DNA of 55,469 nucleotides from an uncultured Alphaproteobacteria bacterium (GTDB lineage: Bacteria > Pseudomonadota > Alphaproteobacteria > HIMB59 > GCA-002718135). Positions 1-55,469 of the stretch are shown in pieces; within the stretch, counting starts at the first letter, position 1; each line of letters starts with the position of its first letter. The notes under the pieces are model-generated. The model made no database searches, was not told the DNA's origin, and was given only the letters and a program-made list of their open reading frames with translations. A program made the translations under genes and the position numbers. Where the stretch lies: positions 1 through 55,469 of the forward strand of contig CACLBK010000004.1 of the NCBI GenBank assembly GCA_902605135.1, read 5' to 3'.

Positions 1-128
1 CAACCAAAACCACCTCCGGCTTTAATTGCTTGTTCTGTGATATTGCAAAGATCTGCCAAATCTACATCTGTAAGTGTTTCAATATTATCAACTGAAATAT
101 TAATTTTTTCTTTTAGTTGTGTAGACAT
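1..128 (-). CDS. 5' part of a probable GNAT-family acetyltransferase (runs off the window)
   Basis: ATG at 128 reads MSTQLKEKINISVDNIETLTDVDLADLCNITEQAIKAGGGFG. It resembles the GNAT protein found between hisH and hisA in some alphaproteobacteria (recalled, not searched). Confidence 0.55.
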   Translation of the reverse strand, partial: MSTQLKEKINISVDNIETLTDVDLADLCNITEQAIKAGGGFG

Positions 129-130
129 GT

Positions 131-760
131 TTATGCTCCAATAAATTTTTTTAGTAAGTTTAATCCTTGGGAGGAACTTTTTTCAGGATGAAACTGCACG
201 CCATATATATTTTCTTTTCCAACTATTGAAGCAAAATTTATTCCATACTTAGTTTCTGCCAAAATATTGTCTTTATTGACACAATTGAAATAATATGAGT
301 GAACGAAGTAAAAGTCATTTTTAGTTAAGATTAAGTTGTTGTATTTTGAGTTTGTTGGTATTGCCAAATTCCACCCCATATGAGGAAGTTTTAAATTATC
401 TCCTGGCAATAATTTAATTTGACCATCTATCCAACCTAGGCCTTTATGAACTCCGTTTTCTTCACTCATCTTAGCTAACATTTGCATACCAACACATATC
501 CCCAAAAATGGTTTCTTTTTTATTAATGCAAACTCAGAAAGCTCATCAATTAAGCCATCGGTTTTTTTTAAGCCATTCATACATGTAGAAAAGGCTCCTT
601 GACCAGGTAATACAATATGAGTTGAACTTTTTACATCATTCAGTTTTTTTGAGATTAAAACATCAACCTCAATGTTGTTGTCTTTTGCTATTTTAACAAA
701 AGATTTTTGTGCAGACAAAACGTTGCCTGAGCCGTAGTCGACAATAGTGATCTTTTTCAT
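131..760 (-). CDS. hisH: Imidazole glycerol phosphate synthase glutaminase subunit
   Basis: VDYGSGN, LPGQG, GICVGMQ (catalytic Cys), PHMGWN, YFVHSY and QFHPEKS motifs. Confidence 0.97.
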   Translation of the reverse strand: MKKITIVDYGSGNVLSAQKSFVKIAKDNNIEVDVLISKKLNDVKSSTHIVLPGQGAFSTCMNGLKKTDGLIDELSEFALIKKKPFLGICVGMQMLAKMSEENGVHKGLGWIDGQIKLLPGDNLKLPHMGWNLAIPTNSKYNNLILTKNDFYFVHSYYFNCVNKDNILAETKYGINFASIVGKENIYGVQFHPEKSSSQGLNLLKKFIGA

Positions 761-766
761 TAAAAA

Positions 767-1354
767 TTAAAGAGAGCCTTTTGATGATGGTATGTTGTCT
801 TTTCTTCTGATATCTATTTCGACTGCAAATCTTAAACTTTTAGCAAAAGCTTTGAAGCATGATTCAATCATATGGTGATTGTTTTTTCCATACAAGTTTT
901 CAATATGTAAGTTACACTTTGATTCATTTGAAAAAGCTTTAAAAAATTCATGGAATAGTTCTGTATCCATTTCACCAATTTTTTTTAAACCAAGATTAAC
1001 ATTCCACACAAGCTCTGGTCTTCCACTTAAATCAATAACACATCTTGATAAACATTCATCCATTGGAACATATGAAAAACCATATCTATTTATTCCTTTC
1101 TTATCGTCCAACGCTTTATTTATAGCTAAAGCAATTGCGTAAGCTGTATCTTCAACTGAATGGTGAAGATCAACATCAGTATCTCCTTCACATTCTAAAT
1201 CTATATCTATCAAACTGTGATGAGACAATAATTCCAGCATGTGATCAAAAAAACCAATTTGTGTTGAAATTTTAGATTGACCAGTGCCATCTAAGTTAAC
1301 TTCACAACTTATTTTGGTTTCTTTAGTGTTTCTCTCAACTTTACCTTTTCGCAT
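767..1354 (-). CDS. hisB: Imidazoleglycerol-phosphate dehydratase
   Basis: [36 protein letters not shown] and C-terminal PSSKG motifs. Confidence 0.97.
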
Positions 1355-1398
1355 TTTTGCCTAATATCAGTGAAATCTGATTTATTCTAGGTAAATTA

Positions 1399-1426
1399 CT
1401 TGATAAAAATAATTAAATAGCCATCT
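1399..1426 (+). promoter_or_regulatory. Putative RpoH (sigma32) heat-shock promoter of hslVU
   Basis: CTTG-N17-GCCATCT lies just upstream of hslV and matches the alphaproteobacterial RpoH pattern. hslVU is a classic RpoH target. Confidence 0.6.
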
Positions 1427-1434
1427 TATGAAGA

Positions 1435-1983
1435 ATGAAAAAAAACATTATCAAATCAACAACTATTGTAGGAATAAGAAAAGATAACCTTGTTGTTATT
1501 GCTGGTGATGGTCAAGCTAGTCTTGGAAATACTGTAATGAAATCAAATGTTAAAAAAATAAGAAGACTAGGAACAGATGAATCTGTTATTTCTGGATTTG
1601 CAGGATCTACTGCTGATGCGTTTGCTTTATTTGAAAGATTAGAGGGAAAATTAGATCAGTATAAAAACCAACTTAAAAGAGCTTGTGTAGAATTAGCTAA
1701 AGATTGGAGAACCGATAGGTATCTAAGAAGATTAGAGGCGATGATGATAGTAGCTGACAAAGAAGTAAGTTTATTGTTATCAGGAACTGGTGATGTTATT
1801 GAGTCTGACGATGGAATACTAGCTATAGGCTCTGGTGGCCCTTATGCTAATAGCGCAGCAAAAGCTTTAATGAAAAATACAAAAATGGATGCGAAAGAAA
1901 TTGCTGTAGAATCATTAAATATAGCTGCTGATATTTGTATTTACACAAACCACAATATTATTTCAGAAACCATCGAGCTTTAA
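1435..1983 (+). CDS. hslV: ATP-dependent protease peptidase subunit HslV
   Basis: TTIVG catalytic Thr, [28 protein letters not shown] and AIGSGG motifs. Confidence 0.98.
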
Positions 1984-1984
1984 G

Positions 1985-3298
1985 ATGGAATCTAGTTTTA
2001 GTCCAAGAGAAATTGTTTCGGAATTAGATAAATTTATCATTGGTCAAAACAATGCAAAAAAAGCTGTTGCTGTTGCATTAAGAAATAGATGGAGAAGGAA
2101 ACAACTTGATGACTCTTTAAAAGAAGAAATTGTACCAAAGAATATTTTAATGGTTGGTCCTACAGGCTGTGGTAAAACAGAAATATCAAGAAGGTTGGCT
2201 AAGTTGGCAAATGCCCCTTTTATAAAAGTCGAGGCAACAAAATTTACAGAGGTAGGTTATGTTGGAAGAGATGTAGAGCAAATCATAAGAGATTTAGTCG
2301 AGATAAGTATTACGAAAACAAAAATACAAATGGGTCAAGAAGTAAAAGCAAAGGCGGAAAAAAATGCAGAAGAAAGAATTTTAGATGTTTTAGTTTCTAA
2401 AAGCTCAACTCCTGCCACACGTGACAATTTTAGAAAAAAACTTAGGTCAGGAGAATTAAATGATAAAGAAGTAGAGATACCCGTATCTGCCAATACTAAT
2501 TTTAGCTTACCAACAATGGATATACCTGGCATGCCTGGGTCTCAAATGGGGATGATAAATTTAGGGGATATTTTTGGTAAAGGTGTTGGTGGTCAAAAAA
2601 AAATGAAAAAGATGAGTATAAAGGATTCTCATGCGTATTTATTAGGAGAAGAAACCGATAAACTTTTGGATAAGGATAAAATAAACTCAAGAGCGTTAGA
2701 AGATGTAGAACAAAATGGAATTGTTTTCATAGATGAGATAGACAAGATTACCTCAAGGGCTGAAAGAAGTGGTGCAGATGTATCACGAGAGGGTGTTCAA
2801 AGAGATTTATTACCTCTTATAGAAGGCACATCAGTAACTACGAAGTACGGAGTTGTAAAAACAGATTATGTTTTGTTTATTGCCTCTGGGGCATTTCACT
2901 TATCTAAACCATCAGACATGCTGCCTGAGCTTCAAGGTAGATTGCCAATTAGAGTCGAGCTTGATAGTCTTAGTAAAAAAGATTTTATACTTATACTAAC
3001 TGAAACACAAAATAGTTTAATTAAACAATACCAAGGACTTCTTGGAACAGAAAAAGTTGATTTAAAATTTGAAGAAAGTGGTATTGAAACTATTGCCTCA
3101 CTCTCCACAGAGATAAATCAGAACGTAGAAAACATTGGCGCAAGAAGGCTGCATACTGTAATGGAGAAGTTACTTGAAGAAGTTAGTTATACTGCATCAG
3201 ATATAGGCCCTACAGAAATTACAATTAATAAAGAATACGTTGAAAATAGTTTAGGGGAGCTTATTAAAAGTCAGGACTTGTCAAAGTTTATATTGTAA
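1985..3298 (+). CDS. hslU: ATP-dependent protease ATPase subunit HslU
   Basis: [17 protein letters not shown] Walker [18 protein letters not shown] and NIGARRL motifs. Confidence 0.98.
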
Positions 3299-3327
3299 AG
3301 CTCATTAAATTTTTTAATAGTTGTAAA

Positions 3328-4662
3328 ATGAGCATTTTTAAAAGCATCAAATTTGAGTTACTTATTTTAGTATTAATTACATTAAGTATTTTTGCTTCTT
3401 TTGATATAGATCTTTTTTTTTATAGTTATTTTATAAACTTAAGTGATGTGGCAAATGGAGTTTTTCTAAAAGAATTTTTTTCAGAAATAACAAAACTTGG
3501 TAGTTCGTCATGGTATTTTTCTATTTCAATAATAGGTTTTGTTATTTTTTATATAAACAAAAGACTTCAAATCATAAAAACTAAATCAGCAAAAAATATT
3601 TCTAACTTTTTTATTTCTTCTTTTGTATATATTTTGACAGTTGGGATAATTACTCAAATTATAAAACATGTTGTGGGAAGGCCCAGACCAAATCATGCTG
3701 ATTTCGAAGACGTTTTTAGTTTTAAATATTTTACCATGGAATCAAATTTTCATTCTTTCCCCTCTGGACACTCTTCTACAATATTTATTGTTTGCTTTAT
3801 TTTGGTTTCTATTTTTCCAAAATTAAAATATTTTTTTTATTTTTTAGCTTCAATTATTGCTTTTAGTCGAGTTATTGTAAGCGCGCATTTTTTTACAGAT
3901 ATTGTTGCTGGGGCAATTTTAGCCTTAATATTATTTAAGATTTTAAATAAATTAATAGAAAGCAAATATAATAAATACAAATTATCAAATTTAATTCCTG
4001 AAAAAAATTCTGAGATTTTTTATTACATTCTAATTTTGTTTTTTAGTTGTGTGTTTGTGACTGCCGGCCCATCCTTAGATTTATATGTATCATCATTGTT
4101 TTATAAGGGTGCGTCACAATTTGAATTACAAAGTTTTGATTTAACTTCAATATTGTTTCGAGATATTTTATTACCACTAATACTTATTTATATTTTAATT
4201 TTACCAATAGTTGGGCGTTACTTTAAAATTGATAAAATTTTTTTTAATTATAAATTTTCTATTAAGGAAATAGTTTTGTTATGGATTTCTCAAATTATTA
4301 GTGTTTTAATATTTGTAAATCTTATACTAAAAAATTTTTGGGGTAGGGCAAGACCAAACGATATAGTTGAGTTGGATGGCAAAGAGTCTTTTTCCCCTTG
4401 GTTTGAAATAACCAATGCTTGTGAAACAAACTGCTCCTTTGTTTCAGGGGATGCTTCTGTTGGGTTTTCAATTATAGTTTTATATTTAATTACAAAAAAA
4501 ATAATTTTTCTCTATGGAAGCTTTGTTGCTGGTTTAGTACTTGGTTTAATTAGAATAATGGCTGGTGGTCATTTTTTAAGTGACATTTTTTTTGCTGGCT
4601 TTTTTATTGTAATATTAAATATAATTTTATTTGAATTTTATAAAAAATATTATGCTAAATAA
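3328..4662 (+). CDS. Membrane protein with two PAP2 phosphatase domains (LpxE-like plus LpxF-like)
   Basis: Domain 1 has KHVVGRPRP, SFPSGHS and SRVIVSAHFFTD. Domain 2 has KNFWGRARP, CSFVSGDAS and RIMAGGHFLSD. Many transmembrane segments. Confidence 0.85.
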   Translation: MSIFKSIKFELLILVLITLSIFASFDIDLFFYSYFINLSDVANGVFLKEFFSEITKLGSSSWYFSISIIGFVIFYINKRLQIIKTKSAKNISNFFISSFVYILTVGIITQIIKHVVGRPRPNHADFEDVFSFKYFTMESNFHSFPSGHSSTIFIVCFILVSIFPKLKYFFYFLASIIAFSRVIVSAHFFTDIVAGAILALILFKILNKLIESKYNKYKLSNLIPEKNSEIFYYILILFFSCVFVTAGPSLDLYVSSLFYKGASQFELQSFDLTSILFRDILLPLILIYILILPIVGRYFKIDKIFFNYKFSIKEIVLLWISQIISVLIFVNLILKNFWGRARPNDIVELDGKESFSPWFEITNACETNCSFVSGDASVGFSIIVLYLITKKIIFLYGSFVAGLVLGLIRIMAGGHFLSDIFFAGFFIVILNIILFEFYKKYYAK

Positions 4663-6037
4663 AATTCTATTGCCATCATTTATTGTTTTGCTTTTATTAA
4701 AAATAGGTGCCTTAAATTTTACTACTTTTAATTTGTTTGGTGATGAAGCGCAGTATTGGTTATGGTCAAAAGATATTGACTTTGGTTATTTTTCGAAACC
4801 CCCTTTTTTGTCCTGGATAATAAGAGTTTATACGGAAATATTAGGTAGTAGTTTTGTTTCATTAAAACTTCTCCCATCGTTTGTGTATTTATTAATTGCC
4901 TGGAGTATTTATAATCTTTTACTCAACTCTGGACTAAATAAAAAAGATTCATTTGCGGGTTGTTTAATTTTTTTGTTTATACCCGCTGTTTCTTTTTCAT
5001 CTTTTATAATTAGTACTGATCTTTTTTTATTATTATTTTGGACACTTTCACTTAATGAATTAATTAAGATCAAAAGTGAACAAGCTTTAAAAAATTTTAT
5101 ATTATTAGGTATTTTTCTGGGGTTAGCTTTTTTATCAAAATATGCAGCTATATATTTTGTAATTTGTTTATTTGTTCTAATTTTATTTGATAAAAGATTT
5201 AGAAAAATTTTTTTGGATAATTTATTAGGTTTTTGTCTTACTTTTTTATGTGTGTTTGTAATCATCTTACCAAATATTGTTTGGAACTTTAATAATGACT
5301 GGATAACACTTGAGCATACTTCGGATAATGCAAATTTTGGAAATATTGAAATAGATCTGATTAGGGGTTTAGAATTTTTGTTAATTCAGGTTTTAATGTT
5401 AGGCCCATTTATGTTTTTGGGTGGGTTATTTGGATTTAACAAATGGAACTATATTCAAAAAATTTTTTTAATATTTTCAATACCTATAATTCTAATTGTT
5501 TTGATAGAGGCAATTATTGTCAGAGCTAATGCAAATTGGGCTGCTCCAGCTTTAATTTCTTTGTTTGCTCTTTTATATATTAGAATGAATAATTCTTTTT
5601 TAAAGATGGTTAATTACATATTTAATTTTACTGTCTGTTTTGTTCTTTTTGTTATGATTGGAACAAGTTATCCCTCTAAAATTTTTGACCGAGTTAGTGG
5701 TATAAATGATTATGCTCTAAAAATTTACAGCAATTCTTCAAAAGATGTACTAAAAAATATAGTGGTTTCTGACCGACTTTTATTTTCAAGCCTTAATTTT
5801 GAATTAAGAGATAAGGATATTAATTTCTATATGCCACATAAAGAGGGAGATGAAATAACAAACCACTTTAAAATAGTGTCTCCTCTTAATAAAAATATAA
5901 ACGAAAACTTTACTTTAATTGGGAGCCCCTCAGATATAAATTACTTAGAGAATGAATATAAGGTGTTAAAAATAAATTCACCTGATCAAAAATTTACAAA
6001 AAGAGAACTTGATGTTTACGAGGTTGTGTTTGAATAA
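4652..6037 (+). CDS. ArnT/PMT-like (GT-C) membrane glycosyltransferase
   Basis: DEAQYWLWS, GYFSKPP, TD, LAFLSKY, PNIVWN and ANW motifs; polytopic. Likely start is the ATG at 4652, overlapping the upstream stop. Confidence 0.85.
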   Translation: MLNKILLPSFIVLLLLKIGALNFTTFNLFGDEAQYWLWSKDIDFGYFSKPPFLSWIIRVYTEILGSSFVSLKLLPSFVYLLIAWSIYNLLLNSGLNKKDSFAGCLIFLFIPAVSFSSFIISTDLFLLLFWTLSLNELIKIKSEQALKNFILLGIFLGLAFLSKYAAIYFVICLFVLILFDKRFRKIFLDNLLGFCLTFLCVFVIILPNIVWNFNNDWITLEHTSDNANFGNIEIDLIRGLEFLLIQVLMLGPFMFLGGLFGFNKWNYIQKIFLIFSIPIILIVLIEAIIVRANANWAAPALISLFALLYIRMNNSFLKMVNYIFNFTVCFVLFVMIGTSYPSKIFDRVSGINDYALKIYSNSSKDVLKNIVVSDRLLFSSLNFELRDKDINFYMPHKEGDEITNHFKIVSPLNKNINENFTLIGSPSDINYLENEYKVLKINSPDQKFTKRELDVYEVVFE

Positions 6038-6683
6038 ATTTCTAGTATTTTTTATTATATTTGTAATTAACACATCCTATGCAAATAATTTTAGCGCAGA
6101 ATATAAAGTCAGCACAACAGGAATAAAAATTGGTAATTTTAGTTGGTCATTAAATATTAATGATAATATTTATCAAACAGAAATTAATTTGAAAAATTCT
6201 GGCATTTTTTCACCTTTATATAAATTTGAAGGAAGCTATCTTTCAGTTGGGTTTATTGAAAACAACATATTTAAGACCCAAAATTATAAACAGTTTTGGA
6301 AAACTAAGAAGAAAACAAAAATAATTAAAATGTCTTTTGATGATTATTTAATTGAATTAAAACAAGAGCCTATAGAAGAAGAAATATCTAGAATAGACCT
6401 AGAAGACTTATATTTATATTTTGACCCAATTACCTCTTTTATAAATATTTTAAATGGAGAAAATGAGGCAAAAACAATTGATGGGAGAAGAATTTACACA
6501 CTTAAACAAAACGAAAGTGAGGATGGAAATATAATTTTAGAAATTGAAGACTATGTAAATATTTGGGCTGACCATAAAAGAAATGATTTAAAAAAAATAG
6601 AATTTTTAGTTAAAGATGATTTACTTCCATATGAAATTCTTATTCATTTCAAAAAAAGAGTGTTTAAGTTAGAAAGAATTTAA
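6009..6683 (+). CDS. Exported DUF3108-like protein
   Basis: Signal peptide ending SYA, YxV..GIKIG start, DP.T and DGRR motifs. Start codon uncertain. Confidence 0.5.
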   Translation: MMFTRLCLNKFLVFFIIFVINTSYANNFSAEYKVSTTGIKIGNFSWSLNINDNIYQTEINLKNSGIFSPLYKFEGSYLSVGFIENNIFKTQNYKQFWKTKKKTKIIKMSFDDYLIELKQEPIEEEISRIDLEDLYLYFDPITSFINILNGENEAKTIDGRRIYTLKQNESEDGNIILEIEDYVNIWADHKRNDLKKIEFLVKDDLLPYEILIHFKKRVFKLERI

Positions 6684-7219
6684 AACTTTTTTTTTCTTAA
6701 ATAGACAAAAAGAGCTCCGTCACCCCCATGTTCAAAACCCGCATCTTGATATGTTAGGATATATTTCTTAAGATAGTCTTCGTTTATCCAGTTTATTATT
6801 GAGTTTTTAATCTTTCCATAGAAAAGTTTAGGGTTTGTGTCTTCCTCATTTTGAATTTTTTTATGAACACCCTTTCCAGTAATTATAAGCAAACATCTTT
6901 TATTCTTGTTATAATTTTTTTTCACCTCACTTATAAATTTTTCATGTGCTTCGACTAAACCATACCCGTGAAGATCAATTTTTCTATCTATATTAATTTT
7001 TCCCCGCTTAAGCTCCTTATTAATCTCACCAAATGAAAATTTAAACTCTGAGCTACTAACTTTGTGTTCAGTTATTGTTTTTTTGCTGGTATTTTTAGTA
7101 TTAGTTTTTTTATCTAATTTTACATTTTTTTTATGAGTTGTTTCCACTTTAACTATGGATGTATCTTTTTTAAAAGGTTTTACACCTTTCATATTTTTTA
7201 GAAAAAAATCTTCTTCCAT
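6680..7219 (-). CDS. Smr/MutS2-domain protein
   Basis: IDLHG, IITGKG and HGGDGALFVYLR motifs. Confidence 0.92.
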   Translation of the reverse strand: MEEDFFLKNMKGVKPFKKDTSIVKVETTHKKNVKLDKKTNTKNTSKKTITEHKVSSSEFKFSFGEINKELKRGKINIDRKIDLHGYGLVEAHEKFISEVKKNYNKNKRCLLIITGKGVHKKIQNEEDTNPKLFYGKIKNSIINWINEDYLKKYILTYQDAGFEHGGDGALFVYLRKKKF

Positions 7220-7647
7220 TATTTTTTTGTATAGTTTTTAATTAAATTCTTTACTCTTTCAGGTGTTTGCAAATACCACAAACTGTCTAACATCTCTAGT
7301 GATGCCATGAATTTTTGTTTTTTGTTTAGAAAATAAAGCATTTTCTTAAATTTAGAGACGCCTTTTGCTCCAAGTTGAAAAATCATTTCTATTAATAATT
7401 CCTTTTCTGAAGCTGTGTGATCTTTTTTAAAAAATTTTATTTTGTATTGTTCGTGTGCTTTTTTAAAGTCTATCTCAAACAATTCTTCAAAATATTTTTT
7501 TTTAAATTTTTTAATATAATATTTTTTTTCTTTTTCTGTAATAAGATGACCATAACCAATAGTGTAATACCCTAATTGATCTTGATAAGGCTTGTCAGAA
7601 TAACCCTCGTTTTTTTTTATTCGGTCTTTGAGTTCTTTAAAGGACAA
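7219..7647 (-). CDS. Phage T4-type lysozyme (GH24 muramidase)
   Basis: E14-x8-D23-x5-T29 triad (EGYSDKPYQDQLGYYTIGYGHL), MIFQLG, and SLWYLQTPER resembling T4 SRWYNQTPNR; TTG start. Confidence 0.85.
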   Translation of the reverse strand: MSFKELKDRIKKNEGYSDKPYQDQLGYYTIGYGHLITEKEKKYYIKKFKKKYFEELFEIDFKKAHEQYKIKFFKKDHTASEKELLIEMIFQLGAKGVSKFKKMLYFLNKKQKFMASLEMLDSLWYLQTPERVKNLIKNYTKK

Positions 7648-7650
7648 ATA

Positions 7651-8232
7651 TTAAGTTTGAGTTAATATCCATATAGGACTAGAAGAGTTTACTGGTTTTT
7701 CAAAAGTCCAAGTGTCTTTATTTTTTACAATAGAACCCTCATCATTATTTAACATCTGTTCACTAATAAAATTGACCGATATTGATATTGTGTCATTTTC
7801 TACTTTTGCATCTGCTATGCCCTCTACAATAAGTGAATAAAATTGTGATTCAGGATTGTTTGTTTTTTCATCAATCGCTTTTTCAAAAGCAGAATAAACA
7901 TCTTTAGACACAAGGTTTTTCAGTGTTTTTTTATCTCCATTGTTGAAAGATGAAATTATAATTTCAAATGCTTTCTTGGCACCATCAAGAAACTCTCTGT
8001 GATTAAAATTATTTACTTTTTTATATACGGCCTCAAGCTTTGTCTCATTATCCATTAGTGATGGTATTTTTTGAACATCTTCTTGTTTTTTGGTTTCTTG
8101 AGGCTTTGGCTCTGAAATATTTTTTTGAAATCCTGTTCTTTTCCCTAAAACACTCCTCAGTCTATAAATAATAAATCCAGCAATAGCTGCGAAAATTAGA
8201 ATATCAAAAAATTGAAGGTCGCCGTAAATCAT
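7651..8232 (-). CDS. Tim44/TimA family adaptor protein
   Basis: N-terminal TM segment, LRSVLGKRTG, FLDGAKKAFEII, and DTWTF...P.WIL motifs. Confidence 0.9.
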   Translation of the reverse strand: MIYGDLQFFDILIFAAIAGFIIYRLRSVLGKRTGFQKNISEPKPQETKKQEDVQKIPSLMDNETKLEAVYKKVNNFNHREFLDGAKKAFEIIISSFNNGDKKTLKNLVSKDVYSAFEKAIDEKTNNPESQFYSLIVEGIADAKVENDTISISVNFISEQMLNNDEGSIVKNKDTWTFEKPVNSSSPIWILTQT

Positions 8233-8262
8233 TTGATTTTAATATAATAACTTTTTTAAATA

Positions 8263-8937
8263 TTAATAGTTAAATTTTTTCCAAAGGGGGTTTTTTAGTT
8301 TTTTTAACATTTCTTTATGGGCAAGATAATCTTCTTCATTAACTTCTATTATTTTGGTTTTTGTTTCGTTTTTGTTGTTAATTTGTGTGTTTTTTTCGTC
8401 AATGTTTGAATTCAGCTCCATAGAAAATTGCTTACCCCCTCTTAACTCTAAATAAACTGAGGCTAGAAGTTGCGAGTCAAGTAAGGCTCCGTGATATGAT
8501 CTATCTGATAAATCAATGTTAAATCTTCTACATAAATAGTCGAGGTTAGCTATTCTTGTGTTTAGAACTTCTCTTGCAAGAAAAACTGTGTCAACTACAG
8601 GATTATCTAAATGAGGTAATCCTAAGATTGACAACTCATTATTTATAAAACCTAAATCAAATGATGCGTTGTGAATTATCAATGTGTCGTTTTTCAAAAA
8701 ATTTAAGAGCTCCTTATGATTTTCTTCAAATGGTTTTTGTTGATTAAGAAAATCATCTGAAAGACCTACAATGTTTTTTGCCCCTTCACTTATACCTCTG
8801 TCTGGTTTGCAATAAAATTGGAGTGTGTTTCCTGTAGGAACATAGTTTTTGAGTTCTACACAACCAACTTCTATTATTCTGTCACCGGTCTTATAATCAA
8901 GGCCTGTGGTTTCTGTATCAATTACTATTTCTCTCAT
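8263..8937 (-). CDS. dnaQ: DNA polymerase III epsilon subunit
   Basis: DTETTG, HNASFD and HGALLD exonuclease motifs. Confidence 0.96.
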   Translation of the reverse strand: MREIVIDTETTGLDYKTGDRIIEVGCVELKNYVPTGNTLQFYCKPDRGISEGAKNIVGLSDDFLNQQKPFEENHKELLNFLKNDTLIIHNASFDLGFINNELSILGLPHLDNPVVDTVFLAREVLNTRIANLDYLCRRFNIDLSDRSYHGALLDSQLLASVYLELRGGKQFSMELNSNIDEKNTQINNKNETKTKIIEVNEEDYLAHKEMLKKLKNPLWKKFNY

Positions 8938-8945
8938 TGTTTTAA

Positions 8946-9536
8946 TTAAAGTTTACTTATTAGCTTATTAATCTTAATTTTATAATCCTTTAATGTCGAG
9001 TTGTTATAAATAACATAATCAGATTTCTTTTTTCTTATAAGATCTGATGTTTGAGATCGAGTTATATTCTTAAATTGGTTTTCAGTCATTTTTCTCGTTT
9101 TTTTTAATCTTTCTAATCTTACTCGTTTGGAGGCTATTATCGATATTACTTTGTTGAACTGTTTCTCTAAATTATTTTCAAACAATAATGGTATATCAAT
9201 AAATATTAATCTTGTTTTTTTTTGTTTTTCTTGTTGTATAAAATCAGACCTCTTTTTTCTAACTATTTTAAATATGTATAACTCTAGCTTTTTTCTTATC
9301 TGTTTATTTTCAAAAATAATCTTTGATATAGCCTTTTTATCTATGTTTTTTTTTGAAATTGACTTAGACAAACCTATGGTACGTAAATAAGTAACAAATT
9401 TTTTATCAGGGTTTTTATATATTTTGGCCACCTGCTCATCTGAGCTGTGAATTTTAAAGCCTTTTTCTTTTAAATCACTACAAAAGGTAGATTTACCAGA
9501 TCCTATACCGCCTGTTATTGCTATGGTTTTTATCAT
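8946..9536 (-). CDS. coaE: Dephospho-CoA kinase
   Basis: TGGIGSGKST and DIPLLFE motifs; conserved position next to dnaQ. Confidence 0.93.
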   Translation of the reverse strand: MIKTIAITGGIGSGKSTFCSDLKEKGFKIHSSDEQVAKIYKNPDKKFVTYLRTIGLSKSISKKNIDKKAISKIIFENKQIRKKLELYIFKIVRKKRSDFIQQEKQKKTRLIFIDIPLLFENNLEKQFNKVISIIASKRVRLERLKKTRKMTENQFKNITRSQTSDLIRKKKSDYVIYNNSTLKDYKIKINKLISKL

Positions 9537-10318
9537 TAAATTTTTTTATAAATAGAGTTAAGCATTTTTTTATCTACAGATGGGTTTTTACCAAACCACA
9601 TTTTAAAACACGGCTTAGCCTGTTCGATCAACATTGATATTCCATAAATCTTTTTATTCTTTGGAAACTGTTTAAGAAATGAGGTGTTTTTTGGGCTGTA
9701 AACAATGTCGCTTACTATCGTGGATTTGTTAATAAGTTTTAGGTGTTTTTTCAATATGGGGTTTATTGGTGTGGTATTAATTATTAAAAAAACTCCTTCA
9801 AGGTGTATTTCAAGATCTTTATATGTCTTTGTGTACTCAGTCCTGTTTGAATACTTAATTTTTCTCTTAGATCTATTGAAAATTAAAATATCCTTAAAAC
9901 CCCTCTTCTTTAAAACATAGTGAATGGCGTGTGAAGCACCTCCATAACCTAGAATAACAACTTTTTTGTTTTTGGTTTTTTTTATGTTTGGTAGAGTTTT
10001 GTAATATCCTGTCCAATCAGTGTTGGTCCCATTTATAGTTTTTTTATTTGTTACACAATTTACCGCACCAATCTTTTTTGCATGAATGTCTATTTTACCA
10101 AGGTGTTTGATAATTTTGCTTTTGAATGGAATGGTTACATTTAGGCCAAGTGTATCTTTTTTTTCCAAAACCTGCTTTATTTTTTTATGAAAGTTTTTTT
10201 TTGAAAGTTCTAAATATCCATAGCTTGCTTTAATGTGATATTTTTTAAACCAATAGTTAAATATTGTTGGTGAAAGACTTTTAGATGCCCTGTTCCCAAC
10301 TACGTAAAGTTTTTTCAT
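9536..10318 (-). CDS. aroE: Shikimate dehydrogenase
   Basis: SLSP, NVTIPFK, GAVN, NTD, GYGGA, DIVYSP and ML.EQA motifs. Confidence 0.93.
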   Translation of the reverse strand: MKKLYVVGNRASKSLSPTIFNYWFKKYHIKASYGYLELSKKNFHKKIKQVLEKKDTLGLNVTIPFKSKIIKHLGKIDIHAKKIGAVNCVTNKKTINGTNTDWTGYYKTLPNIKKTKNKKVVILGYGGASHAIHYVLKKRGFKDILIFNRSKRKIKYSNRTEYTKTYKDLEIHLEGVFLIINTTPINPILKKHLKLINKSTIVSDIVYSPKNTSFLKQFPKNKKIYGISMLIEQAKPCFKMWFGKNPSVDKKMLNSIYKKI

Positions 10319-10905
10319 TTTTTTGAATATAAATAATCTAGCAAATTAAATAAAGGCAATCCCATAACATTAAAATAATCTCCTTTTATGCTCTCAATAA
10401 TATTGGGCCCTAAGCTTTCTATTTGATAACATCCTACGGAGCTTAGTATTTGTTTACCTGTTTTTTTTAAGTATGTGTTTATTTGACTATTATTAAGCTT
10501 TCTTATTTTAACATAGGTTATTTCGTAATTTTCCCAAATCTTGGAACCGTTCAAGCAAATAGTTAGGCCTGACACTATTAAGTGTGTCTTTCCTGATAAA
10601 GACTTGATTTTTTTTTTCGCTTTTTCAATAGAGTTTACTTTATCTAAAATTTTTCCGTTGTGATAAATGACGGTATCACAACCCAACACAAACTTATTAG
10701 CATAAATTTTTTGTCTGCTTACACTTCTTGCTTTTTCATAAGAAAGTTTTTTTGCAAAAATCTCCGGTTTTGTCTTTCTGTTAATGGTTTTTTTGATATC
10801 TTCTTCGTTGCAGTCTGGTTTTTTTTGTGTGAAATTTAATCCTACATTTTTTAATATTTTGTATCTGGATTTACTTGAACTAGCTAATATAAATTTTTGG
10901 TGCAT
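10315..10905 (-). CDS. maf: Maf family nucleoside triphosphate pyrophosphatase
   Basis: ILASSS, GCDT, LSGKTH and GDYFNVMGLP motifs. The ATG at 10905 is preferred over the track start at 10938. Confidence 0.9.
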   Translation of the reverse strand: MHQKFILASSSKSRYKILKNVGLNFTQKKPDCNEEDIKKTINRKTKPEIFAKKLSYEKARSVSRQKIYANKFVLGCDTVIYHNGKILDKVNSIEKAKKKIKSLSGKTHLIVSGLTICLNGSKIWENYEITYVKIRKLNNSQINTYLKKTGKQILSSVGCYQIESLGPNIIESIKGDYFNVMGLPLFNLLDYLYSKK

Positions 10906-11327
10906 AAGTGTGTTAATAAAAAGTATAGTTATAAACACTATTAAATGTAATTTGAATTTAAGAAATAGTTCTTTTGTTATAAAATTGTGTTGCTAACAAC
11001 TTAATAACTTATCTGGATATTATAGACTGGGTGTTGATATATTTATTATACAAAACTAATAACAAGTTGTTAGAAGTTAATTGCGGTATAAATTATTTAA
11101 AAATAATATTTTTTTTTAATATTCTTTAAATTAACATATTTACTAAAGTTATTATTCATATGTTGGTAAATGAAGAATGACACAATAATAAAGCAATAAT
11201 TAAGCTTTTTAACATTACAACTAATACTACAATTAAATATATAAAATATATATTTATTATTATTTTGACATTGATCTAAATTTTGATTATTAAAATCTCT
11301 CATTTCTAAACTACCCCCAGCAACATT
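10906..11327. other. Candidate chromosomal replication origin (oriC)
   Basis: Large non-coding gap between divergent maf and rho, the usual alphaproteobacterial ori position. One-mismatch DnaA-box-like 9-mers at 10899-10907 (minus), 10929-10937, 11046-11054 and 11152-11160. AT-rich tracts, a G/C skew switch, and parS/parAB nearby. Confidence 0.6.
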
Positions 11328-12584
11328 ATGAACTTACAGGAATTAAAAGGAAAAGAACCTCAAGAGCTTTTAAAACAAGCTGACAAACTTGGTATAGAAA
11401 ACCCTTCATCTCTTAGAAAACAAGATTTGATGTTTTCAATTTTAAAAACAATTGCAGAAGAAGGTGAAATTATTACTGGTTTAGGGGTTATTGAAATTAT
11501 GCAAGATGGTTTTGGTTTTTTAAGATCTTCTGAATCAAACTATCTTCCTGGTCCAGACGATATTTATATTTCTCCATCACAAATTAAAAAGTTTAGTCTA
11601 CGGACTGGTGATAGCGTTGAAGGCGAGATTAGATCTCCAAAACAAGGTGAAAGATATTTTGCTATAACTAAAATTAACAAAATAAACGGTCAAGAAACTG
11701 AGTTAGTTAAAAATAGAGTTAATTTTGAAGATTTAACACCATTGTACCCTGAGGCAAGGTTCAAACTAGAACAAGAAAAACCTATGCCGGATAACACAGA
11801 AAGAATAATCGATATTATTGCCCCTCTTGGAAAAGGACAAAGACAGTTAATTGTTGCACAACCCTTCACTGGTAAAACAATAATTATGCAAAAAATTGCA
11901 AATGCTATAACTGCCAATAGTCCAGATGCTAAACTGATTGTATTACTAATTGATGAAAGGCCAGAAGAAGTCACTGATATGCAAAGATCAGTTAAAGGTG
12001 AGGTAATTAGTTCAACTTTTGATGAACCTGCTTCACGCCACGTTCAAGTTGCTGAAATGGTAATTGAGAAAGCTAAAAGATTAGTCGAATATAAACACGA
12101 TGTTGTAATTTTGCTTGATTCAATAACTAGACTTGGAAGAGCTTATAATACAGTTGTTCCCTCCAGTGGGAAGGTATTAACAGGAGGCGTTGATGCAAAC
12201 GCACTACAAAGACCCAAAAGGTTTTTTGGTGCAGCAAGAAATGTAGAAAAAGGTGGTTCTCTAACTATTATCGCTACTGCTTTAATAGATACAGGAAGCA
12301 GAATGGATGAGGTTATATTTGAAGAATTTAAGGGTACAGGTAATAGCGAAATGGTCTTAGATAGAAAACTAAGCCAAAAAAGAACTTACCCTGCATTTGA
12401 TATTGGTAAATCTGGCACAAGAAAAGAAGAATTATTACTTGATAAAAACGAGCTTGGAAAAATTTTTATTTTAAGAAAAATACTCACTCCAATGGGAAGC
12501 ACAGAAGCTATGGAATTTTTGTTAGATAAAATGAAAAACACAAAAACTAACAACGACTTCTTCCAAAGTATGGGCACCAAATAA
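11328..12584 (+). CDS. rho: Transcription termination factor Rho
   Basis: [31 protein letters not shown] and FEEFKGTGN motifs. Confidence 0.98.
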
Positions 12585-12647
12585 ATATTAATTTTTTTAT
12601 AATCTTTCTTATTTACTTAATATCATCTTGGGTTTAATTCCCAAAAA

Positions 12648-13934
12648 ATGAAACCTTTCAAAGACACAATCTTTGCTCTTGCTACGCAAAGAGGTAAATC
12701 AGGCATAGCAGTCTTTAGGGTTTCTGGTAAAGACTCTCACAAACTAATAAAATCAATATCTTCTAAAAAAAAATTTAAAACAAACTTTTCTTCATTAAAT
12801 AACATAATAGACAGAAAAAGCATTGTAGATCAAACGCTAACAACTTTTTTCAAATCACCTAAAAGCTACACAGGAGAGGATATGGTAGAAATATCTTGTC
12901 ATGGAAGTATTTCTGTAATTAACAAAATAACCAAAACCCTATTAAAAAAAAAAATTAGACTTGCTGATCCTGGAGAGTTTACCAAAAGAGCTTTAATGAA
13001 TGATAAACTTAGTGTTTTAGAAGCGGAAACAATTAATGATTTAGTTAATGCAGAAACAGAAAATCAAAGAAAGATAGCAATTGGAAATTTAAGTGGAAAT
13101 TTAGATAAGTTTATTAATGAAATATCAAATAAACAAAAAAAACTTCTAGCGGATATAGAGGCAATTATTGATTTTGCTGACGAAGATCTTCCAAAAGAAA
13201 TATATAAAAGCATAAAAGAACAAAACAAGAACATATATAAACAAATTGAAAATATTATCAAAAGATCATCTTTATCTAGAGAAATACACAGCGGTTTTAT
13301 AATAACTATTATTGGAAAGCCTAATACAGGTAAGTCTTCCTTTATAAATTATATTAATAACAAAGAGGTTTCTATAGTTACAAATATACCTGGAACAACC
13401 ACTGATTTAGTAAGCTCCACCCTAGATATTCAAGGTGATAAATATACCTTTGTTGATACAGCAGGAATAAGAAAATATAAGAATTTAATTGAGAAAATTG
13501 GTATTCAAAGATCTTTGGAGAGTGCAGAAAGGTCTGATTTAAATATAGTTTTTCTTAAAAATAATGAAAAGAAAAATTACAGTAAAATCAAATCAAAAAT
13601 ATTTGTTAAATCAAAATATGATACTAATAAAAAAAAGATTAATGGAGCACAAAGTATTTCATCAGTATCAGGTTATGGAATCAAAAATCTTATTAAAACC
13701 ATATCTTCAAATTTAAAGAAAAAACCAATATCTGGTCCAGTCTTTTCACGTGAAAGACATCTTGAAAGCCTAAACAAATCCCTTGTATTGCTTAAAAGTA
13801 TAGATTTAAAAGAAATAGATCTTGCTGCAGAAAATGTTAGAAGATCAATTATGTATATTGATGGAATTAATCAAAAATTTGATATTGAGAAAATTTTAGA
13901 TATAATATTTAATGATTTTTGTATTGGTAAGTAA
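12648..13934 (+). CDS. mnmE: tRNA modification GTPase MnmE
   Basis: DTIFALAT, SYTGEDMVE, GKPNTGKSS, DTAG and C-terminal FCIGK motifs. Confidence 0.96.
   Translation: MKPFKDTIFALATQRGKSGIAVFRVSGKDSHKLIKSISSKKKFKTNFSSLNNIIDRKSIVDQTLTTFFKSPKSYTGEDMVEISCHGSISVINKITKTLLKKKIRLADPGEFTKRALMNDKLSVLEAETINDLVNAETENQRKIAIGNLSGNLDKFINEISNKQKKLLADIEAIIDFADEDLPKEIYKSIKEQNKNIYKQIENIIKRSSLSREIHSGFIITIIGKPNTGKSSFINYINNKEVSIVTNIPGTTTDLVSSTLDIQGDKYTFVDTAGIRKYKNLIEKIGIQRSLESAERSDLNIVFLKNNEKKNYSKIKSKIFVKSKYDTNKKKINGAQSISSVSGYGIKNLIKTISSNLKKKPISGPVFSRERHLESLNKSLVLLKSIDLKEIDLAAENVRRSIMYIDGINQKFDIEKILDIIFNDFCIGK
13744..13755. promoter_or_regulatory. parS-like palindrome inside mnmE
   Basis: TTTCACGTGAAA is the 12-bp core of the parS consensus TGTTTCACGTGAAACA. 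Confidence 0.7.
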
Positions 13935-13946
13935 TTTCACGTGAAA
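13935..13946. promoter_or_regulatory. parS-like palindrome at the mnmE/mnmG junction
   Basis: Second TTTCACGTGAAA, about 2.5 kb upstream of parA. Confidence 0.75.
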
Positions 13947-15818
13947 AGAGACATGGATAATAAACTTGATGTAATTGTAATTGGTGGGGGGCATGCAGGT
14001 GTAGAAGCAGCATGCTCATCTGCAAGAACTGGTTCAAAAACAGTATTAATTACTCATAAAATTGAAAAAATAGGAGAAATGTCTTGTAATCCTGCAATTG
14101 GAGGTCTTGGAAAAGGACATCTTGTAAAGGAGATAGATGCCTTAGATGGAATAATGGCCAAAGCTACAGACAAAGCCTGTATACAATTTAGAATGTTAAA
14201 CTCCAGTAGAGGTGCGGCTGTAAGGGGTCCAAGGGCTCAAACAGACCGTATTTTATATAAAAATGCTATAAATGAACTCGTATCTGAGCAAAAAAACCTT
14301 CAAATTATCGAAGGATCAGTCGAAGATTTAATTGTTTCAAAAAATCAGGTAATGGGTGTTGTTTTAGGTGATAACAAAAAGATATTTTCCAAATCTGTAG
14401 TTTTAACCACAGGCACTTTCTTGCAGGGATTAATAAGAATAGGTTCTGAGAAGCAAGAAGCAGGAAGAGTTGGAGATAAGCCCTCAATAAAGCTTGCAAT
14501 AAGGCTTAAAGAGCTAAAGTTTTCAATAGGTAGATTAAAGACAGGAACACCCCCAAGATTACTTAAAAAAACTATAAAATTCAATGACTTAGATGAACAG
14601 CACCCAGATAAAAAGTCTATTCCATTTTCTTTTATCAACAGAGATATCCACATTCCTCAAATATCTTGTTTTATTACACATACTAATAAAAAAACACATG
14701 AAATAATTGAGCAGAACCTTAACCTATCACCAATGTATTCTGGAGAAATACAATCAATGGGAGCTAGGTATTGCCCTTCTATTGAAGATAAGATTTATAA
14801 ATTCAAAAATAAGTCATCACATCAGATATTTCTTGAGCCAGAAGGATTAGATAGTGATTTAATATATCCAAACGGAATATCTTCTTCACTTCCAACTGAA
14901 ATTCAAGAGCAGTTTGTTAAAACGATTAAAGGTTTAGAGAATGTTACAATTACACAACCTGCATATGCCATTGAATATGATTTTGTTAACCCACAAGAGC
15001 TAACGCACACGCTTGAAACAAAAAAAATTAAAAATTTATTTTTTGCAGGACAGATAAATGGAACAACTGGATACGAAGAAGCGGCTGCACAAGGCATAAT
15101 GGCCGGGATAAACGCATCACTTAAAACAACATCTAATAAAGAATTTATAATACCTAGGTCCTCTGGATATATAGGTGTTTTAATAGATGATTTAGTTACA
15201 AAAGGAACTAAAGAGCCATACAGAATGTTTACTTCTAGGTCGGAATATAGACTTTTACTTCGGGCTGATAATGCAGACTTAAGACTTACTCCTCTTGGTA
15301 TTGATATTGGTTGTGTTGATATAGATAGGCAAAGAGAGTTCCAAAAAAAATCTGAAAGGATAAAAGAGGGGTTTAAGTTTGTTAAAAACCATAAATTCTC
15401 CCCAGATGCACTCCTAAAAAAAGGGATAAAAATAAATAAAGATGGAAAGAAAAGAAATATTATAGACCTTTTGTCATTTTCTAATATTACAACCCCTAAG
15501 CTAAAAAAAATCCTTCCTGAATTAAATGATTTAGAAGATGATGTAATAGAACAAATTGAAATTGAAGCTAAGTATGCAGGTTATCTTGATAGACAAAGGA
15601 TGGATATAGAAGACTTTGAAAAAGAAGAAAACTTGGTAATTCCTAAATCAACTAATTATAAAATGGTTGGAAGTCTATCTAATGAGGTAGTTGAAAAATT
15701 ATCAAAAATTAAACCACCAACTCTTGGAGCGGCCTCAAGAATATCAGGTGTAACGCCTGCAGCCACCATAGCCCTTCTTAGATATATTAAAAAAAATAAA
15801 AATAAAAAAGCAGCATAA
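13941..15818 (+). CDS. mnmG: tRNA uridine-5-carboxymethylaminomethyl synthesis enzyme (GidA)
   Basis: [31 protein letters not shown] and [16 protein letters not shown] motifs. True start may be the ATG at 13953. Confidence 0.98.
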
Positions 15819-15819
15819 T

Positions 15820-16425
15820 TTGGATAAAAGTGCTGTAATAAAAAAATATAATCTTAGCAGAAAGCAAATTGATTTAATCGATAGTTACATACTGAAGTTA
15901 ACAAAAAGCAACAAAATACACAACTTAGTAGGCCCTTCCACAATTGATGTTGCATGGGATAGACATATTAATGATTCATTACAATTGTCTGAATTTATTT
16001 TGAAAAAAAATGCATCAATAGTAGATCTTGGCACTGGCGCAGGGTTACCAGGTGTGATCTTACATATTTTTGGGTATTCAAATATATTATTGCTCGACTC
16101 CAAGATGAAAAAAATAAACTTCATTAAAGAATTCGCATACGAGCAGAATTTAGTAATAAAAACTATTTGCACAAGGGTTGAAAAAATCAAAAATCAAAAA
16201 TTTAACTTTATTATTTGTCGAGCTTTCGCACCATTAATTAAATTATTAGATTATTCACGTTTTTTTACTAAAAAAAATACATCACTTCTTTTTCTTAAAG
16301 GAAGAAGTGTTAAGAAAGAAATTGAAGATGCAAAAAAATATTTTAGCCTTGAATACAACCTTTATCAAAGCAAAAGTGAAGGTGATGGATTTGTACTTAA
16401 AATAAATAAATTTAAAAAACTGTGA
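15820..16425 (+). CDS. rsmG: 16S rRNA m7G527 methyltransferase (GidB)
   Basis: RHINDS, DLGTGAGLPG, RAFA and LKG motifs; lies between mnmG and parA. Confidence 0.94.
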   Translation: MDKSAVIKKYNLSRKQIDLIDSYILKLTKSNKIHNLVGPSTIDVAWDRHINDSLQLSEFILKKNASIVDLGTGAGLPGVILHIFGYSNILLLDSKMKKINFIKEFAYEQNLVIKTICTRVEKIKNQKFNFIICRAFAPLIKLLDYSRFFTKKNTSLLFLKGRSVKKEIEDAKKYFSLEYNLYQSKSEGDGFVLKINKFKKL

Positions 16426-17195
16426 AAAAAATAATTTCTATATCTAACCAAAAAGGTGGCGTTGGCAAAACCACAACAACTATAAATCTTGCTACCTCAT
16501 TAGCTGCAGTAAAAAAAAATGTTTTAATTGTTGATGCTGACCCACAAGGTAATGCAAGCACTGGACTAGGCCTATCTTATGATGCAAGAAAACCAACAAT
16601 TTATGAAATGATCCATGAAAAAAAACTTTTAGCTGAAGGAATTAAAGAAACACTAATTCCTGGTCTTAAAATAATCGGATCAAATATAGATCTAGCGGCG
16701 GCCGAGGTGGAGTTGACAAATTTTGAAAAAAGAGAATTTATTTTAAAATCTATATTTTCTGAAATTAATGATTTTGATTTCATTTTTGTTGATTGCCCAC
16801 CTGCACTTGGGCTTCTAACAATCAATTCATTAGTTGCATCTGATACTACACTTATTCCTCTTCAGTCAGAGTTTTTTGCCCTTGAGGGTCTTTCAGCTTT
16901 AATGAACACAATTAAATTGATTCAAGAAAATTATAATAAAGATTTAAAAATTGAGGGAATATTACTTACAATGCTAGACAAAAGAAATTCATTAAGCTCG
17001 CTCGTAGAGAAAGATGTGAGGCAACATTTTGGAAATCAGGTATACAAAACCACAATTCCAAGAAACGTTAAAATATCTGAAGCTCCTAGTCATGGCAAAC
17101 CAGCATTAGTATACGATACACAAGCTGCAGGCTCTTTAGCTTATATTGAGCTTGCAAAAGAAGTCATTTTAAATCAAAATAAAAATTATGAATAA
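16422..17195 (+). CDS. parA: Chromosome partitioning ATPase
   Basis: NQKGGVGKTT, DPQGN, DCPP and EAPSHG motifs. Confidence 0.96.
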   Translation: MKKIISISNQKGGVGKTTTTINLATSLAAVKKNVLIVDADPQGNASTGLGLSYDARKPTIYEMIHEKKLLAEGIKETLIPGLKIIGSNIDLAAAEVELTNFEKREFILKSIFSEINDFDFIFVDCPPALGLLTINSLVASDTTLIPLQSEFFALEGLSALMNTIKLIQENYNKDLKIEGILLTMLDKRNSLSSLVEKDVRQHFGNQVYKTTIPRNVKISEAPSHGKPALVYDTQAAGSLAYIELAKEVILNQNKNYE

Positions 17196-18030
17196 AGAAA
17201 ACAAACTAGGTATGGGCCTAGGGGCTCTTTTATCAACGACTATTGATAGTAATTCAAACGATAGTGGGATTCAAAAAATCAACATTTCTCAAATAGTACC
17301 AAACCCTAAACAACCAAGAAAAATTTTTAAAGACGAAGAGCTTAAAGGGCTTTCTTCATCAATAAAGAATCAGGGCTTGATACAACCAATAATTGTAAAA
17401 CCAGCAACAGATAACCAATTTCAGATTATTGCTGGAGAAAGAAGGTGGAGAGCGTGCCAACTAAATGGAATGCACGAGGTAGATTGTGTTGTTAAAGATC
17501 TTGACGATACTAATGTTTTAGAAGCAGCTTTAATTGAAAATATTCAAAGGGAAGACCTAAATATAATAGAGGAAGCAAATGCATATAAAGGATTAATCGA
17601 AATAAAAGGTGTTAATAATGAAAGCCTTTCTAAATTAATTGGCAAAAGCTCGAGTCATATTTCAAATACTTTACGCCTCTTAGAGCTTGATAGAAAAATA
17701 CAAGAGATGGTAATAAATGGTGATCTAACTATGGGACACGCAAGAGCGCTTATTGGCGTTCCTGATGCTATTAAAAAAGCAAATGAAATAATTGAAAAAA
17801 AACTAAGTGTAAGACAGACTGAGAAGATTACAGCCGAGTTCAAGAATAATAAAAAAAAGAAATTCTCAAAAGACCCAAATATATTAGATTTAGAAAAAGA
17901 ACTTTCTGATAAAATAGGCTTAAAAACATCTATACAATTTAATGAAAACGGATCTTCTGGATCTTTAACGCTGTATTATTCTGATTTAAATCAACTAGAC
18001 GATTTAATGAAAAGACTTAAGAAACAGTAA
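17188..18030 (+). CDS. parB: Chromosome partitioning protein
   Basis: LGMGLGALL, QPR, AGERRWRA, ENIQREDL and MGHARAL motifs. Confidence 0.96.
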   Translation: MNKENKLGMGLGALLSTTIDSNSNDSGIQKINISQIVPNPKQPRKIFKDEELKGLSSSIKNQGLIQPIIVKPATDNQFQIIAGERRWRACQLNGMHEVDCVVKDLDDTNVLEAALIENIQREDLNIIEEANAYKGLIEIKGVNNESLSKLIGKSSSHISNTLRLLELDRKIQEMVINGDLTMGHARALIGVPDAIKKANEIIEKKLSVRQTEKITAEFKNNKKKKFSKDPNILDLEKELSDKIGLKTSIQFNENGSSGSLTLYYSDLNQLDDLMKRLKKQ

Positions 18031-18955
18031 TTTTTTTTATACTCAAAAGAAAGCGCAAACAATAAACTAATGACAAACCTCTTTCTTTTCGCAAAACCTT
18101 TTCTGTTGATGAGAGTAGCCTAACAAGCATTTTTTTCTTTTTAGAGTTATATTTTTTATAAAACTCAATTAAAAAATTTTTTTCTTTAAATAAATAAGCA
18201 GGTATTTTTTTTTGATATTCATTTATATTATTGGCTTCTATAATTAATTGACAAAAAAATTTACTCTTATAATAGAGATCATTTGCATCTGAATTATTTA
18301 TAATTTTACTTCTATATACCTCAATTATTTCTTTGTTATTTTTCAATAAATTAAAAAAGATTTTTTCTTTTCCAGTATCATCTATTGTTAGAAGCCTTCT
18401 AATATTGTCAACACTGACCTCTATTCCACCTAAACCCAAGATCTTTCTCAAACTTGTTTCAAAAAACATATATTTGCTCTCAAGTTTTTCAACCATTAGC
18501 CAATATGCATCTTTTGATACAATTAACTTATTATCACTTATAAATTTATTTAAAATTTTTATTCTTGAATCTCTTTCCAACTCATAACAATCAAGCAAAC
18601 AACAGTCCTTTTCTTTATAAAAAAAATTTTTAGTTTTTTTAATACTGCTAGAATTCTCTTGTATAAATATAAAAATATTATTTGATTTTCTTATATTGTT
18701 AAAAGCTTTCTCATCAAAGCCTTTGCAACTATTGAACAAATATATCTTTTTGTTTTCAAATAAACCAACCTCATCTACAAATTCTTTTAATGAGTCGATT
18801 TTTGTTACCAAGGCCATTTCTTTTTGTTGACACTTATCTATAATTAAAGACTTTGTTTTTTCTATAAGTGTGGGCTCATTACCACTAATAAAAAAAAATT
18901 GCTTATCAGGTATTGCCTCTTTGTTTAGTAAAACATCTATAGGCGCTACTTTCAT
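18017..18955 (-). CDS. holA: Divergent DNA polymerase III delta subunit
   Basis: Position in the leuS-lptE-holA block, FISGNE and CYE motifs, size about 310 aa. The ATG at 18955 overlaps the upstream stop. Confidence 0.7.
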   Translation of the reverse strand: MKVAPIDVLLNKEAIPDKQFFFISGNEPTLIEKTKSLIIDKCQQKEMALVTKIDSLKEFVDEVGLFENKKIYLFNSCKGFDEKAFNNIRKSNNIFIFIQENSSSIKKTKNFFYKEKDCCLLDCYELERDSRIKILNKFISDNKLIVSKDAYWLMVEKLESKYMFFETSLRKILGLGGIEVSVDNIRRLLTIDDTGKEKIFFNLLKNNKEIIEVYRSKIINNSDANDLYYKSKFFCQLIIEANNINEYQKKIPAYLFKEKNFLIEFYKKYNSKKKKMLVRLLSSTEKVLRKERGLSLVYCLRFLLSIKKITVS

Positions 18956-19443
18956 AAACAATTTTCTATATTTATTTCAGATAAAGAAGACACAAATTGA
19001 TTCAAACTCTCTCTTATTGCTAGCTCATACTTTTTTTCTAAAGAAGCATCTGTTCCATAATTATAACCAGATGACTTAGATATAATTGAAAAATTAGAAG
19101 TTATTTCCTTTTCATAACTTATACAATTATCTTTTTTTAACATAAGGGTATAAAAAAACCTCAATTCATATTTTAGGTTTGATGCTGCTTGGTTTGTTTC
19201 TACTGATATATTTGTTTTTCTCTCAGTAATATTTATTATAAGTTTGAAGACATTTTCATTATTATTACCAAAATACATAGGTAAATATGAGTTCATAAAA
19301 TTAAAATTAATTCCAGACGTACCAACTTCTGTTTTTTGAAAAAGTGGGTTTACAAGATTCTTATTATCTTTGTAAACAAAATCCACACCACTGCAAGATG
19401 CTAAAAAGTAAAAAAAAACAACAATGATTAGTTTTTTCATCAA
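18952..19443 (-). CDS. lptE: LptE-like lipoprotein
   Basis: Lipobox LASC; conserved position between leuS and holA; sequence divergent. Confidence 0.6.
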
Positions 19444-21950
19444 ACAACCAAATTAATAATTTTACCCGGAACATATATTTCCCTTATAATGTTTTTTCCA
19501 GATATATTCTTTTTAATCTTATCGTTATTTTTTACTAACTCCAAAACCATTTGTTTTGATAATGAGTCATCAATTTCAATAATTTCTTTTGTTTTACCAT
19601 TAATTTGAATAGCTAATTTAAATTTTGTTTTTTTCTTCACTTCTTCTACTGGCCAACTTTGATTAATACATAAGGTGCTATTATCAATATTTGACCATAT
19701 CTCTTCGCTTATATGCGGTATAAAAGGGTGTAGAATTACTGACAGCTTTCCAAGAGACCATTTAAAACCTTTTTCTGACATTTTTTTTTCTGATAAAGAA
19801 TTGCTGAGAATATTCACAAACTCATATATTTTTGCAACAGATTTATTAAACTGAAAAGATTCTATATTTTCAGACACCTCATTAATAATACTTTTTAAAT
19901 TATCTAATATATCAAAATCTTCTACAGAAGCTGATTTATAATTTTTAGACCTATCAACCAATTCATAAACCTTATTAATAAACTTAAAAGAAGCAGATAT
20001 CCCAGTCTCAGTCCACTGCAAATCTCTTTCTGGCGGACTATCAGATAACATAAACCATCTAGCTGTGTCTGCACCATATGAATTAATAATATCATTAGGA
20101 TCCACAACGTTTTTTTTTGACTTACTCATTTTTTCAATTTTTCCTGTTTCAACATCATACCCATTTATGTCTTTTAGTTGTCCATCAATTTTTTCAACAT
20201 CTTTAGGCTCAACCCATTCACCCTTTTTATTAAAGTATGTTAAGTGAGTAACCATGCCTTGAGTGAACAAACCTTTAAAAGGTTCATTTAAATTAAAATA
20301 ATTAAGATCTCGTAAGGCTTTAGTAAAAAACCTCGAATAAAGTAGATGCAATATAGCATGTTCAATTCCTCCAATATATTGATCAACTGGTAACCAATAT
20401 TCTATATCTTTTTTCTCAAAAGGTTTGTCTAATCTCGAATTACAATATCGAAAATAATACCAAGATGATTCAAAAAATGTATCAAATGTATCTGTTTCTC
20501 TGTATGCCTTCATACCAGTTTTTGGACAAACAGTCTCTTTCCAAGAGGAAATATTACTTAGTGCACTTGAAGATTCACTAAAGTTTTCCACTTCAGGAAG
20601 TTTTATAGGAAGGTCTACTTCTTCAACTGTTAATATTTCACCATCCTCTCTGTAAATAATAGGTATGGGACAACCCCAGAATCTTTGCCTTGAAATACCC
20701 CAATCTCTTAATTTAAAATTTACTTTCTTTTTTCCTATTTTTTTATTTTCTATTTCATCAATTATTTTATTTTTCGCATCGTTTATATTTAATCCGTTTA
20801 AAAATTCAGAATTAATTAAGATTCCTTCATCAGTAAACGCTTCATCATTAATATTGAAAGAATTTAAATTAACATTATTTGGTTTGACAACAGGTATTAC
20901 CTCAAGATTATATTGTCTTGCAAAATCTAAATCTCTTTGATCATGTGCAGGACATCCAAAAATAGCGCCAAGCCCATACTCCTTTAGAACAAAATTAGCC
21001 ACAAAGATTGGAAGTTTTTTACCTCTTATAAAAGGATGGTCTACGAATAAATTTATATTGAACCCCTTTTTAGTTTTCTCAGGGTTTAACCTTTCACAAC
21101 TTTTGATGAATTTTTGTAACTCAATATTTTTTTTCGAAATCTCAACAACTAATTCATGTTCACTTGATAGCGCTATAAAGGTAGCTCCAAAAATTGTATC
21201 AGGCCTGGTTGTAAATACTTTAATTTTTTTATTATTTTCTAGAACTTTAAAATCTATTTCAGCACCTGTTGATTTACCAATCCAATTAGATTGCATAATT
21301 TTTACTTTATTTGGCCAATTATTTAATTTTTCTAAATCTCTTAAAAGCTCGTCTGAGTATTTGCTAATTTTTAAAAACCATTGCGATAGTTTTTTCTTTT
21401 CTACAACTGCTCCAGACCTCCATCCTCTACCATCAATAACTTGTTCATTTGCTAAAACCGTTTTATCTATTGGGTCCCAATTAACCTCAGCCTCTTTTTT
21501 ATAGGCTAGTCCTGCTTTAAACATATCTATAAAAAACTTTTGCTCATGTTTATAATAATCAGGATGACACGTCGCAATTTCTCTTGTCCAATCTAAAGAT
21601 AAACCCATTTTTAAAAGTTGGTTTTTCATTGTTTTTATATTTTGATAAGTCCAACTTTCAGGGTGTTTTTTTTCAGTTAATGCAGCATTCTCAGCTGGAA
21701 GACCAAAGGCATCCCAGCCCATAGGGTGTAAAACATTATAACCTTTCATCCGCTTGTATCTTGCAACTACATCGCCTAAGGTATAATTTCTAACATGACC
21801 CATATGTATTTTTCCTGAGGGATAAGGAAACATTTCTAATACATAAAATTTTTCTTTATTTTGATCTATTTCTGTTTGAAAAATTTTTTTATCTGACCAA
21901 ACCGTCTGCCATTTTTTTTCAACTTCTTTATGATTGTATCTCGATGACAC
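19440..21950 (-). CDS. leuS: Leucine--tRNA ligase
   Basis: [32 protein letters not shown] and KMSKS motifs. Confidence 0.98.
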
Positions 21951-21952
21951 TT

Positions 21953-22555
21953 TTAACTTGATTGGAGCTTTAATTTTTTTGCTTTATTTAAAATAGCGTT
22001 TTCAATTTTTACATTATCTTCTTGTAAAACTATTTTATTTACCCAAATAGGGTCTTTAAATTCTTGACAAAAAGAAGTTACTTTAAGATTTTCTGTATTA
22101 AGCCTATTTCCAGAAATAAAAATATTAAGCTTACATCTTTCATTTGGGTTAATAGATGTTGAATACCAATCAGTAATGATGGTTCCACCAATTTGGTCTG
22201 CGGAGTTTAAGGGCATAAAACTAATAGTTTCTAATGCTCCCTTCCAAAGATAAGGATTAACAGACATAGCAATTTGTTTTGCAGTATTATTATTTTCCTG
22301 ACTATTTAAAATACCACTAAATGAAATACCTCCTTTACCAAGTAAGCCCCCACCTGATTGAAGTCTATTTTCTGCATCCCTCATTGCAAGTTCCATATCT
22401 GTTGCAGAGTTAAATTTAGTGCCTGATCTTTCTAAAATTTCATTTCTTGTTTGTGCTTTTGACCATAGTTTATCCATTTCTTCCTCACTTTTATTGTTGT
22501 TGCAGGACAATAAAAAAAATAAAAAAAAGAAAAGGAATAGTCTTATTATAATCAT
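21953..22555 (-). CDS. DUF3576-like lipoprotein
   Basis: Lipobox LLSC from the ATG at 22555; [20 protein letters not shown] and ILNKA motifs; upstream of leuS. Confidence 0.75.
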
Positions 22556-22595
22556 TAAATTGTAATTATTGTATTGAGAGGTAAATGTAAAACAT

Positions 22596-22627
22596 AAAAA
22601 AAACGGCACTCGTTAAAGTGCCGTTTT
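22596..22627 (-). terminator. Rho-independent terminator of the porin gene
   Basis: Stem AAAACGGCACT / AGTGCCGTTTT with a 6-nt loop and a U-tract on the minus strand, about 20 nt past the porin stop. Confidence 0.85.
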
Positions 22628-22647
22628 CAAAGATATTAAATCTTTAA

Positions 22648-23694
22648 TTAAAATGACATATTAGCACCGATGTACCACGCAGATCCATCATCAGTTGAAG
22701 AACCTTCATCACTTGCTTCTAAAGAAGTATAACCAAGAATTGCAGTTACACCAGAAGCTACAGCGTATGAAACACTAGCAGAAGTAACATCTTTTGCATC
22801 GCCAGATCCACCAGATGAACCAAGTGTGTTATCTGTTGACTCAGCTGCAGAAATACCAACATTAAACGTTAAGTCGCCTGTTACATACTTCACACCAACT
22901 TTTGTAACATCACCTGTCATTTCGTTAGCAGAAGTTAAGCCTACACCAACTTTATCACCGTCAGCATAACCAACAGCAACTGTTAAATCACCAGTTACAG
23001 CACTTAAACCTACATGATAACCATTAGTATCGTTAGTAGCAGCGTTACCAGTAGTTTTTGATCCATCTACATTTGAAATACCACCACCAAGTGTTACAGC
23101 AGTATCACCTAGATCAGTTACATAAGTTGCACCAATTGCTACGTGACTATCTACTCTGTAAGTAGCAGTTGCAGCAGCTCCACTATCAGTTGAAAGTGAA
23201 ACAGATGCTTTTAAACCATCTGCTAAGAAATCAGCAGCAGTATGATACTCAACACCTAGTACGGTTGAACCAGTAGCAAAATCTAATCCAGTTTCTGCTG
23301 AGTTAGTTGATGTAGTAGCTACACCTTCCGCACCAGCTGAACCTGGGATAGATACTGCATGAGATCCAGAAGCGTTTCCAGCGTTAATTACATCAAGCTT
23401 TGAGCCATCAGTAAATGCTAAAGTAAATCCAGCATCTAAATCACCAGCAGAACCATTTTCATCCATAAGCTTAAAGCTTGATGAGATAGTCATTCCACCG
23501 TCAGTAGTTTCTGATAATGATACACTAAAGTTATTATCATTAATTTGAGCGTTAGTGTCTGTTCCACCTGTAGGTGAATCAAACTCAATACCTGTTTGAT
23601 GGTTACCGCTCATAGTAGCTGTTACAGCTTCAGCAACTGAAGCAGCGCCTAGCGTAGAAACAAGAGCAGTTCCCATTAATAGTTCTTTTTTCAT
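22648..23694 (-). CDS. Major outer-membrane porin
   Basis: Signal peptide ending AEA, Gly/Thr/Ser-rich beta strands, C-terminal Phe (YIGANMSF), strong AAGGAG ribosome-binding site, biased codon use. Confidence 0.88.
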   Translation of the reverse strand: MKKELLMGTALVSTLGAASVAEAVTATMSGNHQTGIEFDSPTGGTDTNAQINDNNFSVSLSETTDGGMTISSSFKLMDENGSAGDLDAGFTLAFTDGSKLDVINAGNASGSHAVSIPGSAGAEGVATTSTNSAETGLDFATGSTVLGVEYHTAADFLADGLKASVSLSTDSGAAATATYRVDSHVAIGATYVTDLGDTAVTLGGGISNVDGSKTTGNAATNDTNGYHVGLSAVTGDLTVAVGYADGDKVGVGLTSANEMTGDVTKVGVKYVTGDLTFNVGISAAESTDNTLGSSGGSGDAKDVTSASVSYAVASGVTAILGYTSLEASDEGSSTDDGSAWYIGANMSF

Positions 23695-23822
23695 AATTAC
23701 TCCTTTTGAGTTAATGAATATTCATTAAATACAAGCAACTAACTTGTATTAAATGGTTTATTATTTAAAAATTGAATAAATTACAAAAAAAGCATAGTAA
23801 TTCATTATATTTTTTTAAAGGA

Positions 23823-23840
23823 TGTTGTTTTTTTACAACA
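23823..23840. promoter_or_regulatory. Palindromic site TGTTGT-N6-ACAACA between porin and yggS
   Basis: Perfect inverted repeat, extending to ATGTTGT/ACAACAT, in the divergent promoter region. Confidence 0.5.
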
Positions 23841-23849
23841 TAATTTTAT

Positions 23850-24488
23850 ATGTTCAATATTAAAAAATACCAAGAAATCAATGATTTTTTAAAAAAAACC
23901 AACCTTTCTACCAAAATTGTTGCAATATCTAAAAACCATCCACTCGATAGTGTTTTAGAAGCTGTAGACTGTGGAATTCATATTTTTGGTGAAAACAGGG
24001 TCCAAGAAGCTCAAGAAAAATTTCAAATTCTCAAAAAAAACAACCCTAGAATTGAACTACATTTAACAGGACCACTTCAGTCAAACAAAGTCAAAACAGC
24101 GGCCCATTTATTTGACGTTTTTCACACTTTAGATAGAGAAAAAATAGCAAAGGAACTCTCAAAATACAAAAATTTGTTAAAAAATAAAAAAATTTTTCTT
24201 CAAATTAATACTGGTAAAGAAAAAACAAAAAGTGGAATTTATCCAGAGGATACCAAAGATTTCTTATTTTTTCTAAAAAATGAAATGAAATTATCTATAT
24301 TTGGACTTATGTGCATACCACCAATAGAAGAAGATCCCATGTATCATTTTAATAAATTAAAGATTTTAGCAAATGAAAATAAAATTGACAAATTAAGCAT
24401 TGGTATGAGCGATGATTATGAGAAGGCATTACAATTTAACCCAACATATATTAGATTGGGAACAATATTGTTTGGAAAAAGAAAATGA
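23850..24488 (+). CDS. yggS: PLP homeostasis protein
   Basis: VAISK, FGENRVQE, GPLQSNK, GLMCIPP and LSIGMSDDY motifs. Confidence 0.95.
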   Translation: MFNIKKYQEINDFLKKTNLSTKIVAISKNHPLDSVLEAVDCGIHIFGENRVQEAQEKFQILKKNNPRIELHLTGPLQSNKVKTAAHLFDVFHTLDREKIAKELSKYKNLLKNKKIFLQINTGKEKTKSGIYPEDTKDFLFFLKNEMKLSIFGLMCIPPIEEDPMYHFNKLKILANENKIDKLSIGMSDDYEKALQFNPTYIRLGTILFGKRK

Positions 24489-25087
24489 AAACTAGAGTAA
24501 ATGTATTTTCTAACGGGTATTTAAATAATTTATTAAGTATAGTTCTGTCTCAATACAAATTAAAACTTATGGATTTTTCTTCTATTGATTATGATAAAAA
24601 CACTACATTAATAAATATAATCATTTTAAATAACAATAGAGAGGTTGATTTAATTAATTTTGATAAACTGAGCGATAATTATTTAATAATGTCAAATTTA
24701 AAAATATTTAATTTTAAAACCAAAAATAATATTAAATTATTAAAAACACCAATTTCTTTAAATCAAATTAAAAATTCAATCGAAAACTTTTTACAAAATT
24801 TAAAAATTCAATTTCATGATATATCAATTTACAATGAAAGATTAACAAATTTGAACAACAATTCTTTTGTTTACCTTACTAAAGTAGAGTTAGAAATCTT
24901 AACTTACTTAATAAGAGAAAAAGTTTCTAGTAAAGATTTTATAAAAGAAAATATTTTGAACATTAAATCGAACATCGAAACCAATTCTCTCGAAAGCCAC
25001 CTGTCAAGAATAAGAAAAAAAATGAATACAGTTAACACAAATGTAAAAATTCATACAAAAAGTGAAAAACTTCTGATCACGGTCTAA
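24485..25087 (+). CDS. OmpR-type winged-helix protein with degenerate receiver region
   Basis: C-terminal LTKVELEILTYL...ETNSLESHLSRIRKK; N-terminus lacks recognisable receiver motifs. Confidence 0.7.
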   Translation: MKTRVNVFSNGYLNNLLSIVLSQYKLKLMDFSSIDYDKNTTLINIIILNNNREVDLINFDKLSDNYLIMSNLKIFNFKTKNNIKLLKTPISLNQIKNSIENFLQNLKIQFHDISIYNERLTNLNNNSFVYLTKVELEILTYLIREKVSSKDFIKENILNIKSNIETNSLESHLSRIRKKMNTVNTNVKIHTKSEKLLITV

Positions 25088-25680
25088 TTTAGAAGTTTAG
25101 GATTTATTAATTTAAAAAAATTTTTATCAAATTCTTGATAATAATTATGATTATAAATAGATAATTTTAAAGTCTCATTATTTATAGTTACTTCTATACT
25201 CCTTAATACCAAGGGCTTTTCCTCAAAATATACCTTGATTAGAAAGTTTTTTTCTTCGTTATCAGTACCCTCTTTTTCAAGCATAATCTCTTTGTTGCTT
25301 ACTTGCATAATGCTATTTTCAAAAAAAAGGGGATTTCTAAAAATATCATAAAAAAACCATGCGTTTGTATTTTTTGGATTAAAAAATTCATCCTCTTCAA
25401 GTTCGTAGTTATAATACATTGCTTTATTTTCATCTAAAATTATTAAAATTTTTGTTGGTGACGAATATTCAGCTCTAACTCTTTTATTACCAATAAAAAC
25501 CTTTCCTTCGCTTATATTTTTTCCATCATTTTGTAAAAAAGAGGCAGAAAAATTTGTTAGCGACCCTAAATAGTTAAAAATTTCTGTTTTATCATTACTT
25601 TTTGAAAAAGCATTAGATGAAAGTAAAAAAAAAATAATTATAAAAAAATTACAAGTATTCTTTTCATTTTTTAAGAACAT
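25084..25680 (-). CDS. lolA: Outer-membrane lipoprotein carrier LolA-like protein
   Basis: Signal peptide, ASFLQ, G..FI and RAEY motifs; immediately downstream of ftsK; start ambiguous (see findings). Confidence 0.7.
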   Translation of the reverse strand: MFLKNEKNTCNFFIIIFFLLSSNAFSKSNDKTEIFNYLGSLTNFSASFLQNDGKNISEGKVFIGNKRVRAEYSSPTKILIILDENKAMYYNYELEEDEFFNPKNTNAWFFYDIFRNPLFFENSIMQVSNKEIMLEKEGTDNEEKNFLIKVYFEEKPLVLRSIEVTINNETLKLSIYNHNYYQEFDKNFFKLINPKLLN

Positions 25681-27898
25681 GTCTTTTACCTGCATTATTT
25701 GCTTCGCTTATTACCCCATCTTCTTCCATCTTTTCAACCATACGAGCAGCCCTATTGTAACCAATTTGTAAATATCTTTGAATATAACTTGTCGAAACTT
25801 TTTGTTGTTTAATAACAATATCAACTGCCTTACCATAAAGATCATCATTATTATTTGAAATTAAATCGTCTGAATTTGAATTGCCTAGTTCTTCTTCTGA
25901 TAGTGATATTTCTTTTTTATAATCAAACGTAGCCTGTTGCTTTATATAATTAACAACCTTTTCAACTTCATTTTCTGACACAAAACCACCATGCAACCTC
26001 TTAATTATACTGCCATTTTCTAAAAACAACATGTCACCACTGCCCAATAATTGTTCTGCACCCATTTCGTTAAGTATTGTCCTGCTATCAAATTTACTTG
26101 ATACTTTATAACTAATACGACTAGGAAAATTTGCTTTTATCGTTCCAGTAATTACGTCAACACTAGGTCTTTGCGTTGCTGTAATTAAGTGTATCCCAGA
26201 TGCTCTTGCCATTTGTGCTAATCGCTGAACTAATGACTCAACTTCTTTCCCAGCTACCATCATCAAATCTGCCATTTCATCAATTACAACAACAATAAAA
26301 GGCATCTTTTCAAGAATAATTTCTTGTTTCTCAATAATAGGCATTCTAGAATCATCATCTATACCGGTTTGAACCTCCCTAAACAGTTTTCTTCCAGACG
26401 AAATAGTTCTTAAAACTTTATCATTATAAGAATCTATATTTTTTACATTTAAAGAGCTCATTAACTTATATCTATTTTCCATTTCTCTAACAACCCACTT
26501 AAGAGCAAATACAGCTTTCTTTGCATCAGTAACTACAGGCGTTAAAAGATGTGGAATATCTTCATAAATACTCAATTCTAACATTTTAGGATCAATTAAT
26601 ATCAGTTTGCATTCATTAGGTTTAAATTTGTAAAGTATGCTTAATATCATTGTGTTAATACCCACAGATTTTCCCGAACCAGTTGTTCCTGCGATTAGTA
26701 AATGGGGCATTCGCTCTAAATTTGCAAAAACACTTTTTCCAGATATATCTTTTCCTAATGCAAGAACAAGGGAATCATTTTCAATTTCAAATTCGTCTTC
26801 TTCAATTAAATCACCAAATAAAACACCATCTCTTTTAGCATTTGGTATTTCGATACCTAAACTTGTTTTGCCAGGTTGAGTTGAAATTCTAGCAGAAATA
26901 GAAGACATTGCTCTTGCAATATCATCAGACAAACCTATTACTTTACTAGATTTTATTCCTGCATTTGGAATAAATTCAAACAAAGTTACAATTGGACCAC
27001 TACTGAAACCAACTATTTTTCCTTCAACACCATATTCAGACAGTGTTTTTTCTAACTTAATAGCAGCATCAGTGTTTATTTTTTCCAATTCTCTGTTTTT
27101 ATTATTTTTTAAATTTGATTTCGAAAGTAGATTTTTAGATGGAAGGCTAAAGCTAAAATTATCTAGCTCTAGTTGTTTATTAGCTTTAGGATTATTATTA
27201 TTTTTTTTGCTTAGATTAACATAATTTCTTTTTTTAATTGTTGGCTCACTCCTAAATGTTTTTTTTGTAATTTTTTTTCTAAAATTTATATATTTAAATA
27301 AACCAAATACAGAAAGTAAAAATTTAAAATATTTAAAAAATTTTAAAAAAGAAAACATTTTTTTTATCCAAGAAAAATTTATTCTAAAAGATAAAAATAT
27401 TAAAACTACACCAAATACTAAAAGTAAGAAATTTATAATAAAATAAATGAAAATATTTTCTAGAATATTTAAATTTATATTTGTAAATAAATCAACTAGG
27501 AACTGTGAAACTAAACCTGTTTTTAAAAAGGCTATATCAACTGATTTTATAGAAACATTAATAAGAATTATTCCTGTCAGGTTGGATAAAAATTTCAAAA
27601 TTATAAACTTGCTAGTAATACCTAAAAACAATTTTCCACCTTCTAGTATTATAAAAAACACCAATAAATAACTTAGTGTTCCAATAAAAATTAATGAATA
27701 ACTTGATAGATAAGCACCAAAAAAACCCATAAGATTTTCAATATTACTGTCATTAATATTGTAATTTAATTGATTAAAACCTGGATCATTTGCAGAGTAT
27801 GAGTAAAGACTGGTAAAATAAATTAGGCCAAATCCAAATAAAATTATTCCTACTAAAAATTTAACCACAAAATTTCTAATTGAACCATACTTGAACAT
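25664..27898 (-). CDS. ftsK: DNA translocase FtsK
   Basis: N-terminal TM segments, PHLLIAGTTGSGKS, IDPKMLEL, ATQRPS and gamma-domain IGYNRAAR motifs. Confidence 0.97.
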   Translation of the reverse strand: MFKYGSIRNFVVKFLVGIILFGFGLIYFTSLYSYSANDPGFNQLNYNINDSNIENLMGFFGAYLSSYSLIFIGTLSYLLVFFIILEGGKLFLGITSKFIILKFLSNLTGIILINVSIKSVDIAFLKTGLVSQFLVDLFTNINLNILENIFIYFIINFLLLVFGVVLIFLSFRINFSWIKKMFSFLKFFKYFKFLLSVFGLFKYINFRKKITKKTFRSEPTIKKRNYVNLSKKNNNNPKANKQLELDNFSFSLPSKNLLSKSNLKNNKNRELEKINTDAAIKLEKTLSEYGVEGKIVGFSSGPIVTLFEFIPNAGIKSSKVIGLSDDIARAMSSISARISTQPGKTSLGIEIPNAKRDGVLFGDLIEEDEFEIENDSLVLALGKDISGKSVFANLERMPHLLIAGTTGSGKSVGINTMILSILYKFKPNECKLILIDPKMLELSIYEDIPHLLTPVVTDAKKAVFALKWVVREMENRYKLMSSLNVKNIDSYNDKVLRTISSGRKLFREVQTGIDDDSRMPIIEKQEIILEKMPFIVVVIDEMADLMMVAGKEVESLVQRLAQMARASGIHLITATQRPSVDVITGTIKANFPSRISYKVSSKFDSRTILNEMGAEQLLGSGDMLFLENGSIIKRLHGGFVSENEVEKVVNYIKQQATFDYKKEISLSEEELGNSNSDDLISNNNDDLYGKAVDIVIKQQKVSTSYIQRYLQIGYNRAARMVEKMEEDGVISEANNAGKRHVLKK

Positions 27899-27945
27899 AT
27901 AGTTAGATTGTAATACATTTAGATTATGGTAATTCGAAGAAAATT

Positions 27946-29127
27946 ATGAAAGAAATTCAATCAAACATCAATATAATAGGAGGAGGTCTGATAGGAGCTG
28001 TTACAGCATATTCACTTTCTAAACTTGGCAATAAAATAGTAGTTTTAGAGAAAAATGCTAAATTTAATCATAAAAATATTTTAGATAAAAGAACAACAGC
28101 AATTTCAGAGGGGACAAAAAAATTTCTTGAAGAAATAAATATTTGGAATGATATTGGTAATTACGCAGAACCAATAAAGAATATTCAGATAATAGACAGA
28201 AATCAATCAAACAAACTATATTTTGACAACCAAAGAAGAAAATCCAATCTTGGATATATTGTTAAAAACGAGTTTATACTTGATTGCCTTTATAAAAAAC
28301 TACATAAACAAAAAAATGTGGAAATTTTCAACAACGTGTCTCTTAAAGATATTTTTTATGAAGGCGACAGGATTATAACTAAGCAAAACAATTTCTATGT
28401 TAATACAAATATTTTATTTGCTTCTGATGGGAAAAACAGCGATATAAGGAAAATTTTTAAAACACCAATTTTCACAAAAGATTATAAAAAAAAAGCAATT
28501 GTAATTAATTTTTACCACACAGAAAAACATAACAACACTGCGTATGAGTTTTTCTTCAAAAATGGACCTCTTGCAATCTTACCAATGCAAAAATATAAAA
28601 ATCAATTTCAAAGCTCCATAGTTTGGACAAATACTACTGAGTTTATAGATTCATTATTTTCCTTAGATGATAATAATATAATTTCCATTTTGAATAAAAA
28701 GACACAAGGATGTGTAGGTGAAGTAAATAAAATAATTACTAAACAAACTTTTCCTTTAAAAGCTCATTTAAACTCTAAATTTTTTGAGAATAGAATTATT
28801 TATTTAGGTGATTCAGCCCACTCATTTCATCCGATTGCAGGACAAGGATGGAACCTAGGCATGCAAGATGTAGAAAGTGTTTATAATCTTGTTAAAAAAT
28901 ATAATTCTTTAGGTTTAGAATTGGGAGACGAAATATTTTGTAAAGAATTTCAAAAAGATAATTTTTTCAAAGCTTATAGGCTGTATCAAATCACTGATAA
29001 AGTTGATAGCGTTTTTAAATTAGACAATGCAATTTTTAATCATATAAGATTTTCAGTTATCAATCTATTAGAGAAAAGTAAAAAATTAAAAAATCAGATA
29101 AGTGATTTTGCTATGGGTGTTAATTGA
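27946..29127 (+). CDS. UbiH/UbiL-type FAD-dependent hydroxylase
   Basis: IIGGGLIG, SDGKNS, GPLAILP and GDSAHSFHPIAGQG motifs. Confidence 0.85.
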   Translation: MKEIQSNINIIGGGLIGAVTAYSLSKLGNKIVVLEKNAKFNHKNILDKRTTAISEGTKKFLEEINIWNDIGNYAEPIKNIQIIDRNQSNKLYFDNQRRKSNLGYIVKNEFILDCLYKKLHKQKNVEIFNNVSLKDIFYEGDRIITKQNNFYVNTNILFASDGKNSDIRKIFKTPIFTKDYKKKAIVINFYHTEKHNNTAYEFFFKNGPLAILPMQKYKNQFQSSIVWTNTTEFIDSLFSLDDNNIISILNKKTQGCVGEVNKIITKQTFPLKAHLNSKFFENRIIYLGDSAHSFHPIAGQGWNLGMQDVESVYNLVKKYNSLGLELGDEIFCKEFQKDNFFKAYRLYQITDKVDSVFKLDNAIFNHIRFSVINLLEKSKKLKNQISDFAMGVN

Positions 29128-29713
29128 TAGCTTTGCTATTATTATCTTCAACAATTTCAAGCTCTAAAATTGAATGAAGTTTTTTATAAAAATCACTTAA
29201 ATTTTTTGTTTCTAAAAGAACCTGTTTTTCAATATCACTAAAAGGGGATATCATTGCTATAAACTTTATAATTTGATTAAAATCTATATTTTGAATTTCT
29301 TCTAAGTTTAAGTTAATTTTTTTGACTTTTATATATTGGCCATACTTATCTAAAAGATTACTTTTTTGTTTTTCATTTATAATGTTTTTATCTTCTTGAA
29401 AATCTAACATTTCAGCTTCAACCAGCCTAAACTTATATTTTTTTTCTAACTCTTTCTTAACCTTAAAACAATTAGTACCCTGTAGACTAATTAAATATCG
29501 TCCATCTGTTGTTTCACTAAAACTATGAATTTTCCCAATACAACCAATATTGTAGAGCTTATTTTTTTCATCAGATTGTATCATGCCTATACACCTTTCT
29601 TTTGAAAGAGCGTAGTCAACCAACTCGATATATCTTTTTTCAAATATATTAAGAGGCAAGCTTGTTCCCGGAAAGAGGACGGCGCCGTTTAAAGGAAAAA
29701 TAGGGATTTCCAT
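29120..29713 (-). CDS. Lon protease N-terminal substrate-binding domain protein
   Basis: IPIFPL, LPLNIFEKRY, DGRY and EKQVLLE motifs. Confidence 0.9.
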   Translation of the reverse strand: MEIPIFPLNGAVLFPGTSLPLNIFEKRYIELVDYALSKERCIGMIQSDEKNKLYNIGCIGKIHSFSETTDGRYLISLQGTNCFKVKKELEKKYKFRLVEAEMLDFQEDKNIINEKQKSNLLDKYGQYIKVKKINLNLEEIQNIDFNQIIKFIAMISPFSDIEKQVLLETKNLSDFYKKLHSILELEIVEDNNSKAIN

Positions 29714-29714
29714 T

Positions 29715-30581
29715 TTATGAAAACATTAATTGTGAAAGCTTTTTCCTATATTGAATAGTAACTTGATCAGTATTTCCAAGTACAGCAAAAAATTCTACCA
29801 TCTTATTTTTTATATTATCTTTATTTTTTGGATAATATTTTAGAAGTAAATTCATTCCATTTTCATATTCTTTCATTGAAAAATATTTATCTGATATTTC
29901 TAAAACTAAATCGATATTATCTGGCTCACTCTCAAGTTTAACAAGCAACTCATTAATATTTGGTCCAGATGAATTATTTTTCACAATTTCCATTTTTTTT
30001 AAAACCTGTTTAACCTCATCCTTTTCTTGAACATCTTTTTCTAATGAGCTAACGAACACCTCAACTTCTTCAAATTGTTTAAGCTCGATCAAACACTCTA
30101 AATAAAAACAAATGCCTTTAATTTCATCTGAGTTTTTAGAAATAAATTCTAGAAGAGTGTCTTTAGTTTCTGTAAACTTATTTTCAGCCATAGCGTTTTC
30201 TATTTCATTATAAAATTCAGTGAAGTCTTCATTAATTTTAGACCCTAAGCATTTTTCAATAAATTCAATAATCTGACCTTCAGGAATAACACCCTGAAAT
30301 GCATTAACAATTTGTTTATCTTTGAATGCATAGACTGTAGGAATTGATTGAATTCTTAATTGTGCAGCAATTTGTTGATTTTCATCAATATTAATTTTTA
30401 CTAAGGTGATTTTATCTCCTGATTTTGATATTATTTTTTCTAAAATTGGTGTTAATTGTTTACAAGGACCACACCAAGGAGCCCAAAAATCAACAACAAT
30501 TAATTTACTTTCACTTGCTTCTATAACCTTAACATTAAACTCTGTTTCAGTAACATCGATTATATTCGGATTTTCACTCAT
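29715..30581 (-). CDS. cnoX: Thioredoxin-TPR chaperedoxin (YbbN/CnoX)
   Basis: DFWAPWCGPCK, QSIPTV, helical C-terminus ending RKKLSQLMFS. Confidence 0.85.
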   Translation of the reverse strand: MSENPNIIDVTETEFNVKVIEASESKLIVVDFWAPWCGPCKQLTPILEKIISKSGDKITLVKINIDENQQIAAQLRIQSIPTVYAFKDKQIVNAFQGVIPEGQIIEFIEKCLGSKINEDFTEFYNEIENAMAENKFTETKDTLLEFISKNSDEIKGICFYLECLIELKQFEEVEVFVSSLEKDVQEKDEVKQVLKKMEIVKNNSSGPNINELLVKLESEPDNIDLVLEISDKYFSMKEYENGMNLLLKYYPKNKDNIKNKMVEFFAVLGNTDQVTIQYRKKLSQLMFS

Positions 30582-31090
30582 AAAGATTTGACTATACTAT
30601 AACTATCTAGAGAAAAAATATGAATTTTTTTATTATTTTCAAGGAGGAAGTTTATAAACTCTAAAGTTTTTATACTTATAGTTGTGGTATTAATTAGCGG
30701 GTGGAAGTTAATTATTTCACTATTAAATAGTTTTTCATCTAAAAAAAATTCAACAACATTATCTTTGTCGTTAAGAAGGGCAAACGGGGATACTGATCCT
30801 GGTTTTATACCCAAAAATTGTTCTAAATATTCGGCATTAGCAAATGATAAATTCTTAGCATCGATAGATTTAGAAAATTGCTTTAAATCAACCTTTGCAT
30901 TTTCATCACAACTAAAGAGAAAAAAATTATTTTTTTTATTTTTTAAAAATAAGTTTTTTGTATGTGCCCCTTTAATTTCACCTCTTAGATTTTCAGAATC
31001 TTCAACAGTAAATAAAGGATCATGATCATGAATTTGAAAATCTTTATTTTTTACACTAAGTAATTCAAATAAATCTGTCTTTGTAAGCAT
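30578..31090 (-). CDS. ProX/YbaK prolyl-tRNA editing domain protein
   Basis: HTKNLFLK, LSFA, PGSVSPFAL and NFHPL motifs. Confidence 0.9.
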   Translation of the reverse strand: MLTKTDLFELLSVKNKDFQIHDHDPLFTVEDSENLRGEIKGAHTKNLFLKNKKNNFFLFSCDENAKVDLKQFSKSIDAKNLSFANAEYLEQFLGIKPGSVSPFALLNDKDNVVEFFLDEKLFNSEIINFHPLINTTTISIKTLEFINFLLENNKKIHIFSLDSYSIVKSL

Positions 31091-31146
31091 AAATAATATT
31101 ATATTTATTAAGAAATAAGGTATTTAAATACAATTACAAAATAATA

Positions 31147-32622
31147 ATGGGCAAAAAAGCAGTAGTTATAGGAAGTGGTTTTGGAGGCATTGCTATTAGC
31201 TTAAGACTAAAAAAATTAGGCTATGATACAACAATTATTGAAAAACTAGACGAGATTGGAGGAAGAGCAAGAGTTTTTGAAGTGAATGGTTTTAAACATG
31301 ATGCTGGACCAACAGTCATAACAGCACCATTTCTATTTGATGAACTTTTCAGTTTGTTTGGAAAAAAAAGAGAGAATTATTTGAATTTTGTTCCTCTTGA
31401 ACCATGGTATAGGTACTATTTTCATGATGGCAAAACATTTGATTATTGTTCTACAGTCGAAAAAACTAATATAGAAATTAGTAAATTTGATAAGAAAGAT
31501 ATAAAAGGATATAATAAACTTTTAAATCAATCAAAAAAAATATTTGATATAGGGTTTACACAATTAGCTGACAAACCATTTATTTCTTTTTTTAAAATGT
31601 TAGGAGTTATTCCTAATTTGATAATTTTGAGAAGTTATTTTACGGTATCTCAACTTGTAAATAGTTATCTAAAAAATCCATATCTTAGAAAAGCATTTTC
31701 AATTCATCCACTTTTAGTTGGAGGTGATCCACACACAACAACATCTATTTATGCTTTGATTCATTATTTAGAGAGAAAATGGGGAGTATTTTTTTGTATG
31801 GGTGGAACTGGTAAAATCGTATCTGAATTAAAACGATTAATGATTGATTGTGGTATTAAAATTAAAACGAACACAGAGGCAAAAGAATTTATTGTTGAAA
31901 ATAATAGGATAACAAAAATATTAACAAACAATGAAGAAATTTCCAATATAGATCTAGTTGTTTGTAATGCTGATCCACCCATGGTTTACTCCAAACTTTT
32001 AAAAAAACAAAATTTAAGTAGACCTGTATTAAAAGAAAAAAACTTATTGTATTCAATGGGACTTTTTGTTCTTTTCTTTGGTACGAAAAAACAATACCAT
32101 AAAGTAGCTCATCATACTATTTGGATGACCGAAAGATTTAAATCTTTACTTCATGATATATTTAAAAATAAAATTTTATCTGATGATTTTTCCTTGTACA
32201 TTCACAGGCCTACTGCAACAGACAAGTCATTTGCTCCAGAAGGTTGTGATAGTTTTTATGTTCTATGCCCAGTACCTAATTTACAAGGTAAAATTGATTG
32301 GAATGTTGAGTCAGAAAACCTTAAAAATAAGATTGTTAAAGAATTATCCCAGACAATTATGCCAGATTTGGAAAAGACTATTACAGATGTTTTTTGGATG
32401 AATCCTAAAGATTTTAAAAATGATTACAATTCTATGCACGGAGCTGGTTTTTCAATAGCTCCGATCTTTACACAGTCAGCTTGGTTTAGGTATCATAACA
32501 AAGATAAAAAAATTAAAAATCTATATTTTTCAGCGGCAGGTTCTCATCCAGGTGCAGGAATACCAGGAGTTCTTTCATCAGCTAAAGTTGTTGAAAACAT
32601 TATTAAAGCTGAATTAAAATAA
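31147..32622 (+). CDS. crtI: Phytoene desaturase
   Basis: GSGFGG, DAGPTVIT and HPGAGIPGVLSSAK motifs. Confidence 0.95.
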   Translation: MGKKAVVIGSGFGGIAISLRLKKLGYDTTIIEKLDEIGGRARVFEVNGFKHDAGPTVITAPFLFDELFSLFGKKRENYLNFVPLEPWYRYYFHDGKTFDYCSTVEKTNIEISKFDKKDIKGYNKLLNQSKKIFDIGFTQLADKPFISFFKMLGVIPNLIILRSYFTVSQLVNSYLKNPYLRKAFSIHPLLVGGDPHTTTSIYALIHYLERKWGVFFCMGGTGKIVSELKRLMIDCGIKIKTNTEAKEFIVENNRITKILTNNEEISNIDLVVCNADPPMVYSKLLKKQNLSRPVLKEKNLLYSMGLFVLFFGTKKQYHKVAHHTIWMTERFKSLLHDIFKNKILSDDFSLYIHRPTATDKSFAPEGCDSFYVLCPVPNLQGKIDWNVESENLKNKIVKELSQTIMPDLEKTITDVFWMNPKDFKNDYNSMHGAGFSIAPIFTQSAWFRYHNKDKKIKNLYFSAAGSHPGAGIPGVLSSAKVVENIIKAELK

Positions 32623-32624
32623 TA

Positions 32625-33506
32625 ATGATTGATTTAAAGCTCAATTCATCTGCTGACCTTAGAAAGGAAGGCAAAAGTTTTTATTGGGCAAGTTTTTTTT
32701 TACCAAAAAGTTATAAAGAAAATGCTGGTACTCTTTATTCAATTTGTAGATATTTTGATGACATTGCTGATAAATATAGTGAAGATCAAACTGTCTATCT
32801 TAAAAATTCAATTGAAGAAATAAGGACCAATAATAATAATAAAGTAAATATTTTTTTGAAAAAAAATAAAATTAACAATTTAATTTTTATAGATTTAATA
32901 GAGGGATTAATCTTAGATCAGAAAAAAATAAGAATTCAAAACAAGGAAGAACTTTTAAAATACTCCTATCATGTTGCTGGTACTGTTGGATTAATGATGT
33001 CTAAAATTATAGGAGTAAAACATGATAAGGCAGCACAATCCGCAATTGATTTAGGTATTGGAATGCAGCTAACAAATATAGCAAGAGATGTTTATGAAGA
33101 TTCTAAAATGAAAAGAATATATTTACCTGCCAATTGGATACCTGATATATCATTAAAAAATTTAGCTGATCCTTATAACAAAACTTCACAAAAAGATGAA
33201 AGAATATCAAATGCAATTCATGAAGTAATATGCCTTTCAGATAAGTTTTATGAAAATGGTTTTGCCGGTTTAAAATATATCCCGCTATCTACCAGATTAG
33301 GCATATTCATCGCGGCTAATATTTATAGAGGTATTGGCATTAAAATAAAATCCAATAAAAAAAAATATTTAAGAAAAAGAGTATATTTAAATTTATTCGA
33401 AAAATCTATAATTACATTTAAATCAATTTTACTTTTTATTTTTATCCCTTTTATGAAATATCAGTATCAAAAAATTAGAGATAATTTCCCAAATGAAAAT
33501 TTATAA
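32625..33506 (+). CDS. crtB: Phytoene synthase
   Basis: KSFYWAS, DDIAD, VAGTVG and QLTNIARDV motifs. Confidence 0.95.
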   Translation: MIDLKLNSSADLRKEGKSFYWASFFLPKSYKENAGTLYSICRYFDDIADKYSEDQTVYLKNSIEEIRTNNNNKVNIFLKKNKINNLIFIDLIEGLILDQKKIRIQNKEELLKYSYHVAGTVGLMMSKIIGVKHDKAAQSAIDLGIGMQLTNIARDVYEDSKMKRIYLPANWIPDISLKNLADPYNKTSQKDERISNAIHEVICLSDKFYENGFAGLKYIPLSTRLGIFIAANIYRGIGIKIKSNKKKYLRKRVYLNLFEKSIITFKSILLFIFIPFMKYQYQKIRDNFPNENL

Positions 33507-34575
33507 AGCTGCAATAATTGGTTTAGGCCCTAGTGGTTTAGCTGTAAATAAAATTCTTTACGGAGATAGCTATAACGAAATCATTGCATTTGAAAGTGAA
33601 GATATAAACAAAAGAGATAATATTTTTGGTTTTTGGTTAACAGATTGGATGAAGCCATTTGAAAAAATTATTGAAAAAAAATGGTACAAATGGACTATTG
33701 GTAACAAAAATACCCATGTAACACATACAAGTTTAGATAAACCTTATTGTGTCATTAGTTTTAAAACTTGGAAAAAATTTTGCTTAGAAACAAAAAATAA
33801 ATTAGAAATCATAAACAAACAAGTTGTCCAATATTTTCCTGAACAAAATTATTTTAAAATAATCACCACTGATGACAAAATATATTACGCTGAAAATATA
33901 TATGATTCACGATCAGCAAAAGAAAAAAAAGGTGAATTATTACAACATTTTTTTGGAGTTAATATTACCGTGGCAGATAATACTTTTAATGAAGATAAAT
34001 TAACCTTAATGCACTTTACTGAAGAAAATAATATTTTACATTTTATATACATCCTACCATTTAGTCACAACAAAGCGCTTGTTGAATCGACGGTCTTTTC
34101 AAAAGATGTTTTTCGCAGCTCCTGGTATAGAGAAAAAATAAATGATTACTTAAAGAAAAATAATATTAATAATTTTAAAGAAAATAGTTCAGAAAAAGGA
34201 GTAATACCAATGTTTTTTGCAGGGGAGAAAAGATCAGTTAATTCTAATATCTTCAATATTGGTATTAGAGGAGGTGCGTGCAAGCCTTCTACTGGATATG
34301 CCTTTTCATTTCTTATAAAACAAATTCAATTGTTAAAAAATTCAAAGAATAACCATGTAAATATCCATAATTTTTTAGAAAGAAAAATGGATAAAGTTTT
34401 TATTAATTTTTTAAAAAATAATAGAGAAGATGGAAGGTCATTTATAAAGCTCGCATCTAATCTAAATGGAAATGAATTTCAAAGTTTTATGATGGGTGAA
34501 TCAAATTTTCTAACTAAGTTAAAAATCATAAATAGTATGCCCAAGCTTCCTTTTATAAAAGAATTATTTAAATAA
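33493..34575 (+). CDS. crtY: Lycopene beta-cyclase
   Basis: IIGLGPSG, DSR, QHFFG, F.YILPF, E.GVIPM and PSTGY motifs. Confidence 0.85.
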   Translation: MKIYKAAIIGLGPSGLAVNKILYGDSYNEIIAFESEDINKRDNIFGFWLTDWMKPFEKIIEKKWYKWTIGNKNTHVTHTSLDKPYCVISFKTWKKFCLETKNKLEIINKQVVQYFPEQNYFKIITTDDKIYYAENIYDSRSAKEKKGELLQHFFGVNITVADNTFNEDKLTLMHFTEENNILHFIYILPFSHNKALVESTVFSKDVFRSSWYREKINDYLKKNNINNFKENSSEKGVIPMFFAGEKRSVNSNIFNIGIRGGACKPSTGYAFSFLIKQIQLLKNSKNNHVNIHNFLERKMDKVFINFLKNNREDGRSFIKLASNLNGNEFQSFMMGESNFLTKLKIINSMPKLPFIKELFK

Positions 34576-34576
34576 T

Positions 34577-35395
34577 ATGTTAGCCGACCTTACAATTCTA
34601 AATATTATTTCTTTTTTATTAATATTTTTCATTGGTCTTCCGCATGGTTCATTTGATGGTGCAGTTGCTTCCTTAGTAGGTTTTAGTAACAGAATTCAAT
34701 TTCTACAATTTATATTTTACTACCTAATTTTATTTTTTCTGGTCATTTTATTTTGGTTATATTTTCCTATTATTGCGCTAACGATTTTTATTATAATGAC
34801 TATTGCCCATTTTGGATTATGTGATTGGACAAATTTTAAAATAAATAAATATAAGTATTCTATAAGCTTTACTTATGGAATGACTATTATTTTTGGAATA
34901 ATATTTTTCAACGAGGATCAATCTTTTTTGATATTTGAATATCTGACAAATAATAATATTTACTCAATCCAAAAATATTTTTTCATCCCATATTTTTTAA
35001 CATTATTATCTATAATATATTTTATTTATCTTTCCTTTTTCGAAAAGAAATTACGAAAAGGAATTATTGAAATTCTATTTCTTTTACTAATTTTTTATTT
35101 TTTTGATCCATTGCTAAGTTTTGCAATATATTTCTGTTTTTTTCACACTTACAAACATTTAAAACATCTGATTAAAAATATTTATTTAAATTTAAAAAAT
35201 AAATACTTTGTTATTTACTCAACAATAATTTTTACAGTAATTTCTTGGATTGGAGGTTTAGGAATTGTTTACTATTTAGTTCAGAATTTATCATTATATG
35301 AGTCGATATTAAAAGTAATTTTCATTGGACTTGCTGCTTTAACGCTTCCTCATATGTTACTTGTTGATATTGTCTACAGAAGAAGATTTAAATAA
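34577..35395 (+). CDS. blh: Beta-carotene 15,15'-dioxygenase (Brp/Blh)
   Basis: GLPHG, HFG..D, YFCFFH and LTLPHM motifs (four His ligands); polytopic. Confidence 0.93.
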   Translation: MLADLTILNIISFLLIFFIGLPHGSFDGAVASLVGFSNRIQFLQFIFYYLILFFLVILFWLYFPIIALTIFIIMTIAHFGLCDWTNFKINKYKYSISFTYGMTIIFGIIFFNEDQSFLIFEYLTNNNIYSIQKYFFIPYFLTLLSIIYFIYLSFFEKKLRKGIIEILFLLLIFYFFDPLLSFAIYFCFFHTYKHLKHLIKNIYLNLKNKYFVIYSTIIFTVISWIGGLGIVYYLVQNLSLYESILKVIFIGLAALTLPHMLLVDIVYRRRFK

Positions 35396-35411
35396 ATCGT
35401 TTTCTCAAATA

Positions 35412-35439
35412 TTGACTTATAAATTCAAAGTGGTAATTG
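35412..35439 (+). promoter_or_regulatory. Putative sigma70 promoter of tRNA-Gly
   Basis: TTGACT -35 element with a TGG-TAATTG extended -10-like element, 10 nt before the tRNA. Confidence 0.45.
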
Positions 35440-35449
35440 TGTAAATTAT

Positions 35450-35524
35450 GCGGGCGTAGCTCAGGGGTAGAGCGCAACCTTGCCAAGGTTGAAGTCGAGG
35501 GTTCGAATCCCTTCGCCCGCTCCA
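35450..35524 (+). tRNA. tRNA-Gly(GCC)
   Basis: GCGGGCG/CGCCCGC acceptor stem, CAACC-TTGCCAA-GGTTG anticodon arm, GAGGG-TTCGAAT-CCTTC T arm region, encoded CCA. Confidence 0.97.
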
Positions 35525-35738
35525 AAAAACTAAAAATTATATAACATCAAATAATTTTTGGGATACACTATGAACGCCTCAAGTATAAAAACAACATTAT
35601 CTTTCAAACTTAAAATTATAATTATTTTTGATTTTATTATCAAAAATCAATTATTAAAAATATTATTTTTATTTATTAAAAAATTTTAATATTTAAATTT
35701 ACAATATTAATTTTAAAATTTTCTTCTAAATATTTTTA

Positions 35739-36566
35739 GTGCTCAAGAATATTTTTTTGGCTTCATATCCTAAATCTGGGAATACTTGGATGAGATCTTT
35801 AGTTGGAAGCCTTTATAATTTTGATAAAGAGTTTAGTCTAAATACACTAAAGTTAATACCACTATTATCAATTAAAAAAAACTTTGATGAATTTGAAAAT
35901 AAAATCTATTCTGACAATAATGTTTTAAATCTTGATTGGGTGTCCCAAAATATCATTGAATGCCAAAAAATACTAAATAAAAAGTCAAATCATTTAAATA
36001 TATTCAAAACCCATAGTGTTAAACATAAAAAATATACAAACGAAACTGTAAACGCAGGTTTCATTTACATTATAAGAGACCCTAGGGATGTAGTTGTTTC
36101 TTACAAAAATTTTAGTGGAAAAAGCTTTGATAAAGTTATTAATGAGCTTCTTTTTGAAGAAAAAAATATAATTAATTCAAACGGTGTTCCTGAACTACTT
36201 TCTACTTGGGAGTTAAATGTTTTATCATGGTTAAATTATAATACTGTACCCAGATTGATTATTAGGTATGAAGATGTAAAACTAAATATAAAACAAGTAG
36301 TTATAAAAATTATAGAATTTTTGAATAAAACACATAGAATAAAACTCAACCTAAGTGATGCAGACATGGATCAAATAATTAAAAATACTAATTTTAATAA
36401 TCTCCAAAAATTAGAAGAAAAATATGGTTTTGATGAATCCCCAAAAAATTCAAGATTTTTTCGTTTTGGAACCTCAAATCAATGGAAAGATATTTTATCG
36501 AAAACACAGGTTCAGCTAATAGAAAATAATTTACATACGTTAATGAAGCAATTTAATTATATTTAA
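35739..36566 (+). CDS. PAPS-dependent sulfotransferase
   Basis: LASYPKSGNTW (5'-PSB loop), IIRDPRDVVVS (3'-PB) and FFRFG...W motifs; GTG start. Confidence 0.9.
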   Translation: MLKNIFLASYPKSGNTWMRSLVGSLYNFDKEFSLNTLKLIPLLSIKKNFDEFENKIYSDNNVLNLDWVSQNIIECQKILNKKSNHLNIFKTHSVKHKKYTNETVNAGFIYIIRDPRDVVVSYKNFSGKSFDKVINELLFEEKNIINSNGVPELLSTWELNVLSWLNYNTVPRLIIRYEDVKLNIKQVVIKIIEFLNKTHRIKLNLSDADMDQIIKNTNFNNLQKLEEKYGFDESPKNSRFFRFGTSNQWKDILSKTQVQLIENNLHTLMKQFNYI

Positions 36567-36573
36567 GGAATAA

Positions 36574-36663
36574 TGGTGTTTAGGTTGAGGTCATAAATAA
36601 CGAACGAGTTCTTCCGCTGCCAGTTTTCAAGACCGGTGCTTTCAACCGCTCAGCCATCCTCAC
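36574..36663 (-). pseudogene. Degenerate tRNA-Ser(TGA)
   Basis: D arm, anticodon arm CCGGT-CTTGAAA-ACTGG and variable arm are intact. The T arm and 3' acceptor strand are mutated. CCA falls at the expected position 90. Confidence 0.8.
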
Positions 36664-36688
36664 TTTAGGGAAACATTGGGGGACATTT
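36664..36688 (+). repeat. Short imperfect tandem repeat abutting the pseudo-tRNA
   Basis: TAGGGAAACAT followed by TGGGGGACAT; a related copy TTTGGGATACACT lies at 35557-35569 after tRNA-Gly. Confidence 0.5.
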
Positions 36689-36884
36689 CATTTACAAAAA
36701 TTAAAAATGTTATAGTTTAATTAAGAAAAGATTGAATGCTTGAATCCCTTTGCTTTTTTCAACGTTTTAGGTTTCTTAAATGCAAACAATAAATCCTAAA
36801 AAGTTACTGATCAACGATAGGCCAAGGTAAATATTTAAATAATAGATTAATTAAGAAATAAATTTTTAATTTAAAACTAATAAT

Positions 36885-37658
36885 TTAACCATGATAAACG
36901 TCAAAGTAACTGTCTTTATAATTGAATATAATAGGTCTTAGATACAAACAATTAGAATTAAAAATTATTGAGTTCATATTAGATACCTCTAGTATAAGTG
37001 ACTGTCTTTTACCTAAATAAAATTTTTTATTATCAATATCAATATTAATGATATTTTCTGTAGGGTTAGCAAAAAATAATTCAGTCTTTGTAAAATCTTT
37101 AAAATAATTCTGTATTTTATATTTTTGTCTATTTAAGCTTGTTTTTATAATATCATGTGATTTTAATTTATTATGTAATTCAATATTATCAGACTTAGCA
37201 TAGGTATTACCATGAACAAATGAATATAAATTATTGTTTTTTGAATATCCAACATAACACCTGTTAGAAATTATGGTCTCCCTGTTAACCTCACTATTAG
37301 TTTTGTGAAATATATAAAAGACTCCATAATCCTCTATACCATCAAGCAATTTACTGTTGATTTCTAATGTGTTTGAATAATTCAGCTCCTTAATTTCTAA
37401 TTTTTTAATTAATATATTTTCTTTGTTATAAAAGCTTAAAAAAACAGTTGAGTCTTTTATTCCATAAAATAATCCTAGAATATCTGAGTATTTGAAAATT
37501 GTTTTAAAACCTTGATCAGTTCTCCAACAAAAGGAATCACTTATGCTTTTTGGTGTATTAATTTCATTTAGTGAAACTTTTAATTGTCTAAACTTAATTA
37601 AGTTTCTAAAAAAAACTATTATATTTGCATTAAATATTTTTTTAACTAATGATTTCAC
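36885..37658 (-). CDS. Hypothetical protein with two His-Gly motifs
   Basis: 257-aa ORF coupled to the upstream ORF; YSFVHGN and C-terminal FDVYHG. Confidence 0.75.
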   Translation of the reverse strand: MKSLVKKIFNANIIVFFRNLIKFRQLKVSLNEINTPKSISDSFCWRTDQGFKTIFKYSDILGLFYGIKDSTVFLSFYNKENILIKKLEIKELNYSNTLEINSKLLDGIEDYGVFYIFHKTNSEVNRETIISNRCYVGYSKNNNLYSFVHGNTYAKSDNIELHNKLKSHDIIKTSLNRQKYKIQNYFKDFTKTELFFANPTENIINIDIDNKKFYLGKRQSLILEVSNMNSIIFNSNCLYLRPIIFNYKDSYFDVYHG

Positions 37659-38403
37659 TTATCTCTCTTTTTAATTTTGATATTATTTTAAATTTGTCAT
37701 TACTCATTATATACTCATGCGGAGGATGAGTGTGCTCAAATGACATGTGCATATTGTCAATTGAAACAAAAAGTGGCGCACCTAGATATTTGTCAGTGAT
37801 TAAGTATATCTCAGGTTTGATTAGTTCATTATTAACATTAATTGAATTTGTATAGTTTGTTCTTAGTTCAATTTTCTCTACAATTTTTTTCTTTTCAATG
37901 TTTACAAAAAATAGGTTAAATTTCTTTTGAATTGGTTCTTCATAGATGTTTTTTATAAAAATAATATTTTCTTTTGCATTTTTATTAAGTAGTACTGATA
38001 CTGGACTAAGTATGCTTCCTTTTTTTAAAACCATATCAAATGGGTACTCTGACTGAAAAGATGAAAATCCCCCATTTCTAATACTGATTTTTAAATTTGA
38101 CCTATAAGCAGGAAAAGTGTCAGTAAAAGTATTAAGTTTTTTTAATTTATATTTATCAAATTTCTCTATTTCATTTTCTTGAGCTAAAAAAAAAATATTT
38201 TCATTATCTGACAATACTTCATTAATTGAATAAAATTCTTCATTTATTACATTATCATTTAATATTTCAAGATTCCACTTTGAGTCTTTAATTGCCACCT
38301 TGCACAAAAGATGTTTTTCACTATTTTTGCCATCATTTTTAAATCTTGCAATTGTTAGATTAGAAAATATATTTTCAGTTTTTATTCCAAAAAAGAAATT
38401 CAT
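37642..38403 (-). CDS. Hypothetical protein (EHTHPPHE motif)
   Basis: 253-aa ORF; SSFQSEYPF and SFEHTHPPHEY motifs. Confidence 0.75.
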   Translation of the reverse strand: MNFFFGIKTENIFSNLTIARFKNDGKNSEKHLLCKVAIKDSKWNLEILNDNVINEEFYSINEVLSDNENIFFLAQENEIEKFDKYKLKKLNTFTDTFPAYRSNLKISIRNGGFSSFQSEYPFDMVLKKGSILSPVSVLLNKNAKENIIFIKNIYEEPIQKKFNLFFVNIEKKKIVEKIELRTNYTNSINVNNELIKPEIYLITDKYLGAPLFVSIDNMHMSFEHTHPPHEYIMSNDKFKIISKLKREISEIIS

Positions 38404-38459
38404 ATTTAAGTATATTTAAAATAGTTTTAAAATAATTAATATATATATTTTAACTATAA

Positions 38460-39845
38460 TTAGTTTTTTATTATATCATCAAAAAATTCATTAAAGTCTA
38501 TTTTATTTTTGTTCAAATCAAGTGTTTTTCCGAAACTTTTCAAATTATAAGTATATAAATGTTTAGATACTTTTCTTGCTTGAATATTAGGCCAAATAGT
38601 TTCACTGTAGACCTCAAAAGACGGGTTAACACATAATTGTACAAAACTAATTTTTTTTTCTAAAAGTTCAATAACTAATGCTGACGGTCCAATCACAATA
38701 GAGTTTCTTAGTCCTTCATTATTTTTAAATTTATTTTTATGTTTCATTAAAATTTTATTTATTTTGGCCATCATTTTAATATGATGAGGATTATCTATTT
38801 GAGAAGGGTGTATTTTTACAGTTAGTTTTAATAAAGAAAAATCTTTAGCTATATTAAGATAACTATCTATTGTGTTTAAAATTATTTTTTCAGAGAAAAT
38901 TATATATGGAAGGTAAACGCAATTTAAGATTTCATCATTTGATTTATTTGTAAACTTTTGAGATGATATTTTTCTTACCTTATTAAGGTCCCAATTTAAG
39001 AATGTTTGTAAATAAAACAATTGATCATCTCCATTTACCAATAATACATCAGGAGAACCAACTCTATATAAAAGACTTGTGGGAATAGGTGGCAAAGAAC
39101 TATGATATCCAACTGTTACTATATTATTATATTTCTTCTTAAATAGAAATGTAACATTATGAAGAAAAGGTTGACCCTCATATGGAAAAGCAGCTAATTT
39201 AAAGTTCCCACCAATTATTTCATCAAAAAAAAATTCTGCAAAGTATCTTGAAAAAAAACTATCTACAAATATTTCATGTTTAATACTTTTTATTGAATAT
39301 CTATTTTGTTTTAAAATTTTTAAAATTGTTTTAATTAAAAATACAAAGCTGTATTTTTTATTTTTATTTTTATATAATATTCTTACATTGTGATTTAAAT
39401 TTTTTGGGAATTTATTATCAACAGAAGTTAAAAACCATAATATCGAAGTACAATTACCTGAATTTAAATTAAAGTTATTATCAAAAAAGTTTCCATCTTC
39501 ATCAAAGCTTGATGCAGTACAGTTTGAGATTATAACCTTGTTATATAATGAATTTTCTTGCCTTCTATTTGCCAAAGAATAATCATTATATTTAGCTATA
39601 GATAGTAAATTTTTTGATAATAAGAATAAATATTTTGGAAGATATAAGTACCCTGATGAAAATAATTTTAATTTAGCATAACCCATATTTGGAAACCAAC
39701 TGCTAAAAAAACAAAGAGAACTTGTTCCTGAGTTAATTAGTTTTGCTTCGGTTTTATTTACATAGTCTTTAGCAAATTTTAATAATTTTACTTGATTATT
39801 TCCAATATCCATTCTTTCATATTTTAATCTAAAGTATTTAGCCAA
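38460..39845 (-). CDS. Hypothetical glycan-locus protein, possibly GT-B/sialyltransferase-like
   Basis: 461-aa ORF; YEGQP, GYHS, PDVLLVNG and VKIHP (the K-x-H-P motif seen in capsule and sialyl transferases). Confidence 0.5.
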   Translation of the reverse strand: MAKYFRLKYERMDIGNNQVKLLKFAKDYVNKTEAKLINSGTSSLCFFSSWFPNMGYAKLKLFSSGYLYLPKYLFLLSKNLLSIAKYNDYSLANRRQENSLYNKVIISNCTASSFDEDGNFFDNNFNLNSGNCTSILWFLTSVDNKFPKNLNHNVRILYKNKNKKYSFVFLIKTILKILKQNRYSIKSIKHEIFVDSFFSRYFAEFFFDEIIGGNFKLAAFPYEGQPFLHNVTFLFKKKYNNIVTVGYHSSLPPIPTSLLYRVGSPDVLLVNGDDQLFYLQTFLNWDLNKVRKISSQKFTNKSNDEILNCVYLPYIIFSEKIILNTIDSYLNIAKDFSLLKLTVKIHPSQIDNPHHIKMMAKINKILMKHKNKFKNNEGLRNSIVIGPSALVIELLEKKISFVQLCVNPSFEVYSETIWPNIQARKVSKHLYTYNLKSFGKTLDLNKNKIDFNEFFDDIIKN

Positions 39846-40750
39846 TTATTAAAATTGGTTACACCATCAACTAGTTTTGTACTTGGTTTAAACTTTAATT
39901 TATTCTTGATTTTGTTAATGTTTGCTGATGATCCTTTAAAGTCACCTGGTGTTCCTGGTAATTCATTTATAACAATTTTTTTGTTTAATACTTTTGATAT
40001 TACTTTCAATAAATCTGAAATTTTGGTTGCTTTTCCTGACCCAACATTAAAGATTTGGTTAAAATGCTTTGTATCCTTAGCACACATTTCCCAGGCATCT
40101 AGAACATCTTCTACATAAACCAAATCTCTAAATCGATCCAAACTTCCTTTTATATTTACAACATCTTGATTTCTGGCCATATTTAAAAAAATACTAACCA
40201 TTCCCAAATCTGGATTTTTTGGATTTTGGCCAGGTCCATAAACATTAAACATTCTAAGAATATTCCATTTTATATTAAAAATATTACAACATATCTGAAC
40301 ATATTTTTCTGCAGTATATTTTGAAAGTGCATAAGGAGATTTAGGATCACACTCACTAATTTCGGACAATTTACCAGACTTATCGATAGTCTCTTTATAA
40401 ACATTAAATGTAGACGCATAAATTATTTTTTTAACTTTGTTTTCTTTACTCCAATTTATTAAATTATAAGTACTAACAATGTTAGACTCATAATCTAAAT
40501 CTGTTCTTTTAAATGATACTGCTTGTGACGGCTGCCCTGCACAATGAAGTAACACGTCAATGTTTTTAATCTTAATATTCATCAGTTTTTTTTTATTAGA
40601 GAGATCAATTAAATAAGTTTTTATATTTTTATTATTTTTGAAATTTTTATTTTTTTTTATATCAAAAATTAATATTTTATTTTTTTTTGCTAGTCTTTTT
40701 GCTAGTTTACTTCCTATGAAGCCAGATCCACCAGTTATTAATATTCTCAT
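39824..40750 (-). CDS. NAD-dependent epimerase/dehydratase
   Basis: ITGGSGFIG, YALSK, FNVYGPGQ and RDLVYV motifs. Confidence 0.93.
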   Translation of the reverse strand: MRILITGGSGFIGSKLAKRLAKKNKILIFDIKKNKNFKNNKNIKTYLIDLSNKKKLMNIKIKNIDVLLHCAGQPSQAVSFKRTDLDYESNIVSTYNLINWSKENKVKKIIYASTFNVYKETIDKSGKLSEISECDPKSPYALSKYTAEKYVQICCNIFNIKWNILRMFNVYGPGQNPKNPDLGMVSIFLNMARNQDVVNIKGSLDRFRDLVYVEDVLDAWEMCAKDTKHFNQIFNVGSGKATKISDLLKVISKVLNKKIVINELPGTPGDFKGSSANINKIKNKLKFKPSTKLVDGVTNFNNWLNTLD

Positions 40751-41817
40751 TATTTTTTACTTAAAAATATCTTTATTCTTTTAATTAAGATATTCATAAT
40801 ATTTTTTGGTCCACAAGTAATTAAAATATAATTTTCTAATGGAGATTTGTAATTACCTTTAACATATATTTTATTTTTAAGTAAATAATTATATAATTTT
40901 GAAGCAGTTTCTTTTGTTTCAAGACCCACAAGTAAATAATTACCTTTTCTTCCATTAACTTTTAATCCAAGCTCAATTAATTTTTTCTTAGTATACTCTC
41001 TTCCTTCGATGACTTTATTAATATATTTTTCTACCTTTCTAAAATTTTCCATTAAATATATTGCTACTTCATCTGTAAAAAGATTACTTTCATAAGCTAA
41101 CCTTGTTTTAGACAGAAATTCTATATTTTTAGAGTCTGAAACTAAGAAGCCTAATCTAATAGATGGTACCCCAAATCCTTTAGAAAATGTTCTAAGTATA
41201 ATTAAGTTTTTGTGTTTTTTTACAAGAGGTAAAGAGGACTTTATACCAAAATGATAGTATGCTTCATCTATAACAATATATGCTCCATTTTTTTTTGCAT
41301 ATTCACACAATGATGATATTTCTTTTAATGTTAAATTATCTTCAATTGGTTGATTTGGGTTAGGAAGAAATAAAATTTTTGGTTTTCTTTTAAGAAATTT
41401 AAATAATTTTTTTCTATCTAATCTGAGAGATTTCGAATCATATTGAATAATTTCTAAATTGGTATCATAAATATTACTATATACTTCATACATTGCGTAC
41501 GAGGGGCCAATTAAACCAATTAAAGTTCCAGGCTTTGTTAATACTTCCCAAATTGTCTTAATAGCCCCATCTATTCCTGAGGTAACCAATAATTTTTCTT
41601 CATCTATATCAAAAAATTCTGATATTTTTTCATATATTTTTGAGTTGTCTGGATAAGAACCTAACTGATATTTTTTTAGCTTCGAGAATATTTTAATGTA
41701 TATGTTTTTTTCCCAGTCTTGAACTCTTTCATTTCTATTTAATCTTAATCCATTAATTAAGTCTCTGTTTTCAGGAATTCTTAATCTTTTGATTTTTGTT
41801 AATTTTTTTATATCCAT
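40750..41817 (-). CDS. HisC/CobD-like PLP-dependent class I/II aminotransferase
   Basis: LNRNE, NPNQP, IDEAY and RTFSKGFG..SIRLG (PLP Lys) motifs. Confidence 0.88.
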   Translation of the reverse strand: MDIKKLTKIKRLRIPENRDLINGLRLNRNERVQDWEKNIYIKIFSKLKKYQLGSYPDNSKIYEKISEFFDIDEEKLLVTSGIDGAIKTIWEVLTKPGTLIGLIGPSYAMYEVYSNIYDTNLEIIQYDSKSLRLDRKKLFKFLKRKPKILFLPNPNQPIEDNLTLKEISSLCEYAKKNGAYIVIDEAYYHFGIKSSLPLVKKHKNLIILRTFSKGFGVPSIRLGFLVSDSKNIEFLSKTRLAYESNLFTDEVAIYLMENFRKVEKYINKVIEGREYTKKKLIELGLKVNGRKGNYLLVGLETKETASKLYNYLLKNKIYVKGNYKSPLENYILITCGPKNIMNILIKRIKIFLSKK

Positions 41818-42226
41818 ATAAAGAAAGTAGCTTTTTAAATAAAAATTAGGTTTATTTCCAGTAGGAATTAATTATTTTACCTTATTGATGCTAATCTAAC
41901 AATTACCATGCAATAATGATAAATAATATAAATTTTAATAATATCTATGAAATATAATTCTTATGAAGAGTTGTTGTGCTATAAAAAGACATCTGAGAAA
42001 AATTATGTATAGCTTCATATTTCAGAAGTTTATAAATTACCTACTTTTCTAGCGTATATAATCTTAGCTTAAAAGACATTAAATTCGATTATTTTAATAT
42101 TTTAAACGATGATTTTGATATTTTGAAATTTTTTGGAGAGAAGAACCAGAATACATATTAGTAAGTTTTTGGATAGAGGCTTGTAAAATGGATGGTTTAT
42201 GAATCAATTTTATATAAGATAAAATT

Positions 42227-43057
42227 ATGAATGTTTTAGATTTCACAAAAACAATAGATGAAATTACGAAATTAAAAAAAGAAAAAGATTTTAAATTTTC
42301 AAAACTTGCAGATTTATTCAACCTTCCATCAGTAAATGGAATATGTGAACTTTATTTTAATAATTATCCATTTTACATGCTTAACATAGCAAATGATGAT
42401 GCTGTAGTACTTAAGTATTTATGGAGAAATTTTTATGAAGAACTTTCCTTAAATCTTTGGTATAAAATTACAAGAAAAGACGGGGTTTTTTTTGATATAG
42501 GTTCACACACAGGTATTTACTCCATAATTGGTAATTTAAACAACGCCAAAAATAAAATAGTTTCTGTAGAAGCATTTTTTTTAAATTATTCTAGATTATT
42601 AACAAACTTAAAAATAAATAAAATTAACACTAATAATTGCTTTTTAGCTGCAGCCTCTAATGAAAATGGGATTGCTAAATTTAAAGTAAAAACTCCACAA
42701 GGATACCATAGTTCAGGAGGAAAAATATCTGAGAATGGTAAATACAATGTATCTAAAATAAAAATCGATGATTTTAATTTAGACAGAGAAGTTAAGGGTA
42801 TTAAAATCGACACGGAAGGTCATGAATACCAAGTCATAGAAGGCTCAAAGAAAATTATCAATAAAGATAATCCTGATATTATATTTGAAATAAATGAACA
42901 ATCTTTTGACAAGTCTATAAATTTTTTAAAACAATATAAATACCATTTTTATTTTTTAGATGAGATTAATAAAAAATTTGAGAAAGTAGATAAATTTCAA
43001 AATAATTTACTAAGACCTGAGGGTTCAAATTGTGTTGCAACAGTAAATGAAATATAG
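42227..43057 (+). CDS. FkbM family methyltransferase
   Basis: FFDIGSHTGIYS, IKIDTEGHE and IIFE motifs. Confidence 0.88.
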   Translation: MNVLDFTKTIDEITKLKKEKDFKFSKLADLFNLPSVNGICELYFNNYPFYMLNIANDDAVVLKYLWRNFYEELSLNLWYKITRKDGVFFDIGSHTGIYSIIGNLNNAKNKIVSVEAFFLNYSRLLTNLKINKINTNNCFLAAASNENGIAKFKVKTPQGYHSSGGKISENGKYNVSKIKIDDFNLDREVKGIKIDTEGHEYQVIEGSKKIINKDNPDIIFEINEQSFDKSINFLKQYKYHFYFLDEINKKFEKVDKFQNNLLRPEGSNCVATVNEI

Positions 43058-43141
43058 ATCATATAAGTCTTGCGCTCGTTAATATTTTAATACTAAAAGC
43101 CTTAATTAAAAATCACTATCTTAATAATTTAATTTTGAATA

Positions 43142-43861
43142 CTAAACATATTCATAATACTTCTTTATCATTAGCTTATTTATCTTTCCCTTAAAATGAA
43201 TGATAAAAGGTCTTGTGTTGCCTTTTAGGTTTTGTGGAGGACATGCAAAGTCTTTTTCTTCGATAAAACCAAAAGTGAAGGTTTTTTTTTCAACCATTAG
43301 TCTTAAAATTTCTTGATCTCCAAACCATAATTTGTAAACATAATCGATGTTATTAAAATAATCTAGACATTTTTTCCAAAAAATTTGTTGTTTGCAAATA
43401 ACTAAGCATGCAATGTAGGGATAAACATCAGTATATTTTTTATTTTGATGATTTGAAAATTTTAATCCTCTAAAAACTAAAGGTATATTTGCTTCGTTAT
43501 TAAAAGTCCTTTTTAATAAAAATACATCTGCTTTATTTTCAATACTATCGATAGGAACTGTCTTCATTATTAACATATCAGGATCAAGATAAATAGATGT
43601 TCTATCTATTTTTAAGGTAGAGAAGGATTTTATTTTTCCATACATTAAAAAATTTGTATCAAATTTGACTCTATGAACAACGTCGACGCCATCAAAAGAT
43701 TTTGTAATTATGTCTGTACAGTGAATAATTTTAGATTGTGGATGATATTTTTTAATTGAATTAATAAAGTATATAACGTCTTCTCTTTCAATTGATTTAT
43801 GTTTGTTTGATAATTTATCATTTTTTGTATCTATATAAAAAAAAACAAAATTAAACGACAT
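43142..43861 (-). CDS. Putative GT-A fold glycosyltransferase-like protein
   Basis: YLDPDML (DxD), WFGDQ and IIHFKG motifs. Confidence 0.6.
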   Translation of the reverse strand: MSFNFVFFYIDTKNDKLSNKHKSIEREDVIYFINSIKKYHPQSKIIHCTDIITKSFDGVDVVHRVKFDTNFLMYGKIKSFSTLKIDRTSIYLDPDMLIMKTVPIDSIENKADVFLLKRTFNNEANIPLVFRGLKFSNHQNKKYTDVYPYIACLVICKQQIFWKKCLDYFNNIDYVYKLWFGDQEILRLMVEKKTFTFGFIEEKDFACPPQNLKGNTRPFIIHFKGKINKLMIKKYYEYV

Positions 43862-43988
43862 ATGATTATATAAAATAAAATTATCAAAATTAATTTTAAG
43901 ATAAATAAATGAAATTTGAAAAATTGAAAGTGAAGTCTAAAATAAATGTTTTATATATTAAGTATTTTAATAGTTTATAATAATAATA

Positions 43989-44753
43989 ATGGAAAAACCA
44001 ATAGTTATTTATACAGACCACATAATGAACAAAACATTATGTTATAATTTTGCTAAAGGTTCTGAGTCATTGTTATGTCATGCTAATAAGTTTATGGAAT
44101 ACGATAGAACGATAGCAACATATGGTGTTTTAAGAGGAACTCTTGAAATAATAAATAAAGTTAAAAACTACTACTACATAGACCACGGTTATTTTAATCA
44201 ATCAAAAAGATCTTTTGAAGATAATCGAACCAATGTGATTAATTTAGATGGTTATTTTAGAATTGTTTATAATAATTTTATCCACAACGGTACTGGCAAT
44301 TATCCTGATGATAGACTAAAAAAACTAAATCTTGATATATTAGATCAAAAAAAATCTGGAGATTTTATTATTATATCTGAACCATCTGTGGTTATGAAAA
44401 AAGTTTATAATGTCCCTCGATGGACAGAAGACACTATTAAATTGGTAAATAAATATACTGATAGAAAAGTAATTATACACAATAAGTTTTCTAAAGAGCC
44501 TTTGGATTTTTTACTTAAAAATGCATGGGCGTTTGTAAGCTTGCAATCTACAGCTGGTTTTAAAGCTATGCAAAAGGGTGTACCAGCATTTTTTACTGAT
44601 TATTTTTTAAAAAATATTGGTGAAATTAAGGATATTGAAAATCCAATAATAAATTATAATATTTTTAATAATTTAGCTTATGGTCAATGGACACTTAATG
44701 AAATTGAATCTGGAGAAGCCTGGGAGAATATAGTTAAATCATTTTTAAATTAA
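43989..44753 (+). CDS. Hypothetical protein resembling phage and capsule-synthesis-like proteins
   Basis: YYIDHGYF, S.QSTAG..A...GVP and LAYGQWTLNEI..GEAW motifs. Confidence 0.55.
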   Translation: MEKPIVIYTDHIMNKTLCYNFAKGSESLLCHANKFMEYDRTIATYGVLRGTLEIINKVKNYYYIDHGYFNQSKRSFEDNRTNVINLDGYFRIVYNNFIHNGTGNYPDDRLKKLNLDILDQKKSGDFIIISEPSVVMKKVYNVPRWTEDTIKLVNKYTDRKVIIHNKFSKEPLDFLLKNAWAFVSLQSTAGFKAMQKGVPAFFTDYFLKNIGEIKDIENPIINYNIFNNLAYGQWTLNEIESGEAWENIVKSFLN

Positions 44754-44766
44754 TATTTTTTTTAAC

Positions 44767-45369
44767 TCAAATACTAATTGTAATATTAAAACTTATGACT
44801 ATTCTCTCTTCATTAGATTTATTTTCGTTTACAGAATGATCAACATAACTTGGAAACAAAACTAAAGCTCCTTCTTTTGGGCTTATCCCATTAACCTGAG
44901 CATTAAGTAAATTTGAACTTCTAGCTTTAGGGTAAGAGTAAACGGGAGCAGGTCTTGGATCATAAAATACAATTTCACCACAATTTACTGGCGCTCTTAC
45001 ATAATAGGCACCACTTATAGTACTATTTCCATGCTGATGTCTTAAGTTTGTCGAACCTCCTTTATTTATAATTGCCCACATATTACTTATTTTTATCTTC
45101 TGCTTTTCTTTTTCCCAATTCATATCAGTCATGACTTGTTCTATAGATGGTGAAATAAAGCTAATAAAACTTTGAGGTTCATTTTGTTTAAGATTAAAAT
45201 CTTTTGAATGCCAACCTTTAACATTACTTTTATTAATTCCTTTTTGATCCTCAACCTGTTCAGCTTTTATAAATGAATACATTTCTTCATTAATTTTATT
45301 ATAATTATCTAAACTGAAGGTCCAAATGGGAGTTGGAAAAAGTAAATTTGGTTTATTCATATTATACAC
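44767..45369 (-). CDS. TIGR02466-family 2OG-Fe(II) oxygenase-like protein
   Basis: LFPTP, GWHS, HQH, SGAYYV, FYDPR, LFPSYVDHSV and RIVISFN motifs. Confidence 0.88.
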   Translation of the reverse strand: MYNMNKPNLLFPTPIWTFSLDNYNKINEEMYSFIKAEQVEDQKGINKSNVKGWHSKDFNLKQNEPQSFISFISPSIEQVMTDMNWEKEKQKIKISNMWAIINKGGSTNLRHQHGNSTISGAYYVRAPVNCGEIVFYDPRPAPVYSYPKARSSNLLNAQVNGISPKEGALVLFPSYVDHSVNENKSNEERIVISFNITISI

Positions 45370-45582
45370 CTATATTATATTATTAATTCAGTAAACATAT
45401 CTAGCAATATTTTAAAAATATAATATTTTTAAATTAATTTTTTAAATTAAAATATTTTTTAATAATATTTACAGTTTTTATAATTCTTATATGATGTTGC
45501 TTAAAATTTTTTCTACCAGAGGCAATTTTTGGATAATTTTCCAGTAGAATTTTCAAATAATTAGGAAGTTTAGTTTTATTTT

Positions 45583-46500
45583 TCAATGTTTAAATAGTCT
45601 ATTTTTAATAAAGTATAATGATATTTGATTTCTATTAGAAAAAGAAATTATTTTTTTATCATTAATTGATCCACTTGGTTGGGCTAATGCACTACACCCA
45701 CGTCTTTTTAACAAACGGATACTATCAGTAAATGGAAAAAAACCATCAGAGGCACAAACAAAATAATTATTTATAAAATATTTATTCATATTCTTTATAG
45801 CAACTTTTAGTGCATCAACTCTATTTGTATTTCCATGACCCAAACCAAGTGTTTGTTTATTCCTACTTAAAACAATTGCATTCGACTTTAAATGTTTCGC
45901 AACTTTTAATGAAAAAATTAAATCATTAACTAATTTTAACGAGACTTTTTTACCTGATTGTAGTTCAAGAAATTTTTTGTTTATTTTTTCTAAATCTACT
46001 GTTTGATAAAGATCACCAAAAAGGGTTGATCTATGTTCTATGATTTGTTTTCTTAATTTTGGTAACTTTAGAATAATTAAACTTTTCTTTTTTTTTAAAA
46101 TAGTTAATGCATTTTTATCGAAACTTGGAGCTACTATCATTTCAAAAAAATGTTCAGATATATATTTAGCTAATTTAAAGTTTACTTTTCTGTTTAATAA
46201 AACTATTCCTCCAAAAGCACTTATAGGATCACTTTTATATGATTTAAGAAAAGCAGATCTAATATTTTTATCTGATGCTACTCCACAGGGATTAGTATGT
46301 TTGATAATTATCGAGGTAGGATCCTGAAATTCAGCTAAACATTTTAAACCACTATCCAGATCAATTAAATTATTGTAACTAATTTCCTTGCCACTTATCT
46401 GATAGCTAAAAACAGATTTTTGAGAATTTTCAATCAGATATGCATTTTGATTAGGGTTTTCACCATACCTTAATTTCATTCTTATATCTTTATTTTTCAT
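45583..46500 (-). CDS. purH: PurH C-terminal half (AICAR transformylase domain)
   Basis: LRYGENPNQ, SYNN, KHTNPCG, SAFGG, KSNAI, SDGFFPF, QPSGS and R.FKH motifs. Confidence 0.88.
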   Translation of the reverse strand: MKNKDIRMKLRYGENPNQNAYLIENSQKSVFSYQISGKEISYNNLIDLDSGLKCLAEFQDPTSIIIKHTNPCGVASDKNIRSAFLKSYKSDPISAFGGIVLLNRKVNFKLAKYISEHFFEMIVAPSFDKNALTILKKKKSLIILKLPKLRKQIIEHRSTLFGDLYQTVDLEKINKKFLELQSGKKVSLKLVNDLIFSLKVAKHLKSNAIVLSRNKQTLGLGHGNTNRVDALKVAIKNMNKYFINNYFVCASDGFFPFTDSIRLLKRRGCSALAQPSGSINDKKIISFSNRNQISLYFIKNRLFKH

Positions 46501-47086
46501 TTAACCATTTTGAAATAGAATTGTCATATTTTGAAATTTCCTTATAACTTTTTTGGGCCATTTTTTTTCTAAATTCAATATCAGTGATGCCATTATTTTT
46601 ATTTAAATTTTTTATTAATTTTTTATAATCAGTCTGATCCATTATTGGGGTAATATATTTAAAATTTTTGCCAGCAGCTCTTAACAAACTTGGTCCACCA
46701 ATATCAATCATTTCTATAATATTATCATTATTTTTTTTTAAAGATTTTTCAAATGGGTATAAATTCACAACAACAATATCGATTACTGGCATTTTTAATG
46801 TCTTAAATTGTTTTAAATGTAATTTATTATCTCTAACGAAAAGTAATGAACTATAAATCAATGGATTTAGTGTTTTAACTCTCCCATCAAACATTTCCTT
46901 ATATTTTGTTAACCTAGAAATATCTTTACATGGAAAACCCATGCTTCTTATTTTCTTACCTGTTGAGCCACTTGATATAAAATTATAATTGAATTTATTC
47001 AAATTTTCACAAAGATACTTTAAATTCTTTTTGTCAAATACTGATATTAATGCATATTTTCTTTTTAGATTTTTTCTAACGACCAT
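46490..47086 (-). CDS. purH: PurH N-terminal half (IMP cyclohydrolase/MGS-like domain)
   Basis: ALISVFDK, GRVKTLNP, VNLYPF and IDIGGPSLLRAAGKN motifs. Confidence 0.88.
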   Translation of the reverse strand: MVVRKNLKRKYALISVFDKKNLKYLCENLNKFNYNFISSGSTGKKIRSMGFPCKDISRLTKYKEMFDGRVKTLNPLIYSSLLFVRDNKLHLKQFKTLKMPVIDIVVVNLYPFEKSLKKNNDNIIEMIDIGGPSLLRAAGKNFKYITPIMDQTDYKKLIKNLNKNNGITDIEFRKKMAQKSYKEISKYDNSISKWLNEK

Positions 47087-48597
47087 TTTTTTATAGTTTT
47101 TTTGTCTGATAATATACCCTTAATTACTATTTGTTTAGTAAGTTTGGTAATATTATTATCAACTAAAACACTATCCTCTATTATTAATTCTGCATCACAT
47201 TTAAATAACCAGATATTATTTAATTTAGTCTTCAAAATTATATTTCTTTTGTTATTTGTAAAATTAAGAACCATTTCATCTGCTAGGTGAAATCTAATAT
47301 GGTAGATTAATCTATTTTTGTTTTCTTTGAATGAAATAAAACTATCTTCACCTTTTATAATATTTGTTTTTTTACTTATTATTAATTTTCTTTTAATTAT
47401 TTTATTAAATTTTTTTAAATATCCATTATGTGAACCTTCTAATACCTCTTCTTCAGAGTTTATTTCTTTTCTAAAAGCCACTGACTGAGGAAAACGAATA
47501 TGAGGATTACCTTCTTTTATCTCGCTAATATTAGTGTTTTGTAAAACTATAGTTGAGTGAGCTGCACTATATTTTAAGTATTCTGGATTTTTACCAAAAC
47601 TTTCTGAAGCACCACAATTAGTAAATATTTTTTCATTAAAACCACTTAACTCGATGGACAGAGTTCCAGCACTTAAATTAGAACTTATTATATCCTTATT
47701 TGGTTGAACTATATCAAAAAAAATTTTTTTACTCTTATCAGAATAAAAAGCTATGCCATTGTCTACATTTATAAATTCTCTTTTTTTTAAATATCTTTCT
47801 TTATTAAGTAAATTGTAGATATTTTTTGTATAAATATTATTTGATCCATTAAATAATGGTATAGTTCCATCATAATGAAAGTATTCATTTAATATTGATG
47901 TCATTTTTAAAATAATTTCATCAAATACATAATTTTTTTTTGATTTAAAAAATAATAAAATATTTTTTGCTTCATTAAGATTATTTATAAATTTAGAATG
48001 TTCTAATATATTGTAGCTTTTGTGCATTCCCAATTTATCTATTTGTTTTTCAACAATAAATTTAATATAATTGATTTTATGTTCATTAATTTTTTTTGTT
48101 ATCAAACAAGACAATAAATATGCAATAAAATCAAATGAAGTTAATTGATTTATTTTTTTATTATTAAAATCAAATATAACTCTTTGAATGTGAAAAAAAA
48201 TAATTGCGTCTAACTTATTTTTATCATTTATTTTTGACGAAGAGTTTATGTATTCATAATTATACAAAAGGTTTATTAATCTTTTAGACTGTAAATCTTC
48301 TAACCAAGGAAAGCCTAGCTTATTTTTATATATTTGGTACCAACCAAATATAGCATCCTTAGATAATTTAATTCCAATTTTACCACCAAGCTTATTAGAA
48401 AAATTCAAAAAATCAAATGTATGAATATTTTTATTTTTGCTAATATAAAATTTTTTTTTAAAAATAAATAGTTTTACTTGTTTATAGTTTGTAAAATCAA
48501 TTTGTTTAAAATTAAGTTCTAAAAAAGATAAATTTTTTTTAGATTTTAATCTTGAAAGTATAAATACAAAAAATACTTTTTTAAATAGAGTAATCAT
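47065..48597 (-). CDS. Divergent heparinase II/III-family protein
   Basis: DG.IPLFNG, LSIE, NCG, AAHST, HNGY and IRFHL motifs; usual position between rsmB and purH. Confidence 0.75.
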   Translation of the reverse strand: MITLFKKVFFVFILSRLKSKKNLSFLELNFKQIDFTNYKQVKLFIFKKKFYISKNKNIHTFDFLNFSNKLGGKIGIKLSKDAIFGWYQIYKNKLGFPWLEDLQSKRLINLLYNYEYINSSSKINDKNKLDAIIFFHIQRVIFDFNNKKINQLTSFDFIAYLLSCLITKKINEHKINYIKFIVEKQIDKLGMHKSYNILEHSKFINNLNEAKNILLFFKSKKNYVFDEIILKMTSILNEYFHYDGTIPLFNGSNNIYTKNIYNLLNKERYLKKREFINVDNGIAFYSDKSKKIFFDIVQPNKDIISSNLSAGTLSIELSGFNEKIFTNCGASESFGKNPEYLKYSAAHSTIVLQNTNISEIKEGNPHIRFPQSVAFRKEINSEEEVLEGSHNGYLKKFNKIIKRKLIISKKTNIIKGEDSFISFKENKNRLIYHIRFHLADEMVLNFTNNKRNIILKTKLNNIWLFKCDAELIIEDSVLVDNNITKLTKQIVIKGILSDKKTIKKWSLEKI

Positions 48598-49862
48598 TTT
48601 ATTCTTTTCAGAAAACTAGCAAAAAAACCATCTATTTGATTTTCATGGATATTATCTGGTAAAGTTAACATAAAATTATCTTTTATTAGTTTTGAATATT
48701 TAATATTATTTTTTTTTAATTTATAATTATAAAGTAAAAAGTTTGAGTTTTTTTTCAGAAACTTATGAATTTGATCAATAGTTTCTACTTTTAGAAAGGA
48801 ACAGGTCATGTAAACTATATACCCATCTTTACTTACTAATCGTGAGGCTTTTTCAAGCATTTTTTCTTGTAAGTTAATGAGTTCAACAAAATCTGGTGGA
48901 TCTTTTTTGAAAAATATCTCAGGATTTTTTCTTATTGTGCCAATAGAAGAACAAGGGGAGTCAATTATAATTGTATCAAACATTTCTTTTTCATCAAATG
49001 TTGTGAAATCTTTATTTAATATTTTATTACTAAAATTTAATCTCTCTAAGTTAATTTTAAGAGTTCGAGATCTTTTTTGGCTTTTATCATTTAAAACAAC
49101 ATTTAAGTTTCTTGAAATTAGTTGAAAAGATTTTCCTCCAGGAGCAGCACAAGCATCTAAAATTTTTTGATTTTTATCTTCAAATTCAAAATTATCTAAA
49201 GGAAGAAAGGAGCTAAAATCTTGTACCCACCAATCACCATCTATAAATGATTTTTTATTTGTAATATCTTTTTTATCTACTAAAAAACCTGATAGTTCTG
49301 AAGTTTTTATCAAGCCGTCTTCAAAACTATTTAATTTTTCATTATTTTTAAAAACGATATGAATATCTGGCTCTTTATAAAAATTATTTAAAAATAATCT
49401 CTTTTCAAACAATGTTAATGTATCAGTCCTTTTTTGAAACCATGATGGTAATTCTTCATATTGAATGTTAATTTTTTTTAGTTCATTTTTATCTTTTGCA
49501 ATTTTTTTTAATGAAGCATTAATTAAACCTGGATACAATTTTAACTTTTTTGCTATTTCTACAGAGCAATTTATTACAGCATATTCTTTAAAATCTAAAA
49601 AAACAATTTGAGTTATTGCACTTATTAACAAAATTCTCTCATGATCTCTTATTTTTTTTTTTATAAATTTATTTATTATTTTTAATGTATGGAAATGTAA
49701 TCTCATCGAATTTAATAAAACATTAAATAAAAGAGAGAGATCTTCTTTTTTCTGTTTATCTAAAATTTTTTTAATAGATGAGTTTTTTAACGTTTTGTTA
49801 AATTTATAAATTGAAAATAAAATATTATGAATGTCAAATCTAATCTTTTCACCTTTAATCAT
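48594..49862 (-). CDS. rsmB: RsmB/NOP-family RNA m5C methyltransferase
   Basis: WWVQD, DACAAPGGK, DSPCSSIG, YMTCS and DGFF motifs. Confidence 0.88.
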   Translation of the reverse strand: MIKGEKIRFDIHNILFSIYKFNKTLKNSSIKKILDKQKKEDLSLLFNVLLNSMRLHFHTLKIINKFIKKKIRDHERILLISAITQIVFLDFKEYAVINCSVEIAKKLKLYPGLINASLKKIAKDKNELKKINIQYEELPSWFQKRTDTLTLFEKRLFLNNFYKEPDIHIVFKNNEKLNSFEDGLIKTSELSGFLVDKKDITNKKSFIDGDWWVQDFSSFLPLDNFEFEDKNQKILDACAAPGGKSFQLISRNLNVVLNDKSQKRSRTLKINLERLNFSNKILNKDFTTFDEKEMFDTIIIDSPCSSIGTIRKNPEIFFKKDPPDFVELINLQEKMLEKASRLVSKDGYIVYMTCSFLKVETIDQIHKFLKKNSNFLLYNYKLKKNNIKYSKLIKDNFMLTLPDNIHENQIDGFFASFLKRIK

Positions 49863-49932
49863 TATTCTAAATAGTCTATTATTTAATTAAATTAATAATA
49901 TAACAAATAATAAAAATAAAATATATTGAGTT

Positions 49933-50484
49933 ATGCGAGGTAATCTTGAAACAATTGTGGGGGCCATGTTTGCGGGTAAGACAAGTGAATTGTTGAAAAG
50001 AATACTTTGGGCTAAGCATCAAAATAAAAAAATTATTGTCATTAAACCTAGTATAGATAATAGATACTCAAATGAGAAAATTATAACACATAATGATTTA
50101 AGCCATGAATGTTATGCTATGAAAGATTGGCAAACAACACTAAAGAAATTTATATTCAATAAGAGTACAGTTGATATGGTTTTTTTAGATGAAATCCAAT
50201 TTATGGATACCCATGATACACTTAGCAATGTTGAAATTATTTTGAATAGTGGCATAGATGTTGTTTGTGCTGGACTTGATCAAGACTCAAGAGGAAAGCC
50301 ATGGGAAACATCTTCAATGCTTTTAGGATTATCAGATAAAATTGTAAAAATTTATGGTTTTTGTAATGTTTGTGGCATTGAAGCTACTAAAACTTATAGA
50401 AAAACAGAAGGCGGTGAGAGAACCCAGGTAGGGGCAGCAAATATTTATGAGCCTAGGTGCTTAAAGCATTGGGAACCAAGATAG
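49933..50484 (+). CDS. tdk: Thymidine kinase
   Basis: GAMFAGKTSEL, KP.IDNRY, DEIQF, AGLD, CNVC and YEPRCLKH (Zn site) motifs. Confidence 0.93.
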   Translation: MRGNLETIVGAMFAGKTSELLKRILWAKHQNKKIIVIKPSIDNRYSNEKIITHNDLSHECYAMKDWQTTLKKFIFNKSTVDMVFLDEIQFMDTHDTLSNVEIILNSGIDVVCAGLDQDSRGKPWETSSMLLGLSDKIVKIYGFCNVCGIEATKTYRKTEGGERTQVGAANIYEPRCLKHWEPR

Positions 50485-50487
50485 ATT

Positions 50488-52410
50488 TTATTTATTCTTT
50501 CTATTTTCAATTAAATTATCTACAACAGAAGGATCTGCCAAAGTGGAAGTATCTCCTAAATTATCAAAATCATTTGATGCTATTTTTCTTAAAATCCTTC
50601 TCATAATTTTTCCAGATCTTGTCTTAGGTAAACCGGCAGTAATATGTATAAAGTCAGGAGAAGCAATAGGACCAATCTTTTCTCTAATTGTCTTTTTTAA
50701 ATCTAAAGTTAAATTTTCTGATCCTTCTATACCAACCTTTAAAGAAACATAACAATATAAGCCATTACCTTTTACATCATGGGGGTATCCTACAACTGCT
50801 GCCTCAGAAACATCTTTATGAGATACAAACGCACTCTCTATTTCAGCTGTACCTAAATTATGTCCAGATACAATGATTACATCATCAACTCTACCTGTAA
50901 TCCAATAATATCCATCTTTATCTCTTTTACAACCATCTCCTGTAAAATATTTACCATCAAATTGAGAAAAATAAGTATCAATAAATCTTTTATGATCACC
51001 ATAAACTGTTCGCATTTGACCAGGCCAAGATCTTTTCATACATAACATACCCTCACACTCACCTTTTAATTCTTTACCTTCCTTATCAACAATACATGGT
51101 TCTATACCAAAGAAAGGTTTTGAAGCAGAGCCTGGTTTCAATTTTATCGCACCAGTTTGAGGTGATATTAAAATTCCTCCAGTTTCAGTTTGCCACCAAG
51201 TATCTACAATTGGGCATTTTGAATTACCTGGTACCTCATAGTACCACTTCCATGCTTCTGGGTTAATTGGTTCTCCAACTGTTCCCAAAAGTTTTAGTGA
51301 TGATCTGTCAGTTTTTGTAACAAAATCGTCACCTTCTCTCATCAAAGCTCTTATAGCAGTAGGAGCTGTGTAAAATATATTTACTTTATGTTTATCAACT
51401 ATTTGCCAAAATCTAGAAAAGTCAGGATAATTTGGGACACCTTCAAACATTAAAGTTGTCGCTCCATTAGAAAGAGGTCCATAAATAATGTAACTATGAC
51501 CAGTTATCCATCCTATGTCAGCAGTGCACCAATATATATCGCCATCATTGTAGTTAAAAATATATTCATGAGTCATTGAAGCATAAACTATGTAACCACC
51601 TGATGTATGCATTACCCCTTTTGGTTTACCTGTTGATCCTGATGTATATAAAATAAATAATGGGTCTTCTGCATTTAAAATTTCTGGTTCACAGAAATCA
51701 TTAACATCTTTAAGAACATCATCATAAAATACATCTCTATTTTTTATTAATTCTATTTCTTTATTTGTTCTTTTAATAATTAAACACTTCTTAACATTAG
51801 GACATGATTCCAATGCTTTATCTGTTGTTAATTTTAAAGGAATAGTTTTACCACCCCTTACTCCTTCATCAGCAGTTACAATATATTCTGATTGACAATC
51901 TTTAATTCTACCAGCTATAGATTCTGCCGAGAAACCTCCAAATATAATTGAGTGTACAGCTCCAATTCTTGCACAAGCTAACATTATATATGCTAACTCG
52001 GGTATCATTGTTAAATATATGGTTACTCTATCACCTTTTTTTACACCAATTTTTTTAAGTGCATTTGCCGCTCTTGATACATTTAACAACAGCTCTTTAT
52101 AAGTTATTTTTTTTGTTTCATTCGGTTCGTCACCCTCCCAAATAATTGCAATTTTATCAGGATTATTTTTAGCATGTCTATCTATACAATTATAAGATAC
52201 ATTTAGATTACCATCTTCAAACCATTTAATGCTTACATCTTCTTTAGAATATTTTACATTTTTGATTTTTGTAAACTTATCAACCCAATCTACCCTTTGC
52301 GCCTGCTCAGCCCAAAATTCATCATTATTTTGAAGAGAATGATCATACATTAAAGAATATTTTTCTTCATTAATTTTTGCATAATCTAGCCACTCTTTTT
52401 TTATTTCCAT
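50488..52410 (-). CDS. acs: Acetyl-CoA synthetase
   Basis: [35 protein letters not shown] and [11 protein letters not shown] motifs. Confidence 0.97.
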
Positions 52411-52466
52411 ATTAAGAGACTAATTCTAAATTATTTAAATATCAACAAGTAATTATTTTTTTTAAG

Positions 52467-52871
52467 CTAATTTGACATTTTAATTATTATATCCCATTCA
52501 GTTTTTTTTAAAGGCATTACGGAGAGCCTGCTTTGTTTAACAAGAGCAATATCTTTTAACTTATTATTTTCTTTTATTTGATCGAGAGAAACTGGGTTTT
52601 TTAATTTTTTTGTTGCTTTAACATCAACCACAACAAAACGTTCTGTTTTATCAGTAGGATCTGGATAATATTCTTTTACAACCTTAACAATACCAACAAT
52701 ACTTCTTTCTGTTACTGAGTGATAAAAAAAACATAAGTCATTTTTTTTCATTTCTTTCAAATTATTTCTAGCTTGATAATTTCGGACCCCATCCCACATC
52801 GATGTACCTTCTTTAACTTGATTATCCCAAGACCATGCATCAGGTTCAGATTTCAATAACCAATACTTCAT
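52467..52871 (-). CDS. EVE domain protein
   Basis: YWLLKSEP, WDGVRNYQARN, FYHS and RLSV motifs. Confidence 0.93.
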   Translation of the reverse strand: MKYWLLKSEPDAWSWDNQVKEGTSMWDGVRNYQARNNLKEMKKNDLCFFYHSVTERSIVGIVKVVKEYYPDPTDKTERFVVVDVKATKKLKNPVSLDQIKENNKLKDIALVKQSRLSVMPLKKTEWDIIIKMSN

Positions 52872-52910
52872 TTTAATATTCTTTAGTTCAAATTTTTTTC
52901 AAAATTAATT

Positions 52911-53921
52911 TTATAATACACTTCTTACTCCTAATCTAGGTGTGGGTTTAAAAAATAAATCATTTCTGTCTTTTTTATAAAATTTCGTACATGCCCATGC
53001 AATCATTGCAGCATTGTCTCCCATCATTTCTTTTATAGGATAATAAATTTCAATATTTTTTTTAACGAAAAAATTTTCTATTTTACTTCGAATATATTTA
53101 TTATTTGACACTCCGCCTACTACAGAAATTGATCTGATATTTTTATTATCAGAACTTAATCTTTTCAAACCCCTTTCTAACTTTTCAATAAGGATTTCAG
53201 TAATATTTTTTTGAAATGATGCCGACAAATCTTCTATGAATTTTTCATCAATTTTATTCTTTTTTGTTAAAAGGTTTATATTTGTTTTAATGCCAGAAAA
53301 AGAAAAATTAAAATTTTTTTCTTTAACTAATGGTTTTGGTAAAACAAATTTGTCCTCATTACCTTTAAGCGCTTGTTCTTCAATTTCACTACCACCAGGA
53401 TATGATAGACCAATTAATTTTGCTGTTTTGTCAAAAGCTTCTCCTATTGCATCATCAACACTTTGTCCCAATAACTCTAATTCATTCTCACTTTTCATCA
53501 AATAAACTTGAGTATGACCTCCGGTTAAAAGCAAGATGAGATTTGGAAATTTTATATTGTTGTTAAAACTTGTAGACAATATGTGTCCTTCAAGATGATT
53601 AGTTGGAATGAATGGTTTGTTAAAAGAAATTGCTAAAGATTTGGTAAAAGTTGAGCCAACCAATAAACTGCCTATTAGTCCAGGCCCACAAGTAGCAGTA
53701 AAAACGTCTATTTCTTTTGGTTCTATTTTTTTATTACTAAATAAATCATTTGTTATAATTTGTATTTTTTCCAAATGAGATCTTGAAGCTAACTCTGGGA
53801 CAACACCACCATGTATTTTATGAATTTCTTGAGAAAAAGTAATATGTTCTACAATAGAGCTATTTTTCATTAGACATACTGATGTTTCGTCGCACGAAGT
53901 TTCTGCAGCAAATACAAGCAT
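52911..53921 (-). CDS. tsaD: tRNA N6-adenosine threonylcarbamoyltransferase
   Basis: ETSCDET, GGVVPELASR, GPGL, NHLEGH, GGHT, DDAIGEAFDK and DNAAMI motifs. Confidence 0.96.
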   Translation of the reverse strand: MLVFAAETSCDETSVCLMKNSSIVEHITFSQEIHKIHGGVVPELASRSHLEKIQIITNDLFSNKKIEPKEIDVFTATCGPGLIGSLLVGSTFTKSLAISFNKPFIPTNHLEGHILSTSFNNNIKFPNLILLLTGGHTQVYLMKSENELELLGQSVDDAIGEAFDKTAKLIGLSYPGGSEIEEQALKGNEDKFVLPKPLVKEKNFNFSFSGIKTNINLLTKKNKIDEKFIEDLSASFQKNITEILIEKLERGLKRLSSDNKNIRSISVVGGVSNNKYIRSKIENFFVKKNIEIYYPIKEMMGDNAAMIAWACTKFYKKDRNDLFFKPTPRLGVRSVL

Positions 53922-53982
53922 ATTTTTTTGGTACAGTATTTTACACTGTTAAACAACAAACTAATAATGCTAAAAAAAAGGT

Positions 53983-54867
53983 ATGAAAAAAATTTTTGAT
54001 AGTTTTTATGTTTTTTCTAAATTTTCGTTAAGCTTTATTCTTCTTTTATGTGTATTTTTCTTAATTTATCTTCTCTATGCAAATTATCAAAATGAAGATG
54101 AAGTATCCAAACTTCAGATTGAATTAGAAAATGAACTTAGGAAAAATATTAGTGAAAATTCTGAATTTATAAAAAATATATCCAAAGAAATTTTAGAAAC
54201 AAAAACAGCTTTAACAAATATAGAAAAACTTATTAAAGAAAATTCAAACAAAGAATCAAAAGTTGATTTGACGCCAATCAATGAAAGCATAGAATTGTTA
54301 AATAAGAATTTCAATTCTCTAAGTTATGAGATTTCTTCTATAAAAAATAAAAATATTGAAGATCAGCCTAATAATAATCCTGAGCTAGTAAATCAATCTA
54401 TCAAAGAAGTAGTTGAGTTAATAAAAATCAAATACGAAAACAACATGGATTTTGATAGAGAACTCAAATATCTTGAAACAATTTTAGAAAATAACAAAAA
54501 TCCTATTTTGGAAAAATTATCAATTTTAAAAAAAAATAAATATAAAGGTCATTTATTTTTAGAAAATCAATTTAATGATGAAGTTAATTTATATTTGAAG
54601 AATATTTTGAACGAAAACAATAGTTTATTTAACAAAATTTTTTTACCACACATAAGTCTTTCTCCATCTTCAGAAAATATTATTTCTGATGAAAAAATTT
54701 TAATATTAGAGGAAACTAAATTATTTATTAAAAATAGAAACATATCAAAAGCTTACAGCAGTATAAGTAAGATAGAAAATTATAAAGTTTTTTTTAAAGT
54801 ATCTATAAATGAAATGAATAATTATAATAATTTTATAACGGAAATAACAAAATTAAATAATGTATAG
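53983..54867 (+). CDS. TM plus coiled-coil protein, COG4223/mitofilin (alphaMic60)-like
   Basis: N-terminal TM segment, long coiled coil, C-terminal helix pattern ILEETKLFIKNRNISKAY..ISKI; directly upstream of the hemY-like gene. Confidence 0.55.
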   Translation: MKKIFDSFYVFSKFSLSFILLLCVFFLIYLLYANYQNEDEVSKLQIELENELRKNISENSEFIKNISKEILETKTALTNIEKLIKENSNKESKVDLTPINESIELLNKNFNSLSYEISSIKNKNIEDQPNNNPELVNQSIKEVVELIKIKYENNMDFDRELKYLETILENNKNPILEKLSILKKNKYKGHLFLENQFNDEVNLYLKNILNENNSLFNKIFLPHISLSPSSENIISDEKILILEETKLFIKNRNISKAYSSISKIENYKVFFKVSINEMNNYNNFITEITKLNNV

Positions 54868-55469
54868 ATTTTCAATTTTTATGTTGCAGTTTTTATTATT
54901 AATCATAGCGCTTACTTTTATTTTTACTAATCCATTTATTGTATCCTTAGATATAGGAAATTTAAAATATTCTTTTTCTTCAAATTTATTTGCTGTTGTT
55001 TTTTTATCTTTTATTTTTCTATTATATTTGGTGCTTTACTTATTTTTCCGATCGAGACTTTCACTCGGTAAATATTTCCTAAAAAATAAATATAATAAAA
55101 TTGAAAAAGGTTACTTACATTTTGTCGATGCAATGATAGCTGTTGCAAATAAAGATAACAAGACAGCATTAAAATCTCATAAAAAAATGGTTAGTTATCT
55201 TAAAGATGACCCATCATTATCTCTTCTGTTAAAGTCAGAAGTTTTAAAGATAGAAAAAAAATTTCCAGAATTAAACAATGTCTATGAAGATATGATTAAA
55301 TCAAAAAAAACAGAAACACTTGGATATAGAGGATTAATGGAACAAAATTTAAGAGAACAAGATTATCATCACGCTTTTTTATATGGAGAAAAATTATTTG
55401 CTCTAAATCCAAATATTGAAAAACTTTATGACACACTAATATTTATTGCTGCAAAAACGAAAAATTGGA
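54860..55469 (+). CDS. HemY_N/TPR membrane protein, 5' part (runs off the window)
   Basis: ATG at 54860 reads MYRFSIFMLQFLLL; two TM segments, then KG...VDAMIAVA, SLLL and ETLGYRGL; open to the window end. Confidence 0.75.
   Translation, partial: MYRFSIFMLQFLLLIIALTFIFTNPFIVSLDIGNLKYSFSSNLFAVVFLSFIFLLYLVLYLFFRSRLSLGKYFLKNKYNKIEKGYLHFVDAMIAVANKDNKTALKSHKKMVSYLKDDPSLSLLLKSEVLKIEKKFPELNNVYEDMIKSKKTETLGYRGLMEQNLREQDYHHAFLYGEKLFALNPNIEKLYDTLIFIAAKTKNW

Follow-up and report, generated by a model that had tools for sequence, protein, structure and literature searches.

Gene arrangement of the locus

The window analysed here, a 55,469-nucleotide stretch of DNA from an uncultured, SAR11-type marine alphaproteobacterium of the HIMB59 lineage, carries three co-oriented ORFs near its start, and these and all other features described below are located on the forward (+) strand. 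The first (3328..4662) codes for a 444-residue double PAP2 phosphatase with about 12 predicted transmembrane helices. The second (4652..6037) codes for a GT-C glycosyltransferase of ArnT/PMT_2-like type, and the third (6009..6683), assigned to DUF3108 by Pfam and a possible member of the module, has a signal-peptide-like N-terminus and begins before the GT-C gene has ended. A conserved upstream neighbour, hslU (1985..3298), ends 29 nt before the phosphatase gene and is mentioned for context only.

The original prediction described a phosphatase ORF that overlaps a GT-C gene, and this arrangement is evident from the stop codon of the former (4660-4662), which lies inside the GT-C ORF. The overlap amounts to 11 nt when the GT-C gene is read from the ATG at 4652, which is the more likely start compared with an alternative TTG at 4631. 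The GT-C protein matches the Pfam family PMT_2 (PF13231) with an E value of 4.2e-22 (79.5 bits, versus a gathering threshold of 26.1). Its score against the ArnT model NF009784 is 28.6 bits, below the 567-bit equivalog cutoff.

A promoter scan of positions 1300-7300 returned 33 sites compared to 32.1 in shuffled sequence, and thus revealed no excess, while the seven terminator-like sites in the same interval are all located inside ORFs. Contigs from seawater metatranscriptomes of four studies, at least 90% alike to the window, cover parts of the phosphatase and GT-C genes, and some of these bridge the junction between them (X1, 4540-4866; X5, 4478-4833). Given that these matches are contigs from RNA libraries in which DNA carry-over is possible, they demonstrate neither transcription nor a single transcript, and gaps in the coverage carry no meaning.

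Two PAP2 domains of different types

The 444-residue protein matches PF01569 (PAP2) in two stretches (E 1.4e-36; 125.5 bits versus a gathering threshold of 27.2). A genome-wide Pfam search scored these domains at 91 and 46.3 bits, and they are the only PAP2 domains in the window's genome. The tripartite PAP2 motif is given as KX6RP, PSGH and SRX5HX3D in a published account (PMC6581854). As originally proposed, the ORF carries two sets of this motif that differ in type, the first canonical and the second having a Cys pair in front of a C2 motif that lacks His.

The N-terminal domain (N-type; residues 1-222, 3328..3993), a proposed lipid A 1-phosphatase, contains the best Pfam PAP2 stretch at residues 98-208. 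Its tripartite motif is complete, with C1 as K113-x6-R120-P121 (3664..3690), C2 as P145-S-G-H148 (3760..3771) and C3 as S180-R-x5-H187-x3-D191 (3865..3900). The C2 histidine is present in 65/65 N-type representatives.

The C-terminal domain (F-type; residues 223-444, 3994..4659) is a proposed lipid A 4'-phosphatase on the basis of its match to the LpxF model NF045633, in which residues 232-435 align with model positions 8-213 of 217 (E 2.6e-30, 106 bits). LpxF is the top named match of this half and the one strong match among them; the next family (E 1.8e-6) matches the other half. A 75% identical protein carries the JGI name 'lipid A 4'-phosphatase'. The score is below the 400-bit equivalog cutoff of NF045633, which is reached in none of 301 alphaproteobacterial genomes, and therefore the LpxF name represents an extrapolation of function.

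Motif C1 of this domain (K335-x6-RP343, 4330..4356) retains K, R and P, each found in 118/118 cluster representatives of the F-type family. C3 (R409-x5-H415-x3-D419, 4549..4584) retains R, H and D, each found in 116/118. Between them lies the sequence C365-x-x-N-C369-S-F-V-S-G-D375 (4420..4452), whose two cysteines are invariant (118/118). The string N-C-S-F-V-S-G-[H/D/E] is a hallmark of the family, and its last position is divided among H (55 of the 118 representatives), D (47) and E (16). The departures of the C-half from the canonical motif are thus VSGD (V372-S-G-D375) in place of PSGH, and I408-R in place of SR.

A confident AlphaFold2 model of the protein was obtained, with a mean pLDDT of 88 and a pTM of 0.86. 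In our reading, the predicted order of helices and the K/R-rich loops at residues 78-92, 209-226 and 300-311 put the two sets of motifs on the same face of the membrane. Foldseek comparison of the model with the PDB returned only generic PAP2 matches (E >1e-3). The closest was Bacillus subtilis PgpB (YodM, 5JKI; TM-score 0.68 normalised to the target), a single-domain PGP phosphatase that covers only one half of the model. When profiles were compared with solved structures, the F-type domain had no close relative (best match 3e-5), and the N-type domain was closest to B. subtilis PgpB (8e-13), with the Aquifex LpxE structure 6EBU at 3e-10.

Conservation within the order

The fusion is present in 48/52 genomes of the order, including 21/22 of those at least 90% complete, and therefore is not a chance arrangement. 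It is ancestral to the order. The gene order hslU-phosphatase-GT-C is preserved in all 24 loci of the window's family, and this conserved core location would fit constitutive use of the module genes. An ORF of the DUF3108 family also lies 3' of the GT-C gene in G042, G044 and 14 close relatives of the window's genus.

Two genera of the order carry the F-type domain and no N-type domain. In G044, 60 residues of the N-half seemed to match a stretch with two stops directly 5' of the single-domain gene. This stretch was considered as a remnant of the N-half and rejected, given that it overlaps the 3' end of hslU and is read as an alignment extension. The sister family has the fusion, although a PMT_2 GT-C was found in none of its three genomes.

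The same domain families in other Alphaproteobacteria

We surveyed 301 alphaproteobacterial genomes, calling N-type domains at 90 bits or more. N-type and F-type domains occur together in 56 genomes, N-type alone in 21, F-type alone in 20 and neither in 204, in counts that ignore kinship. The two domains can be fused in either order, or can be encoded separately on both sides of a GT-C gene (N-GT-C-F), and these clusters and the F-N fusions comprise the same three domain families as the window. Fused proteins occur in nine non-SAR11 genomes of the sample. Fusions elsewhere range from 435 to 685 residues, whereas that of the window is compact, has the N-then-F order and is encoded after hslU. 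The original prediction knew of no described fusion of this kind. Our literature search likewise found no description of a double-phosphatase fusion, but the architecture is not unique to this organism, as both domain orders are common in databases. Among ten clusters of distant fused proteins, three have names, all of them generic. A domain tree was made by a quick search, and many of its branches are weak.

Two gene pairs are evident in the Alphaproteobacteria: the F-type domain goes with a short GT-C, and the N-type domain with a longer one. F-type genes have an adjacent GT-C gene in 10/30 loci, and the GT-C family of the window has an F-type domain alongside in 42/80 named loci. The GT-C of the window is homologous (E 1e-32 to 2e-54) to GT-C proteins encoded beside LpxF-like genes at seven other alphaproteobacterial loci. 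Stand-alone N-type genes adjoin a longer GT-C gene in 13/15 loci, three of which also include a small GT2 gene, and this layout matches the rgtE-lpxE-rgtF cluster listed for Oligotropha in Table 4 of PMC7663294. The window's family has kept only the short GT-C and not the longer one, leaving its N-half without an RgtF-type partner.

A candidate module for lipid A remodelling

Rhizobia are reportedly able to strip the phosphates from lipid A with separate enzymes, LpxE (1-phosphatase) and LpxF (4'-phosphatase), and to add galacturonic acid (GalA) by using Rgt enzymes. We propose that the three co-oriented genes form a comparable module acting on the periplasmic surface of the inner membrane. 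The 444-residue protein would be a 12-helix fusion with both PAP2 active sites on the same periplasmic side, wherein the C-terminal domain would remove the 4'-phosphate of lipid A and the N-terminal domain the 1-phosphate. The GT-C enzyme would then add a sugar to the freed 4'-hydroxyl, using as donor a polyprenyl-phosphate-sugar whose synthesis would fall to an ArnC/RgtE-like GT2 with its gene elsewhere in the genome. With no second GT-C, the 1-position would stay unsubstituted, and the product would be a lipid A without phosphate. We assign a probability of roughly 0.6 to this reading of the locus as head-group remodelling that yields phosphate-free lipid A glycosylated at 4' and unsubstituted at the 1-position. 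In this scheme, we infer the substrate, the assignment of each domain to a position and the glycosylation at 4'.

The C-half shares with LpxF of Rhizobium and Francisella the PAP2 fold, a full-length alignment to NF045633 and the same periplasmic active-site motifs, and its GT-C partner would have the freed 4'-OH as acceptor. A scheme in which LpxF acts ahead of RgtD has been described (PMC9393093). The C-half differs from LpxF in forming the C-terminal part of a 12-helix protein fusion, in having Asp rather than His in C2, and in scoring 106 bits, short of the 400-bit cutoff.

The proposed partner enzyme resembles RgtD, RgtF and ArnT, which operate with RgtE or ArnC, in its PMT_2 fold family, its association with a candidate lipid A phosphatase, and the presence of an ArnC-like GT2 in the genome. 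One of these relatives, RL0684, is the 4'-GalA transferase RgtD of Rhizobium leguminosarum (locus tag from Table 4 of PMC7663294). The GT-C of the window falls short of the ArnT equivalog, and there is one such gene here versus two where GalA is present at both ends. The original prediction of an ArnT/Rgt-type partner that adds a sugar holds for the GT-C assignment. It is narrowed in that the single GT-C belongs to the F-pairing family, so that 4' is the one position where a sugar is expected. The ArnC-like GT2 gene (G000:C47) is located away from the module, and its product shares 42% identity (E 3e-44) with GT2 proteins encoded beside LpxF-like genes. Its full-length ortholog in G033 has ArnC as its best NCBIfam match and adjoins a gene for a LAB_N protein.

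The reading also presupposes a lineage that makes lipid A, and the pathway is present. LpxC is encoded in the window's genome, and LpxK, LpxB and WaaA, which were not found in this 68% complete assembly, are encoded by congeners and by the sister family.

Alternative substrates and roles

Whereas the idea of an LpxE/LpxF double is upheld for the C-half by its LpxF match, the N-half is not LpxE-specific by sequence. It scores 18.2 bits (E 1.6e-3) against the LpxE model NF007159, whose curated cutoff is 177 bits, and its best named NCBIfam match is undecaprenyl-diphosphate phosphatase (NF008813, 28 bits, E 1.8e-6, below the 229-bit cutoff; 2.4e-9 in G013), a model that does not match the C-half. 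These scores, together with the proximity to PgpB, would suit a fusion in which the C-half alone acts on lipid A and the N-half is a housekeeping phosphatase for C55-PP recycling or PGP, such that the 1-phosphate stays in place. The two genera that manage without an N-domain, and the complete sister-family genome G013, in which no match to PgpA was found, are also in keeping with this possibility. Known LpxE enzymes are themselves multifunctional, as they also dephosphorylate C55-PP and PGP, and they are mutually only about 14-17% identical (PMC6581854).

Regardless, we consider a housekeeping N-half unlikely. The window's genome already has BacA and PgpA, and thus these roles are covered. Moreover, 224 of the 301 genomes lack the N-type subfamily, which tracks the F-type domain. 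Its stand-alone copies lie beside GT-C genes, and fusions with the F-type domain have arisen with either domain first. The support for an LpxE-like role of the N-half is contextual, comprising its co-occurrence with the F-type domain and the GT-C genes beside stand-alone copies. Compared to LpxE of R. leguminosarum and Aquifex aeolicus (6EBU), the N-half likewise has the canonical tripartite motif, and its relatives occur in GT2, GT-C and PAP2 clusters reminiscent of rgtE-lpxE-rgtF. It differs in its fusion to an LpxF-like domain, and in lacking both an RgtF-like partner and an LpxE-specific sequence signal.

Less probable still is that the module as a whole acts on some other phosphorylated glycolipid or on a polyprenyl-linked glycan intermediate. 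No score reaches the equivalog cutoff for LpxF, the clade is represented by sequences alone, and the fusion gene of the sister family is located next to genes for a polytopic protein and for two SDR enzymes of the sugar-nucleotide type. However, genes for PagL, an LpxL-type acyltransferase and an ArnC-like GT2 are found near F-type genes, and the strongest named match of the C-half, like the JGI name of the 75% identical protein, points to lipid A.

Finally, a catalytically dead scaffold domain, for which the C-half with its VSGD motif and I408 would be the candidate, is highly improbable, as the nucleophile His415, Asp419, Arg409 and Lys335/Arg342 are kept and near-invariant in the family, D or E occupies the C2 position in 63/118 representatives, and Asp is found there in the active, crystallised LpxE of Aquifex as well (PMC6581854).

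Implications

If the phosphate-free reading is true, the module makes a concrete prediction for SAR11 lipid A, which should lack phosphate, bear a sugar at 4' and have its 1-position free, the last two following from the retention of only the short GT-C. Our literature search found no paper on the structure or dephosphorylation of SAR11 lipid A. The fusion would also represent a natural enzyme in which one polypeptide may take off the two phosphates of lipid A. A broader proposal, that the bacterial clade most abundant in the surface ocean constitutively makes such lipid A by using one 12-helix enzyme for the 1- and 4'-phosphates and placing a sugar at 4' only, is tentative, and we rate it at somewhat less than even odds. 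If it is correct, much of the lipopolysaccharide in the sea would be free of phosphorus. The original prediction adds that the exchange would spare phosphorus in an oligotroph; by a rough estimate that was not computed, the phosphates of lipid A account for little of the phosphorus in a cell. The charge of this lipid A would differ from that of the enterobacterial textbook molecule, as probably would its detection by innate immune receptors and endotoxin assays. The two phosphatase and GT-C pairs also help to annotate many genes now listed as 'PAP2 family' and 'glycosyltransferase family 39'.

One sister-family neighbour of the fusion gene deserves separate mention. Comparison of P0290 with the GT-C of the window by BLAST, Pfam and NCBIfam revealed no similarity. 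A language-model atlas positions it near ArnT-family clusters with a score of 0.98, an observation that we offer as a lead only.

Gene arrangement and domain organisation

The module considered here comprises a phosphatase of 444 amino acids encoded at 3328-4662 (+) and the GT-C transferase gene directly after it, and it is real, conserved and probably functional. Modules of this kind are already known, and it is the architecture that is new. In the literature searched, a fused LpxE-LpxF enzyme is nowhere described, and no publication was found that deals with the dephosphorylation of lipid A in SAR11. Literature hits for 'LpxEF' concern LpxE of F. novicida.

The phosphatase lies in a forward-strand run whose members overlap or are separated by tiny gaps: hslV, hslU (1985-3298), the phosphatase, the GT-C gene (from ATG 4652 or TTG 4631 to 6037; Pfam PMT_2, E 4.2e-22) and a DUF3108 ORF (6009-6683) with a signal-peptide-like start, which begins before the GT-C gene ends. 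The DUF3108 gene may belong to the same operon. Pfam PAP2 matches the phosphatase in two stretches (E 1.4e-36), and both motif sets can be mapped, with K113-x6-RP, PSGH148 and SR-x5-H187-x3-D191 in the N-half and K335-x6-RP, VSGD375 and IR-x5-H415-x3-D419 in the C-half. Thus, the proposed double PAP2 ORF, the second C2 motif lacking His and preceded by a Cys pair (C365 and C369), and the overlap with the GT-C gene are all borne out. Convergent to the module, genes for an Smr-domain protein and a phage-lysozyme-family protein occupy 6680-7647 (-).

The window has a G+C content of 21-34% and belongs to an assembly of 1.16 Mb that is 68% complete. Near-identical proteins carry the NCBI label 'Pelagibacteraceae bacterium', which points to a SAR11-type organism.

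An AlphaFold2 model built from 31 sequences is confident (pLDDT 88, pTM 0.86), and Foldseek returned only generic PAP2 structures for it, with B. subtilis PgpB first. We read the helix order and the K/R-rich loops (residues 78-92, 209-226 and 300-311) as a 6+6 arrangement of helices that would place both motif sets on one membrane side, opposite these loops. By analogy with the orientation of known PAP2 enzymes, this side would be periplasmic.

The C-terminal domain

The second domain had been proposed to be LpxF-type, and the C-half indeed aligns with positions 8-213 of the 217 in the NCBIfam model 'lipid A 4'-phosphatase LpxF' (E 2.6e-30), although its score of 106 bits is far under the 400-bit equivalog cutoff. 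Among 301 sampled alphaproteobacterial genomes (including the unpublished genome G268), 76 have a match to this model at E <= 1e-10 and none reaches the cutoff. Given that the C-half and all 301 genomes miss it, the name LpxF is an extrapolation from a narrow model. A 75%-identical protein has already been labelled 'lipid A 4'-phosphatase' by JGI.

The 118 cluster representatives of the F-type domain hardly vary in the stretch C-x-x-N-C-S-F-[VP]-[SA]-G; every one has both Cys residues, and the catalytic residues (K, R, P, R, H and D) are kept in 116-118. At the final C2 position, 55 representatives have H, 47 have D and 16 have E, and therefore the missing His of the C-half is ordinary variation within the family. 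Aquifex LpxE, which has been crystallised and is active, likewise carries Asp at this position (PMC6581854). In other Alphaproteobacteria, lipid A genes adjoin F-type genes: at 30 such loci, a GT-C gene is adjacent in 10, and genes for PagL, an LpxL-type acyltransferase and small GT2s are found close by.

The N-terminal domain and its ties to the F-type

By sequence, the N-half classifies as a generic PAP2 domain. Its best named match is an undecaprenyl-diphosphate phosphatase model (E 1.8e-6), PhoC and PgpB also match, and, among solved structures, its profile is closest to B. subtilis PgpB (8e-13), with Aquifex LpxE more distant (3e-10). The proposed LpxE-type identity thus gains little from sequence (LpxE model, E 1.6e-3) but is favoured by context, as three lines of evidence tie the N-type to the F-type.

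First, the two co-occur. With N-type domains called at >= 90 bits, 56 of the 301 genomes carry both types, 21 the N-type alone, 20 the F-type alone and 204 neither (odds ratio 27, relatedness ignored). Second, they are physically linked. They lie on either side of a GT-C gene, within ~2.5 kb, in seven sampled genomes, and in a set of 58 distant proteins (>= 380 aa) from databases, 21 are N-F fusions, 33 are F-N fusions and four are arranged otherwise. When 122 F-type domains (50 single, 36 N-F, 36 F-N) were placed on a quickly built tree, the two fused states required at least 10 and at least 7 changes. Since many branches are weak, we claim no more than that fusion arose at least twice, once per domain order. 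Third, stand-alone N-type genes have telling neighbours. The ORF was identified in 15 of 20 fetched regions, and in 13 it directly abuts a longer GT-C gene (537-660 aa) whose product scores <= 30 bits against the short GT-C profile. The remaining two loci hold a 730-aa fusion and a GT2 gene as the sole such neighbour. The 730-aa protein (fetched locus L189, 4007-6196 (-), genome G116) has a C-terminal N-type PAP2 domain after ~590 residues lacking a Pfam match, and may be a GT-C/phosphatase fusion.

Small GT2 genes occur near the stand-alone N-type at three of the 15 loci. Those loci combining N-type, long GT-C and GT2 match in composition the rgtE-lpxE-rgtF genes on consecutive locus tags of Oligotropha carboxidovorans, whose lipid A bears galacturonic acid at both ends (PMC7663294).

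Two phosphatase/transferase pairs

The GT-C of the window matches the ArnT model at only E 5.4e-7. It shows clear homology, at E 1e-32 to 2e-54, with the GT-Cs adjoining single-domain LpxF-like genes at seven other alphaproteobacterial loci. Scanning the family alignment against named species genomes yielded 80 loci, mostly from Alphaproteobacteria (Rhodospirillales, Hyphomicrobiales, Rickettsiales MAGs, Magnetospirillum, Caenispirillum, Roseospirillum and others) but also from Sulfuricurvum and Thiothrix. The GT-C gene is adjoined by an F-type gene at 34 loci, by F-type and separate N-type genes at four and by an F-N fusion at four; at 38, none of these was found within ~4 kb.

With the N-type beside the long GT-C and the F-type beside the short one, Alphaproteobacteria have two phosphatase/transferase pairs. 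These correspond to LpxE/RgtF at position 1 of lipid A and LpxF/RgtD at position 4', respectively, as outlined in PMC9393093. A single PMT_2 gene, the short GT-C, is found in the window's genome and in each of two well-assembled relatives, and we therefore predict a sugar at 4' only. The original proposal that sugar replaces the phosphates is narrowed to this extent, and the fused enzyme would still remove both phosphates. The module thus offers a specific prediction for SAR11 lipid A that is open to experiment.

Distribution and lipid A pathway

The fused protein is present in 48 of 52 genomes of the order (21 of 22 of high quality). Within the window's family, all 24 loci show the gene order hslU-phosphatase-GT-C, against none of six in the sister family. 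In genomes G042 and G044, from two genera of the window's family, only an F-type gene of 226-227 aa separates hslU from the GT-C gene, and no other PAP2 domain was found in either genome. Accordingly, the core consists of the F-type domain and GT-C, and loss of the N-domain is possible. The position of DUF3108 after the GT-C gene is kept even in genera lacking the N-domain.

No PMT_2 gene was found in three of three sister-family genomes. In the 99%-complete sister-family genome G013, the fusion is the sole PAP2 protein, and its gene overlaps by 4 nt the one before it, which encodes a 492-aa polytopic protein (locus L040, 7684-9162 (-)) for which no Pfam or NCBIfam match was found; its placement near ArnT-family clusters in a language-model atlas is a lead only. 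Two sugar-nucleotide SDR genes lie downstream of the phosphatase. BacA and PgpA cover the PAP2 housekeeping roles in the window's genome. PgpA was not found in G013, and thus the N-half may have a second role in that genome.

A candidate synthase for the sugar donor lies at the end of contig C47 in the window's genome: an ArnC-like GT2 that shares 42% identity (E 3e-44) with GT2s adjoining LpxF-like genes in other genomes. In genome G033 (locus L082, 870-1989 (-)), the full-length ortholog, for which ArnC is the best NCBIfam match (E 1.2e-26), has a GT4 gene before it and, after it, a gene for a 95-aa protein made up of a Lipid A Biosynthesis N-terminal (LAB_N) domain. A UDP-sugar dehydrogenase family gene is also present.

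Of the lipid A pathway enzymes, LpxC was found in the window's genome, but LpxK, LpxB and WaaA were not, which we attribute to its 68% completeness. Twelve incomplete genomes of the same genus contain LpxK (5), LpxB (8) and WaaA (5), and the eight of the sister family contain LpxK (7), LpxB (7) and WaaA (8).

Other features of the window

The purH gene at 45586-47086 (-) is seemingly split into two ORFs with an 8-nt overlap, one with the MGS domain and AICARFT positions 1-59 (46493-47086 (-)) and the other with AICARFT positions 76-310 (45586-46500 (-)). Possible causes are a frameshift, a sequencing error or a true split. A retinal biosynthesis run at 31147-35392 (+) encodes an amine-oxidase-type desaturase (crtI-like), phytoene synthase, lycopene cyclase and beta-carotene 15,15'-dioxygenase. 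The region 35739-45369, of low G+C (0.23-0.26), looks like a variable surface-glycan island, with genes for a sulfotransferase, NAD epimerase, aminotransferase, FkbM methyltransferase and 2OG-Fe(II) oxygenase together with five ORFs lacking a Pfam match.
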